Shown here: piece by piece, positions 1 to 64,000 of the stretch
How positions within the stretch are numbered: position 1 is the first letter of the stretch
Layout of the letters: each line of letters starts with the position of its first letter
Origin: Botryllus schlosseri
Lineage: Eukaryota
Length of the DNA stretch: 64,000 nucleotides
Assembly (NCBI GenBank): GCA_051294905.1
Contig: CM119371.1
Coordinates: 28,026,001 to 28,090,000 of the forward strand
Direction: 5' to 3'
Position numbers and translations under genes: made by a program
Notes under the pieces: model-generated
Told to the model about the DNA's origin: nothing
Database searches by the model: none
What the model saw: the letters and a program-made list of their open reading frames with translations, nothing else

Positions 1-915
1 GCACCAAGAAAAACCGTGTGAATTTGTAAAGTAGTTAGAAAACTAAACTATTCCGCTACACTAAAGACTTTGACAATCCGGATTTTGTATGGTGTATACT
101 AATTTTACATTGCGGAGTATTCATTATTATGTAGCTTGTACCTCATGCAAGTAAGTCGGACAAATTCGTCGCATGAACACGACTCTAATGGACATAACGA
201 AATGAAAATTTTGTCAAGTAGATCTTTTTCAGTATGCTAAATGTGATGTTGTTCCATACCGAATAGCACTCGTCAAGGTTATACAAGCATAACCCTGGTT
301 TCAACACTTTTACAGCGATTCTTCTTGCTTCCTATAACATCCCACTCGAAGCCCTCGTTATTAGACTATGATCTCAGCCTGAGCTATGTCTTGAAGCCTA
401 CGGGACTCTGCAAATTGTTTCGATTTAAGGAAGCCCATTTCACTTAATGTATCGATGTCTACGGTACTCTACAAAATTTTCTGATTAATTCTCCCTATGT
501 TAATTTACCATAAGAAAGACAATTTGACTCCTAAAGTCCGAAATACTTGTTCGCTTGAGCTAAGCCGCAGCGCCTGGAGTGGAATTTCATAGTTCTTGTA
601 AAAAGTTGTTTGTACACAATATATGTTTAAGGTAAGTCCTACTCATTCATGATTTCGTCCGAGTTTGTATTTTAGTAGTATATACTAATTTACGATACCG
701 CGTTTGTAACTTATGCAAGTACAGGAATATCATAGTTCTTGAACCGTGCTCAATGCTTAATAGACCATTTTTGCTATTTTTCATTACCATAAGTCATTCT
801 GGACCGCGTAAACGCATTGTACGATATAGATGAAACTTATGCAAATCCTAGGATCCTCATTTTCAAAGTAGCTTAGATATCGAAATAAGCTCTGACTCGC
901 TATTCTCCTCATAGC

Positions 916-972
916 ATGGAATTATCACGAGTATCACCTTCGATCACTGAAGAAAAGGATGAAATACTTTAA
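916..972 (+). pseudogene. Truncated 5' copy of the Bcl-2-family gene (MELSRVSPSITEEKDEIL*), preceded by a copy of its upstream region
   Basis: About 620-970 aligns to about 2480-2825, then diverges at a TAA. Mirror copy at 8248-8304. Confidence 0.8.
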
Positions 973-1179
973 GTAGTACTTAACAGTTTCGGAATATAAA
1001 CTAATCGAAAAATTCGGTAATCAATTTCGCTTAGGCTATGCATACAAATGAGGAAAGTTACATCAACGCGTGTTAACGAGTTTTATCGAGTTATCGAATG
1101 ATTTTTTTCTTACATCAAAATAACTAAAATGTGTAACTACATTAAAACGTATCTAAATGAGCTCCAGGGCATTGCGATT

Positions 1180-2210
1180 ATGCAGCATACCAAATTGCAT
1201 CACACATTTCATGATGTAACAACTTTAAAACTAACGCAGTTCTATAGCAACTTTTGCCTAAATCTGTTTTCGGTAGCGTGTACATATACATAGTCAGCTT
1301 TAATAACAGAATTACCATGCTAATATGTGACTCCTCACCTTGAAACTTGGTACGTAGTTGTAGTGTTTATGCAGTATACCAAATTTCCTCACGCATTTCA
1401 TAATGGAACAACTTTAAAACTATCGCGGCTCTACATCAACTTTTTGCGTACATCTGTTTTGCGGGAGCGTATAGCACGTACCTATACATAGTCAACTTTA
1501 ATAACGGAATTACCATGCTTAACATTGCATCCCAACTCTAAACTTGATACGTAGTTGTAGGACATTATGGCAATGCACCATGCTAAATTTCATCACACAT
1601 CTAATGATGGAACACCTTTAAAACTAACGCAGTCGAATACCGACTTTTACGCATATCTGTTTTGCGTGAACATAGCATATACCTATCCATATTCAATTTT
1701 AATAGCAGAATTACCGTGTTAAACATTGAATTCCCACCGTGGAAGTTGGTACGCGGTTATAGGACAGTATAACAATGAACCATACCAAATTCCATCACAC
1801 ATTTCATGATGCTGGAACAACTTTAAAACTAACGCGGCTCTACATCGACTTTTTGCGTACATCTGTTTTGCGGGAGCGTATAGCACGTACCTATACATAG
1901 TCAACTTTAATAACGGAATTACCATGCTTAACATTGAATCCCAAGTCCAAACTTGATACGTAGTTGTAGGATATTATGGCAATGCACCATGCTAAATTTC
2001 ATCACACATCTAATGATGGAACACCTTTAAAACTAACGCAGTCGAATACCGACTTTTACGCATATCTGTTTTGCGTGGACATAGCATATACCTATACATA
2101 GTCAATTTTAATAGCAGAATTACCGTGTTAAACATTGAACTCCTACCTTGGAAGTTGGTACGCGGTTATAGGACATTATAACAATGCACCATACCAAATC
2201 CCATCACACA
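1180..2210. repeat. Tandem satellite, ~204-bp unit, ~5 copies, with alternating A/B variants (~408-bp dimer)
   Basis: The motif aaaacta(a/t)cgc recurs near 1227, 1416, 1620, 1825 and 2028. Mirror array at about 7010-8040. Confidence 0.9.
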
Positions 2211-2770
2211 AAAACTCGTAGATACTCAAGTAGAAGGCGCACCCATAAATATATACTCGACTGCAAGTGGAAGTCGTGATTCTCAAGTAAGCAAAATGTA
2301 AGTATTCATGAGTTGGTTTAAATGAAGATTGTCAAGTATAAGTAGCATAAACATCATATTTGTAGTAGCATGTCCTCAAGATATTTTCAGTTCGGTCTAA
2401 TTTCACGCTGCTTACCAATTTACAAGCCGCAGTGCGAATTAGCATTCATAGAAATTGTACATAATTTTTGCATGTCGGGTGTTTAAGGTAATTCCTACGC
2501 ATTCATGATTTCGTCCGAGTTTGTATTTTAGTAATAATTTACGATACCGCGTTTGTAACTTGTGTAAGTAGGCCTTCAGGAATATCATAGTTCTTGAACC
2601 GTGCTCAATGCTCAATAGACCATTTTTGCTATTTTTCATCCCCATAAGTCATTCTGAATCGCGTAAACGCATCGTACGATATAGATGAAAGTTATGCAAA
2701 TCCTAGGATCCTCATTTTCAAAGTAGCCTAGATCTCGAAATAAGCTCTGACTCGCTATTTTCCTCAAAGC

Positions 2771-3640
2771 ATGGAATTACCACGAGTATCACCTTCGATC
2801 GCTGAAGAAAAGGATGAGATTATATCCGAAGCACATTCCTTGACCAGGAATTTTATCATGTACGAACTCGATGGCTCATGCGTTAAGGTAAATACGAAAG
2901 CAGAGAGAACCTTACGTCGAGTCGGGGATGAAATGTTCGAGCGACATCGAACTGTCCTAAACGCAGTCTCCAAACGTCTCCGCTATAGCGATGTCGAAGT
3001 CAATGAAAAATATAAAGAATATTCACCCGATGAGCGAATGTTCCTGATGATAGCTGATGAAATTTGCAAAGATACCAAAGAAAATTGGGGCAGGATTGTC
3101 GCCCTTTTTGTGTTCGGTAGCATTCTTGCTCGCAAGAACGAGGATGAACATCATGGGGAGCATATAGAAGCTATCATACAGACAGTCGGAAATTACATTG
3201 CTAGCAGAAGACTAAAGTGGATAGTGCGAAATGGAGGATGGGTGGGTGATTTACATGCTTTGCTTAGGATTTATAAATTATCTTTTAGCATGAGATATAT
3301 AGTGTATCCGCTCCCCAGAGCCCATATCATCTCTCGATGATGAAACTCAGCTTTACCTTCCAATTCGGTTCCCGATACGATAACTTTCATCCGTATGATC
3401 ATTAAGGCTTCTATTTTTGTTGTAGGATGGCTTTGTAGAATTCTTTGATAATACCGCTTTCGACTACAATAAAGTTTGGAAGGGACTCGTGTTTGTCGGG
3501 ATCGGACTGACATCTATTGCAATGGCATTATCAAGATAATGGATGTTCGCGTGTTTTGTCTCATGTAATATTTTAAGAATAAAATTCTTCATCGTTTAAT
3601 TGCATCCATTTTACTGTAGGACCTATACAGTTTCTTCTGA
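2771..3640 (+). CDS. Bcl-2 family apoptosis regulator; exon 1 2771-3241, predicted exon 2 3620-3640 (163 aa)
   Basis: BH3 TLRRVGDEM, BH1 NWGRIVALFVFG, BH2 WIVRNGGW. A GT donor follows GGW, which is the conserved BH2 intron position, and the AG at 3618-3619 restores GGW-DLYSFF*. Confidence 0.9.
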
Positions 3641-3997
3641 GAATACTCGAAGGATTGTACCCATATGGAAACCTTCTTTATACTTTTATTTTTTCTAATT
3701 TCTACAGCTACGTAAGGAAATTGTTAGGATTACCCAGAATACATTGCAGGTCAAATTTGATTCAATTACGAGCATTATAGCGACAGAGATTTACGATAGT
3801 GTAAAATGACCTACCTTACGATATCAAATTTCGTCTTCTCTCCGAGTGGAAATCTCATGTTATATAATATTGTCCATACCGAACAAATATAAATTTGCCT
3901 GTGCTGTTGCTTTGCAAGAATACTTCGCTCACATAGTAACCAATTTCTGGTGGATCCCGAATCGATATAGACAGAAGTGCGGAAAGTTACATTGACA

Positions 3998-4472
3998 TGT
4001 CTTAACTTCTGCCATAGAAGTTGCGTTTCTGACTACTTAAAAGTTGCTAGAGCTCACGCTGTTTTATCGTCGTATTGACGTTCGTTTTGAAAAGTATAGC
4101 ATGCTCAATGGTTCATGTTCACATTATACAGTTAATTAGGTTTTGCGCAAAGAAAAATAAAATTCACGCAAAAGTCGCTATTGCTCCGCGATGATTTTGA
4201 TGTTGTTCCATGCCGATTTGGGAGGTAGTACACTTTGTCTTAACTTCTGCCATAGAAGTTGCGTTTCTGACTACTTAAAAGTTGCTAGAGCTCACGCTGT
4301 TTTATCGTCGTATTGATGTTCGTTTTGAAAAGTAGCATGCTCAATGGTTCATGTTCACATTATTCAGTTTAATTAGGTTTAGCGCAAAGAAAAATAAAAT
4401 TCACGCAAAAGTCGCTATTGCTCCGCGATGATTTTGATGTTGTTCCATGCCGATTTGGGAGGTAGTACACTT
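3998..4472. repeat. Two tandem copies of a ~238-bp unit (mirror at 4748-5222)
   Basis: tgtcttaacttctgccatagaag occurs at about 3998 and 4236 with colinear continuation. Confidence 0.9.
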
Positions 4473-5579
4473 AATTTCGTAAAGTACGCATATTCGCGGC
4501 GTGTTCAATTAACTCATGTGGCTCTAAAATGTAGTAAGCAGGGTGATGGGTATTCGTTGAGTTGAATAACCATAAAAAATATTCCCGCGCCCTAGGTTGT
4601 AGGGGTTAGGAATAGTTGGGTTTAGGAGGGCGCGGGAATATTTTTTATGGTTATTCAACTCAACGAATACCCATCACCCTGCTTACTACATTTTAGAGCC
4701 ACATGAGTTAATTGAACACGCCGCGAATATGCGTACTTTACGAAATTAAGTGTACTACCTCCCAAATCGGCATGGAACAACATCAAAATCATCGCGGAGC
4801 AATAGCGACTTTTGCGTGAATTTTATTTTTCTTTGCGCTAAACCTAATTAAACTGAATAATGTGAACATGAACCATTGAGCATGCTACTTTTCAAAACGA
4901 ACATCAATACGACGATAAAACAGCGTGAGCTCTAGCAACTTTTAAGTAGTCAGAAACGCAACTTCTATGGCAGAAGTTAAGACAAAGTGTACTACCTCCC
5001 AAATCGGCATGGAACAACATCAAAATCATCGCGGAGCAATAGCGACTTTTGCGTGAATTTTATTTTTCTTTGCGCAAAACCTAATTAACTGTATAATGTG
5101 AACATGAACCACTGAGCATGCTATACTTTTCAAAACGAACGTCAATACGACGATAAAACAGCGTGAGCTCTAGCAACTTTTAAGTAGTCAGAAACGCAAC
5201 TTCTATGGCAGAAGTTAAGACATGTCAATGTAACTTTCCGCACTTCTGTCTATATCGATTCGGGATCCACCAGAAATTGGTTACTATGTGAGCGAAGTAT
5301 TCTTGCAAAGCAACAGCACAGGCAAATTTATATTTGTTCGGTATGGACAATATTATATAACATGAGATTTCCACTCGGAGAGAAGACGAAATTTGATATC
5401 GTAAGGTAGGTCATTTTACACTATCGTAAATCTCTGTCGCTATAATGCTCGTAATCGAATCAAATTTGACCTGCAATGTATTCTGGGTAATCCTAACAAT
5501 TTCCTTACGTAGCTGTAGAAATTAGAAAAATTAAAAGTATAAAGAAGGTTTCCATATGGGTACAATCCTTCGAGTATTC

Positions 5580-6449
5580 TCAGAAGAAACTGTATAGGTC
5601 CTACAGTAAAATGGATGCAATTAAACGATGAAGAATTTTATTCTTAAAATATTACATGAGACAAAACACGCGAACATCCATTATCTTGATAATGCCATTG
5701 CAATAGATGTCAGTCCGATCCCGACAAACACGAGTCCCTTCCAAACTTTATTGTAGTCGAAAGCGGTATTATCAAAGAATTCTACAAAGCCATCCTAAAA
5801 CAAAAATAGAAGCCTTAATGATCATACGGATGAAAGTTATCGTATCGGGAACCGAATTGGAAGGTAAAGCTGAGTTTCATCATCGAGAGATGATATGGGC
5901 TCTGGGGAGCGGATACACTATATATCTCATGCTAAAAGATAATTTATAAATCCTAAGCAAAGCATGTAAATCACCCACCCATCCTCCATTTCGCACTATC
6001 CACTTTAGTCTTCTGCTAGCAATGTAATTTCCGACTGTCTGTATGATAGCTTCTATATGCTCCCCATGATGTTCATCCTCGTTCTTGCGAGCAAGAATGC
6101 TACCGAACACAAAAAGGGCGACAATCCTGCCCCAATTTTCTTTGGTATCTTTGCAAATTTCATCAGCTATCATCAGGAACATTCGCTCATCGGGTGAATA
6201 TTCTTTATATTTTTCATTGACTTCGACATCGCTATAGCGGAGACGTTTGGAGACTGCGTTTAGGACAGTTCGATGTCGCTCGAACATTTCATCCCCGACT
6301 CGACGTAAGGTTCTCTCTGCTTTCGTATTTACCTTAACGCATGAGCCATCGAGTTCGTACATGATAAAATTCCTGGTCAAGGAATGTGCTTCGGATATAA
6401 TCTCATCCTTTTCTTCAGCGATCGAAGGTGATACTCGTGGTAATTCCAT
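5580..6449 (-). CDS. Bcl-2 family gene, mirror copy; exon 1 6449-5979, predicted exon 2 5600-5580
   Basis: Encodes the same protein as the 2771-3640 copy. Confidence 0.9.
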
Positions 6450-9219
6450 GCTTTGAGGAAAATAGCGAGTCAGAGCTTATTTCGAGATCTAGGCTACTTT
6501 GAAAATGAGGATCCTAGGATTTGCATAACTTTCATCTATATCGTACGATGCGTTTACGCGATTCAGAATGACTTATGGGGATGAAAAATAGCAAAAATGG
6601 TCTATTGAGCATTGAGCACGGTTCAAGAACTATGATATTCCTGAAGGCCTACTTACACAAGTTACAAACGCGGTATCGTAAATTATTACTAAAATACAAA
6701 CTCGGACGAAATCATGAATGCGTAGGAATTACCTTAAACACCCGACATGCAAAAATTATGTACAATTTCTATGAATGCTAATTCGCACTGCGGCTTGTAA
6801 ATTGGTAAGCAGCGTGAAATTAGACCGAACTGAAAATATCTTGAGGACATGCTACTACAAATATGATGTTTATGCTACTTATACTTGACAATCTTCATTT
6901 AAACCAACTCATGAATACTTACATTTTGCTTACTTGAGAATCACGACTTCCACTTGCAGTCGAGTATATATTTATGGGTGCGCCTTCTACTTGAGTATCT
7001 ACGAGTTTTTGTGTGATGGGATTTGGTATGGTGCATTGTTATAATGTCCTATAACCGCGTACCAACTTCCAAGGTAGGAGTTCAATGTTTAACACGGTAA
7101 TTCTGCTATTAAAATTGACTATGTATAGGTATATGCTATGTCCACGCAAAACAGATATGCGTAAAAGTCGGTATTCGACTGCGTTAGTTTTAAAGGTGTT
7201 CCATCATTAGATGTGTGATGAAATTTAGCATGGTGCATTGCCATAATATCCTACAACTACGTATCAAGTTTGGACTTGGGATTCAATGTTAAGCATGGTA
7301 ATTCCGTTATTAAAGTTGACTATGTATAGGTACGTGCTATACGCTCCCGCAAAACAGATGTACGCAAAAAGTCGATGTAGAGCCGCGTTAGTTTTAAAGT
7401 TGTTCCAGCATCATGAAATGTGTGATGGAATTTGGTATGGTTCATTGTTATACTGTCCTATAACCGCGTACCAACTTCCACGGTGGGAATTCAATGTTTA
7501 ACACGGTAATTCTGCTATTAAAATTGAATATGGATAGGTATATGCTATGTTCACGCAAAACAGATATGCGTAAAAGTCGGTATTCGACTGCGTTAGTTTT
7601 AAAGGTGTTCCATCATTAGATGTGTGATGAAATTTAGCATGGTGCATTGCCATAACGTCCTACAACTACGTATCAAGTTTAGAGTTGGGATGCAATGTTA
7701 AGCATGGTAATTCCGTTATTAAAGTTGACTATGTATAGGTACGTGCTATACGCTCCCGCAAAACAGATGTACGCAAAAAGTTGATGTAGAGCCGCGATAG
7801 TTTTAAAGTTGTTCCATTATGAAATGCGTGAGGAAATTTGGTATACTGCATAAACAATACAACTACGTACCAAGTTTCAAGGTGAGGAGTCACATATTAG
7901 CATGGTAATTCTGTTATTAAAGCTGACTATGTATATGTACACGCTACCGAAAACAGATTTAGGCAAAAGTTGCTATAGAACTGCGTTAGTTTTAAAGTTG
8001 TTACATCATGAAATGTGTGATGCAATTTGGTATGCTGCATAATCGCAATGCCCTGGAGCTCATTTAGATACGTTTTAATGTAGTTACACATTTTAGTTAT
8101 TTTGATGTAAGAAAAAAATCATTCGATAACTCGATAAAACTCGTTAACACGCGTTGATGTAACTTTCCTCATTTGTATGCATAGCCTAAGCGAAATTGAT
8201 TACCGAATTTTTCGATTAGTTTATATTCCGAAACTGTTAAGTACTACTTAAAGTATTTCATCCTTTTCTTCAGTGATCGAAGGTGATACTCGTGATAATT
8301 CCATGCTATGAGGAGAATAGCGAGTCAGAGCTTATTTCGATATCTAAGCTACTTTGAAAATGAGGATCCTAGGATTTGCATAAGTTTCATCTATATCGTA
8401 CAATGCGTTTACGCGGTCCAGAATGACTTATGGTAATGAAAAATAGCAAAAATGGTCTATTAAGCATTGAGCACGGTTCAAGAACTATGATATTCCTGTA
8501 CTTGCATAAGTTACAAACGCGGTATCGTAAATTAGTATATACTACTAAAATACAAACTCGGACGAAATCATGAATGAGTAGGACTTACCTTAAACATATA
8601 TTGTGTACAAACAACTTTTTACAAGAACTATGAAATTCCACTCCAGGCGCTGCGGCTTAGCTCAAGCGAACAAGTATTTCGGACTTTAGGAGTCAAATTG
8701 TCTTTCTTATGGTAAATTAACATAGGGAGAATTAATCAGAAAATTTTGTAGAGTACCGTAGACATCGATACATTAAGTGAAATGGGCTTCCTTAAATCGA
8801 AACAATTTGCAGAGTCCCGTAGGCTTCAAGACATAGCTCAGGCTGAGATCATAGTCTAATAACGAGGGCTTCGAGTGGGATGTTATAGGAAGCAAGAAGA
8901 ATCGCTGTAAAAGTGTTGAAACCAGGGTTATGCTTGTATAACCTTGACGAGTGCTATTCGGTATGGAACAACATCACATTTAGCATACTGAAAAAGATCT
9001 ACTTGACAAAATTTTCATTTCGTTATGTCCATTAGAGTCGTGTTCATGCGGCGAATTTGTCCGACTTACTTGCATGAGGTACAAGCTACATAATAATGAA
9101 TACTCCGCAATGTAAAATTAGTATACACCATACAAAATCCGGATTGTCAAAGTCTTTAGTGTAGCGGAATAGTTTAGTTTTCTAACTACTTTACAAATTC
9201 ACACGGTTTTTCTTGGTGC

Positions 9220-11560
9220 GTTCCAGGATAAATGCAATTTTTTCGCGCTTTTTTATTTTTTCAATTAAATTGGAGCTACTGTATATTATTAATCGCCTAT
9301 ATTTAAATTCGGTGTGCTAATGCGTTGAGGTTGAAGCTAAACATCCTATTTCATGCGGCCAAGAAGACTAGCACCGCGTATCCGAATTTAGCATACCGAA
9401 AAATATCTACTTTACAAAATTTTCATTTCTTTATGTCCCTTAGAGTCGTGTTCATGCGACGAATTTGCCCGACTTACTTGCATGAATTACAAGCTACATA
9501 ATACAACTAGTTAACACGCGTTGATGTAACGTTCCTCATTTGTATGCATAGCCTACGCGAAATTGGATGATATTTGAAGGCGAAGAACTAACGAAATTTA
9601 AAAATAGCAAAAATAAATCGAAAATTTGCGAAGTCCTACCTTGCAATATTTCAGTTTTACAAATTACCCTCGAAGTGAACCAGCATGTTGGATATTATCG
9701 AAACGATTTCTCATGTCGCGTTCCGGGATAAAATGTAGTTTTTCGCTCTTTTTTATTTTTATTTAAATTAGTATTCATTTTACAAAAAACGTCGTGTAAA
9801 GGTGAAGTACTTGTACATTTCGTAGTGCTCAAGTATAAGTTTTTTGCGTAAAGTCTATCTTGCATTTAGTTGTCAGCTCTGAAAGCAAGCAAAGTTTGTG
9901 TATTTGCGCAACATCGAAATTTGTACACTTCACGCTTATCTTATGTCGAAAACATAAGCTAGTTAACAATCTTTCGAATCGTATTTATTTTTAAAAAACC
10001 TAAATATGCCGCATCAAAACTTCGTAAATTTTTTCGATTAGTTTTTTCGTTTCTATCTACTTTAAAAGACTCATTCAGACCTCGAACCTACGCGAACACT
10101 TGTTCATTGGAACTTACGTCCAACGCCAAAAGCTCTACTTTACAAAATTTTCGGAGTACCGACTTTTTTGGGTAAATTCTGTGATGCGCTTAGTTACCAA
10201 CTCAGAAAGCAAGAAAAAGTTGTGGTATTTGATCAACATGGAAATTCGTCAACTTTGCGTTTAGGTTATGTTGAAAACATGAGTTACTTAACAACATTTC
10301 GACTCATAGGTGTGGATAATTCACCGTACATAGTATTAAAGTCATTAATGCATCGGTCGCAATTCTGCTCGAATACAAGTACAAGTAGAGATTTCAAAGT
10401 TAGTGGGCTTTTTTATTTTTATTTTTTCATTAAAATTGGAGCTACTGTATATTATTTATCGCCTATATTTAAATTCGGTTTGCTAATGCGTTGAGGTTGA
10501 AGCTAAAACATCCTATTTCATGCGGCCAAGAAGACTAGCACCGCGTAGCCGAATTTAGCATACCGAAAAATATCTACTTTACAAAATTTTCATTTCTTTA
10601 TGTCCATTAGAGTCGTGTTCATGCGACGAATTTGTCCGACTTACTTGCATGAATTACAAGCTACATAATACAACTAGTTAACACGCGTTGATGTAACGTT
10701 CCTCATCTGTATGCATAGCCTACGCGAAATTGGTTACCGAATTTTTCGATTAGTTTATTTAAAACTGAAACTGTTAAGTACTACTAAAAGTGTTATAAAA
10801 TGTGAAAAAGTGTACAAGTAGAATTAATATTATGTCATGAATAAGTAGTTTACAAATTCATACGATTTTTCTTGTTGCGTTCCGGGATAAAATGTAATTT
10901 TTCGCTCTTTTTTTCCTATTTTTTATTAAAATTAGTATTCATTTTACAAAAATGTCGTGTTTTGACTTTTGAAAATGGAAAATGCGTGAGCTGGACTAAC
11001 TTTTACGTAGTTCGAAATCGCTACTTCTATACATTATTTCAAAGTATTTGTCAGTCATCGCGGCACCGCTCATATTGCGCACCATCTATTAATTTCACGG
11101 ATAACAAATTACTCCTGCTTTTATCAGAGGATACTTTCCTAGGGTTTGCCTACTAACAGTACTTAGTTTAGATTATTGAAAAATATAGTGATTGAAAATA
11201 GATCACTGGATTATAGTTTACAGAAAACTCCACAATTCTATGTGACGTCCTTGCATGCCAACAACCTACTATTCGCCACCTCATAAACACTTGAGTAGGC
11301 CTACATTTGATGCGTGTGGGGAAAACCTAGGTAAATTTTCATATGCATTTAGTTTCCAGCTCTGAAAGCAAGCTTGGTATATGATCAATAGCAACTTTTG
11401 CGTGAACTCCGTTCTATTTCACTTCATACCTACACAATGTAGATAGTCTATTCGAATAATTCGATGTATAATTGAACTTTCCTCTGCATGATCATCAGGG
11501 CTTCTATTTTTTGTTGCAGGGCAACTTTGTTGTAGCCGAAAGCGGTATTATCTAGCAACA
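9220..11560. repeat. Patchwork of direct copies of palindrome-arm modules
   Basis: 9250-9570 matches 10410-10730; 10680-10790 matches 8143-8250; 11480-11550 resembles the Bcl-2 intron (about 3385-3470). Confidence 0.8.
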
Positions 11561-11639
11561 AGGTTTAAATGACTCGCCTCCGGCGTTTATTGACCGTATT
11601 ACCCTATTCTCGTCATGCAAAAATTATGCATGTATTAGT

Positions 11640-11935
11640 ATGAAGCTCAGATGCTGCAAAGTGTGTGAGACTGCCTGTAAATGGTGCGAAGCAGCGACTC
11701 TAATTTCCCGACTTATAGCAAACAACGACGCTGAAATTTTACTTCAGACGCAGCAAAGTGTGTGAGACCGCCTGTAAAATTGCGCGAAGGTACATTTCTC
11801 GGCTTATAACAAATAACGACGCTGAAATTCTACTTCAGATGCAGTAAAGTTAATGCGTTTGGCTATATAAATTGCGCGAAGGTGCATTTCTCGGCTTATA
11901 GCGAATAACGACGCTGAAACTCTACTTCAGATACA
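11640..11935. repeat. ~91-bp tandem repeat, ~3 copies
   Basis: aacgacgctgaaa..tacttcaga occurs near 11724, 11815 and 11906. Confidence 0.8.
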
Positions 11936-12261
11936 GCAAATGCGGCAAACAAAACGGTCAGATCGAACGCAAGAACTCGGATCGCAGCGTCGGATGGCAG
12001 CAAAGCGGTGTACCTCGAAACATCAACCGATCTGGAGGATTTCAGCACGCGAATCGACGCAATGACGATCAACGATATCATTGATATGCTCTTTTTTCGA
12101 AATAAAATGAACTCGTACACTATACAATGCTATTTCAATGAGACTGAGTAAAGTGTTAGAAGATACGAAAAGCGCGGAATAGTATGACATGTGGTGACTA
12201 TAGGGTTCGAACCTACAACCTAGATCAGGCGCTGTGCGTCATATAGATGCTGCAATCAATG

Positions 12262-12425
12262 CGGTGATGATGTGGCAATGGATGATGTGGCACTATAGGT
12301 GTGGGGCTTGATGATGTGACACAGATGAATGTGGCAGGTGATGTGGCAATGGGCGGATGATGTGGCAATAGGTGTGCTATAGGTGCGGCAATGGGCGGAT
12401 GATGTGGCAATGTAGGCGTGGCAAT
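12262..12425. repeat. Degenerate minisatellite (gatgatgtggcaatgg-type)
   Basis: Repeated gatgtggca motif; it also generates His/Pro-rich spurious ORFs. Confidence 0.8.
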
Positions 12426-14090
12426 TAAGGCGACGTGGCCTTCTGGGATTGGCGGGCGTATATTTGATCAAACCCTACTACTTCTGTCATGTGACGCAAT
12501 AATTGGTAATGTATACTACTCCAACTACCTCATTCCTTGAGTGACGACAGCTTACAAGGAATCATGATGCAACGTACTAATTGCTCAATTGATAATTACA
12601 TTTTTTCTGAAACATTGTCTTCACATTTACACTATTTACAAACCGTGATATTATATTGGTCATATTTCAAACGCTCTCTCACTAGGATTATAGATCAGGG
12701 ATCAGAATACCATTCGAAATTCTTGCCACGCTAACCCCAACCAAATACTGTACTAAAAATCAGGCAGATCGCTGCAGTATTGCTCGCCTGTAGCTGGGAT
12801 ATTTTATGGGTTCGCCTATAGTATAAATTATTTTGCGAATATTTACTTCAAATTTGCATGTTCCTCATGCCAGTGTACCGGAAATGTGATGATATTCTTA
12901 TGGAGCAGGGGCGGGCAACTTCTCCAATCGGCGGGCCGGATATAGGAAAACTAAGTTAGGCTACTTGGCGGGTCGGATTGCTGAATCGATACATTATTCG
13001 CCCATATGTACAAGGAATAGATCGTATTTCATGAATGTATTTTGACGACAGCAATGTTACTTCAGCGCCATTTCTCGCCGATAATGACGAAGACAATGCG
13101 GGTTTGAGAACAGTATTGTCATAGTCGCCGCCATGTCTGCTTCTCTCTGATCAATAAACTCACGGTGCAATCCTTACTTAAGATTTCAAATCGTTTGATA
13201 AGCCCGGTACCCAAAATTTACCAAGATATCAATTCATTAGGGTTGAGTACATCGTACATGCCGATAATGCAAGTCTTCTCGCTTCGACAAACTTACGCAT
13301 AAGCTCCATGGACGCTCTCACACGCTGCGCAGTGCGAACACGTATCTAATAACAGTCATACAGTCACTAAAATCTGACGTTTAGGCAAGTAGTGGGGAAT
13401 CTCGGCCGACTGAGGTCACGGGCCCGCGGGTCGTATATGTTGTCCGTCCTTATGGACGGTCCTAGATAACAATCTGCTGACTATCCCATTTTGCTCGCGG
13501 GAGCTGTAGAGTAGACGTACACGGTACCTCACCACCGTGAAGTAAACCTCACCAAAACGGACTCTGTAAAACTATTACCAGGAATTAGATTCGCATCATG
13601 GCTAGTTTAAGCGATAATGACATCCAAAATATCAATAATACAAGTGCTAGAAAAGGTACTATACTTATGATATTAAAGTATTTGAAAGTATGGAATATGT
13701 ATCAAGTATGATATGGAAAATGGAACAATGTTGGTATGGTATGGAAAATTGCAAGTATGGTATGGAGAGAGTAAGGCAAGTATGGAGTATGGAAAATCCT
13801 CGTTCCATACCATACCATACCATGCCCTGGTTGGCAGTTCACAAGTGTAGTAGTGTGGTGGGTGTTTCGATATTATTTTTGTAATGCCCGGGGAATTATA
13901 ATGATATTTTGCGCTACTGAATGTGATCAGGTGTCATCCATGCCCAGTTTATATTTCAAAGTTGAGATGTTGACTACCAGAGGGTTTGTCATCATTGAAT
14001 TAAGTATCACTGAGCTATCGTAGGGTTGCCATACGTCCAGATGTCCGTAATGTTAGTATTAAAACTGCCTCCGAGGGAAAATACTAGAAC

Positions 14091-14816
14091 AGTGGTTCTC
14101 CACCTTTATGTCTTTGAGGACACTTTTTGTACCACCGCGGATCCCCAATTTTAGTTCAAATCTATCTCAATTATCATGTCACCGTCATCTAACTTGTGTG
14201 AATGCCAGTGATGAAAAGCAATAAAACGACTTTTCTTTCAAATAACCGCATAGTAGTTATGTAGAAATTTGGAAGACTTTTACTATTTCAAAGCAAATTA
14301 TGTAACTGTATTTCTTGAAAGCCGCGGCCGTTTCTTGAAAATCCTCGGCGTCGATTTGATATGAATGAGTGCCAAAAATCCACAAAGATATATGGTGGCG
14401 AATGTGATAATAAAGCGTACCGCTTCCGTCGACATCACCGTTGAGAGTGATCGCAACATATATGCGAAAACAATTGAGAAACATATTTCGATGCACATAT
14501 AACGTCCAGCCTAGTCATTTTTATCAGCTCATCTCGAATTATTCTGGAATATCGGTTATTTATATATCTCAGGATTTTTGCAAACAATTTTTTTCCACCG
14601 TCTCAACAAAGCATTTTAAAACCGCAATATATGTTTTATTGGTTAGGCAATTTGGCAATTAAAATGAATTTGCACAGCAGAATACTAAATCTCATACGGC
14701 CATATTGTTTAGGTGAGTCCAGGAGTTTTGGCAGTTATGAAGCGACACTGCCTCGTGATTTCTCTAATTAAAAAAATATAAGTCAGGTTATCGACCCCCG
14801 GTTTGAGAGCCCCATG
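14091..14816 (-). mobile_element. hAT (Buster/Charlie-like) relic with a C-terminal transposase fragment
   Basis: CAGTGGTTCTC terminus. The minus-strand peptide AVRFIITFATIYLCGFLALIHIKS resembles the Buster C-terminal motif PFATTYLCE.GFS.L..IK. Confidence 0.65.
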
Positions 14817-15330
14817 TACTATAATAGGCCTAAATGTCTGGAATTTTCGTAATTTAGGAGATCAATAACAAATGACGTGTACCCTTTCGAATTACTCGCG
14901 TTACTCATGTGGAGTTTGGTTACGTTGATCAGTTCCCACGTTCTCACGTTCGGATGATGTTTCCACTTCCACGTCAACAGTTAAAGAACAATATTCCCCA
15001 TGTTTCGAAACGTAGGTGCTTTCCCGTGGAAATTGATATTCAAGTAGATTCTCATCACTTTGGCTAGGGAAATTACATAACAGATATGCAATGTAAGATT
15101 GAGCACGGTCGTAACAGATTGTTTCGAAAATAGAAGCTATTCTCATGGTGAATATTCTGCGCTGATATCATACATCAACTTGTTCAGGCTACTCAATTCA
15201 ATAGTTCTCATACCCCTACCTCCCACTTCTACTACATGTAGCTTTGGCTTGCTCTAAATATTGCTACTTCTACTTTTGATTAGAAGTTGAAGGTGATATA
15301 ATTCTACTTTTCAAGCTATAATCTTTTGAA

Positions 15331-16797
15331 ATGAACCCTTTCCGACTTCGTAACGGCTGCGATGATCATATTTGCGAGGTATGCGGGAAAAGTTTCATCA
15401 TCAAATCCTATCTGACAAGACACATGAAAATTCACGCCGTGTCGAAGGAGTTTGAGTGCGACGTATGCGGAAAAAGCTTTGTGCAGAGGCCTTACCTAAT
15501 AACTCATCTCGCGTTCCACACGATAAAGAAAGATTGTAAGTGCGGCATATGCGGGAGATCATTCAACACTAAATAGAAGTTGAGGACACACGTGAGCATC
15601 CACGCCGGGATAAAAGCGTTTGAGTGCGAAATATGCGGGAAAGGTTTCATAAAGAAGGAACATTTGAAAGCACATTATTTGAGTCATATTGGAACGAAAA
15701 ATTACCATGAGTGTCAGATATGCGGCAAAGGATTCGGGAAGAAATCTTATCTGAGATGTCATTATTCGATTCATACTGAGGCGAAGGATTCCGAGTGTGA
15801 TATATGTGGAAAAGGTTTCGTGCAGAAATCTCATCTTAGAGTTCATTATTCGATCCATACTGAGGCGAAGGATTACGAGTGTGATATATGCGGAAAAGGT
15901 TTCCGACAACATTCTGACCTGAGCAGCCATTGTTCGATCCATACTGAGGCGAAGGATTACGAGTGTGATATATGCGGAAAAGGTTTCCGACAACATTCTG
16001 ACCTGAGAAGTCATTATTCAATTCATACTGGAGCGGAAAAGTACCAATGTCGTGTATGCAAAAAAGTTTTTAAAACAAGATCTCAACTGAAAATACATTA
16101 TTTGATTCACACCAGAGATAAGGAACATAAGTGTGAAATCTGCGGGAAAGCATTTCGTTGGAAGTCGAACCTTAACGGGCACGTGAAGGTGATACACTGG
16201 AAAAGGACAAACTATGAGTGCGATATATGCGCGAAGGCTTTTCTGCAAGAGACTCATCTAAGACATCATTATGCCGCACACATGGACGCAAAATACCAAT
16301 GCGAGGTGTGTGGGAAACGCGTCAATCTCAAATATATGGAAAGACACATGAACATTCACGTCGGATTGGAAGAGTTTGAGTGCGAGGTATGTGCGAAACC
16401 ATTCGCCGACAAATTTCAAATGGGAGCACACATGAAATTTCACACCGGATTAAAAGAGTTTGCATGTGAGATTTGTGGTAAAGTATTCAGATCGAAGCCG
16501 TACGCTCAGATACACATGGAGTCGGCCCACTTAAACACGAAAGTATATGAGTGCGATACATGCGGTAAAGTGTTTCGGCAAAAATCAAACCTTTCGGCTC
16601 ACTATTCCGTCCACACGGGAACGAAATATCCGTGTGCAGTATGTGGGAAGATATTCAATGTCAAATCCTACTTGAGACAACACGGCAGGATTCACTCGGG
16701 AGTAAAAAAGCATGAGTGCGATATATGCGGGAGGATGTTCAGTGCAAAGAGTTCTCTTGTGTGTCACTTACGAATCCATAGAAGCGACGGAAGGTAA
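15331..16797 (+). pseudogene. C2H2 zinc-finger gene, 17 fingers, single exon, with one in-frame TAG at 15574-15576
   Basis: ORFs 15331-15576 and 15580-16797 share a frame. SFNTK*KLRTH aligns to SFNFKSNLRNH in the paralog. Confidence 0.9.
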
Positions 16798-19667
16798 GCG
16801 ACGATGCGACGATCCGTTGAACAATTCAAAGACGAGTCGCAGTGGTATAAATCGTCATCGCTGCCAGGAAATTCACCTGTTGTACTCATGGAAACGTTTT
16901 GATAAGTAGAAGTGACGTCACGGCATATCATATGATATATGCCTTGGTAACAATGGATTGGTGTGCTGCGTTCTTGCAGCATCGAATACATAGGAGACCA
17001 ATAAACATAATTATGACGCAACGTGAGGCGATTCAAGAGTGCGTGTACGATTCGCGTAATCATTTTTAACTGAGTTAGAAGACCTGGACAAAGTACAGAA
17101 ATCGGAATCGAACAGGAATGCATATGTTTGCGAAGGAATACGGATATGCTTATCTACTGTAAATTGGATATTATATGATATTATGAAGAGCAAATGGATG
17201 TCACGTGTAACGCTGAGTGTTCGCTTTTAAGGATTTTATCCACGTTTCATTCATGAAATGAGGCTTTATGCTTCCGTACTAGTTTTTACTCTTTGTAATG
17301 CAAGCTATATGGTGGAGAGGCACAACGCCTAGCAGAAGTGAGAAATGTCATAACATCCACCAAACTAGTAGAAACCCACTAAATTTCGGAATTTGCGCGC
17401 CAGATATGGTCCCCACTCCACCAAGATCATCTGGGCAGTCCAAATATCAATTATGATATTTAAAATTATCATTTTTCCATATCAGAGGTGGGCCGCATTC
17501 CAGGGCAAAGTCGTAATGAACTAATTATGTTAAACTGTCCAGTGCCCATGTTCATTTCCGGCGAACTTCGGACTATTCTACTTTTCGTATCGGCCAATTA
17601 TACGCACCGAAATCGCGAGTGGTAATCTTATGAATTGGCACTGTGATATGCTATGGTTTTTCAAATTTACGAATGGATTTCATGGTTAATAGCATGAGCT
17701 ATAGTATCACATATTACTATCAAATATTAATCCTTTCGCTGCCCATGTAATCAGAGTCACTAGTAGAGTTGATAGAGAGAGTGCTTTCGAAAATGTAGGG
17801 CAAGTTATAAATGATATCGCATCTTCGGGTGGGCCAGCTGTTATTAGTAACTTTGTTGTATGCTGTTATTTCTTGACCCCCTTCACGATTGTCGGTCTAG
17901 TCTAGTGGAAATAGATTGGAATCACCCAAATGTTCAGGAAACAAATTTCTTTCTTGAAGAGCACACATTCCGATTTCGGCTTACATTGCAGAAATCGGAA
18001 TCGAAAAATGAGATCGCATTGAATAGCGTGAAGCGCGAAGAATAATTTAAGATTGAATAAAATCTCTCAATAATTCGGGGGTGAATTCGAAATTTCAATT
18101 TGCATGTCGACGGCACACATACTAATTGAACTATCTCTACGTCCGCACAAATTTCCATCTACGGCCGCAGGTTGCCCACCCCTGATCTATATCCATCAAT
18201 TTGACGTTTTGCTACACGGATGGGGCAAAACGACTCCATTGGCATTTACCCTATTATGCCCTACTAAATACCGAATGCCACTGAGTCAGACATAAATTTT
18301 AATCCCTATGCAACCAGGGCTTTTCAGCTGGAGCAGGAGCAAGGTGTTGGAGCCCCGGAACCTGTATTGTCAGCGGAGCCGGAGCTCTAAATAAAATTCT
18401 GATGAAGCCGGAGCTGGGGCCGGTTGTTTGAAAAGTAGCTGTTGCTCAGGTGTATTTGATAAGATGCTATATGTTAATGCTTTTCACTGAATTCACAACA
18501 TTTTACGGTAATCTTTCACAAAATTAAGAATTGGTGCCTCGTTGATGCCGAATTTTTGAAACTAAGCATGATCCAATTGCTCAATTCTCATACATAACGC
18601 GCTAAACCTGGGTAAGCGATATATGTCATACGTCATACCCGGAATTTCGTACTCTGCGCGACACCGATGGCCAATAGAGCGGTTCGAAAAATATTGATCA
18701 CTATGTATTTCGCAAATAGGGACTGTGGCTTGTGTGAGTTGAGCAAATTCAGTAATGAGTATTTAGTCAGTGGTTCTAAAAGTGTGGTACGCCGGCACGC
18801 GTACCACAGTGGTACACGAGAGCTTCCTAGGTGGTACGCGAAGAGTGTTGTGAGTAATGTCGTACCTCAGATTGGCTAGCTTCTGCATAAGAAACAGTTG
18901 TAATTATCTCATTAATTGGTTCTTCCTTGCTATCCGTTGGTGTTGCGGTATTGTACTAACAGAATTAACCATAAAACACCGATACATTCAAGTAAAATAT
19001 GAAATTTAGGTGGTACAACCTGTAGTGAAAAACATGGTGTTGGATATAGCCTATTTGATAGGAATTAATGATTGAATGCGCGCTTTCCGGTATGTAAATC
19101 AGGGTTGTAACCAAGTCACATGGTTCCGAGTCACGAGTCAATCGTACTTTTGTGGTTTTGACTCGAGTCAAGTCCAGTCATTTTCAATTCATCACCGAGT
19201 CGAGTCCGAGTCCTAGTCACTGTTTAAAGGGTCAAGTCCGAGTCATACTGTTATGACTCGAGTCCGAGTCCAAGTCACAGTATTGAAGTCATGCTCATCC
19301 CATGTTTTCAATCCTGCTTTTGTGTGATATCGAATTCTTTGCTTGCCAAACATGCTTATTTTGTCCCTATCAGAGTCTTGGCACATGCTCCGTTCATGGA
19401 ATGATACGCTTTCAGGGGACTGGGAGGCCACATTAAAGGGGGCCCGACGACCACCCAGGGTCTCCTTTCACAGCCATATTCTAGCTATATCAACCAATCG
19501 GATATCTCCAGCGGCACTATTATCGGCCCGCTGACCGGCTGCAATATATCAAGTTCGTATTGATGATAAGTACTGTACTGTTTGATTGGTTTTTATTCAA
19601 GTATGTACATAAAATATCAATAATTTCATGAAGAAAATCTTTCCCCTTCATCGGGCGAAAAAGAATA

Positions 19668-19670
<3 letters not shown>

Positions 19671-19704
<34 letters not shown>

Positions 19705-19714
19705 TCTCTCTCTC

Positions 19715-19755
<41 letters not shown>
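19671..19755. repeat. (CT)n microsatellite
   Basis: Read directly from the sequence. Confidence 0.99.
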
Positions 19756-19759
<4 letters not shown>

Positions 19760-20793
19760 AATATCAAATGATAAGTTCACCGACAGTGCAAAATCTACGA
19801 TACAAACGAAATGCTACAATTTTGACATGTAAAAAAATCGCCCTAATAATAACAAACTGAACAATCTGCAAAACCATATCGTTCACCAGTAGTATATATG
19901 ATCGCTCTGGGTGTGCCTTGGGCTCTTATGGGTGCGGCGGCGTGGTGCCGCGAAACTCGTGGTGGCATGGTGACCCTTTTGACCCTCCCTCTCGGTCGCA
20001 TGGTGCCATTACGTCATATTGGCTGCGGCGGTGATTCGTACTTTCAGGTATAGGCTGCGGCGGCACGGTGCCGTGAAAACTCGCGGTGGTGAGTAACCTT
20101 TTCAGGTATATGCGCGGTGACATGGTGACCTTTTAGGTATATATTGTTGATGATTTGACTGTAGAGGATGACGTACTCTATAATTTGACTAACGTTGCGG
20201 GTATAACTGCGGCATGGTGCTGAACATGTATCATCATGTATGGTAAATAGTCACGTGATTGGTCCTTAGTCAATGTGAACTATTTCAAATTATTATATAT
20301 GACCGATTCGAGTTAATCTTAACGTTTACGGTGAGCGCGACTTCAATATATAGTTATTCTTATGAGCGCGGCTGTGATTCACACTTTCGGGTATAGGCTG
20401 CGGCGGTATGTCGTACTTCCAGCAAAAAAAGTGTGAAATAATTTGCTAAATCTAGGAATCACTCGCGTGATAATAGTTTGGTTGTTGTTGTTGTTAGTAT
20501 TGTGCATATGGTGTTCAGCTACTATGGCCTTTTACACCAGGTCTCAAGAGTCTTACAAATCCTTCAGCGTCACAACTGTCTGCCAGTGAGTACAACGAAT
20601 TCAGCCACTGGCAGCAAAATCCGTGGATCTGACAACAGTTTTGTGGGCTGAAACGGTATGCCTAGATTCGCCGCTGTCGTCTTCAAGTGATCACGGTGGT
20701 TCGAATAGTTTGGTAATTAGTTTACCGCAGAGCAGTGATTTGAATACCACCGCTCAGTAAGTCAATACATATCCATTGTAGAATAATATTTAT

Positions 20794-20833
20794 TAACTCG
20801 AAGACTTTTCGGGTGCCTCTTTTCAAGAGTTAT
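20794..20833 (-). ncRNA. Minimal hammerhead-ribozyme-like motif (U3-A8 core variant)
   Basis: Inverted copy of the motif at 22446-22487. Confidence 0.65.
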
Positions 20834-20988
20834 CGGCACACTAAAGGGATTTAAACAGATTTAAAAGCAAAACCAAAAAGGCAAAGTATGACGCAACAAT
20901 CAAAATCACAAACCATGAAATTCACATTGTGCCAATGGCAACAATAACAAACTATGAAGTATACGGACATACGGTACTATAGTAGCAG

Positions 20989-21915
20989 GGTTTCCAGTAA
21001 ACTCGCCCCAAAGTAAATTCGGCCATTACATCAGTAAATTCGGCCCACCGAGAATATTGTATTAAAATGTATTACCAACCGTTAACATGAATTAATTACA
21101 TAATTATACTATTATTAAGTGATTTGGATGTCAGGGTATGCGTAGATCGCGTAATCACGGGAGATAGCGCGGATATTCACGGGGACCGAATTTACCGACG
21201 GCCGAATTCACCGGTCAATTCACTGGTTACTCGGTCAATTCTGCCCTCGGATAATTTTTTATAAAAATGTATTACCAACTATTAATGTGAATTAATTTCA
21301 TAATTATATTATTATTAAGTGATTTGGAGAACAGGGTATGCGTATAAATATATATATGTATATATATATGCCGATGTTTACGGGGCCGAATTTACCGACA
21401 GCCGAATTCAATCGGTATATTCGGCCCTCGGAGAACATTGTGTGAAATTGTATTACGAACTAATAATGTGTATTATATTACATAATTATAATATTATCAA
21501 GTGATTTGGAGGTTAGGGGTTAGGTTTAGGGTTAGGATTAGCGTTAGGGTTAGGATTAGGGTTAGGTTAGGTTAGGATTAGGGTTAGGTTAGGATTGGGG
21601 TTAGGTTAGGATTAGGGTTAGGATTAGGGTTAGGATTAGGGTTAGGTTACGGTTAGGGTTAGGTTAGGTTAGGGTTAGGTTAGGTTAGGTTAGGATTAGG
21701 GTTAGGATTAGGGTTAGGGTTAGGTTAGGATTAGGTTAGGATTAGGGTTAGGTTAGGATTAGGGTAAGGGTTCAGGTTAGATAATGGTATTGTAACTGTT
21801 ATTGTTACTCTGGCCCTGGCCGAATTTACCGAGGGCCGAATTCACCGACGGCCGAAGTGACCGAGGGCCGAATTCAACGGGCCGAATTTACCTTGGGCCG
21901 AGTTTACTGGCAATC
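20989..21915. mobile_element. MITE with a 9-bp TSD (tagtagcag), Mutator-like, with an internal telomere-type array
   Basis: Imperfect TIR ggtttccagtaaactcg / cgagtttactggcaatc. The empty target site is preserved in the inverted pLTR at 22281-22310. Confidence 0.85.
21511..21780 (+). repeat. Interstitial telomere-like array (mixed TTAGGG/TTAGG/TTAGGA)
   Basis: Read directly from the sequence. Confidence 0.97.
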
Positions 21916-22445
21916 TAGTAGCAGCACAATTTGTAAATAAACAATTACACGCACGGAACAACACGCACTAATGAGAAATTTGTAGGTTATAGAGGAAATC
22001 TATTTATCTGCATAAAATAGGTTTGCTCAACTGAATAATAGTAGACTCCAACACTTTTAAATGAAACGCAGACCTACCACGCGCAATGACAGTGAACATA
22101 TTGTCATCATAGTGATGTGCACAGGCAAGGTTTTCACTCAGATGCTGACCAATTGACGAAGCATATGCTTGGTAATCATCATAGCAGTCTGTTTTTGCAG
22201 CCAATTTGCAGTGACGTGCTAGCTCCGTTCTCATTAGTTCTCATTAGTGCATGTTGTTCCGTGCGTTTAATTGTTTATTTACAAATTGTGCTGCTACTAT
22301 AGTACCGTATGTCCGTATACTTCATAGTTTGTTATTGTTGCCATTGGTACAATGCGAATTTCATGGTTTGTAATTTTGATTGTTGCGTCATACTTTGCCT
22401 TTTTGGTTTTGCTTTTAAATCTGTTTAAATCCCTTTAGTGTGCCG

Positions 22446-22487
22446 ATAACTCTTGAAAAGAGGCACCCGAAAAGTCTTCGAGTTATT
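22446..22487 (+). ncRNA. Minimal hammerhead-ribozyme-like motif (U3-A8 core variant)
   Basis: ATAACTC-TTGAAAA-GAGGCACCC-GAAA-AGTCT-TC-GAGTTAT: 7-bp stem I and a UUC cleavage triplet, inside a Penelope pLTR. Confidence 0.65.
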
Positions 22488-22512
22488 AAATATTATTCTA
22501 CAATGGATATTG

Positions 22513-24361
22513 CAGTGCTTTTCAACCTGTGTGACGGTTCGCACAAATTGCAGTGCGAATGACGAAGGTGGTGCGAACAGTGCGAATGAAAATCCGGATC
22601 AAGTGCGAATGAAAATCGTCAATAATTGTTAATTTCTTTGACGTGGAATAATTAAAATAAACCTAATACGAAATTTTAAGGTCAGTTTAACTTTGGTAGT
22701 AGCGACGCAATTGTAAAAACTTGTATGCATCACTAATCGTAGCTCTCACAAGCCGCAATGAATTAATATTTTTGCACCATAATTATTACGTAACCATAAG
22801 CCTGGTTTGGTAGCTGGCGTTTAGTGGCACACATACAGTATATCAGCCCGTCTGAGCCTGCAACAGGCTGAAAAAATACTGTCAAATAGACTTTCTGCTT
22901 TCTTTCGCTAAACAATAATTATATTTTCCGTAATAACTGTTCGATTAGCGCGAGGCACGAGAATAGTAGTAAATACCATCATTACAGTCACACATTTGCA
23001 AATTGCAGTGACGCAAATTTTTACCCCTTCAAGGGTTAGTAAAATATATATGGACCGCAAAGGGTCTAATTTTGGGTGGACACGGTGCTAGAGCCATCAG
23101 GTAATATTGGTGTAATATTTGTTCAATTTATTGCAAATTCAACCAAGGTCACTGTGTTCGGTACTGTAGCCAATAGGCGAGACACGCAGAAAATATGGCT
23201 TCAGCATGAGAATTCATGATAAGATTTGTCAGACTGTTTTTTTTTTTGAAAACATGGTCGAAGACCGTTGGGATGAACTAGTATAGGGGTGTGCTACGAA
23301 CGAGTTCAGGCCTTGGGACTTGCATATGAAGACGTAAAGTTTTGGCCCACAAACTGCTGATAAAATAAGGTGTTGAAACATAAACGGCGACAAAACCTTG
23401 GTCTAAAAGTGACCGATGCTGGATGGCCAAATCTTTCGCTATGGATATGCTCCGTTGTCGGCAAGGAATCGGACCGTTCTTGCAATCTTGAGTAGATAGT
23501 AGTACAACTGTGACACGCAGAAAATTGTTATTTTCCCTAATTTGAATTCGCGTGCGTCAGACATGTGTAGAATTTTGGTGTGCACGTTCTGTTTGTCATA
23601 CATGTCCGTTAAATCGTAGCATACAACTGTAATATTAATAATGAATTCCCTTTCGTGGGTGAGGCTCTGGTCGCGAGATATCACAAAAACTCAAATTTTG
23701 GTGGTGTTCAAAAATATGTTTTACCGTTATAAAACTGTTATGCATTCTCAAGTTAGATTGAGCTAAAGAGCAGAACACACAGTATCGTGAGTATATTTTC
23801 TCTTCCCACATACTCGTGACACAGAAGTTGGAGCAACGTATGACAAGGTAGCGAGCTCTAATGTGCCTACTCTCCTTGATCGTTTTGCAGCTTATGTTCC
23901 AAGACATAGGGCAAAAGCCTCAACACAAACATGTGGGGTTTTCACCCTTTCGACAAACTGCAGCAACCGGGAACTTTGTGTCAGCTCTCAAAAACTATTT
24001 CTGCCAGCCAGCATTTTTCATTCGCGAAAAATACGCTGTATTTTAGATATGAGTGCAGAACAGATTTTAAGACCTGGCCATCCAAGCACTAATAGACGTT
24101 CTTGTGCAAAATCCAACAACTCGTTTGGTCGAGAAGGGTTTTAGTGGAATAGTTGAAGTCAAAACGAGCGAAAAAGTTGCCCCTTTAATGAGACACTTTA
24201 TATCTTAATCTACATAGTAACCAATTTGTTGCACATCTGAACGGAATATTGTTCAGTGTCTCCATCTTCTTCTTATATAACAATTTTCGATTAGCTTGTG
24301 CGAATGAAATTTATTTGACAAAAAATGTGCGAACAAACCTCAAAAAGGTTGAAAAGCACTG
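22513..24361. mobile_element. hAT-type non-autonomous element inserted in the Penelope end
   Basis: TIR cagtgcttttcaacct / aggttgaaaagcactg; the flank (g)gatattg is duplicated. Confidence 0.85.
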
Positions 24362-26080
24362 GATATTGTATTGAAAGCTATATTCAAGTTCTGTACCACG
24401 AACCAGCTACTCAGTAAGTCGCAAAACTGGATTTCACTGGTAAGATTTCGTAAGAAAGGAATAACAGAACCGTCGCAGACGGTGATTCGAATACCGACAA
24501 ATTTTCACTTATTTCTGCTCTAACCCTAATCCTTTGCGAAGTTAACTCTTATTCAAAAAGGTGTGAAATAATTCTAAAATCCTACGGCCGCTCAGGGTAA
24601 TGCTTCAGACATAGCGATCCCTCATGATTCGGTGTTCCAGACATACCGATCCCTCACAAGGTAATATTTCGGTAATTAGTTTGTCACAGAGCCGTCGCAG
24701 ACGGTGATTCGAAAACCAACAATTTGACACTTTCTGGTGGTCGCTATTTTGAAATTTTTTGACACTTTGACACTTTGGAACAGTGGTTGACTTTAGTTGC
24801 ATGATAAGAATCATGGGAATCTTCAAGCAATGTGTCAATTTGTCAACTTGAAATGAAACTTACAACGCAACTCAAGTTGATTCGTATCTGAATGTGTTAA
24901 TTCGGCACAACTCTAATCCTTTTGAGAAATCCTTTTAACGTCTCTTGATTCGACCGTAACCTGAATATTACTGACGCCGACTTTCAGCCACATCGAATTA
25001 TTCACATATTCCGCGCCGCTGCTTTCACACCTATAGAATCAATACCAACTAGCTCAACAAGAATCAAGTATCACAAGTATGCACATACAATCATTGATCA
25101 ATCAGAGATCCCCTAAGAATACATGACAGGCGAATCACCGCCACAGCCTATATCAAAAAAGGCGAATCACCACCACGAGTTTTCACGGCACCATGCCGCC
25201 GCAGCCTATACCGAAAAGGTAACCATGTCACCGCACCCATACGACACAATGGCACCATGCGACCGGAGCCTATAGTTATAAGGGTCACCATGCCACCACG
25301 AGTTTCACGGCACCATGCCGCCGCACCCATAAGAGCCCAAGGCACACCCAAAGCGATCATATATACTACTTACACTCACTTCGATTACGCGCGATTCAAG
25401 CAGTCGGTGGACAAGTTTTTTCTATGCGATAGATAATACTTTTACAGACAACAAGACAGAAAAAACGACCGAACAGGACAAGAAACATTCTCAATAAAAC
25501 AAAAGATCGGAAGGCAGGACACATTTTGGAACACTAGATCGTTGGAGCGGCGGAAGCAAAGAACTCCATAACACGTTATCACGCCGCATCTTGAACAAAA
25601 TTCGGTTGCTCGAGTGTTCATTATCGTGGATCGACTATTCGGCATTGGCGCCTCCTGTAAAATTCCGAGGTCCGGTGTGCATTCTCACCCATAACAAAAT
25701 GGCCATCAACCATCAGTTGCACAATGCACAGTCATTTGGCCTTGTACTTGGGCATACCATCTGTGATTTTTCTTCAGATAATAGCCATCTGCAGCAATCA
25801 TCAAATATGGAAATACTTTCCAGGTGTTATTTGGTCATCCCTTACCGTGTAGGGGCACTTGACTTCCAACCATCTACGCTAGGGATATCAAAAGACAAAA
25901 ATCAAAAATACGTTTCTTTCGGTATCCAATGTAAACGTTTAAGTTTAAAGTTTTAAAGTTTTATAAATATTTTCATCAATTCAAAACACCAGGGACTAAC
26001 TCTTTCTCAGACGAGGCTGGGATGCCATTGCTGGCCCGATGTATTGGATACCGCAGACCATTTCACTCATTTGGCTACAT

Positions 26081-27139
26081 TAGGGTTGCCATACGTCCGG
26101 AATTTCCTGGACATGTCCGGAATTTCACTGAAAAATCTGCGTCCGGGAGGAATTTCTAAAATATGCCTAAATGTCCGGAATTTTGAAGGCTTGAAGCAGG
26201 CTCAAAAGTTTTTCGTAAATCAACATAAACAATATTATTTTTAAGCTGATTTAAGCTATTCAAAATTGTTCTTCTCGCCGCGCCCGAGTTAATGCAACGT
26301 ATAATGATATTAGTATGGGCACCAGGCACCACCCTCGCCAAAAGATGCTATCAAAATAAATATAAATACCCATCATTTACTGAAAGAAGTCTGATTGCAA
26401 TCACAATTATAAGCCAACGGTATATTCCTAGAGTTGGTTAAGGCCGATTGGATGCTTCAGTCAAAGACGGTGGTTCCAAATCTTGGGGTCGTTCGCCTTT
26501 ATCTGGGGATCGCGATGATGTTGGACGTAATCAGCTTGCTAGGCCGTGAGTAAGTTTAGGCAAGCTGAATTTTTTTAGTAACTGCTTATCAAATTTTGAG
26601 CTTTGCCACGGAACATTTTCAAGTCGGAAATGAGGTCGCGACCATAAAAGGTTGGAAATCACCGGATGTGCAAACTGCTGGTGTATTTTATAGTAGCCTA
26701 ATATATGGAAGAATCAATATTATTGACAGAATTCATACATAAAATTTTAACAGCCAAATGCATATAGTAAGTGCCCAACAACTTACATCGACTACCCAAT
26801 GGTGGGCCCAAGATCAGTGCTTTTTTTAGCGGAAGGGGGCAGAAAAAATGATGTTTCGGACCTGAATAAAACACATAAATAGATAGCCACGCCGATAGGG
26901 CTGTCAAACACAATCATTTGCAGATCCTAGCAAGTAGCAATCAGCAGAGCTCACATTACAGATGGCCCAATTCATGACCTATGTTCCACTCCATTCCTGC
27001 ATAGTGTATACAGTCGATGGGCAATACTTTGCTAGTGTGACGTCACATTGACGATCAATGTGTTACACCTCATTTTAAAATCCGCTAGTGGGCGCTAAAG
27101 ATTGTCCGGAATTTGCTTCATAGAAATATGGTAACCCTA
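26081..27139. mobile_element. hAT MITE (TAGGGTTGCCATA family), with a small nested MITE at about 26469-26665
   Basis: tagggttgccata / tatggtaacccta termini; degenerate 8-bp TSD ggctacat/ggatgcat. Confidence 0.75.
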
Positions 27140-27348
27140 GGATGCATATCAATCCGTTCTCACGGCGCAGGGCCTTAACTGCGCACTGCTATACTACAGA
27201 TTCCCCACTGATCGCTTCAAGTGCCTCTGGCAAAAATTCGTCGAAACTTGAAAGCATTTTTCTGCAAGCACGGATGATATTTGCAACACTTTTCATAACG
27301 TGCAACGGCAAAGTAATGCAACAGTAATGACCAGATCATGGTACGTAA

Positions 27349-30300
27349 CTAAGACTCAGATGGGCAGTACTCGCACACATATTGCGCCTGCAGAGTGACA
27401 ACTTCCGAATTAGTCCGAAATGTGATGACATTTGGATCGGCCCCAGAATATGTCGAAGACCCTGACCCAGACCCTTCAAAAGTAACTCCGGTTTCCTCGA
27501 CGTAGGGCGACGTGATAGGCACTCCTCGATCATCAACCCCTGCGAGCCAAACTGCAACTCCGGGGTCGTACAAAGTCAACCAAACATCGCCCTCCAATCC
27601 GAGAAGATCGACGAACAGCGCTCTGGGATTGGAACAGGCTTCATTCACGGCGTGACGTCAAACAGATTGCGTCACTCACTTGCGACCAGCCGCGCTCCTC
27701 GCGTTTTTATTAGCGAGAACGGTGCCTGACGCCTGGCAAGCAGCGAATGCTTCAACGTAACTATTAGGGCTGTCCCCGACCTCGTAGCAACATCCTTCGT
27801 ATTTAATCCAGCTCTGCAACTCTGCCTGAAACAGTACAGTTGCGACAATCACGAAATACAGCGCGAGACAAAATCATTTACCGGGGCCCCGGCTCCGCAC
27901 GTCTCCGGCTCCGGTTCTGCTGTTGTTGTCGTCGTCACGGTCGTTGCCCTCTCTGTCGCCGCTGGCGTCGTGGTCTTCAGCGTTGGCGTCGTGGTCGTCC
28001 GTGGCGAGAGCAGCCCTGCAGAAAGGGACGCAAGGTGAGCTTACTTTCCTCTGCTCATATTTTGTTGAATCTCTACTATGATACATTACATCTGCCCAAA
28101 AGCCCGCCCGCTATCCGAGCTCAATTGTGACAATTAATACCCGCAAGGGTTCGCAAGAGGCTCGCCCGACGCGACGACGAAAGCGAACAATAGACACTTA
28201 CGTGACCTTTGACACGAACCAATCAGGTTGCAGCAGGATGTAAACAAAGAACAAGGCCGGGCAAGCTTACTATGAGCGCTTATGGAAGAGCGTTGAAAAA
28301 TGAAGGTTTTTAGCAAAATTACATTGAATTGGGAATAGCTGACTTTGGTGAATGATAATAACGTAGAGCTAGTATGTATTTGCAGTGTTCTAACCTACAA
28401 TAAACATGAATGGTGGCAAGCACTCGTCAGCATGGTATGTCCAAATAAATGGATTTCTGACAACTTTTCGGATGAAGCAACTATTGCTGTATTATCCTTA
28501 GTCGTATACTATACTATAGGACTGTCGTACCGAATAGCATGTATTAGATTAATCTTGAGTCAGGATATGTGGGGTATTCATTATGTGGGCTTTGCGTTAT
28601 CTGCGTTCTATTTATGGAATCGTATATAGTACAGTCCACATCATTATCTAGCAAATTACTGTTACACTGGACACTTACTTGTCTGCATATTCAATGATCA
28701 TATTAATATGATAGGCAATATGATCCGTTCCCAGCTGAAATCGTCATTTTTTGTTCTAGCTCATGTATTGAATCAATCAGGACAAATGCCGGATAAACAC
28801 TGTGCTAATAGCCTGTGTAACTTGGAGATGGCTACTCAGACCGTTCCTGGTGTGCGCTTGTACCTTTCCCAGAGCCAATAACATGCATGGAAGAATGTAA
28901 AATCTGGATAAAGGCATGTGGACTTCCTTGTAGTCATCTGAATTCTCATTTTATTCATAAAATGACATATCTATTATTGTACCAAAAATATTGAATCGTG
29001 ACATAATTAAGATGAAATAATTCTGTGTTTCAGAATGAATCTAATCTGAAATGCAGTCAAACTTGATGCCACAATCGACTTGGTGTGTGTCTCGTTTTAT
29101 TCCACAGCTTTGCTGCATGATGGTGTGGTTTGAAATTGTTGAGAGCAATATATTCAATAATGAGATGAATAGTTGAAATTGGTAGCGGTGATACGTTGCA
29201 TGAGTCGGACGAGTACGCCTTGATAGGTGCCTGCACAGCAGTGTTGCTCTGTAAAATAAACATATTATATATTTTGTGCAGGCGTGATGGATATCTTTAA
29301 TGAAGCTGCAGAAAGAGGAAGTCGATGGATAAAACGCAAGAAAATCAAATTTCTGGAAGAAGTAGAAGCACAAAACAGGAAACTCGTACAGGAAAATTAC
29401 AAATTGACGGACAATTATTGCTAGTGAAGTTCAGTTCTCAGATGAGCATCATAATGTCAAAAGATGCGGAGAAGCTGAAATTTTATGCTAGACTACAATA
29501 AATTCTTTCTGAATTGCCCAACTTATCCTACTGACGTCAAATTTATAGTAGGCCTATTGCTGTCAGCTTCATTAAATTTCGATTTGGCCATGTAGATATG
29601 TGGTTCTTAAAAATGCACCATTTGCATTCATTCATGATTTCTCAAAACTAAAATGATTACTGACTGTCAATAAATCACATACAACTTTGAAAGGATTGAT
29701 GGATTGTGGTGCACTTACGTTTGTGCAGGAACTGTTCACAGAGACCATTTCAGATCGAAATATTAGTGAAATATGTGGGCTCGACAAGAAATGTGAGAAA
29801 ATGATGGAATTCAGCTATGGTGAACCAGGAAATGCTATCATGGCAGAAAAGTGATTCACCATTGAGTCTGAAATCAAGAAATTGAATCTAGATTTAAATA
29901 TTCCTGCACATGATTTGTATGCCTGAGCCAGACTGTTCCACAACCAGAAAGATGGTGAGACAACGTATTCATATTGAACAGCTGATCGGAAGAATCAACA
30001 AGTATAAAATTTTGTCTGGTGTCCTACTATGCAGCATTGTGTATCAACTAACCAAATATGGACTAATTGCTTACTCTAATTCAAGATTGAAAATTAAAAA
30101 TGAATGATACAGCATATTCAGCAATTGTGAAAATTCAGTTCCATTGTGAATATCGTAATGCCTAACAGCATGCTACGGATCGTAATTGTGCGGTGCCATG
30201 GTCAATGTGTACCAACAGTGCATGTCTATTCATACTATATTCCAGTGGTTTGCATTGAAGCTCATTTAGATGCCCAATTTGTTGAATGAACAATTCTCCA

Positions 30301-32851
30301 GGTGAAAATGTTGCAGGATTATGTGTGTTCGGTGGAATGTTATAAAACTGAAGACACCACATACGCACCAAAATCTACCTTGAGGCAGGAGTTGATCGGT
30401 TGCGAGTACGGTCGAGAGATGGCTTGTCAATCACGATCGAGCTCACTGATGCTGATGCAAATCACAATGCAGTCCTTGTAGCTTCAGGTGCTGGATTGTC
30501 TTAATCAATGCATATGCATGAGAGCATATATCAGAACCTAATGTGAAAATAAATCATGGTTACAATATCTATTGCAGGAGTCTCTGACAAAATGTCTTTT
30601 TTCTTACTTACCCTGTCTTACAAGTGCAAGACGAATCAATAATGGATTTTCTGAGAATGTGTATTTCCATTGAGTGTGATATCTCTCTTTTCCGTAAGTT
30701 GCGATAACATTGGCTGTTCACTAGAATAACACTTCCACAAAGAGTGAATTGTCTCCTCAATCTTTGTCCCTAAGTCGGGTACATAGCGCTCCATGAAATA
30801 CTTCGTAGCTTTCTCCGCGGTGTTAGAAGAAGATGCTGTTCCACTCAAATCCAGAAATTCGATATAATCTCCATAGCTTTCATGTTTCATAATCAATACA
30901 CTAAAATTGTGATGTGTGGCAGAAGCTGTATTTTATAGCATATATTTCTGAACATGAGATATAATATAATTTCGCTTTAGACCTGGAGCCTATGAAATCG
31001 TCAACATATGCATTACCACAATCCTATAGTATAGTATATAACAATCGTCGCTTAATCCGAAAAGTTGTCAAAAATCCATGCATTTGAACACAGCACGCGT
31101 ACGCTGATGCGTACTTGCCACCATTCATGTTCATCCAAGACTAAAAGCTGCAACTACATACTAGCTCTACGCTATTAGTATTCATTAAGGCCAGTCATCC
31201 CCAATTCAACGTAATTTTGCTTAAAACCTTCATTTTTCAACCTTTTCCCATAAGAGCTCATAGTAAGCTTGCCCGGCCTTGTTCTTTGTTTACATCCTGC
31301 TGCAACCTGATTGGTTCGTGTCAAAGGTCACGTAAGTGTCTATTGCATTCATTACAAACATGCAACTCCTGGGTTTTTCCACCCATATCTGTTTTTTTAG
31401 CATCACCTGTGTTTCTCGGTTTTTATCCTTGAAATCTGGGTTTTTTTCAACTTCATGTTCGTCAGGTCAGTTTTACGCTCGAAATTTGGTTATTGGATTA
31501 TATAGTAAGATCGTGAAATGCACGTATTGCAGTTCGTTATTGTCGATGAATTTTGCTATTATTGTAACGATATAGTCTTGAGAGACTGATTCAATACTAA
31601 AATGAGAGGCCTCGGCGTGATGTGACGAATCTTCGTTGAACAGCACCTTTTAGGCCGAAAAAGTCATGTTCGTAAGGCAAACTCATTCGAAACACCGTCT
31701 TACAACCTCGCCACCTCAATGAGGCGCGTAAGCGGTGTATTACAAAGTTACGGAAAATAATGAACAATATCGGCCTGGTGTAAATGACGATAGCAGTCGA
31801 CAAACACCGCGAATACCACAAACAAACAATCCGTCTTGCAATTTGAAACGATTTAGGTCAGGACTTCGATGCTATAGTATCACTCAAACAAATTCGTAGT
31901 GTAGCGATGAGTAGTTTTATCTATGGTATGCACCTGGGTTGGGTAGACCATGGGAGGATTGCTATCTAATTCTATTTAGCTCCAACAGACACACCAGTCC
32001 CAGTAGTATGTTATTCAGTGGCTGCGTTGGCCGTTGGTTGTCAGCACATTAGAATACACCCTGAATTTCATGACTTGGCAGTTAGTTTTTCGGCTAAACA
32101 TGCGTCTGTGTCATTATCCCAGATAAAAGTGATGTTTCCCGGATTAAATTATAGAAAGTTACTTTCAATCTGGGTCACTGAAAATATACGAAAATCCCCG
32201 TAAGAAATAGGGAATGGATGGCATTCTTACGAGCTTTCTGAGCGCAATGGTATAATTAATACAGTAATAACTATTGAAGCGGCTCACCAGTTCTTTCATA
32301 GCAATGCGTCGAGAGGAAAACGGCATATTTTTTGTTGGATTTGGCCTTTTAACCGAGCAAAATGTATAATATGAACTGTTGCAAATTCAATGATATATGC
32401 TCCTATGACCGTACGATGACTGTTAGGTCCCATGCAGTTTCACAGCTATTCTATATAATTTTGAGTGAAATATAGAATCTGGGGTTTTCTGGGTTTATTC
32501 GGCCTCCATATCTGGGATTTTCCGAAATAACCGAGGTGCATCTCTGATTCATTACTCACTCAGCCAAACTTGTGCTCGCAGATAGTCGACCAGCAGTCTC
32601 TGTAAGCGGCTCTGTGGCCTGCGTGTAGTTGACCCGTATTGATAAGCAGGGGTGTATGCAGGAGAATATCTTGGAACTACCCTGTACTGAAATAAGTCGT
32701 TCATTACAAATCAGAACTTGGGTCTCACACGCGCACAGACACTCACCACTGCATGTCTGCTTTCGGGCCTATTCGGTTCGGCGCTAGAGACGAACCTGAA
32801 AGCGACAAACGCGACCGCTGTCATGACGATAAAACTTGCCACAGATCTCAT
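27349..32851 (-). CDS. Secreted tandem C-type-lectin-domain protein with a Thr-rich linker, possibly a pseudogene; exons 32851-32747, 32681-32560, (28160-28045, decayed), 28015-27882, 27825-27680, 27622-27349
   Basis: Signal peptide MRSVASFIVMTAVAFVAFRFVSSA; linker TTTTPTLKTTTPAATERATTVTTTTT; CTL motifs WIKYEGCCY..SYVEAFAACQASGTVLA..DVWL..YVCE. GT-AG introns of 65, 56 and 57 nt with compatible phases. Confidence 0.7.
28188..31345 (+). mobile_element. Degenerate ISL2EU/PIF-Harbinger-type DNA transposon
   Basis: Long TIRs beginning caatagacacttacgtgacc. THAP-like start MPDKHCANSLCN..CKIWIKACG near 28786. DDE relics (TTLKGL..ISD..EPGNAIMAEK.F..RIHIEQLIGRINKYKIL) at 29680-30060. Convergent second-ORF relic at 30636-30896. 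Confidence 0.8.
31355..32546. mobile_element. hAT-type non-autonomous element
   Basis: 8-bp TSD attcatta; imperfect TIR caaacatgcaactc / gaggtgcatctctg. Confidence 0.85.
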
Positions 32852-34739
32852 GTCGAACGCAATCTCAACTTGACGATTTCAAACCTGACTCTGCGTCAAA
32901 CTATTCCGCGCTGACAAGTCGAACAGCCAGCAGCGTTCAAGTGAGTTTGAAATTATCGTGCTGCAGATACTAATCCGGAGCACAACTCTCGTTTAACGGC
33001 TTTTTTTCTGATGACTTGTCTTGGCCTGCCTGACGGGCATATCGTGCAAAATGCCAAAATGCAGCGTTCTCTGCCAGATATATCGCAGATATCTCCTGCG
33101 AGTTTACAAACATGGTAAACAATGGGAGTCGATGGGACCATCTGATCATCTGACCAATGACCATCTGAGTCATTGCATTGGCTCTAATTGAACTTTGCTT
33201 CGATTGTTTGCTAATATAATTGAAAAGTCTTGAGTACTTTGATTGCGGAAGATTTATTACCTATAGATGTGAGAAGATAACGAACTGGCCATGAAATGGT
33301 GACCAGCCGTGATGAATTCGCATGGCCGGCTATGGGATATCTGTGGCCGGCCACAAAAAATCTGTGGCCAGAAACTGGCCACGAAAAGCTGAGACCCCTA
33401 CTGGACGGTGGGCTGGCTAGCGCTCGATTAGACAAATACTGATCGTAAAATGCCGCTCGGCAACAATATTTAGTTATCGTGTGTTCCTAATAGCTCTATT
33501 ATTGAGCTATTCTGTCGCACAACGATAGCGAGGGTAAACTTCGATTAGATCGGCAAATGTGCACTACGTTAAAAAAGTGAGAGGTATTCATTATTTCAAT
33601 AAAATTGAGATCTGATATCAGGGCGAACTAGCCGTCAGGTAACTGACATCGACAGATGTCGCTGTAATTTACATCTTAGCCTTGGAATAACGGTGACGTA
33701 ATACGTAGGATTGGGCCAACATCATAGCTTCTTCAAGAAACTTTTGCAGCCTGTGAAAATCGTCCTCCTTCACGTATCGCAAAATATGGTAACCCTGTAT
33801 AAAGTCTTTTTGTTGACATAAGGGGGCATTACACGCTACGATTTACTCCTTTTTGCGATTCTCATGTTCCAGTTTTGTGTTATTTATTTCAACTTCGATT
33901 GGCATTCCTTTCGGGCGGTCGATGTTGCTTTATCGTGCGTTACCTGATTACACTTGTCAACACATATTTTTAGGCAGACAAACTTCAGTGGTTTTGGGGG
34001 TTCTGAAGTGCACTGATTCCGAATATAACCTTAGTTTTTCTGAAATTGTCGCTTGTTTTGGACAAAACCACATATGTGCTATATTTTGACTAAAATCTCA
34101 TATGTTCGCTGTATGGGCTGATGGGAAAGACCTCATTCGCATTATTGTTGTATTATTGTTTTTATACTCTGACGACTGTTTTGAAACAAAATACAGCAAC
34201 ATCATTATATTCAGGGTATTAGATTTGTCCGAGTTGAAGACTTTCACGGATATCATGTATCTACAATTGTACATGAATAAACTCCAATTATATATATATA
34301 TATATAGGCTATACGTATCTAGCTAAATAATCAATTAAAATTGCATTATTTCTATCAGTTTTATGCCAACTATATTGCAAATTCAAAATAATCAGTTGCA
34401 GACATGGGGTAATCACGATTAGTAATCGTAATCGATTACGACGATTACAGCATTTTGAAGTAATCGTAATCGCAATCGATTACATTCGAAAAAATTCCGA
34501 AGTAATCGTAATCGACTATTTCACAGATCTAATCGATTTCTTTGTGAAATTACGATTACTTCGTATTTGCACAACGACTGTGACATGAACGGAACAGTGA
34601 ACATTCCTGAACAATACGATATCATTCCATGTTATTGATAGTAGAAACGCCGGATTTTCAAATGCCACTGCCCATTATTATGTTGCAAATATTGGCTTTG
34701 CTCGTCATTGCGTAGCGAATTATCCAAACGTAGTAAATA

Positions 34740-35195
34740 GACAGCACAGGCCGCTGAAACTGAAACTGACCTAACGGTGCTGGAACACTATCAGGCCGTG
34801 GCAATGAACTCTGCCATTGGCAGGCATTTAGCTGAGCATGCTACTTGCGCGGTTGCGCCAATAACTATAATGACGACAGATTCTCGATTTTGGGTAGAGG
34901 CCGCACACTTTTCCACTTGTCCGCGCTGCAATCGAAATTCATTAGGATCCATCAACCACCCTTATGCCAGCAAAAGGAGCGTTTGCTTCAGCTAAAAATT
35001 GGCCACTAGCTGCACTCGCGGTTTGTCTGCACTTGATGTTGTTTTGTTTCTATGACGTCACTATTGGCTGTATGCAATGTAGTTATATGCAAGTTTTTGA
35101 AATTTTCTTTATGCCGACGATTACCCTTGAAGAGTGTTGGCTCGAAAAGCTTCGGGTTTTAATATATTTGTAATATGAATATATTATTAAAATGT
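34740..35195 (+). mobile_element. Penelope-like 3' fragment (GIY-YIG relic plus pLTR)
   Basis: NSAIGRHLAEHATCA is homologous to the 22004-22234 peptide and is followed by a hammerhead-like motif. Confidence 0.75.
35123..35157 (+). ncRNA. Minimal hammerhead-ribozyme-like motif
   Basis: ACCC-TTGAAGA-GTGTTGGCTC-GAAA-AGCT-TC-GGGT, with palindromic AAGCTT at stem III. Confidence 0.6.
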
Positions 35196-35616
35196 ATAAA
35201 TAGCTATTCGATGTACGTATTTGTGTGATTGTAACATAAGAAGAACACCGCCCATGCCTTGTATCAGGTTATCAATACACTCAGTAAGCCACTACCTCGC
35301 TGCTGGATAATAATCACAACTCCAGCTAGTTTCAAATAGTAACGTATGTAGTGATGTTTGGTTGGTTATGCTTAGTCAAAGGCAGTTTGACCGTTACTGC
35401 TTGGAGAACAGTAGGCCTATTTGCGCACACCGGACAAAGATTTGAAATTTTGTACTCGTCAAATCGGACATGACGATTTCCCTATCGAAGTATTAAAAAC
35501 CACCGGCTGCTGATACATATCATAACCGAGTCTTTATTTGCCGCAATATCTTTATTTGAACAAGTGGTACAGAACTTCAGAATAACGCGAAACAATAACT
35601 TCATATTGTTAATTTA

Positions 35617-35656
35617 TTCGCTAAAAGCTTTTCGACTAAATCTCATCAGTAGCGAA
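35617..35656 (-). ncRNA. Minimal type I hammerhead ribozyme with a canonical core
   Basis: TTCGCTA-CTGATGA-GAT TTA GTC-GAAA-AGCT-TT-TAGCGAA. It lies in a ~255-bp unit with inverted ends (35583-35607 / 35811-35836). Confidence 0.75.
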
Positions 35657-38117
35657 CGTTAGTGATTGGGTGAATCAAATTCGAAATGTAAGAACTATTT
35701 TGTCTGTATGACGTAATATTAACAAAAACAAACAACTAGTAGACGGGCAAGATACGGTAGTAACGGTACAAACCAAACGTTAACGAGTACATATTCGGTT
35801 ATTTATAACCGAATATGAAGTTATTGTTTCGCGTTAATATCTTTATTGTAGGCAGAATTTTATGTTCACTTTCTTATTCTCATATGTTTCGTAAGGTACT
35901 GCTAGACTCACAAAATTTTCAAATTGCGATATTTTATAAACAGTAAATGCTAGATTCCCAAATATTGGTGTGTAAGCTATTCACACTCAATTTCATATGC
36001 TGTAGAAATTTCAGCATTTCACATTGATTCCTTGGGCCCAAATTGGGAGGGGGATTGGTAAATCGGATGGTTGGCACGAGGAAACGCCTGTCTTATCCAT
36101 GAATGCTAAGAGATTCTAAGCAATGCTTTATAAAGTGTCCTGAGGCCTCTAAGTACCTGCTGAAATGCGTGAAACTTCCGATTTTAACAAAAATTTTACG
36201 AAATATTTGTTTGGTACTAGTACGGTGCCGAATTTTGGTAGTGGTAATTGCATATATTACTATTCAATTTTGATCCTCTTTCAGCCCTATGGTTAGATAT
36301 GCCTGTTGAGCTGGGAAAGTTCGTGTCGTCAAAAATTTAGGGCGCATAATATAATTACACCATCTTCGGGCGGGCCTATTTCGTAACATCCTGTCTGCTG
36401 TATAGTCAAAAGATATTGAAGTAACCCAAACGTAGCAGCCTATAAGAAAACGAAATAAAATCTTTTGTGAGTCGCACACACAAATTGTCACTTCTTCGCG
36501 GGGCGCATCATTTTCCTCTGTGGGTGCCCCGGGTGACATTTATATTGGGAGGACCTGATTAAGAGCAAGAAAAGATTATTAGTCAAGCACATCCGGCACG
36601 GGTATGGACAATGGATGCATACACAAGGTTTCGGCCACGGTACACTTCGTGAATTCACATGTTGACCGAAATTGCATATGCCTTGATGTGTCGTGGCACA
36701 GTAATGACTCGCGCCGAAATGGCTACTTCTATTTCTATAAATAATGAATATTTTTCTCGAGCGCGAGAGGTATGCATTTCAAAATCCAGATATTAAGCGA
36801 CATTCAATCGCAAAGCGCGAAGAGAATTTTCAATTTGATTAAACCTCTCAAAAATACTCTATTATATTTGTGGATTTACAAAATAATTTTGTGTTCCGTC
36901 GAGCTTTCTCTCCACCCTAGTTGAAGTTTTGGTTACGGCCCAGGCTAGAATGCATATCGTTGTGTGCGAGAAATCGTCCGCTATCGGGTTGAGTAATGGG
37001 TATAGTATGGCGTACATGGTAAATGACGTCATGATGACACATTTAAAAAGAAAGTTGATCTCTCATGAGACCTTCATCGCAATCGTTATATTATTTCCCA
37101 ATATGTGTTCAAAGATATATGTAATCGTGAGTAATCGTGATTACTTTTTCATTGTAATCGTAATCGTAATCGACTACTTCCATATTTTGCTGTAATCGTA
37201 ATCGTAATCGTGATCGTGGGATTCACAAGTAATCGTAATCGCAATCGATTACATTCATGAAGTAATCACCCCAGCATGTCTGATCAGTTGCAATATAATA
37301 TTAATAAGTTCATCTCATCGTTCCTGATATATTTCTTTTGTTGTTTTGAGATCAAGTCAAGAGATATGAGACGCATATGAGTATTGTATAGTTAGGCTCT
37401 TCATGGACATAATTGATAGAGATATACTCCTCTTTCACCTATGTAGAATGAACAACTGCTACAAGAAAAATACATTTTTGTTGTGCAGAACTACAATTTT
37501 TATAGGATTGAAAAACTACTTTTTTGATAAACAAAGCTATCGAATTATGTCATGTTCATATTTATTGAATAACGGATGACGACGTGAGGGTTATTTATAT
37601 AGTCAATTATCTATTCATTCGGAGCTTAAAGATAATAAATGTACTATTTACTTCCTACCAAGTAGAATATTTAAGGGGTTAAATACAGTAATGTCGCTTT
37701 TTATGGGTATACGTATCTCCTAAAGTAGAGCCAATCTGGTGAGAATAATGTGATATTCGTGATCCGCAACCTCAAAAACCCCGAAAGTACTTCTATAGAT
37801 GTTCTGCCAAAAACAAAATCCATTTTGTTGATCACATTTTATCGTCTGAAAATCAGTCTCGCTACAAAACTCTTCATTCTCTTATCTCTAACTACCGCTA
37901 AATTGTATTTGCGTTGTATTTGAAATTGGTCTATGATACTGTGTATTATTTTTACTTTCGTTCGTTAGTTTATTTTGATTTTTTTTTTCATTAGTTATCG
38001 ACTGTGAAAATTGCTCCTGTCCCGGGTGGCTCGGCTCTGAAGTCTATGTCATATCTAGCCTCCCGTCTATACCTTGCATGTCGCATTTCACTGTTACATT
38101 TTTGTAGTGTTATGTTG

Positions 38118-39355
38118 ATCAAATATTATTTGACAAGACACATGAAAATCCATGCCACGTCGAAGGAATTTGAGTGCGACATATGCGGTAAAAGTTTTTT
38201 GAAAAGGCCTTACCTAACAAGTCATCTCTCGTTCCATGCAGCAAAGAAAAATCATAAGTGCGACATATGCGCCAGATCATTCAATTTCAAATCGAGCTTG
38301 AGAAATCACATGAAAATTCATGCCGGGGTGAAAGAGTTCGAGTGTGAAATATGCGGGACAGGATTTGTAAGGAAGGCTCTTCTAAAAACACATTATTTGA
38401 GTCATACTTGGACGAAAGATGGCAAGTTTCAGGTATGAAGCAAAGATTTCGCCCAGAAATCCTATCTGAAACTGCATTATTTGATTCATGCGAAGGCGAA
38501 GGATTATGAGTGTTATATCTGCGGAAAATCTTTTCGAGAAAATTCCAGCCTGGAAAAACATTATTCGATTCATACTGGAGCAAACGACTACGAGTGTCAA
38601 ATATGTGGAAAGGGTTTCAAAACAAGATCTCAACTGAAACGTCATTATTTGATTCACCGATTCCCACCGATCATTAGGAACATCCGTGCAAATTTTGTGG
38701 GAAAACGTTTCTTAAGAAGTCGTATGTTATGGCGCACATCAAGATGATACACTCGAATACCAGAGAATATGAGTGCGATATATGCGCGAAAGCTTTTGTG
38801 CACGAGTCTCACCTAAAGTATCATTATTCTTCCGTCCACATGGAAATGAACTACCAGTGCGAGGTATGTGGTAAGCCATTCAATCTCAAATCCAGTATGG
38901 TTAGCCACATGAAAATTCATGTCGGATTGAAAGAGTTTGAGTGCGATGTGTGTGCGAAATCATTCGTAGAAGAATCCCACATGAGATCACACATGAAATG
39001 TCACACCGGATTGAAAGATTTTGTATGCGAGATTTGTGGTAAAGCATTCCGTTCGAGGTCGTACATTAAGATACACATGTAGTCGACTCACTTACAGACA
39101 AAAAGATATGAGTGCAATATATGCGGGAATGCCTTTCGACAAATGACCAACCTAATAGGTCACTGTACCGTCCACACGGAAAAGCAATACGAATGTGAAG
39201 TATGTGGAAAAATATTCAATCTCATATCCAACTCGATAAGGCACAGCAAGATTCATTTGGGAGTAAAAAAGCATGAGTGCGACATATGCGGGAGGACATT
39301 CAGTGAAAAGAGTTCTCTCGTTCGTCACTTACGAATCCACGGAAGCGACGGGTAG
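38118..39355 (+). pseudogene. C2H2 zinc-finger pseudogene, paralog of the 15331 and 59624 genes
   Basis: Four ORF pieces in different frames and a TAG at 39080-39082. The 5' end is replaced by a repeat that recurs inverted at about 48960-49075. Confidence 0.9.
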
Positions 39356-39367
39356 TAAGGATGCGAC

Positions 39368-39941
39368 CAGGGTTGTAACCAAGTCACAAGGCTCCGAGTC
39401 ACAAGTCAATCTCACTTTTATAGTTTTGACTCGAGTCAAGTCGAGTCATTTCAATTCACCCCCGAGTCAAGTCCAAGTCAGCGAGCAGAGGGTCGAGTCC
39501 GAGTCATGGAATTATGACTCGAGTCCGAGTCCGAGTTATTGTGTAGACTGCTCAGTTTCAAGTTAACATCTTGGTAAACCCACTTTTTATATCTCTGTTT
39601 GATGATATCGAATGTGTCGCATTTATAATATACCAATTTTCCTCACTTTTAGCAGTTTCTGGTCGCACATTCAAGTACCAATACCAACAGACGAAATCCT
39701 AATAGTGTGTTGGCTTCGGAATTACAATGAAATGTCGGTCTTGGCAGTCTGAGTCTCGAGTCAATGACTTGGTTCGAGTCATGCGCAATGACTCGAGTCC
39801 AAGTCGAGTCAATACACATACTGACTCGAGTCGAGTCATTTCCGTACTTTGAAAAATGAACACGAGTCAAGTCGAGTCATCAGAAAATCGTGACTGGAGT
39901 CGTACCCGAGTCGAGTCATGACTCGAGTCATTACAACCCTG
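39368..39941. mobile_element. hAT MITE with GACTCGAGTC subterminal repeats, in the zinc-finger 3' flank
   Basis: cagggttgtaa / ttacaaccctg termini; perfect TSD gatgcgac; paralogous 3' flanks lack the insertion. Confidence 0.92.
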
Positions 39942-42636
39942 GATGCGACAATCCGTGGAACAATTTCAGAGACTGATGGATGAAGTACATATCATCATCG
40001 CTATCAAAACAATTTTCTATTACACCTGTGGCAACGCTCTGATATATAGATGCGATATCGTGTGATATCTTGGTAACAATGAATTGGTCTACTGTGGTAT
40101 TGGCGGCGGTCGCATCATCGATTACATACGAGACTAATAAACATGAATATAACGCAGCGAAAGGCGACGCAAGAGTATGTAGGCGTTTCGCGAAACAATT
40201 TTAAACTAGTCTAGAAGATCTGGACAACGAAATTGGCCTCATTCAGACTACCGAAATCGAAATCTCGGTGGAATGTAATCTCCCTGTTTGCGACAAAAGT
40301 TCGATTTTCTTTTCACATGTAGCTTACATTACGAATTACATGACATCCTGAAGAACAAGATTATTTTCCGCATAACTCTTGCTAATAGTCCTCGAGCGTT
40401 CGTATTTAGGGATTAGGGACGTGTTCTTCATCGCATGGCGCTTCATACTGTAGCGTTCTGCTCGCTTGAATCGTATATTGGTAGATTTGATTGGCCGTAC
40501 TGTTTGTTACTCTTGCAGTTGCGGACCATTTTCATGAGTGAACTTTTATGATTCTTGCTGCAAGCATCGCAGCGGTTGTACTTGTTTTAATGAAACTGTT
40601 TGTAGTAGTTCGCGGATGAATGGTTCACGTGGCGCAATCTCCGGCAGCTTATTCGCCCATATGACTACCGTAAACAGAACATTTTGAATTAAACGATCCA
40701 CCATATTTTCAGTCAAGCCCGTGTCATACATAGTGTTGGAGATTCGAGTGCGAGTGCATTGTGCTCAGTCACTGTTCGGTTTCGCGTTCAAATCACGTTT
40801 AAACACGACAATCACGTCAATCACGACAGCTTTGTTTGGGTGATATCGAACGCCTCGTATTTACAACACTAATTCAATCAACTTATTTAACTGCTTTAGG
40901 CGTATTTTTCAAGTATCTGTACAGATAGGCGAAATGCGAATAATCTACTTCACTATTCTTCGAAGTTACAATGAAATACAGCTCTTGGCAATCTGAGTCG
41001 CAAGTGATATGACTTGATCGAGTCAATACTCAAATTGTTCCTGGTCAGGTCGTTTCCGTATATTGAGAAGATGGCTCGAGTCAAGTCGTCTAAATAAAAT
41101 CGCGAATTGAGTCATGACGTGCAATAAAACGAATAAGAATGCAGCAATACGTGAAACAATTCAATCGCGAATCTGCTTTTCTGAATTAGATTAGAATTAT
41201 AAATAGAGCTATACAGCTTTTTCCAAATTAGACTAGAATTAGAATTAGAGCTACACAGCTTTTTCCAAATTAGCTTAGAATTAGAATTGAAGCTACACAT
41301 TTTTTTTACTTTACTAAGATTAGAATGAGAATTACTGAATTTGCAAAAACTTGAAAATTGAATGAAATTGTTAATAGAGTATTAATACAGAAAATTCAGT
41401 TCATATCAAATCACAGTGCGTGCTGCAAAATGCCGTCAGGCGATACGCGTCACATCTTTTTGTTACATTAACAACATCAACAACAACCACAACAACAGTG
41501 CACTCCCATAGCCATGAAAATGGTTAACTTCTGTACACCGAGCTTGGGCCGATTGTTATTATACCAGGGTTCATCGCAATCGCGGCCGGCGATCTGATTT
41601 CAGATTTTGGAAGTACGCCAAAAAGCATTTTGAAATGCTAAAATTGAATTCAGTTTCCAAATATTGTAGTTGTATCAAACCGAGGTATTCGCCTGTAACC
41701 AACAACACTATTCCACACCAGCTGAAATGGCCTCGGGTATGGCAACAGCGTTCCATCGATGGAGGAGTCAGCTGATACCAAAGCATATTGCCTTGACGTG
41801 CAATGGCCAAGACATTGCCAAGACAAAGCACTTAGAAAACGACATAGGACGTCCCCGCAAGATCAAGCTTTAGGATGAGATAGTCTTTCAGCTAGACATG
41901 TCTACCTAGTCCTAATATCGATTCATCAGCCGTTGGAAAGCGTTGTCGGGTATCGTGCGCAGCTCATATAGTTCAAAATAGAATGACGTTTATCATAATG
42001 ATATTTCTTGTAATTGTATACTAAAATATTACTTCTTTTGTGGTAACCATGAGCATCGCCCATGTTAGTCAGAACGGCAAAGTTTTAAAAACTAGAATAT
42101 TTTGCGCATACTACAAGCTACTATGACTGCACGGTGTAAGTAAGGCATTGGCGGCTTGGCACTGGATTTCCCGGCGCGAGAGGGATATTTTTGTTAACTC
42201 GCTGCAATATGCCTCGCACAAAGAGGCATTTCCAGGAAACAATAAAATAGATTATAATTATAATTAGAGCATGGAAACATTTCACAATTGGATTAGAATC
42301 AGTTTACTGGTATTTCGCTCTAATTTAGTGAAATTAGACAATTAGAATTATTTAGTTGTCCAGGTCTGTCGTGACGAATCTTTGGGGTAGAAATTTTAAT
42401 CGCTATTCGAAAACTCGTCTGTTATACATTTCAGAAATCGTTGTGAAAGGAAAAAGTGATATGATGGAGTAGACCATCGTGGTAATAACGATATTTTCGC
42501 TGAGTGATTGATGAGAATGCGTTTGATCTCGGTCACAGCATCGGGATAACTATAATACGCTGAGAACACGAAAATTGGCGCCCAGGAGCAGTGGTTAAAA
42601 TGTTGTCGCGAAAAGTGGGTCACATGAGTCGCGGTA

Positions 42637-43255
42637 TTTCGTCAACTGTATCTATACTTTTATATGCTGCGGTATATTGTCCATATGCTACTAGTTGAGC
42701 CTTCCGTACGCCTATATTCGCAGAGGCTGGTTGTTTAACTGCTAATAAAAAGACGCCCTGGCGCTAATCGTATTAATGACGAGGGTTGACGATTATATTC
42801 ATTACACAGCACCGTGGATAATCCAATAATACATTAAAATGTTGACATGGTATGAAATTATTAATAAATTGTGATAAACAATGGTGAATCTTTCGATTTA
42901 TGTCTTTGCTGCATGGGGACACGGACAAGCAACTATAAACCATGCGTAGCGTTGCCGACATACCCTGGGGCAAGCGCGTAAAGTAGGTGATATTGGGATT
43001 AGTCTGTTTCTCTATTTCATCAACGTGCTCCTTCAAGCATGAGAAGCGAAGAGTTGATGGCAGTCTCTTCCAGTAGCAGTTTCGTCGATAAAAGGATAGG
43101 ATACTCAAGGCGACTGTGACATCCGTGTTATTTCTTATCAGAACACTAATAGCAGTGACGTGAAAGAGAAGGTTTTCCAATGTATATTTAGATTGTTATG
43201 TTGTGGTCCTATTGTTTTGATTTTTGTCGTTGTAGATGAGAATGGGTCGAGTGGA
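42637..43255. repeat. ~620-bp segment duplicated at about 44947-45562
   Basis: Near-identical sequence; both copies keep a minus-strand ORF (135 and 184 aa). Confidence 0.9.
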
Positions 43256-43659
43256 CATTTTGCCATTAAATTACTTTACTAAAGTCTAGTTGACGACAAC
43301 GTAGGCTGTAAGCTTCCATCACTTCGTTTGCGATCAATATATTTGTGAGAGAGCAATGGAGGCTCAGTAAAACGCACGATAATTGAATGATTGGTCGCTC
43401 TCACGGGTTACACCAGCGTTGCGCGAACAATAAAACATATGCCAGATACAGTGATTTTTATCGACACTGATTACTTGGTGACTTGAAATTGACTCGTGAA
43501 TTTTGCTCCGAGTCACGAGTAAATCCACATTTCTGATACGCCGAGTCAAGTCAAGTCAAGTCATTTTAGCAAAGTGACTCGAGTCAAGTCAAGTCATTCG
43601 AAAAAGTGACTCGAGTCTGACTCGAGTCAAGTCATGACTCGAGTCATCCCAACACTGGT

Positions 43660-44110
43660 AGACACTACCGTAAAATAAAATGAATACCATCATAAACATA
43701 TTTAATTGCGAACAAAACCGCCCCATTTCACTCTCTAGTACAGGGGTGGCCAACCGGCGGCCGTAGGAGGAAATTTGTGCGGCCGTGGACACGCAATTCA
43801 ATTAGTATGTGTTGGCGGCCATTGACATCAAAATTTGATTTACGAATTGACTCGGGAATATTAGAGATATTTTATTGAATTTTGACATTTTCCTCGCGCT
43901 AGTCGTGATGCAATGCGACTTCATTTTTTAAATTTTTAAATTTAATATAGTCGGAGCACTCTTTGCAATCTGAGCCCCACAGTACATACGCGAACAGCGG
44001 AGGAATATGATGCACCCCATAGAGAAATCACAATTTAAAATCGTGCGCTCCCCACCAATGAAATTTGTTTCTGGTACGTTCAGGAGATTTCAAAATCTTT
44101 CCATTATATC
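43660..44110. repeat. ~450-bp segment including a hAT end, duplicated at about 47880-48320
   Basis: Colinear high identity seen by eye. Confidence 0.85.
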
Positions 44111-44224
44111 AGTGGTTCCCAACCTGTGGTACGCGAAGGTCTTCCAGGTGGTACGCGAGCAGATTATTTTTTTTTACGATCAAAGGGAGTTATTAGTTCA
44201 GGTTAGGTTGATTTTGAGTTGATG

Positions 44225-44415
44225 ATCTTTGACACCAAGGTGCACATTCATATGTCTCTTCAGCTGATCCTTCAGAGTAAATGCTTTTCCACATATCACA
44301 TTCATAACTTTTTACGCCAAAATGTATATCAACATGACGTTTTAGGTCATGTTTTCGAGTAAACAATTTCCCACAAATATCACATTCATTATCTTCGATT
44401 CCAGTATACACATGA
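44225..44415 (-). pseudogene. C2H2 zinc-finger fragment (about two fingers, frameshifted)
   Basis: ECDICGKLFTRKHDLKRHVDIH..YECD followed by a frameshift. Confidence 0.75.
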
Positions 44416-46981
44416 GTCGCGCAATGATATTCGGATGAAAAGTAGGTTGAGAATTCAAAAAAGCGTTAGGAAGCACTCTAAGAGATTAATAACCTAGTAA
44501 TCTATAGTGAAACGCTCATGTTGTGGCAATATCGACGTCCTCGCAATATCGAAACAGTCGAACACTTTTTGATATCGTGCATTAAATACGACTTTCATCG
44601 ATCATTTTTAATAACCTATTGCAATCATACATATACCGTTCACCATACCCAACCTATTCACGCCATCGCAATTGTCCACCGCCGATAAGTTGTAATAAGT
44701 TCATTTAGTTACTGCTTGATTTGAATTTCCTGACTACCGTGGCGCACAAGGCCATGAATGGCGAAAAGCACCACTCATGTTTGTAATGATAATAATAAAA
44801 ATGTTGTGGCAATATATCATGCGGCACCACAACTCGATTGAATTTCAAATGCTAAATCTCACCCTGCAGTGATGAATCCCAGAATTACGAGATAGTTGAA
44901 ATATTTCCCATTTTGTAATCGGTAGCAAATATCGACTTCGTCGGTGTTTCGTCAACTGTATCTATACTTTCATATGCTGCGGTATATTGTCCATATGCTA
45001 CTAGTTGAGCCTTCCGTACGCCTATATTCGCAGAGGCTGGTTGTTTAACTGCTAATAAAAAGACGCCCTGGTGCTAATCGTATTAATGACGGGGGTTGAC
45101 GATTATATTCATTACACAGCACCGTGGATAATCCAATAATACATTAAAATGTTGACATGGTATGAAATTATTAATAAATTGTGCTAAACTATGGTGAATC
45201 TTTCGATTTATGTCTTTGCTGCATGGGGAGACGGACAAGCAAGTATAAACCATGCGTGGCGTTACCGACATACCCTGGGGCAAGCGCGCTAAGTAGGTGG
45301 TATTGGGATTAGTCTGTTTCTCTATTTCATCAACGTGCTCCTTCAAGCATGAGAAGCGAAGAGTTGACGGCAGTCTCTTCCAGTAGCAGTTTGGTCGATA
45401 AAAGCATAGGATGCTCAAGGCGACTGCGACATCCGTGTTGTTGCTTATCAGAACACTAATAGCAGCGACGTGAATGAGAAGGGTTTCTGATGTATTTAGA
45501 TTGTTACGTTGTGGTCCTATTGTTTTGATTTTTGTCGTTGTAGATGAGAATCGGTCGAGTGGTTTGGAAGTAGAAATAACAAGTTTACGTATTTTGGTTT
45601 GCTTAAATTTATATCTTATCCCACACAAAATATTCAATATTAGTTTTGAAATTTAACGCTTTGCGCTTTCTGTCCGTCGTTTTCCTTTACTGTGCTAGTA
45701 ATTACACGGAACACGGTGTTTCATTGCGGGTCTCTGATTATCGGCTTAGGTTCAAGAAATCGCGATGCGTACAGACTGTCTGATTTGTAAAGCTTCTTCG
45801 ATGTACAGAACTTTAATATACAATCGAATAGTGTATTTATACTGAAATGAACCCGAATATTTCCAGCTGACACTCGTCAGGGGTAACCGTGAGCAACTAG
45901 TGGAGAACTGGAAAGAACAATGTATATCAACAATCGTATCGCAAAATACAACGTCACCAGAATGAAATTCCGAGTGAGAGAGCGTTCGATGTACTATTTT
46001 AGGAGTTCGTGTATTATCTAAAAATAGTACGATGAACGCTCTGTTATTCGAAATTTCACGCTGGTGCCGTCATTCGGTTTTTGTGTACTTGTACACTGTC
46101 CTATACCAGTGTTTCTCATTTCTCAACTTCCGCATGGTACAACGCCAACGACGCAGCCATACTCGTGTGACGCTTGAAGCATATAGTTGCGCAACGCAGC
46201 AGTCTCTATTTTTGCAACAGATCATGCAATACGGGATTACCAAAAACGATGCACCAGCAGGGAAACGGATACGGCACTATGGCAGTTCGTCGCATAGTTA
46301 ACCTACACAGCTGCAGATCGAAAGGCGGTAGAGTGCTAGAGGGTGGTGGCCTCGGCTCGCCAAAGTGATTACTGATCAGTGATCAGTCACCATAAGTGCT
46401 GGAGAGTCGCAAGTGGTTCAATGTGTTGAGATGCGAATTGCCAGAATCGTATTAAAGACTTGAGACGCTGTCTGGGTCATTCTTGTCGCTTATGTCGTAT
46501 TATGATATGATCTCGATCTCCTTGACGCTGGAGATAAGACTCGTGGTTTGCAGGTGCTAAGACGTGAATACTCGCGGGAACAAAGTCACAACTTTGAATC
46601 CTAATCATTGGTGTCTGAAAACGCTATCCATAAGTGTGCGGAACCCGCAGCGAGTGTCTGTGTATTCATGTCGTGAATGTTAAAGTTCCGTGATGATGAT
46701 CAAGTGCAGAATCAGTGACATTGCGAATACGGTGTAGTAACTTATATTGAGCTTCAGTCATTCTTGCTTTTAATTAGTTTAGCCGAATCTTAAGGAGAAG
46801 TTGAGAACCCATTTTATATCCTGAAACGTCTTTTACCACCATAGGCACGACCATGGGGTAGTGTATCCATGAAAAAAATCTGGAGAGAGAGAGTTCTGAT
46901 TTATTTCCGCCTGTACCATCCACATACTTTGGCGAGGAAGATACGATACGACCTTTAAGTAAGAGCATCCAGACTCTAGAC

Positions 46982-47296
46982 CAGTGGTTCTCAACCTGGG
47001 TCGCGCCCACTTGGGGGGGGGGGGGCGTGAAAGCATCTGAAGGGGGCGTGAAGAAGCGGTCAACTGGAAATATTTGAAGCGCGATTTACCTCCAATTCGC
47101 GCGTGTTTCTCTATATATAGACCGAATTTCATACTTTTGAATTCTCTCATATACAGTCATAACCTTCCGTGCCATCAAACAATATGTTGGAGTTGCTAGC
47201 ATCCCGGCTGGATTTTGTGATATGACGATAACGGGGGCGCAAAATTTTTCATTATCATAAAGGGGGGCATGTCTTAAAAAAGGTTGAGAACAACTG
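46982..47296. mobile_element. hAT/Charlie-type MITE
   Basis: cagtggttctcaacct / aggttgagaacaactg termini; TSD ctctagac/ctctgtac. Confidence 0.8.
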
Positions 47297-47310
47297 CTCT
47301 GTACTCTAGT

Positions 47311-48906
47311 GCAGTGGTTCTCAACCGCCGGTCCGCGAATACTTTTCTGTCGGTCCGTGAGATATATATAGATTAGACCTCAATTTCAAGATGCAAGATG
47401 TTGAAGGCGTGTCCATTGGTAAAATAAAGCGTCAAATTTTAAACTGATGCAGAAGTTCGTGAGGCAAGATTAGGCCTGGTGGTAACATCTTCGATTTGAC
47501 TTAAAAGTTCAAGTTGTCTCCGGTGACGACATGTGCGCGGCTCGCTAATTAGACCTACGAGCTGACTCGCTAATCCGCGCAATCCGTACGACCATTAGCT
47601 CTCGATTCATTAATTTTGTGGATGGTCAGGTATCGCCGGGATCAGTTGTTTTCGTACAGCGCATTGTACTCCGTAGTAGGCTACGAATGGTAGTAGTGGG
47701 AAATGAGCAAGATAGCTCGACAAGGTGCTTGGTCCTACTCCGAAACGTTTCATCTCTGGGTACTGTCGAAGAGAAGAATGTCATTCCAGTTGGCGCTGTC
47801 GGTTATTCCACGGCCTTCAGCGCGAAATTAGCCCGTGTTTATCGGGGCAAGTCAATTTTACCTCGACTCAGCACTCAGCAGACACTACCTTAAATAAAAT
47901 GAATACCATCATAATCATATTTAATTACGAACAAAACCGCCCCATTTCACTCTCTAGTACAGGGGTGGTCAACCGGCGGCCGTAGAATGAAATTTATGCG
48001 GCCGTGGACGCGCAATTCAATTAGTATGTGTTGGCGGCCGTTGACATCAAAATTGAATTTACGAATTGACTCTGGAATTTTTGAGATATTTTATTGAATT
48101 TTGACGTTTTCTTCGCGCTAGTCGTGATTCAATGCGACTTCATTTTTTAAATTTAATATAGTCGAAGCACTCTTGGCAATTGGAGCCCCACAGTACATAC
48201 GCGAACAGCGGAGGAATATGATGCACCCCATACATAAATAAAAATTTGGAATCGTGCGCTCCTCACCAATGAAATTTGTTTCTGGTACGTTCAGGAGATT
48301 CCAAAATCTTTCCATTATATCGACAATCCTGATGGAAGATCAATAAATAACAACACGCCCCAAAGTGACTATACTAACAATTGGCCCACCCGAAGATGCA
48401 TCATCTGCTCTTAATTGTCGAAAATACTCCATATCCATTAACTCTACCGTGTGATCACTTTGGTTGAGTAAGGATAAATATTTGATAGTAATACGTGAAA
48501 CTACGAATACAAATGACGAAATTGATTCGTGAATCTGGAAAAATGTTCGACCTTCGCGCGACCATGATCATTCCCAGTCAATATTCATAACATGACCGCT
48601 ATAATGTAACGATTTCCATGCGTATATTAAGAAGATATGAAAAAGTAGATTATTAGTTCGGAGTTCACCAGAAATGAACATGAACAGTTTAATATCGGTA
48701 TCTGGTGTCCAGTTAGTTCATTGCGACTACGTCCTGGAATGCGGTCGTGAATAGCAAAAAGGTTGCCCTATAGTACCATGCTTTCAGAAAAACCGCTGTT
48801 TACATTACATTTGGGGTTGATTTCAATTTTTTAGGGTCCGCCGGTCCGCCAAATATCTTTTGAAATTTTACCGGTTCGCGAGGTGAAAAGGGTTGAGAAC
48901 CACCGC
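47311..48906. mobile_element. hAT/Charlie-type non-autonomous element with a nested insert
   Basis: cagtggttctcaacc / ggttgagaaccaccg termini; TSD ctctagtg/ctctagag. Confidence 0.75.
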
Positions 48907-49268
48907 TCTAGAGAGAGAGGGAGAGGGGGGAATATGCATTCGTCTAAAATACAAATCGACATCACACAACAAAAATGCAACACAGTGGAATGCGACATGC
49001 AAGGTAGTCGGGAGGCTCGATGAGACATAGTCTTAAAGAGCCGAGCCCCCCAGGACAGGAGCAATTTTCACAGTTGGTATCACTGGTCTACACAGAATTT
49101 CAGGTTTGGGTTTTGACAACTGAGTTTAGATAATTTTGGGGCGCTGAATCCGAAAATGACCTTAGATTTTCTCTATCACATCACGTTTTTGAAATATGAA
49201 ATATCCCTAATTTTTGAAGAAAAAACATATTCATAGATTATAGATATTCATAGATTCATAGATTCATC

Positions 49269-50206
49269 CAGTGTTGGGATCAAGTCACTGCCTTCGAGTC
49301 ACGAGTCATTTCGAGTCATTGCACATCTTGACTCGAGTCAAGTCAAGTCAATCTATTTTCGAAAGTGTCTCGAGTCAAGTCAAGTCACTCTATTTTTGAA
49401 GGTGACTCGAGTCAAGTCGAGTCAAGTCAAGTCAAGTCAAGTCACGAGTCAAGTCACAATTCAAGTCAAGTTGCCTTTTTGGAATACGAGGCATGATTAT
49501 ACGTCATTGCATTTTGCTAGCTGTCTGAAATACAAATTAAGTTGTCATTGATTCCGAACCGATTAACGAATATAGAGTTAAATATACATGTAAGAAGGCG
49601 CTGTATCGCTCACATATACGTAGAACTGTTAAACTACGCAAGGAATTGCATAGCCTCAGTTTATAGTTACCAGCCAAAATAGAGAATAGAGACACGAATT
49701 GATAAGATGCAATACATTACCCATTTACAAATTGATATGATACAATTCGAGCCTGCGCCAATGGTTGAGGACTATATATACTATATTCGAATTCAACTTC
49801 AATAAAACAAGAGGTTCGGTAAAGGTAAAAACGGAGAAAAGAAAGAGACAGTTTGCTATTTTATTAGTTCTACGATAGCGTATGCTGTAAGCTTTGATCA
49901 CTTCGTTTGCGGTCAATTTATTTGTGAGAGAGCAATGGAGGCTCGGTGAAACGCACGGTCGTTGAATGATTGGTCGCTCTCGCGGGTTCCTCCAGCGTTT
50001 CGCGAACAATCCGAACATATGCAAGATACAGCGATTACAGTGATACCGATTACTTGATGACTTGAACTTGACTCGTGAATTTTGCTCCGAGTCACGATTC
50101 AATCCACATTTCTGATACGCCGAGTCAAGTCAAGTCACACTTTAGCAAAGTGACTCGATTCAAGTCAAGTCATACGAAAAAGGTGACTCGAGTCATCCCA
50201 ACACTG
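49269..50206. mobile_element. hAT MITE (CAGTGTTGGGAT / GACTCGAGTC family)
   Basis: TIR cagtgttgggat / atcccaacactg; perfect TSD gattcatc. Confidence 0.92.
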
Positions 50207-51573
50207 GATTCATCTACCTTTGTTATTTCTATATTCGTTAATATATTGCAGTATGATTTGATCCTGGTAAATCTACAAGTTTCTGGCCACTACTACTACT
50301 ACTATTTGGCTGTTCTGTGTCATTAAAGAAAGCTCCTTGGATCTACGTGTGTGATCAGGATTGCGAGAGTACTCAGAGCGGTCATTAGTCAGTTGACTAG
50401 TGCGTACAGCAGGAACTGTAGCCGAAGCGTCGACTCCAACCAAGCACTATACCAGCGTGTCTTGCAACAAGTCGTTGCATGGACCGCTACAATGATATTT
50501 TCTTAAACGTGCTGTTTGAGAAAACAGAGGATTGGTATCGCATTTCCAAACCAATGCTATCATTTTCATCCCGTGATGCGGACGAATGCTTATGCTGTCG
50601 AAAATTGGATACCATCGAGTATGCATCAATATGAATCAAGCTCGGCACCTTTCGCATGGCTCGATTTGTACCTTTTGACAATCCATGTGAACGAATTAGG
50701 ATCGTTTTCACAACTACTTACTTACTTGAGTAGATTTAAAGTCAGTCAATTCTACTTCTACTTGAAGTAGTTTTAAGTTGCTTATGGAAAAAGTACTTCT
50801 GCTCGTACTGGAGTCGATTTTTTCGTCGATACTTCTACTTCTACTTGAGTAGCTTTCATGATTACTTTGACCACCTCTGAATATTCCCCCTCCACTTCCA
50901 ACAGTTTTAAACAAATTCACCTATGTTTCGTGATGTTGATGAAGCTTTCGTGTAGAAAATGGTATTTCGGTAGATTAGCACCACTGTCACGAGAGTATTT
51001 GCATAACAACCATGCGATGTAGACTCTGTGTGATCGCATCGAATTGTTTGAAAACAGCAGCAATTTCCTTGGTCATTAGTCCAGAGGTGGTCAAAGTAGT
51101 CACCGCCGCTACTCAAGTAGAAGTATAAGTAACGCCGTAAATTTTTACGGAAGTTTAAGTTGAAGTATTCTATGCCTGGTTTTGCCTAGAAAACTGAAAA
51201 CTGTCTAGCTCTAGCAGATGCAGAAATAGCCTAAAATAATAACCACTTTTGGTAGCAGTGCAGGTAGGCAGATTCTACTTGAAGCACATTGAATCTAGAA
51301 GCACTTTGTTACTGCCTACTTATGCATTAGTCATTTTGCGCTGATCGTGAAGATGCATCTATACCTTCAGATACTTACTTGAGTATACTTGACCGCATGT
51401 GGCTCTGTTCTATCGAATAGTGATATTGTTGTTTGTTGTTGGTATTGTTTGTGGTATTCATGGTGCTCGTCATGGTGCTCATTTACACCATGTCAATTTC
51501 CATCATTTTTATTCAGTAGCTGAGGACTTGTAGCAAGGCAAACTCCTAGACTTTTATAACACACCGCTTACAC

Positions 51574-52668
51574 CAGTGATTCGCATCCTTTTTCCATCCA
51601 CGTACCATTTCGAGGTTTTATGCAGTGCTTGCGTACCACCTCTTTTAGGATCTCATGGATCAGTGAAATTAATCTGCGTCACACTTTCCATTTGGTCAAA
51701 GGCAATTTGTCGGTAATTTTTGACCGGCTTGTCGAGCATTAAGTTTGATAAAACGGGTACAAATCGAAAGCTACCGCGGTACTGATTGCTTTCGATACAT
51801 CATCCATTGTAGCAGAAAATTTATTAAACTCGAAAAGTTTTCGAAAAATTGCGAAAATATATATTTTATTCAGCTCGTGGTGCTGGAACTCCCCAAAATC
51901 AGCCTCGAATGTTGCGTTAACGGAGTTTGGTATTGTGACCCACCGATTCCGTTTGAGCAGCTCAGGAGCGAGTGCGAACGAGAGTGAGAGTGTGAATGCT
52001 CAATCGGTTGCGCAACAATGGCCAATACACTTGCAATTTGCGCCGCTCCTCACCTGCTCCCAGACGGCATGGTTGCGTCACAATACCAAACTCCGTTACA
52101 ATACAACATTCTAGGCTGATTTGGGGGGCTTCCAAGACCACGAGCAAAAAAAAATAATTTTCGTAATCAGTACCGCGGTAGCTTGCGATTGATGCCCGTT
52201 TTATCAAATTTATTGCTCGGCAAGCTGCTCAAAAATTACCGTCAAATAGGAAGTGTGACGTAGACCAATTTCAGCGAGCCCTGAGATTTGCTTGTGTCCA
52301 TACCATATATGACACTATGTTCACAGCCTATGGAAAGTCATGCATGGACGCAGCAAGTCGGTTTCGTTTCTTCGACTTGATAGTCATCAGGCATGAAATT
52401 CCTTGCTCGCACTCCCACGTAGAAGGGAAAATTAGCAGCTGGGGAATAGCTTGAGAAGCTAGCGTCAATGTACGAGGAGGGCATGCTAAGCCAGAAGGTT
52501 ATTGGGGATCAATCTTTGTGTTTCGTCTTTGCTGTCTGGTTATCCTGGAGATCTATGAGCTCCGCCTGACTCCCCCTGAACCAATAAACTCCCTTCGGTC
52601 GATAAAAAACAGAATTTACTCGCGTACCACCTGAAAGACTTTCGCGTACCACAGGTTGGGAACCACTG
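51574..52668. mobile_element. hAT MITE containing an internal ~250-bp imperfect inverted repeat
   Basis: TSD gcttacac; 51655-51945 is inverted at 52075-52285. Confidence 0.8.
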
Positions 52669-52829
52669 GCTTACACGGATGGAATGGCGACGAAGAGTCT
52701 AAATAAAGCTCCAGCACTTGCTTAGGAATTCAGGAGTCTGAGAGAGGGCGAGAGAGAGAGTCTTTATTTTCATCCAACCAAAATACATAACACACGGCAG
52801 TGATGGTGGTACAGAAAATATACATGCGA

Positions 52830-52904
52830 GTCGACCTCGGTCGGACTCGAACGCGCAATCAATTGGTGTTAAAAATGTGGGTTATAGCACTACGATATCT
52901 CGCT
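52830..52904 (-). mobile_element. Degenerate tRNA-derived SINE head
   Basis: Homologous to 54744-54816. Confidence 0.55.
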
Positions 52905-53050
52905 ACCTATAGTGATCTTATGTGACTTGAAAAGAGGCCTTTCATGCAATCTTATGAACATTTTAGAACGCAGCATTAGACAACATTATACATTACATTA
53001 AACTATAGAAGTAGTGCAGCTAGTAACAAGATTTTCTGGCCAAGTCGGAA

Positions 53051-54271
53051 ATGATCCATTCTCAAAGTCATAATGACTGCAATGAAAATAGATGCAAGGT
53101 TTGCGGAGAAGGATTCATCAACCGGTCTAGCTTCGGACTACATATGAAATTTCACTCTGCACTCAACGACTTTGAGTGCTACATATGCGGAAAATCATTC
53201 GTCACCAAATATTGCATGAAAATGCACATGAAAATTCACTCCGTTTCGAAAGAGTTTGAGTGCGACATATGTGGAAAAAGCTTTTTGCAAAAGTCCTGGC
53301 TGAAAACTCATTTTATCCGCCACACGGGAAAGAAAGACTATAAGTGCGACATATGCGGGAAGCGATTCAGCAACAACTCCAATATGAGAGAACACGTGAA
53401 AATTCATTCCGCAGTAAAACAGTTTGAGTGCGAAATCTGCGGGTATGGCTTCGTAAGCAAGTCTAAATTTAGGGCACATTATTTGCGTCATACAGGAGCG
53501 GCGAAAGATCACGAGTGTCAAATATGCGGGAAAGGTTTCGAGATAAAATCGAATCTGGAAACACATTATTTAATTCATACCGGAGAAAAAGAACACAAGT
53601 GCGACATCTGTGCGAAAGCTTTTCGTAGGAAGTCGCACATTAGGGAGCACATGAAGAGGATACACTCAAATATGAGAGAATATGAGTGCGATATATGCGG
53701 GGAAGCTTTTGTGCACGGGTGTCACCTGAAATATCACTATTCCGTCCACATGGGACCAGGATATCATTGTGAAGTATGTGGGAAACAATTTGTTCTCAAA
53801 TCCATGATGAGAACACACATGAATAGTCTGCACTTCGGATTGAAAGAGTTTGAGTGCGAAATATGTGCGAAACGATTCGCCGAGAAATCCGACATGAGAA
53901 GACACATGAAACTTCACTCCGGATTGAAGGAGTGTGAGTGTGAGATTTGTGGTAAAGCATTCCATTCGAAGTGGTACGCACAGAGACACACTGAGTCGGC
54001 TCACTTAGAAGCGAAAGGATATGAGTGCGATACATGCGGCAGTGTCTTTCGACATCAGTCTAACCTCGGAGCTCACTATTTCATCCACATGGAAAAGAAA
54101 TACCCGTGTGCAATATGTGGGAAACTATTCAATGTCAAATCCTCCTTGAAAAAACACACCAAGATTCACTTGGGAGTAAAAGACTACGAGTGCGAGATTT
54201 GCGGCAGGACATTTCGTTCAAAGAGTAATGTTGTACGTCACTTCCGAGTTCACGGAATCGACAGGGAATAA
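53051..54271 (+). CDS. C2H2 zinc-finger protein, 14 fingers, 406 aa, single coding exon
   Basis: Intact ORF of tandem CxxC-x12-Hx3-4H units with no other domain. Confidence 0.92.
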   Translation: MIHSQSHNDCNENRCKVCGEGFINRSSFGLHMKFHSALNDFECYICGKSFVTKYCMKMHMKIHSVSKEFECDICGKSFLQKSWLKTHFIRHTGKKDYKCDICGKRFSNNSNMREHVKIHSAVKQFECEICGYGFVSKSKFRAHYLRHTGAAKDHECQICGKGFEIKSNLETHYLIHTGEKEHKCDICAKAFRRKSHIREHMKRIHSNMREYECDICGEAFVHGCHLKYHYSVHMGPGYHCEVCGKQFVLKSMMRTHMNSLHFGLKEFECEICAKRFAEKSDMRRHMKLHSGLKECECEICGKAFHSKWYAQRHTESAHLEAKGYECDTCGSVFRHQSNLGAHYFIHMEKKYPCAICGKLFNVKSSLKKHTKIHLGVKDYECEICGRTFRSKSNVVRHFRVHGIDRE

Positions 54272-54743
54272 GGATGCGATCAGTCCGTAAAACAACTCAG
54301 AGGCGGGTCTCTTAAAAAGAAATCACTTATCTAGATGACTTGATCCTAGACAATTGAAACAGTCACATTCAGACGACTGAAATTGGAATCTAACGGGACT
54401 AAAATGACCGTGTTCTTTTCAAATGTACATTGAGAATTAACCTACATGATATTAACAAGAGCGTTGCTTATGTGGATTTATCGACGATTGATTCGTGCTT
54501 GTAATTGTTTTTCCCCTCTGTGATTCTGAGCCATTCCGTATCGTCAGACTTGTACAAACTACTTGATTTTCAAATAGCGCAACTAAAACTAGAACTAAAT
54601 AGCGTGGTCTGTCGTAGGCGCGCGTTCTTCTAGGTCTGCGGCTCGGTAAGAAATAGACACGTCAGCATTACTCTTTCATTAGAACAACAGTGGCAAGGAG
54701 GAGCCTATAGAAACCTCCCACATTCAGGTATTGGAATTCTGAA

Positions 54744-54816
54744 GTCGACCTCGGTTGGACTCGAACCCGCACCCATTGGTGTTGCAGCCACGGATTAACG
54801 ACCGCGCTATCTCGCC
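54744..54816 (-). mobile_element. tRNA(Cys)-like SINE head
   Basis: A-box-like TAGCGCGGTCG, loop CTGCAAC and B box GGTTCGAGTCC; the acceptor stem does not close. Confidence 0.6.
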
Positions 54817-55515
54817 GCGTTATGAGCAGGGTCTAAATCAGGCCAACCTTTTCGGTCAATGGGCGACAGGACGGGCGTATTTATAATGTTCATGAAGGGT
54901 TATCAATATTAAAAGCAAGAATTGGAGTGAAATCGCGCGAAAGGAGGCTAAGATAATCAAGTCAAATAAATCTGCCACGAAATATTCTACTTAATCGTCA
55001 TACACAGAGATGTACGAAAATTGTGGCTGCCTCCTGGCCACGACAATGCGTCGGTACTGATAATTTAGTCATCAACATTCCAAATTTCGAGGTGAGTCTA
55101 ATCAAATTATTGGTTGGCCTTGCAAGTTCGCAATAAATTACCCCGGAAATATATGTTTATAATATACCTTATTTCGGGAATTACCTTGCTGGGCACTCAA
55201 AACCTTCTAGCGGGCCATCGCGGCTTATTCTGCATATGATGCAAAAGTTGACTAAACAAAGAGTCCAACTCTATGGACAGTAAACGCGGGAACCTGATTT
55301 CCGAGCTCATACTCGCAAAATTGATTTTTTTTATAGTCAATTGATCAGCGATGAGAGCATGAATATCTAGAATATCTAGATATCCCTGGAGGAGAGTTGG
55401 GTGAATAAATTTTCCGTTTAGCCTATATGTCCTCTTTTTTCGGATCCATAAATATGGGGACGAAATTTGGGTCGATCGGGATAAGGGGGCGATGATCCGA
55501 AAAAAGGTTGGGACC

Positions 55516-56389
55516 TAGGGATGGTGCGAACCTCTGAAAGGTTCAGGTTCGTGTGAACGCGAACCTTTTTAAAAGGTTCTGTGTGAACGCGAACGTGAAC
55601 CTCATGACGTCACGTGACGTCATATTGCTATTTCCAACCCTACATTTCAGTGAAGTAATATATATTAATGTACACGATACCTAGCTAAAACTCGGGCCAC
55701 ATAATGCCACGATTCGGAAGTACATACTGACTTTTTAAACGTTGCCAAATGTATCAACTGGGCAATCAAATGATATAATAATCCCATAAAATCAATATCG
55801 CTTTGCCACCAATTTCGACGATGACTTGCAGGGGAATAGAAGCTTACGCCTTTACGGTCTAGGCCTGACCGAGCAATGTATTCAGCGTACGAGTGTTGGT
55901 ACGTTGATGTTGAGCAGAGTGTAAAACCACATTAGCAAGTTATACAGCAATAGCCAACGCCACAATCGCACAGATTTGGTATCACTCTCATTGATTGGTT
56001 GAAATAGCATCATTCGATGACCTACATGTAGCGTATTTCGCTCTTGATATTGCGTGATTTTTGGTCAAGCTCACAGCTGAGAGTCATTAAATATTCACAA
56101 ATGGAAAGCAGGCAGACTTTTGTACCAAAGCAGGTAAAATTATTGAGATTGCCAAGGAGCATGCTCGTGTAGTGTTGACTTTTATGCCGCCAGCGACATG
56201 CGTAGAGTGGTCCGCAGTTGAAATGCAATAAATTTCAACCAAATATGTTATGATTAAGTGAAAATTGTAATATATGAAAAGGGTTCACAGCGCAGAACCT
56301 ACTAAGGTTCGTTTGTGAACGTGAACCTCTAAATTTTTGAGGTTCACACACAGAACGCGAACGTGAACCTCACGTTCACACCATCCCTA
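55516..56389. mobile_element. hAT MITE (gtgaac repeats) inserted into the TIR of another MITE
   Basis: tagggatggtg / caccatcccta termini; TSD ttgggacc/ttgggaac. Confidence 0.88.
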
Positions 56390-57279
56390 TTGGGAACCAC
56401 TAGTCTAGTCATATCTCATACCGTAATCTGTAATTGTAATCGATTTCATTAAAGCAGTAATTGCCCATTGTCTGGAACACAGCACTCGGTTGTCCGATGT
56501 CATTCCGGCAAGAGAACTGGGCGCACACAAGCATCATGTTCGTCGTTCATATTGAAGAAAAAATTCGTGCAATAGGCATTGAAATAAATATTGATACATG
56601 CGGGTTCACGTTAGCGTCGCGACTGACGCCAACTCTGAGCCACAAGCCACAAACCCCGGGACAAGTATTCGCGACGGTAAGATATTGATAGTGCCGTAAT
56701 GGGACATTCGTCGTTGTGAGTTGAAAAGTTACATAGTCGACGAACATAAAATCGCAATTCCGATTGACGAGTCAAAGAAAGCTCACATGACACCAGGCAT
56801 ATAGCCGCACGTTAGCTGTTGCATGGTTAACGCAGAGTAACCTACACATGAAAAAAACATCGTATTCATTGTTTTCTTTACACTTATAAGTAAATGCGAG
56901 CAGTTTATACTAAATAATTACTGCCCAATGCATGCGGACATTGCGGCAATGAGCCGCATGAAACTCGCGGACTTGCACTTCCTGAAGCATAGCTTGGATG
57001 ACAAAAAGTAAAATCTACTAGAAACACGAAGCATCATGTCATGAAGAAAACATCGCTAAATCTCTTAAGAAAATGCTCAAGGACTATCAGCGATTGTGCG
57101 CGTGGAATTTCATTGCTTTTGAAAATATCATGAAATTCCTAATATACATTTCAAAAGAAAATCTATCAAAACGTCGCAAACACAGTCTTCCTCCTCGATT
57201 TCAGTATAGTCTGAATTAGATCAATTCCATTTCCCGGTCCTCTAGACGAGTTTACAAAAGTTGCGCGGATAGTCCAAGT

Positions 57280-57987
57280 CAGTGGTGTCAAACATACGGC
57301 CCGCGGGACGCATCTGTCCAACCAGGTGATTTCATCCGACCCGCGAAGCCATTCTTATTAAATTGAAAATGCGTGTATTATCCAGAACATTTCTAACAAA
57401 TGTTGAGATTTCTAGTAAGAAGTAGCGTACTTCCACTAAATAGCACATGTCGAGAATGTTTGTATACCACATTATAACCACCCGACTGCTCTTTTTTGCT
57501 CTGTTTCTAGTCACCATCAGGAGAAGGTCGCTGACATTGACCCCCAATTCCGACGAGGCAAGAAAGTATGAGTTCATTCCACTGCCAAAAAAACTAGGTA
57601 TCCAAAAAAGGTCTCCAGCCTCGAGAGAAACCCGAATTGCGATATAATAATATGAAGCAAATTCCAACGTCCGCGTTTACAGGTAAATCTTTTGCGTTCC
57701 TAGCAACGTATACGCAAGGTCGATGTCAATATATCACTAAAACGAAGGGGGCATAGACGACTTATATATTCGTCAGTCACGGTTTTATCGTCAATTTTAC
57801 CGTTTGCTCATAAAAGGTGTAGCTAGAATAGAACCCTTATGATTCATGTAATATACTATTGTGTACGCTGGTTAATGACGTATTCAAATGGAAAATAAGA
57901 TCATGGATTGAGGAATTTTGGAGCGGCCCGCGAGCGATCTGAAGTGTTGAATCCGACCGGCGACGTCAGTTGAGTTTGACACCCCTG
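57280..57987. mobile_element. hAT/Charlie-type MITE in the 3' flank of the zinc-finger gene
   Basis: cagtggtgtcaaac / gtttgacacccctg termini; degenerate TSD gtccaagt/gtctaatt. Confidence 0.8.
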
Positions 57988-58241
57988 GTCTAATTACATA
58001 CTCTTGAATCGCCCTGCTGCATTATAACAATGTTTATTGATCTCTTTTGTATTCGATGCTGCGACTGACGTCAATACCGCAGCAGGAAAATTCAATGTTA
58101 CCAAGATATCATATTATATGTCATGATATCACTTCTACTTATCAAAACGTATCCACGGACGTAGCAGAGGAACTTCTGGTTGCGACAACAATTTCTACTA
58201 CAGCGATCCGTCTTAGATTTGTCCCACGTATCGTAGCATCC

Positions 58242-59624
58242 TTACTTTCCGTCGCTTCCGTGGATTCGTAAGTGACGCACAAGAGAACTCTTTACACCGA
58301 ATGTTCTTCCGCATATATCGCACTCATGCTCATTTACTCCCGAGTGAATCTTGCTGTGGATTCTCAAGTAGGATTTGACATTGAATATTTCCCCGCATAT
58401 TTCACACGGATATTTCGTTTCGCCGTGGACGAAATAGTGATGTCTAAGGTTAGACCTATGTCGAAAGACTTTACCGCATGTATCGCAATCATACCCTTTC
58501 GCATTTAAATGCGCCGACTCCGTGTGTGTCTGAGTGTTATACTTCGAACTAAATGCTTTACCGCAAATCTCACATTGAAACTCTTTAAATCCAGCATGGT
58601 ACTTCATGTGCGCTCTTAATTGAGATTCGTTGGCGAATCTTTTCGCACATACATCGCACACAAACTCTTTCAATCCGACGTGAATGTTCATGTGTCTTTG
58701 CATATTGGATTTGCGATCGAATCGTTTCCCACATACCTCGCATTGATATTTTATGTCCATGTGGGCGGCATTATGATATCTTAGATGATTCTCATGCAAA
58801 AACGCTTTCCCGCATACATCGCACTCATATTTTTTCATATTCAAGTGTATCGCCTTCACGTGACCCTTAAGGTTCGATTTCCAACGAAATGTTTGCCCAC
58901 AAATCTCGCACTTATGTCTCTTATCTCCGACGTGAATCAAATAATGACTTTCCAGGTGAGATCCGGTTTTGAATCCTTTTGCGCATATTCGGCACTCGTA
59001 ATCTTTTGCTGCAGTATGAACCGAAAAATGACTTTTCAGGTCACATTTTTTCCGGAAATCTTCGCCGCATACCTGACACACGTAATCTTTAGTCTTAGTG
59101 TGAATCAAGTAATGATTGTCCAGTCTACATTTCTGTCCGAAACTTTTGCCGCATATATGGCACTCGTAATCTTTCGCCTTGGTATGAATCAAGTGATGTC
59201 TTTTCAGATTACATTTCTCTTCGAAGCCTTCGTCGCATATACGACACTTGTAATCTTTCGCTCCAGTATGACTCAAATAATGTGTTTTCAAATGACCCTT
59301 TCTAGCGAAACTTTTCCCGCAAATTTCGCACTCACACTCTTTCACCCCAGCGTGAATTTTCATGTGATTTCTCAAGTTTGATTTGAAATTGAATGATCTC
59401 CCGCATATGTCGCAATTATGATCTTCCTTTTTCGCGTGAGACGCGAGATGATGTATTAGGTAAGGCCTTTGCACGAAGTTTTTTCCACATATGTCGCACT
59501 CAAACTCCTTCGAAGGGGCGTGAATTTTCATGTGCCTTGTCAGATAAGATTTGATGATGAATCTCATTCCACATACCTCGCAAATATTATCACTGCAGGC
59601 GATACGATGCTGGGATTGGGCCAT
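58242..59624 (-). CDS. C2H2 zinc-finger protein, 16 fingers, 460 aa, single coding exon
   Basis: Intact ORF colinear with the 15331 paralog and sharing its 3' flank. Confidence 0.93.
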   Translation of the reverse strand: MAQSQHRIACSDNICEVCGMRFIIKSYLTRHMKIHAPSKEFECDICGKNFVQRPYLIHHLASHAKKEDHNCDICGRSFNFKSNLRNHMKIHAGVKECECEICGKSFARKGHLKTHYLSHTGAKDYKCRICDEGFEEKCNLKRHHLIHTKAKDYECHICGKSFGQKCRLDNHYLIHTKTKDYVCQVCGEDFRKKCDLKSHFSVHTAAKDYECRICAKGFKTGSHLESHYLIHVGDKRHKCEICGQTFRWKSNLKGHVKAIHLNMKKYECDVCGKAFLHENHLRYHNAAHMDIKYQCEVCGKRFDRKSNMQRHMNIHVGLKEFVCDVCAKRFANESQLRAHMKYHAGFKEFQCEICGKAFSSKYNTQTHTESAHLNAKGYDCDTCGKVFRHRSNLRHHYFVHGETKYPCEICGEIFNVKSYLRIHSKIHSGVNEHECDICGRTFGVKSSLVRHLRIHGSDGK

Positions 59625-61315
59625 TTCTAGCTTTGCGAGTACACTTTGCGACTTTAGCTGCGATGAGAATACAATTCGATCTATCGATCTTTCATCAAAT
59701 ATCGTGAGAAAGTTAGTTTATTGCTGCGTTCTAAAATTTTCAAAAGATTACACCATGAAAAGATATGCTTTTTTCGAATCACAAAAGTTCATTATTCGTT
59801 ATAACATACCTAGAGGTAGGGAGAGTAGTTATTGCTATTACTCAACTAGAAGTAGAACTACAATACCGTCCAATTCTGATTAATTACAACCGGAAGTACC
59901 GCGATTTTCAGAGCTTTTCAACACTACCTGTGGTAGAAGTCGAAAATAGTGGTAGGAGAAGAACTATGGATTAACATTCTCGGTTTAAAGGTAAATATGG
60001 CTCCTTCGACGAGAGGGCTTCCGACTACCGTCTTAACAGACCAAAAATATCTTCAACCGTGGCCGGAATACACTGTTATGCAGCATTTTTACGGTCCGCA
60101 GTCATCATCATCAGAACATCCATTCCGTACCAATGATCTACATCTAGCCTACTTGCTATAATAGTCGAACCGACGACAATTTCGCGGGTTCCAGCCGCTC
60201 CACATCGTATACGTCGACTCTATTCGGTTTGAATCGTCCGTATAGGCAAGTGGTTCTTAACCTTTTTTTCCTCCAGCGCCCCCTTTCGAAAATTATCGTG
60301 CTCTAGCGCCCCCCAACCCCATATTGTCCTCCTTTTTTAGGTTTTTGAAAATGTCATTCGGGGAGCCTAAACGTCTTGCTTTATGGCAATTCGTCCACCT
60401 TGACAGCTTTTAGAGCAAAGATGGTGGATAGTTTCGAGTGATAATGGGCATAAATGATGCTAAACAGGAAATCGTGGTTCTAACGTAAGCCACGACTTTG
60501 TTTAGTCAACCAACGGAAAATCTAGAAGAAAACTGTATTTCGGGAGTAGAGCCTGAAAGTTGTCCCTTATTTTAGTCAACCAACCGCAATTTTGTGGTAA
60601 ATTTACCATTTGTTCCGGATTTTACTCACGTATTGTAAGTCTGAATATTTTGAACCAATGTCCTCCTTTCCCGATTCCAAAATATGGTAACCCTACGTAA
60701 CAGCACTTCGTCAGTCCCCCTAAAAACGATTGTCTTGAGCACCCATAGCGTGATAAACCAAACTTCTGGGGGCTTCGCCCCAAAGAACCCCGTCGCGTGA
60801 TTTTGATGGTCAGCAAAGTTTGTGTGGCCTTGTCGCCCTAGGCGTCACAATTTTCTATAATATGCATGAATGAATAGGTGGTGATTGCATATATATGTAT
60901 TATCCTCTCAGCCCACGTAATCGTGAGCTGCTGTCTCGGAAAATGAGGGTCACGTAATTTATAATTAAACATATTCGGGCGTGCCCGTTGGTACAATTAC
61001 TTCATTACATGTTGTTATTTTGTTACCTCTTGTCCGCTATATAGTCAAAAGATATTGAAACGCATTAACGTATTAAGCTTAAATAAGCACATGATTCAAA
61101 ATTGGTATTTCTTCACTGGCAAATAATTTTCTGGGATGGATGTTATTTGTCCTGTGGGGTGCAGATTGTGACGACATGATAATTCGGCACGGGCGATTTA
61201 AGCACCAATGGACAATTAGGCTTAAATACATCGGAGTTTACGTTCAACATAAGGGCAATCCTCTTCGGCTAAGGTTTTCTCGATGGCTATGCGGTTCGAA
61301 ATCGGAACTGAAGAC

Positions 61316-62231
61316 CAGTGTTGGGATCAAGTCACTACCTTCGAGTCACGAGTCATCTCGAGTCATTGCAGATTTTGACTCGAGTCAAGTCAAGTCAATC
61401 GATTTTCAAAGGTGACTCGAGTCAAATCAAGTCACTCGTTTTTTGGAGGTGACTCGAGTCAAGTCGAGTCAGGTCAAGTCAAGTCACGAGTCAAATTGAA
61501 TTTTCGAAGTGTGAGTGATGATTCACAGTCATTACATTTTACTAGCTGTGTGAAAGACGGATTAATTAATCATTTATCTAAATCAAATAACGAATATCTA
61601 GTTAAATATACGTGCACGCGTTGAACTGCTAATAAAGTACGTGAGTAACTGTACAGCTACAGTCATTTCTTAACAGCCAAATTATAAGACCTAATACGAA
61701 GCTTCGAGAAGTTGAAACAAATTGATATGGTGCAATAGCCTACACTTCCCATCTACACATCCGTGAGAATATAAACGCACACAATATATTCGTTCGATTT
61801 AAATCACACAAGAGAATTGGTAAATGTGAGCACTCGGCAACGTAAGCATTGAGCCGTCTAAGAAACAGAGACACATTGCCATTTAGATTAATTTTCTATT
61901 TTGCGGTCAGTTCGTTTGTTATCTAACAATGGAGGAACCTTGTAACGTGCAATCAGTGAATGAGTGGTTGTTCTCACAAGTGACACCTGCGTATCTCGAA
62001 CAATCCGAATATACACAACACACATTGATTTATTCGACACCGCTTACTTAATGACTTGAAATTGACTCGTAAATTTTGCTCCGAGTCACGAGTCAATGTA
62101 CATTTTTGGAGCTCCGAGTCAAGTCAAGTCAAGTCATTTTTCCAAAGTGACTCGAGTCAAGTCAAGTCATACGAAAAAGTTGACTCGAGTCTGACTCGAG
62201 TCAAGTCATGACTCGAGTCATCCCAACACTG
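61316..62231. mobile_element. hAT MITE (CAGTGTTGGGAT / GACTCGAGTC family)
   Basis: TIRs as at 49269; perfect TSD ctgaagac. Partial family copies at about 43290-43657 and 63250-63637. Confidence 0.92.
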
Positions 62232-62699
62232 CTGAAGACTGAACGATATTATGGCGCTTACTTTCCTAATGCGAAGCCGCGAGACTATATGAACTAGTCT
62301 CTGAAAGGAACACCAGATGTCATAATGATTAGTAGGGCGATTTTTTTACCTAAAAACAGAAGATTTTGACCTAAAAAAAACATTGACATTTTCTGATCTG
62401 AAAAAACTTAATTTTGACCAAATTTTGACCTCACGTATGCAAATTAGATGTTTTCGCACAGGATTTTAAAATTGTACCCCTTACCCTCATTTCTGGATGG
62501 AACTATCTGTCCTTCCGAAGTAGATTGGCCTGAAATAATGTTATTGACTTGAAAACTGACAAAAATTTTACATGAAAAAACTTGTATTTCAACTAAATCT
62601 GACTCTATGAAGAATTCCAGTAATTACATCACGTATTATGGTATGAAAAATTTAAATTTATTTATTCAACGAAAGATACGTTCCTACTTCCTCGGGTAG

Positions 62700-62900
62700 A
62701 AAGTGTATTTCCTTGCTAAATAGCTCGCCAATAATGGAGAAAGAACGTTCAACTGCAGCAGTTGTTTGCTGATAACACTGGAGTTTTGCGTACACTGCTG
62801 CTGAAAAACCGTGTTATTGCTTCATTCTTACAATGCTGTCTACATCACAATTTTTCATCATGGGCTTCTTGATGTAAGAATCATGAAATGGTTAAGCAGT
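62700..62900 (-). mobile_element. hAT transposase C-terminal relic
   Basis: The minus strand reads TTAAVERSFSII, the hAT dimerisation-domain motif; a TAGGG terminus lies near 62333. Confidence 0.55.
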
Positions 62901-64000
62901 CCTGCTTCAATTAGGATATTGTGTACTTCGAGCATAACACCATGTCAACCTATTTGTTTCATTTGACCGTTTATGATTCTCAGTGAACAGACAATGGGCC
63001 GTCTACAACGGTAGGCCCATAAAGTAGGCTTCACGCTGTATCGCCAACACATACTTAGCGCTGCTAAACTATGCAAAAGTAACTGCCTCTGTCGATATTT
63101 ACCAGACAAAATAGAGAATGGAATGCGAAAACTCAGAAAGCTGAAACGAATTAATTTGATGCAGTACATACTCCGACTCCCCTTCACATCTATGAGATGC
63201 AATTCAAGCCTGCGTCAATGGTTGGCGAGTAACATGAACTTATAAACTCTATACAAATTCGATATAAATCATGCAAGAGGTTTGGTTGAGGTGAGCACTG
63301 ACCACAATGAGCAATCTATAGAACAGAGATAGATACTTTGCTATCGGATCATCTTCTTACTATTTTACGGCAATGTAAGCATTAGCTTCGATCATTTCGT
63401 TTGCGGCTCAGTATAACGCACAACCATTGATTGGCGCTCTCACCCGTCCCACCAAGTTATCGTGAACAATCCGCACATGTGCAAGATACGGTGATCTTGA
63501 TCGACACCAATTACTCGACGACTTGATATTGACTAGTAAATTTAGTTTCGAGTCACGATTCAATCCACATTTCTGAAAGGCCAAGTCAAGTCAAGTCAAG
63601 TCATGCGAAAAAGGTTACTCTAGTCATGTCAACACTGATGTCATAGCAGTGTTTTAAAACCCCAGAGTGAAGGTGAGCCGAGCCAAAAGATCAAGTTACG
63701 CGCGCATGAAAATGAGAGACCGATGGTGAAAGAGCTCGAGCGCGGAAGTCGTCCGTAATATTACAAAGACCAATAAAGACCCTTGTAATAACTGAAGTTA
63801 CTGTCGTCTTTCAAATGACCTTATAGGCGATGAGCGCCACTGTTATACGTGCGAATTAAACATATACTAAATATTAAGGTAGGGTTACCATAATTTGGAA
63901 ATCTGAAAAGTGGACACTTTTTCAAAATTTTCAGACTTGCAATACCGGAGGAAAATCCTGAATAAGCGGTAAATTTTTCCAACCTCATGGTCGGTTGACT

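Follow-up and report, generated by a model that had tools for sequence, protein, structure and literature searches.

The window, a stretch of 64,000 nucleotides of Botryllus schlosseri DNA, contains an integrated palindrome of 15.7 kb that has Maverick ends, carries a captured Bcl-2 gene in both arms and extends beyond the left edge of the window. The element is probably a helper-dependent satellite served by the polymerase, capsid and integrase of helper Mavericks, and it is known from integrated copies alone. Long perfect palindromes are usually put down to unstable accidents or faulty assembly, whereas this mobile family, an abundant one, has them as its normal form.

The palindrome and its family

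The full palindrome measures 15,746 bp and runs from window position -3263 to 12482, negative positions lying to the left of the window; its left limit is position 28022737 of the contig that holds the window (C1). The arms, 7,857 and 7,856 bp long, are 99.8% identical and differ by 14 substitutions and one 1-bp indel. The left arm starts at -3263 with AGTAGT and occupies 1 to 4593 of the window, and the right arm lies whole at 4627 to 12482. The preliminary description had given arms of at least 4593 bp and proposed that the left one be followed past the window. The arms are indeed longer, reaching -3263, at an AGTAGT end, and 12482. The seven substitutions it had found by eye (169/9051, 1363/7857, 1564/7656, 3422/5798, 3689/5531, 3764/5456, 4108/5112) are exact when base i is paired with 9220-i. 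As it had stated, none falls in the predicted coding sequence, that is, in exon 1 (2771-3241) or exon 2 (3426-3539); the 3422/5798 difference falls in the intron acceptor tract.

Between the arms lies a non-palindromic, G-rich spacer of 33 nt (4594 to 4626), the loop of the fold-back. It belongs to a conserved centre (4574 to 4646) made of an A-tract, a ATTCCCGCGC stem and the G-rich loop with TAGG. Two tandem units of 237-239 bp each (3999 to 4473) adjoin the centre and are mirrored on the right arm. The arms also contain a block of tandem repeats of about 200 bp (1178 to 2210, mirror 7010 to 8042), which is non-coding filler common to other palindromes, and a 91% copy of 2480-2820, the 5' region of Bcl-2 (624 to 965, mirror 8255 to 8596). 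The helper-derived end (11946 to 12482) consists of a 255-bp terminal repeat, 88% identical to that of a helper-type copy, and 282 bp with 94-95% identity to the sequence adjoining one helper end. Within it, a hypervariable segment of 24 bp occupies positions 7-30 from the end (12453 to 12476) and does not differ between the two ends of this copy. The terminal ACTACT (12477 to 12482) is half of the Maverick end motif 5'-(AGT)2//(ACT)2-3', which is present in the element. As described in PMC8097293, Maverick/Polinton ends are of the form (AGT)2//(ACT)2 or (AG)3//(CT)3.

Maverick-type termini number 525 in the genome (258+267). The stricter family form of the conserved centre is present at no fewer than 174 loci (174/175 motifs), and the copies are dispersed at unrelated sites. 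The centre stem word is missing from all nine non-palindromic Mavericks examined, and a search of metagenome contigs did not find the centre motif. On contig C1, 21 of 26 elements lack the core genes of the helper family, and 18 of these 21 have at least 47% of their length in inverted repeats. Perfect 6-bp target duplications flank 21 of the 26 C1 elements and 16 of 19 other elements with termini (read by eye), a family total of 37 of 45. The duplication of this copy is imperfect, with TCTGTC on the right (12483 to 12488) and GCTGCC on the left, alike at four of six positions.

That the palindrome is an artefact, whether of assembly or of long reads that form fold-back chimeras, can be dismissed almost with certainty, and for the family this is already refuted. 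The assembler does stumble on these elements, since some other copies adjoin 100-N gaps with a tripled arm. However, this copy contains no N, its two ends coincide exactly with Maverick termini and are bordered by unrelated flanks, and one centre recurs at all of the loci counted above. The target duplications also speak against a chimera. Moreover, contigs assembled from the short reads of two other studies run through the centre without differences (4575-4676 and 4564-4656; two of four runs). One of the remaining two runs gave no match, and the listed centre-crossing pieces of the other differ by gaps or substitutions.

Helper Mavericks and the proposed cycle

The same genome holds about 30 helper-type Mavericks with genes for polymerase, integrase, ATPase and capsid, seen as 29 polymerase-marker and 35 capsid-marker places, and palindromes outnumber them about sixfold (at least 174 versus 29-35). 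Profile searches identified rve (E=3e-13), the A32 ATPase (Pox_A32, E=4e-9) and BIR (E=2e-18) among the helper genes. Family-B motifs can be read in the helper polymerase, which has weak RAP/DUF559 and Pox_F12L matches; the Pfam polymerase profile PF03175 had no match in the genome and none in the control, and a guessed polymerase pattern of 20 bases also gave no match. A capsid model built from a 7-sequence input (pLDDT 64, as opposed to 33 with a single-sequence input) matches capsid proteins of Sputnik, an iridovirus and PBCV-1 (E=5.6e-14), and the helper encodes a packaging ATPase and a capsid of the double-jelly-roll fold. Searched by sequence, solved structures matched neither the polymerase nor the capsid, a search of viral contigs found no capsid relative, and PHROGs named none of five helper proteins. 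The candidate protease, without a Pfam match, is labelled from motif and position only.

None of seven helper proteins used as tblastn queries was found in the palindrome, and its only long frame is Bcl-2. Judged by gene content, the element is not an autonomous Maverick/Polinton, as polymerase, integrase, ATPase, protease and capsid genes are missing. Its ends are common to gene-carrying Mavericks of the same genome (537 bp at 88-95%), which points to a non-autonomous Maverick derivative. Its ends and target sites, together with the missing genes, lead us to infer mobilisation in trans by helper proteins; the replication route and packaging are likewise proposed, and it is the length pattern that bears on packaging. 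The element would be copied through a hairpin form by the protein-primed polymerase of the helper, packaged in the helper capsid and inserted by the helper integrase. A displaced strand would fold at the conserved centre into a duplex of about 7.7 kb, the open end of which would be a normal Maverick origin. In the hairpin form, the arms would be the two strands of one duplex, so that mismatch correction, fold-back re-priming or hairpin recombination would change both together. To reach the lower size limit of the capsid, the half-size unit would have to be moved in the form of an inverted dimer, about 15 kb long, most of which would then be filler. Bcl-2 would be a dispensable passenger, likely serving to save the host cell from death while the element multiplies, and the helper's IAP gene would act alike.

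The symmetry of the arms can be followed from copy to copy. Four sister copies compared over 4,300 columns have 42 symmetric differences, 13 private to one arm and no shared asymmetric ones; for six copies over 1,280 columns, partly overlapping, the counts are 24, 9 and 0. Symmetric differences without shared asymmetry indicate that the arms are reset between copies. Two sister copies both have one arm in which a tandem unit by the centre is missing, a possible inherited asymmetry. Arms that are reset in each cycle would serve as a clock, much as LTRs do, and would also report on the replication of Mavericks.

In Y-chromosome palindromes, the arms are kept alike by arm-to-arm gene conversion. 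It is improbable that such chromosomal conversion after insertion is the main cause of arm likeness in these mobile elements, although the target sites speak for it. In one set of 16 copies, the target duplications mismatch at 4 of 96 sites versus 0.11% between arms, and in this copy a duplication alike at four of six positions stands beside arms of 99.8% identity. Mismatching target sites of this kind fit ageing and in-place conversion better than resetting at insertion. On the other hand, one-sided insertions and central deletions remain uncorrected in many copies, and the 13 private one-arm variants persist. Matching of ends is also found in non-palindromic Mavericks, in which 14.7-24 kb separate the two ends (0-1 difference in 7 of 8). 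The terminal 24-mers, of which 42 are distinct among 44 elements with both ends alike in 37, are altogether different in sister copies of 98.6% identity, and the 24-mer of this copy is that found at one end of a helper-type copy.

Length is the other regular property of the family. Of 40 palindromic elements, those that had gaps or a large gap at the centre, had lost an end or carried a one-sided block were set aside; the 16 undisturbed palindromes left measured 14,492-15,751 bp (CV 2.7%), or 87% of the 17.65-kb helper. Should packaging determine this length, the integrated copies would point indirectly to particle formation by animal Mavericks, an open question so far, and they would give the lower size limit of the capsid. 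A non-autonomous Maverick derivative might also move only in the nucleus and never be packaged, its length being a matter of descent or of what the polymerase or integrase can handle. We consider this unlikely, though less so than conversion. It agrees with the fact that the elements are known as integrated copies without a particle, and the one centre common to all palindromes may mean one ancestor; in addition, some copies are shorter, two older ones being 12.0 and 13.0 kb. However, the narrow length range goes with mosaic contents, as the arms of the 16 undisturbed palindromes share 0-63% of their sequence, one sister pair excepted. Short end-only derivatives, which intracellular copying would be expected to favour, are missing, with no paired element below 4.8 kb among the first 100 termini listed. 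Furthermore, copies of Mavericks that have lost the polymerase keep capsid genes and measure 14.7 kb.

Relation to known systems

Fungal linear plasmids have hairpin derivatives, and Esteban et al. reportedly described, in 1997, palindromic defective replicons of the protein-primed replication of phage phi29. These resemble the palindromes in having one end duplicated in inverted form and in protein-primed copying via hairpins, but they are short and arise afresh, whereas the palindromes are 15 kb, integrated and gene-carrying, with a conserved centre. Y-chromosome palindromes and foldback (FB) transposons share the long, near-identical inverted arms. They differ from the present family, which is dispersed and no fixed host locus, has Maverick ends and 6-bp target sites and is without short tandem terminal arrays.

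Animal Mavericks/Polintons (adintoviruses), as described in PMC8097293, PMC8502044 and bioRxiv 10.1101/2023.08.22.554363, have the same 5'-(AGT)2//(ACT)2-3' ends, 6-bp target duplications and size class of 13-25 kb as the palindrome family. Unlike those elements, the palindrome has no core gene, and its inverted repeat is the whole element and not 100-1,500 bp. It also has the conserved central stem-loop that is missing in helpers. We found no description of palindromic Mavericks/Polintons in the papers searched; an earlier mention is possible in Kapitonov and Jurka 2006, Esteban 1997 or Repbase.

Helper-dependent (gutless) adenovirus likewise consists of ends and filler and needs a helper (PMC4189039). 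In that account, genomes smaller than 75% of the unit length undergo rearrangement, and a vector of 15 kb is encapsidated in dimeric form, both direct and inverted, which parallels a half-size unit made into an inverted dimer and a size floor near 75%. Unlike these engineered, non-integrating vectors, the palindrome family is natural, integrated at many sites and provided with a fixed centre. We tentatively suggest, with somewhat more doubt than belief, that the palindromes are natural inherited 'gutless vectors'. Their unit, a half-size hairpin with a conserved fold-back site of its own, would be dimerised to the size floor and symmetrised in each cycle, and the 24-bp end code would be shuffled with the helper. 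Such satellites, having brought a working anti-death gene of the host, intron included, to at least 150 copies, would be able to pass from cell to cell or from one individual to another inside particles of the helper.

The captured Bcl-2 gene

The forward-strand gene begins with exon 1 (2771 to 3241), whose start codon is inferred. A GT-AG intron of 184 nt (3242 to 3425) follows the BH2 tryptophan and is supported by spliced reads and by a host gene with the same site and length. Exon 2 (3426 to 3539) encodes 37 residues and the stop, with a hydrophobic C-terminal tail that is presumably a membrane anchor. Family transcripts have their AATAAA signal and their poly(A) site at 3578 to 3599 (three reads with an A tail). 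The mirror gene occupies 5681 to 6449 on the reverse strand (exon 1 5979-6449, intron 5795-5978, exon 2 5681-5794). The two genes are convergent, as first described, but the gap of about 1.9 kb given for them needs revision, the stop codons being 2.14 kb and the poly(A) sites about 2.0 kb apart.

The Pfam Bcl-2 profile (PF00452) matches with E=1.5e-22 and 80.5 bits, against a curated cut-off of 31.4. BH1 and BH2 motifs are present, with an alignment to Mcl-1; in exon 1 we take LRRVGDE to be BH3-like, NWGR to be BH1 and GGW to be BH2. The best matches among solved structures are Mcl-1 and BCL2-like 10, Bax being weaker; among named proteins, Styela clava bcl-2-like protein 2 comes nearest (49%). 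These nearest matches (Mcl-1, BCL2L10, NR13-like) make the anti-apoptotic branch likely. The genome contains at least 150 copies of the gene, mostly as convergent pairs, and all 34 full-length exon-1 copies are without a stop. For exon 1, dN/dS is 0.33-0.62 against nine more diverged copies, while the five closest sisters show 3-5 non-synonymous and no synonymous changes. In three polymerase-less copies, exon 2 was not picked up by a motif search covering 600 nt. Since 15 of the 21 C1 palindromes have no Bcl-2 match, the gene is dispensable for spread.

The host Bcl-2 gene is single and lies on another contig, outside any such element. It has the identical 184-nt intron and 70.5% protein identity to the element gene, and a tree places it as sister to all element copies (support 100/99). 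By intron and tree, the element gene is a host gene captured as DNA. The position of the single host gene rules out a recent fold-back amplification of the host locus, one of three origins offered in the preliminary description. A conversion-maintained locus, the second, does not agree with a multi-copy, mobile element and a host gene elsewhere. The third, in which an apoptosis regulator was captured by a giant foldback element, was right in kind; specifically, the element is Maverick/Polinton-ended and belongs to a large dispersed family.

Expression was followed in two raw-read RNA runs picked by species label; none of the indexed sequence sets with element DNA is recorded as RNA. Transcripts can be assigned to the family and some copies are transcribed, but expression of this copy itself is a candidate, as only 2 of 85 RNA reads are at least 99% alike to it. 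The inverted pair had also been proposed as a dosage switch, a host regulatory locus whose hairpin RNA silences or tunes its own mRNA. We consider this very improbable. Opposite-strand reads do occur at low depth over the 5' region, 3796-3939 and 4372-4515, and with at least 150 mostly convergent gene copies, rare read-through could feed small-RNA silencing. However, the mRNA reads of the family show splicing and carry their poly(A) from 3599 on, which leaves about 1 kb to the centre, and coverage past that point is sparse. Most family members are without Bcl-2, and the host gene is single and elsewhere. The suggested sign of A-to-I editing did not appear, as A>G changes are not in excess among the listed differences, a comparison swamped by paralogues. 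A host apoptosis gene multiplied to so many mostly open copies, some of them transcribed, may have consequences for cell death or for competition between cells in this animal. Homologues of Bcl2 and IAP have already been noted in adintoviruses, and Bcl2-bearing ones are shown in PMC8502044. Unlike Mcl-1/NR13-type and viral Bcl-2 homologues, the element gene keeps the host intron and is present as two mirror copies per element.

Palindrome and Maverick ends

Pairing base i with base 9220-i recovered the seven substitutions reported in the preliminary description and gave a 33-nt spacer (4594-4626). The left-arm extension that it proposed was carried out, and with the left neighbour added the palindrome spans window -3263 to 12482 (15,746 bp; negative positions lie left of the window). 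Its arms of 7,857 and 7,856 bp differ by 14 substitutions and one 1-bp indel. Contigs of two other studies (two of four runs) traverse the centre with zero differences, which rules out a read chimera at this point. Both arms contain a Bcl-2 gene (PF00452, E=1.5e-22), with Mcl-1 as the best solved-structure matches.

The termini are AGTAGT...ACTACT, described as the most frequent Maverick end motif in vertebrates (PMC8097293). A 1-kb probe matched many contigs, mainly as inverted pairs, and the terminal pattern occurs at 258 + 267 genome places compared with 0 in the control. On contig C1, 26 paired elements were analyzed, 25 from the terminal-pattern listing and one completed separately. Their 6-base target duplications are perfect in 21, have one mismatch in three and two in the window copy, and are unrelated in one; they are also perfect in 16 of 19 further elements judged by eye. 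The window element is a mobile element with Maverick ends, and the identity of its family as a Maverick-ended mobile family is nearly certain. An autonomous Maverick was rejected because core genes are absent; the element behaves like a non-autonomous, helper-dependent type. No description of a palindromic Maverick appeared in the literature listings searched, and the string 'palindrom' is absent from the searched portions of Maverick papers, including PMC8502044 and PMC8097293. The element resides among tandem C2H2 zinc-finger genes (window 15577-16797, about 38118-39370, 53027-54271 and 58242-59717), whose cluster extends left past the window.

Conserved centre and arm symmetry

Palindromes of widely different content have in common an A-tract/ATTCCCGCGC stem flanking a G-rich loop. 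The strict form of this centre, which excludes the window element's own variant, was matched at 174 loci against 0 in the control; none of nine non-palindromic copies contains the stem word. These observations suggest that the palindromes belong to one lineage that has its own dedicated fold-back site, rather than having arisen by recurrent accident. At least nine copies have a one-sided central gap (240-817 bp), a pattern that would be expected were palindromes trimmed centrally once inserted. Palindromes abutting 100-N gaps (contigs C5:24.80 Mb, C3:4.21 Mb, C9:5.21 Mb and C16:20.03 Mb of this genome, G000), in two of which an arm is present three times and the centre twice, are likely mis-assembled.

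In four sister copies (eight arms, 4,300 gap-free columns), 42 between-copy differences are the same on both arms, 13 sites are private to one arm, and no asymmetry is common to two copies. Six copies including the window element gave 24 symmetric, nine one-arm and zero shared asymmetric sites in 1,280 columns that partly overlap the former. The window element and its sisters have the inner 2.4 kb per arm in common; its outer arms are different, again symmetrically. The terminal 24-mer (positions 7-30 from each end; window 12453-12476) was compared in 44 of 49 elements, five being dropped for missing or variant ends. It is identical at both ends in 37 of the 44, yet hypervariable between copies at fixed length (42 distinct; mean 13/24 differences).

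The symmetric sister differences, the different but symmetric outer arms and the matching 24-mers would all be explained by a hairpin form, in which both arms would be the two strands of a single duplex. We consider it probable that arms are reset between copies in this way. Two observations count against it: one central tandem unit is missing from one arm in each of two sisters, and divergence is higher in target duplications than in arms (4/96 sites vs 0.11%). The latter would allow for conversion within the chromosome. Recurring short words make up the terminal 24-mers (positions 13-18 show 20 distinct words vs 44 in shuffles), and all four combinations are present in 56 of 66 distant site pairs; the ends therefore recombine on a fine scale. 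Their hypervariability might, as a guess, reflect escape from host DNA-binding proteins.

Element length and helper Mavericks

Element length was measured in the 16 of 40 palindromic elements that retain both ends, are free of assembly gaps and one-sided blocks, and have a central gap below 800 bp. They span 14,492-15,751 bp (mean 15,291, CV 2.7%), 87% of 17.65 kb, and their arms have 0-63% of sequence in common, one sister pair excepted. Five longer palindromes come to 15.5-16.4 kb once one-sided blocks are subtracted; two older copies measure 12.0 and 13.0 kb. In adenovirus, genomes shorter than 75% of unit length undergo rearrangement, and a helper-dependent vector of 15 kb was packaged in the form of direct and inverted dimers (PMC4189039). 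Given this precedent and the narrow lengths despite mosaic contents, we lean towards a capsid size floor that would set palindrome length. A 149-aa frame common to several palindromes (fetched stretch L009:6062-6508) and a 244-aa frame in one (L074:3283-4014) have zero Pfam matches.

Several non-palindromic copies of 16.9-17.8 kb encode integrase, A32 ATPase and BIR. Family-B polymerase motifs were read in one helper frame, for which a PF03175 search gave zero matches, and the predicted model of a 425-aa helper protein matches double-jelly-roll capsid proteins. Exact 20-mer matches, which give lower bounds, place the polymerase at at least 29 and the capsid at at least 35 sites. Among the 26 C1 elements, three carry the full core set and two have Bcl-2 replacing the polymerase. 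The other 21 lack any core gene of this Maverick family; in 18 of them the inverted repeat makes up 47-100% of the length. Sequence common to window element and helper is limited to about 540 terminal bp. The helper polymerase contains an inserted RAP/DUF559-like (Vsr-type) nuclease stretch (L032:6754-7116), as described for marine pPolB2 enzymes; speculatively, hairpin heteroduplexes could be a substrate for such a mismatch nuclease. A second Maverick lineage is nested within a palindrome (G000:C1:20425964-20460221). Its polymerase, integrase, ATPase, protease and major capsid are 59-70% identical, its minor capsid and BIR about 40%, and a 69%-identical Bcl-2 match lies at its edge.

Origin and expression of the Bcl-2 cargo

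The nearest named relative of the window Bcl-2 is Styela clava bcl-2-like protein 2 (49%), suggesting an ascidian host. This protein as query found a host gene (L118, G000:C14:19037185-19040688) whose similarity to the fetched elements is restricted to the gene itself. Compared with the window gene, exon 1 is 70.5% identical in protein, the 184-nt intron is shared and exon 2 matches; DNA identity is 75% in exon 1, 51% in the intron and 71% in exon 2. The host gene is sister to all eight element copies in the tree (support 100/99), with a branch length of 0.048 vs 0.24 on their stem. The intron, exon 2 and this sister position indicate that the element Bcl-2 is a DNA-level capture of the host gene.

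The genome holds at least 150 copies of the element type, and in 149 of 150 the matched stretch is stop-free. All 34 full-length exon-1 copies are open, and exon 2 is full length in 30 of the 31 copies in which it was located. dN/dS is 0.33-0.62 against nine diverged copies, but the five closest copies differ from the window copy by 3-5 replacements and zero silent changes. A Bcl-2 match is absent in 15 of the 21 C1 palindromes. Two RNA runs (3-4% read) gave 51 and 34 matching reads, with 4 + 1 spanning the intron and three ending in poly(A) at 3599. Of the 85, just two are at least 99% alike to the window copy, so transcription is evident for the family and not for that copy. The family mRNA stops about 1 kb before the centre, beyond which reads are few and on both strands; the read-through envisaged for a hairpin-RNA dosage switch is unsupported as a main product.

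Bcl2 and IAP genes were already noted in adintoviruses (PMC8502044). Some non-palindromic Mavericks have Bcl-2 at the polymerase's place and retain integrase, ATPase and capsid genes (G000:C11:8194283-8209000, C1:15.40 Mb and C1:8.32 Mb); two of the three are 14.7 kb. Their Bcl-2 forms a sister clade to that of the palindromes, and they represent a likely route by which the gene entered. Two loci (G000:C10:21.04 Mb and C9:13.24 Mb) carry four Bcl-2 copies in alternating orientation, representing either two adjacent palindromes or a concatemer.

Follow-up and report, generated by a model that had tools for sequence, protein, structure and literature searches.

The 64-kb window analysed here, a stretch of 64,000 nucleotides, opens inside a long and nearly perfect palindrome, whose centre raises the question of whether a short sequence seeded the palindrome on the chromosome or whether the palindrome arrived with its centre already in place. 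Self-comparison paired positions 1-4593 with 4627-9219 with seven substitutions and no indels (99.85% identity), and the preliminary description was right that a 33-nt stretch between them is the only unpaired part, that it lacks C and that it has five G runs. The palindrome comprises:

1-4593, left arm, truncated at the window edge
4594-4626, + strand, unpaired loop, 33 nt, C-free and G-rich on this strand, with two TTAGG
4627-9219, the portion of the right arm with its mirror inside the window
9220-12482, putative outer right arm, whose mirror would lie before the window start and whose end follows from the candidate terminus described below
624-965, + strand, partial copy (91%) of a Bcl-2-family gene's 5' end and of the sequence upstream of it; mirror 8255-8596
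1180-2210, tandem array of ~200-bp units in both arms; mirror 7010-8042
3998-4472, 237-bp tandem duplication in both arms; mirror 4748-5222

Internal repeats of the inner arm recur in the outer right arm as far as 11552. Since each tandem duplication has its mirror in the other arm, the arms appear to have been homogenised after the duplications arose. The 237-bp unit probably recurs very often in these arms; it has a motif in common with the 200-bp array, and contig depth peaks at 4412-4475 in two of the public runs considered below (X1 and X2). Five of the seven arm differences have other copies in the window (169/9051, 1363/7857, 1564/7656, 3422/5798 and 4108/5112), and in all five the odd base lies in the right arm (p about 0.06), a bias that could reflect consensus error in the second arm of the hairpin, one-way copying or chance. 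Because the odd bases were confined to one arm, dating the palindrome by its seven arm differences was dropped.

The loop itself is a real, non-random sequence. It consists of 15 G, 11 T and 7 A, with five runs of at least two G and only two runs of at least three. As background we took 33-nt windows on both strands of 4627-64000, with the TC tract and the telomeric array masked; only 4 of these 117,826 windows were C-free with at least 14 G, and 70 reached the G4Hunter score of the loop (1.18). Two TTAGG occurred in 0.9% of 100,000 loop shuffles. Regarding the degenerate TTAGG/TTAGGG units described earlier, the two TTAGG stand, while exact TTAGGG is absent from the loop, which does not qualify as a tandem telomeric repeat. 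The suggestion that the loop is prone to G-quadruplex formation fared similarly when folding was checked computationally: a two-tier motif is present and the best 25-nt window scores 1.36, but the loop has no canonical three-tier motif and its minimum-energy fold in ViennaRNA contains no G-quadruplex. With the G4Hunter threshold for a G-quadruplex-forming sequence at about 1.2, the predicted potential of the loop is borderline. A 12-bp identity between the loop start (4592-4603) and subterminal positions 12212-12223 was rejected as a link, as it was noticed post hoc and was matched by 20 of 1,000 Markov shuffles and by three other tiles of 148.

The loop had been placed in a ~143-bp core with ends like those of hAT MITEs, and a dispersed family of such cores had been proposed as a genome-wide device that forms palindromes and duplicates genes. 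The features that bear on this proposal are:

4539-4681, the proposed 143-bp core; a real hairpin with a 55-bp stem, its ends unsupported as element ends
4525-4590, central stem, left copy, ~65 bp, common to at least three arm types (in X1, X15 record 15 and X16 record 22)
4630-4695, central stem, mirror copy of 4525-4590
39368-39941, 49269-50206, 51574-52668 and 61316-62231, hAT-like MITEs with perfect 8-bp target site duplications (TSDs), several with AGTCA-type short repeats
20989-21915, element with a telomeric-type centre (GGTTAG-type array at 21511-21780) and a 9-bp TSD, a length characteristic of Mutator-like elements

The fold of the core is unremarkable, as any symmetric cut from a palindrome folds likewise, and its mirrored ends are uninformative, as any CAGGG inside a palindrome yields a mirror CCCTG. 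The left arm contains two CAGGG, against about two expected by hand calculation. Six hAT-like MITE candidates with 8-bp TSDs lie in the window (the four listed have perfect ones), and the MITE at 39368-39941 indeed has CAGGG..CCCTG ends; what failed was the kinship of the core to it. Like hAT MITEs, the core is short, with CAGGG at 4539 and CCCTG at 4681; unlike them, it has neither a TSD nor a supported boundary, and it has only 6 nt in common with the local hAT end. No 8-bp TSD flanks the core, the flanks being inverted rather than direct (a weaker point if fold-back replaced one flank). A search of 148 tiles found no second copy of the core in the window, the top match being the telomeric array, and the 19 of 94 loose ends listed from the contigs of four runs included no boundary at 4539 or 4681, where depth also takes no step. 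Rfam gave no match at the gathering score, with five generic miRNA-hairpin matches all below it. For the MITE at 20989, the telomeric centre noted earlier was found, and its similarity to the core is confined to G-rich repeats.

To what extent is the centre found elsewhere? Parts of 2200-4700 were present in 19 of 24 listed public runs, from 10 studies, and we compared contigs of four runs (X1, X2, X15 and X16) with 4236-4690 (455 bp). X1 is the probable source run; X16 carries the same organism label and comes from another sample and study. The figures from this comparison rest on 19 of 94 loose ends and 32 of 1,077 pieces listed, and flank contigs whose overlap was no more than 30 bp may be absent from it. 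In X15, a 93-bp contig (record 16) covered 4564-4656 without a difference at depth 2, its make-up of 30+33+30 being that expected for a palindrome in a 31-mer graph, and an arm contig ending at 4593 had a depth of 4.19. The opposite-strand joint 4593/4626 appeared in one contig each of X16 (record 21) and X2. The arm-loop junction is real at family level, having been found in three studies besides X1, and the loop is biological rather than adapter or read noise. That the junction turns up in X16, an assembly of only 1.5 million letters, suggests a sequence present in multiple copies. Contig depth was rejected as an estimate of copy number, as depth is no measure of copies.

The same contigs revealed how the centre varies. 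Loose ends near it, among the 19 of 94 listed, lay at 4482-4487, 4492, 4525, 4590 and 4666 (mirror 4554), and homology between arm types breaks at 4482-4492, 4525, about 4554-4559 and 4573. Three arm types occur in X15 alone (records 13, 14 and 15), and the element belongs to a multi-copy family with subfamilies, several arm and loop types being present per run; in this respect, the idea of a repeated centre held up. At 4525, contig depth in X1 jumps from 3.5k to 35k, whereas the course over 4539 is smooth (32.9k at 4531, 39.4k at 4538 and 43.1k at 4544). The X1 flank at 4525 is a single sequence (11 contigs, agreement 0.97), found also in X15 and continuing there for 218 bp, and so uniform a flank indicates that what is abundant is a related, longer element whose arm differs, rather than a MITE at many sites. 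This type has a different loop after 4590, of which the last 25 of the 30 letters listed hold no C, ten G and two TTAGG, bearing out the expectation that related centres carry TTAGG-like loops. It would be symmetric, judging from a contig that crosses 4525 unbroken and ends 34 letters past the stem. Within 4596-4626, none of the five substitutions and four insertions listed (mostly from one X2 contig, the listing leaving out six indels) adds a C, whereas two changes at the stem border, at 4593 and 4595, do. The centre is a conserved stem with a variable G-rich, C-free loop, common to several subfamilies. Two contigs depart from symmetry, which would not be expected if the family were strictly palindromic. 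X2 record 29 follows the arm exactly for 98 bp on one side and for only ~35 bp on the other, where 90 letters without a placement come next; in X1 record 7, the match to the reference stops at 4573 and at 4685. Both contigs may represent genuine unequal-arm forms, favouring fold-back at a short inverted repeat, or graph chimeras.

What the centre belongs to is suggested by the outer end of the right arm:

12266-12482, candidate terminus of Polinton/Maverick type, with six G-rich subterminal ATGTGGCA repeats and ACTACT at 12477-12482

Outward from 11552, a 92-bp tandem is followed by the six ATGTGGCA copies and then by ACTACT. All copies of ATGTGGCA in the window lie at this candidate terminus; the ACTACT hexamer by itself is found at 37 places in the window, and the terminus is the right end alone, the left end lying beyond the window. 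Mavericks/Polintons carry an (AGT)2//(ACT)2 end motif, according to the available text of PMC8097293. Mirroring 12482 about 4610 gives a putative length of 15,745 bp and would place the left end 3.26 kb ahead of the window start. We consider it likely that loop and stem form the midpoint of a ~15.7-kb, near-wholly palindromic, non-autonomous element of Polinton/Maverick type with a host-type Bcl-2 gene in each arm. Compared with Polintons/Mavericks as the accessible part of PMC8097293 presents them, the element is alike in its candidate (ACT)2 3' end motif and putative size of ~15.7 kb, and unlike in that no core genes were seen, the inverted repeat is nearly full-length, the centre is 33 nt and the cargo is Bcl-2. 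The arm ORF list contained no pPolB, integrase, capsid, ATPase or protease (Pfam was run on two proteins), and the longest stop-to-stop frames in 4627-12482 were 198 aa (Bcl-2), 142 aa and 103 aa.

Scans of IMG/VR with the stem, the Bcl-2 gene and the terminus returned no matches. Three metagenome matches to a stem-gap-stem pattern were rejected, all having a GC content of 64-73% and no similarity to the window. The palindromes of PLVs and virophages, in the part of 10.64898/2026.07.28.741278 at hand, are 52 nt long and terminal, as opposed to the central turnaround seen here. A published description of such palindromic Polinton satellites was not found in a literature search whose coverage excluded most subscription journals.

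Both arms carry the same predicted cargo:

2771-3241, + strand, exon 1 of a Bcl-2-family gene (Pfam PF00452, E 1.7e-22), ending at the GGW motif and followed by a GT donor
3426-3539, + strand, predicted exon 2, 37 aa with a hydrophobic tail, behind an AG acceptor preceded by a pyrimidine tract (putative splice)
5979-6449, - strand, mirror exon 1
5681-5794, - strand, mirror exon 2

Each arm thus contains one intact two-exon gene, as predicted, and both genes converge on the centre. The cellular-type intron after GGW has been kept, which suggests capture of Bcl-2 at the DNA level, and read-through of two copies converging on a hairpin would give long double-stranded RNA. A search for homologues gave nine candidates, none significant.

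Under the Polinton-type reading, the palindrome most likely comes ready-made with each insertion rather than being formed at the locus, and the loop would be an inherited snap-back turnaround, not a chromosomal seed. The idea of a MITE acting as a palindrome device is not borne out. A dispersed hAT-like MITE at 4539-4681 that triggers palindrome formation in chromosomes, and with it gene duplication, at many independent sites would account for CAGGG ends resembling those of the MITE at 39368, for a stem depth in X1 of 35-49k against 2.6-3.5k for the arm, for the departure of X1 record 7 at 4685, 4 bp from 4681, and for the ~35 bp of stem on one side of X2 record 29. We nevertheless regard it as very improbable: depth steps at 4525 and runs smoothly over 4539, the 4525 flank is one sequence over 218 bp, just 1% of the compared contig sequence in X1 continues into dissimilar sequence (against 23-26% for X2 and X15), and the contigs listed show no position where many molecules begin (30-bp overlaps possibly being missed). 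The resemblance to the hAT end amounts to 6 nt, and mirrored ends are automatic in a palindrome. With no boundary at its ends, relatives sharing one flank at 4525 and a Polinton-type end outside, the core does not behave as the gene-duplicating device once envisaged. A single-copy fold-back duplication of the host Bcl-2 locus, shared among individuals, would fit the cellular-type intron and a junction common to several runs; it is improbable given that a single run contains several types of arm and loop, that the junction was assembled in a 1.5-million-letter contig set and that the palindrome has a candidate Polinton-type end.

That the palindrome is a fold-back artefact of library or assembly, or an adapter, we judge least probable of all. 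Arms as alike as these, an odd base in the right arm at all five testable sites and contig support that is at family level rather than from long reads of this exact locus are what such an artefact would look like; against it stand the same junction in three other studies and natural loop variants. The window also sits 22 Mb or more from the end of its sequence, and this interior chromosomal position excludes a contig-end fold-back. A further explanation concerns the origin of the centre and is compatible with a Polinton-type palindrome: the founder's fold-back point may once have been supplied by a short-inverted-repeat element with a telomeric centre, or by a tract that telomerase added to a broken linear molecule, leaving the present centre as a functionless relic. 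An element with a telomeric centre and inverted ends does exist in this genome (20989-21915), the loops resemble decayed TTAGGG tracts that slippage would keep C-free, and short inverted repeats seed palindromes in Tetrahymena, as the available text of PMC5182062 has it. Since the core and the 20989 element have only a 28-bp G-rich repeat in common (E 6.8), and the stem persists even beside arm DNA that was exchanged for other sequence, which suggests constraint, we hold this origin to be possible but doubtful.

How a Polinton-type palindrome might be maintained can be put as a scheme. Polinton replication is known chiefly as a model. A helper Polinton's protein-primed polymerase would start copying at the AGTAGT end, in line with the model of protein-primed copying from the terminus (10.64898/2026.07.28.741278, in the part available). 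Because it is self-complementary, the displaced strand would snap back on itself, giving a hairpin that retains one terminus and turns at the G-rich loop. The full palindrome would then be regenerated either by synthesis that continues through the loop or, where a break or stall has occurred, by fold-back priming at the central stem; any change in one arm would be transferred to the other, and the helper's integrase would insert the product. The stem would be conserved because it must stay paired, and the loop could drift freely while keeping a telomere-like G-rich strand. We infer these replication steps from sequence; that differing arms, each symmetric, surround a common centre means that one arm must be rebuilt from the other, for which the stem would be the natural place to fold back. 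Whether the centre acts in this is a separate matter: we suggest only tentatively that it is a working cis-element, a conserved fold-back stem with a loop selected to be telomere-like and G-rich, by which arm is rebuilt from arm in each cycle. Equally tentative is a role of the G-rich loop in polymerase stalling, or in capping by host telomere-strand proteins. If true, such a cis-element would allow arms to be swapped and to take up host genes such as Bcl-2 with symmetry kept perfect, and the centre would correspond, in mobile form, to the Tetrahymena M-repeat and would preserve a readable record of Polinton replication.

Several known systems offer partial parallels. The pGKL1 hairpin plasmid and its inverted dimer, reportedly described by Kikuchi et al. 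in 1985, are said to derive from a linear, protein-primed replicon, to be palindromic and helper-dependent, and to have a half-form that is a hairpin; unlike the element, this is a cytoplasmic yeast plasmid and not integrated. Literature searched on telomeric-centre MITEs, hairpin plasmids and adenovirus inverted duplications yielded nothing directly relevant. The snapback genomes of AAV (PMC8235507, accessible portion) resemble the proposal in being self-complementary subgenomes with one terminus duplicated, a loop and replication by helper proteins; they are transient particles of variable length from a Rep/hairpin-primed virus, whereas here a fixed, germline-integrated family has a shared centre. 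In Tetrahymena, the centre of the rDNA palindrome combines conserved 42-bp repeats with a non-conserved 28-bp spacer, according to the text of PMC5182062 that is available. The centre studied here likewise joins a short conserved inverted repeat (~35-65 bp) to a short variable spacer (~29-34 nt). The rDNA palindrome differs in being a programmed somatic chromosome formed at a breakage site and not integrating, and a G-rich bias goes unmentioned in that part of the source. Symmetric yet subfamily-varying arms around a shared stem and variable loop provide a defined site for testing snap-back replication, and the element illustrates a route for doubling and spreading an intron-containing host gene.

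Further repeats and genes lie beyond the palindrome. The element at 20989-21915 is inserted in the left arm of an outer element (20769-22510) with 98% inverted arms. Inside the MITE at 51574, positions 51705-52247 form a diverged 540-bp inverted repeat, whose centre is without a TTAGG-like loop. Finally, four related C2H2 zinc-finger arrays, ~72-78% alike, are located at 15322-17040, 38091-39370, 53177-54309 and 58000-59627.
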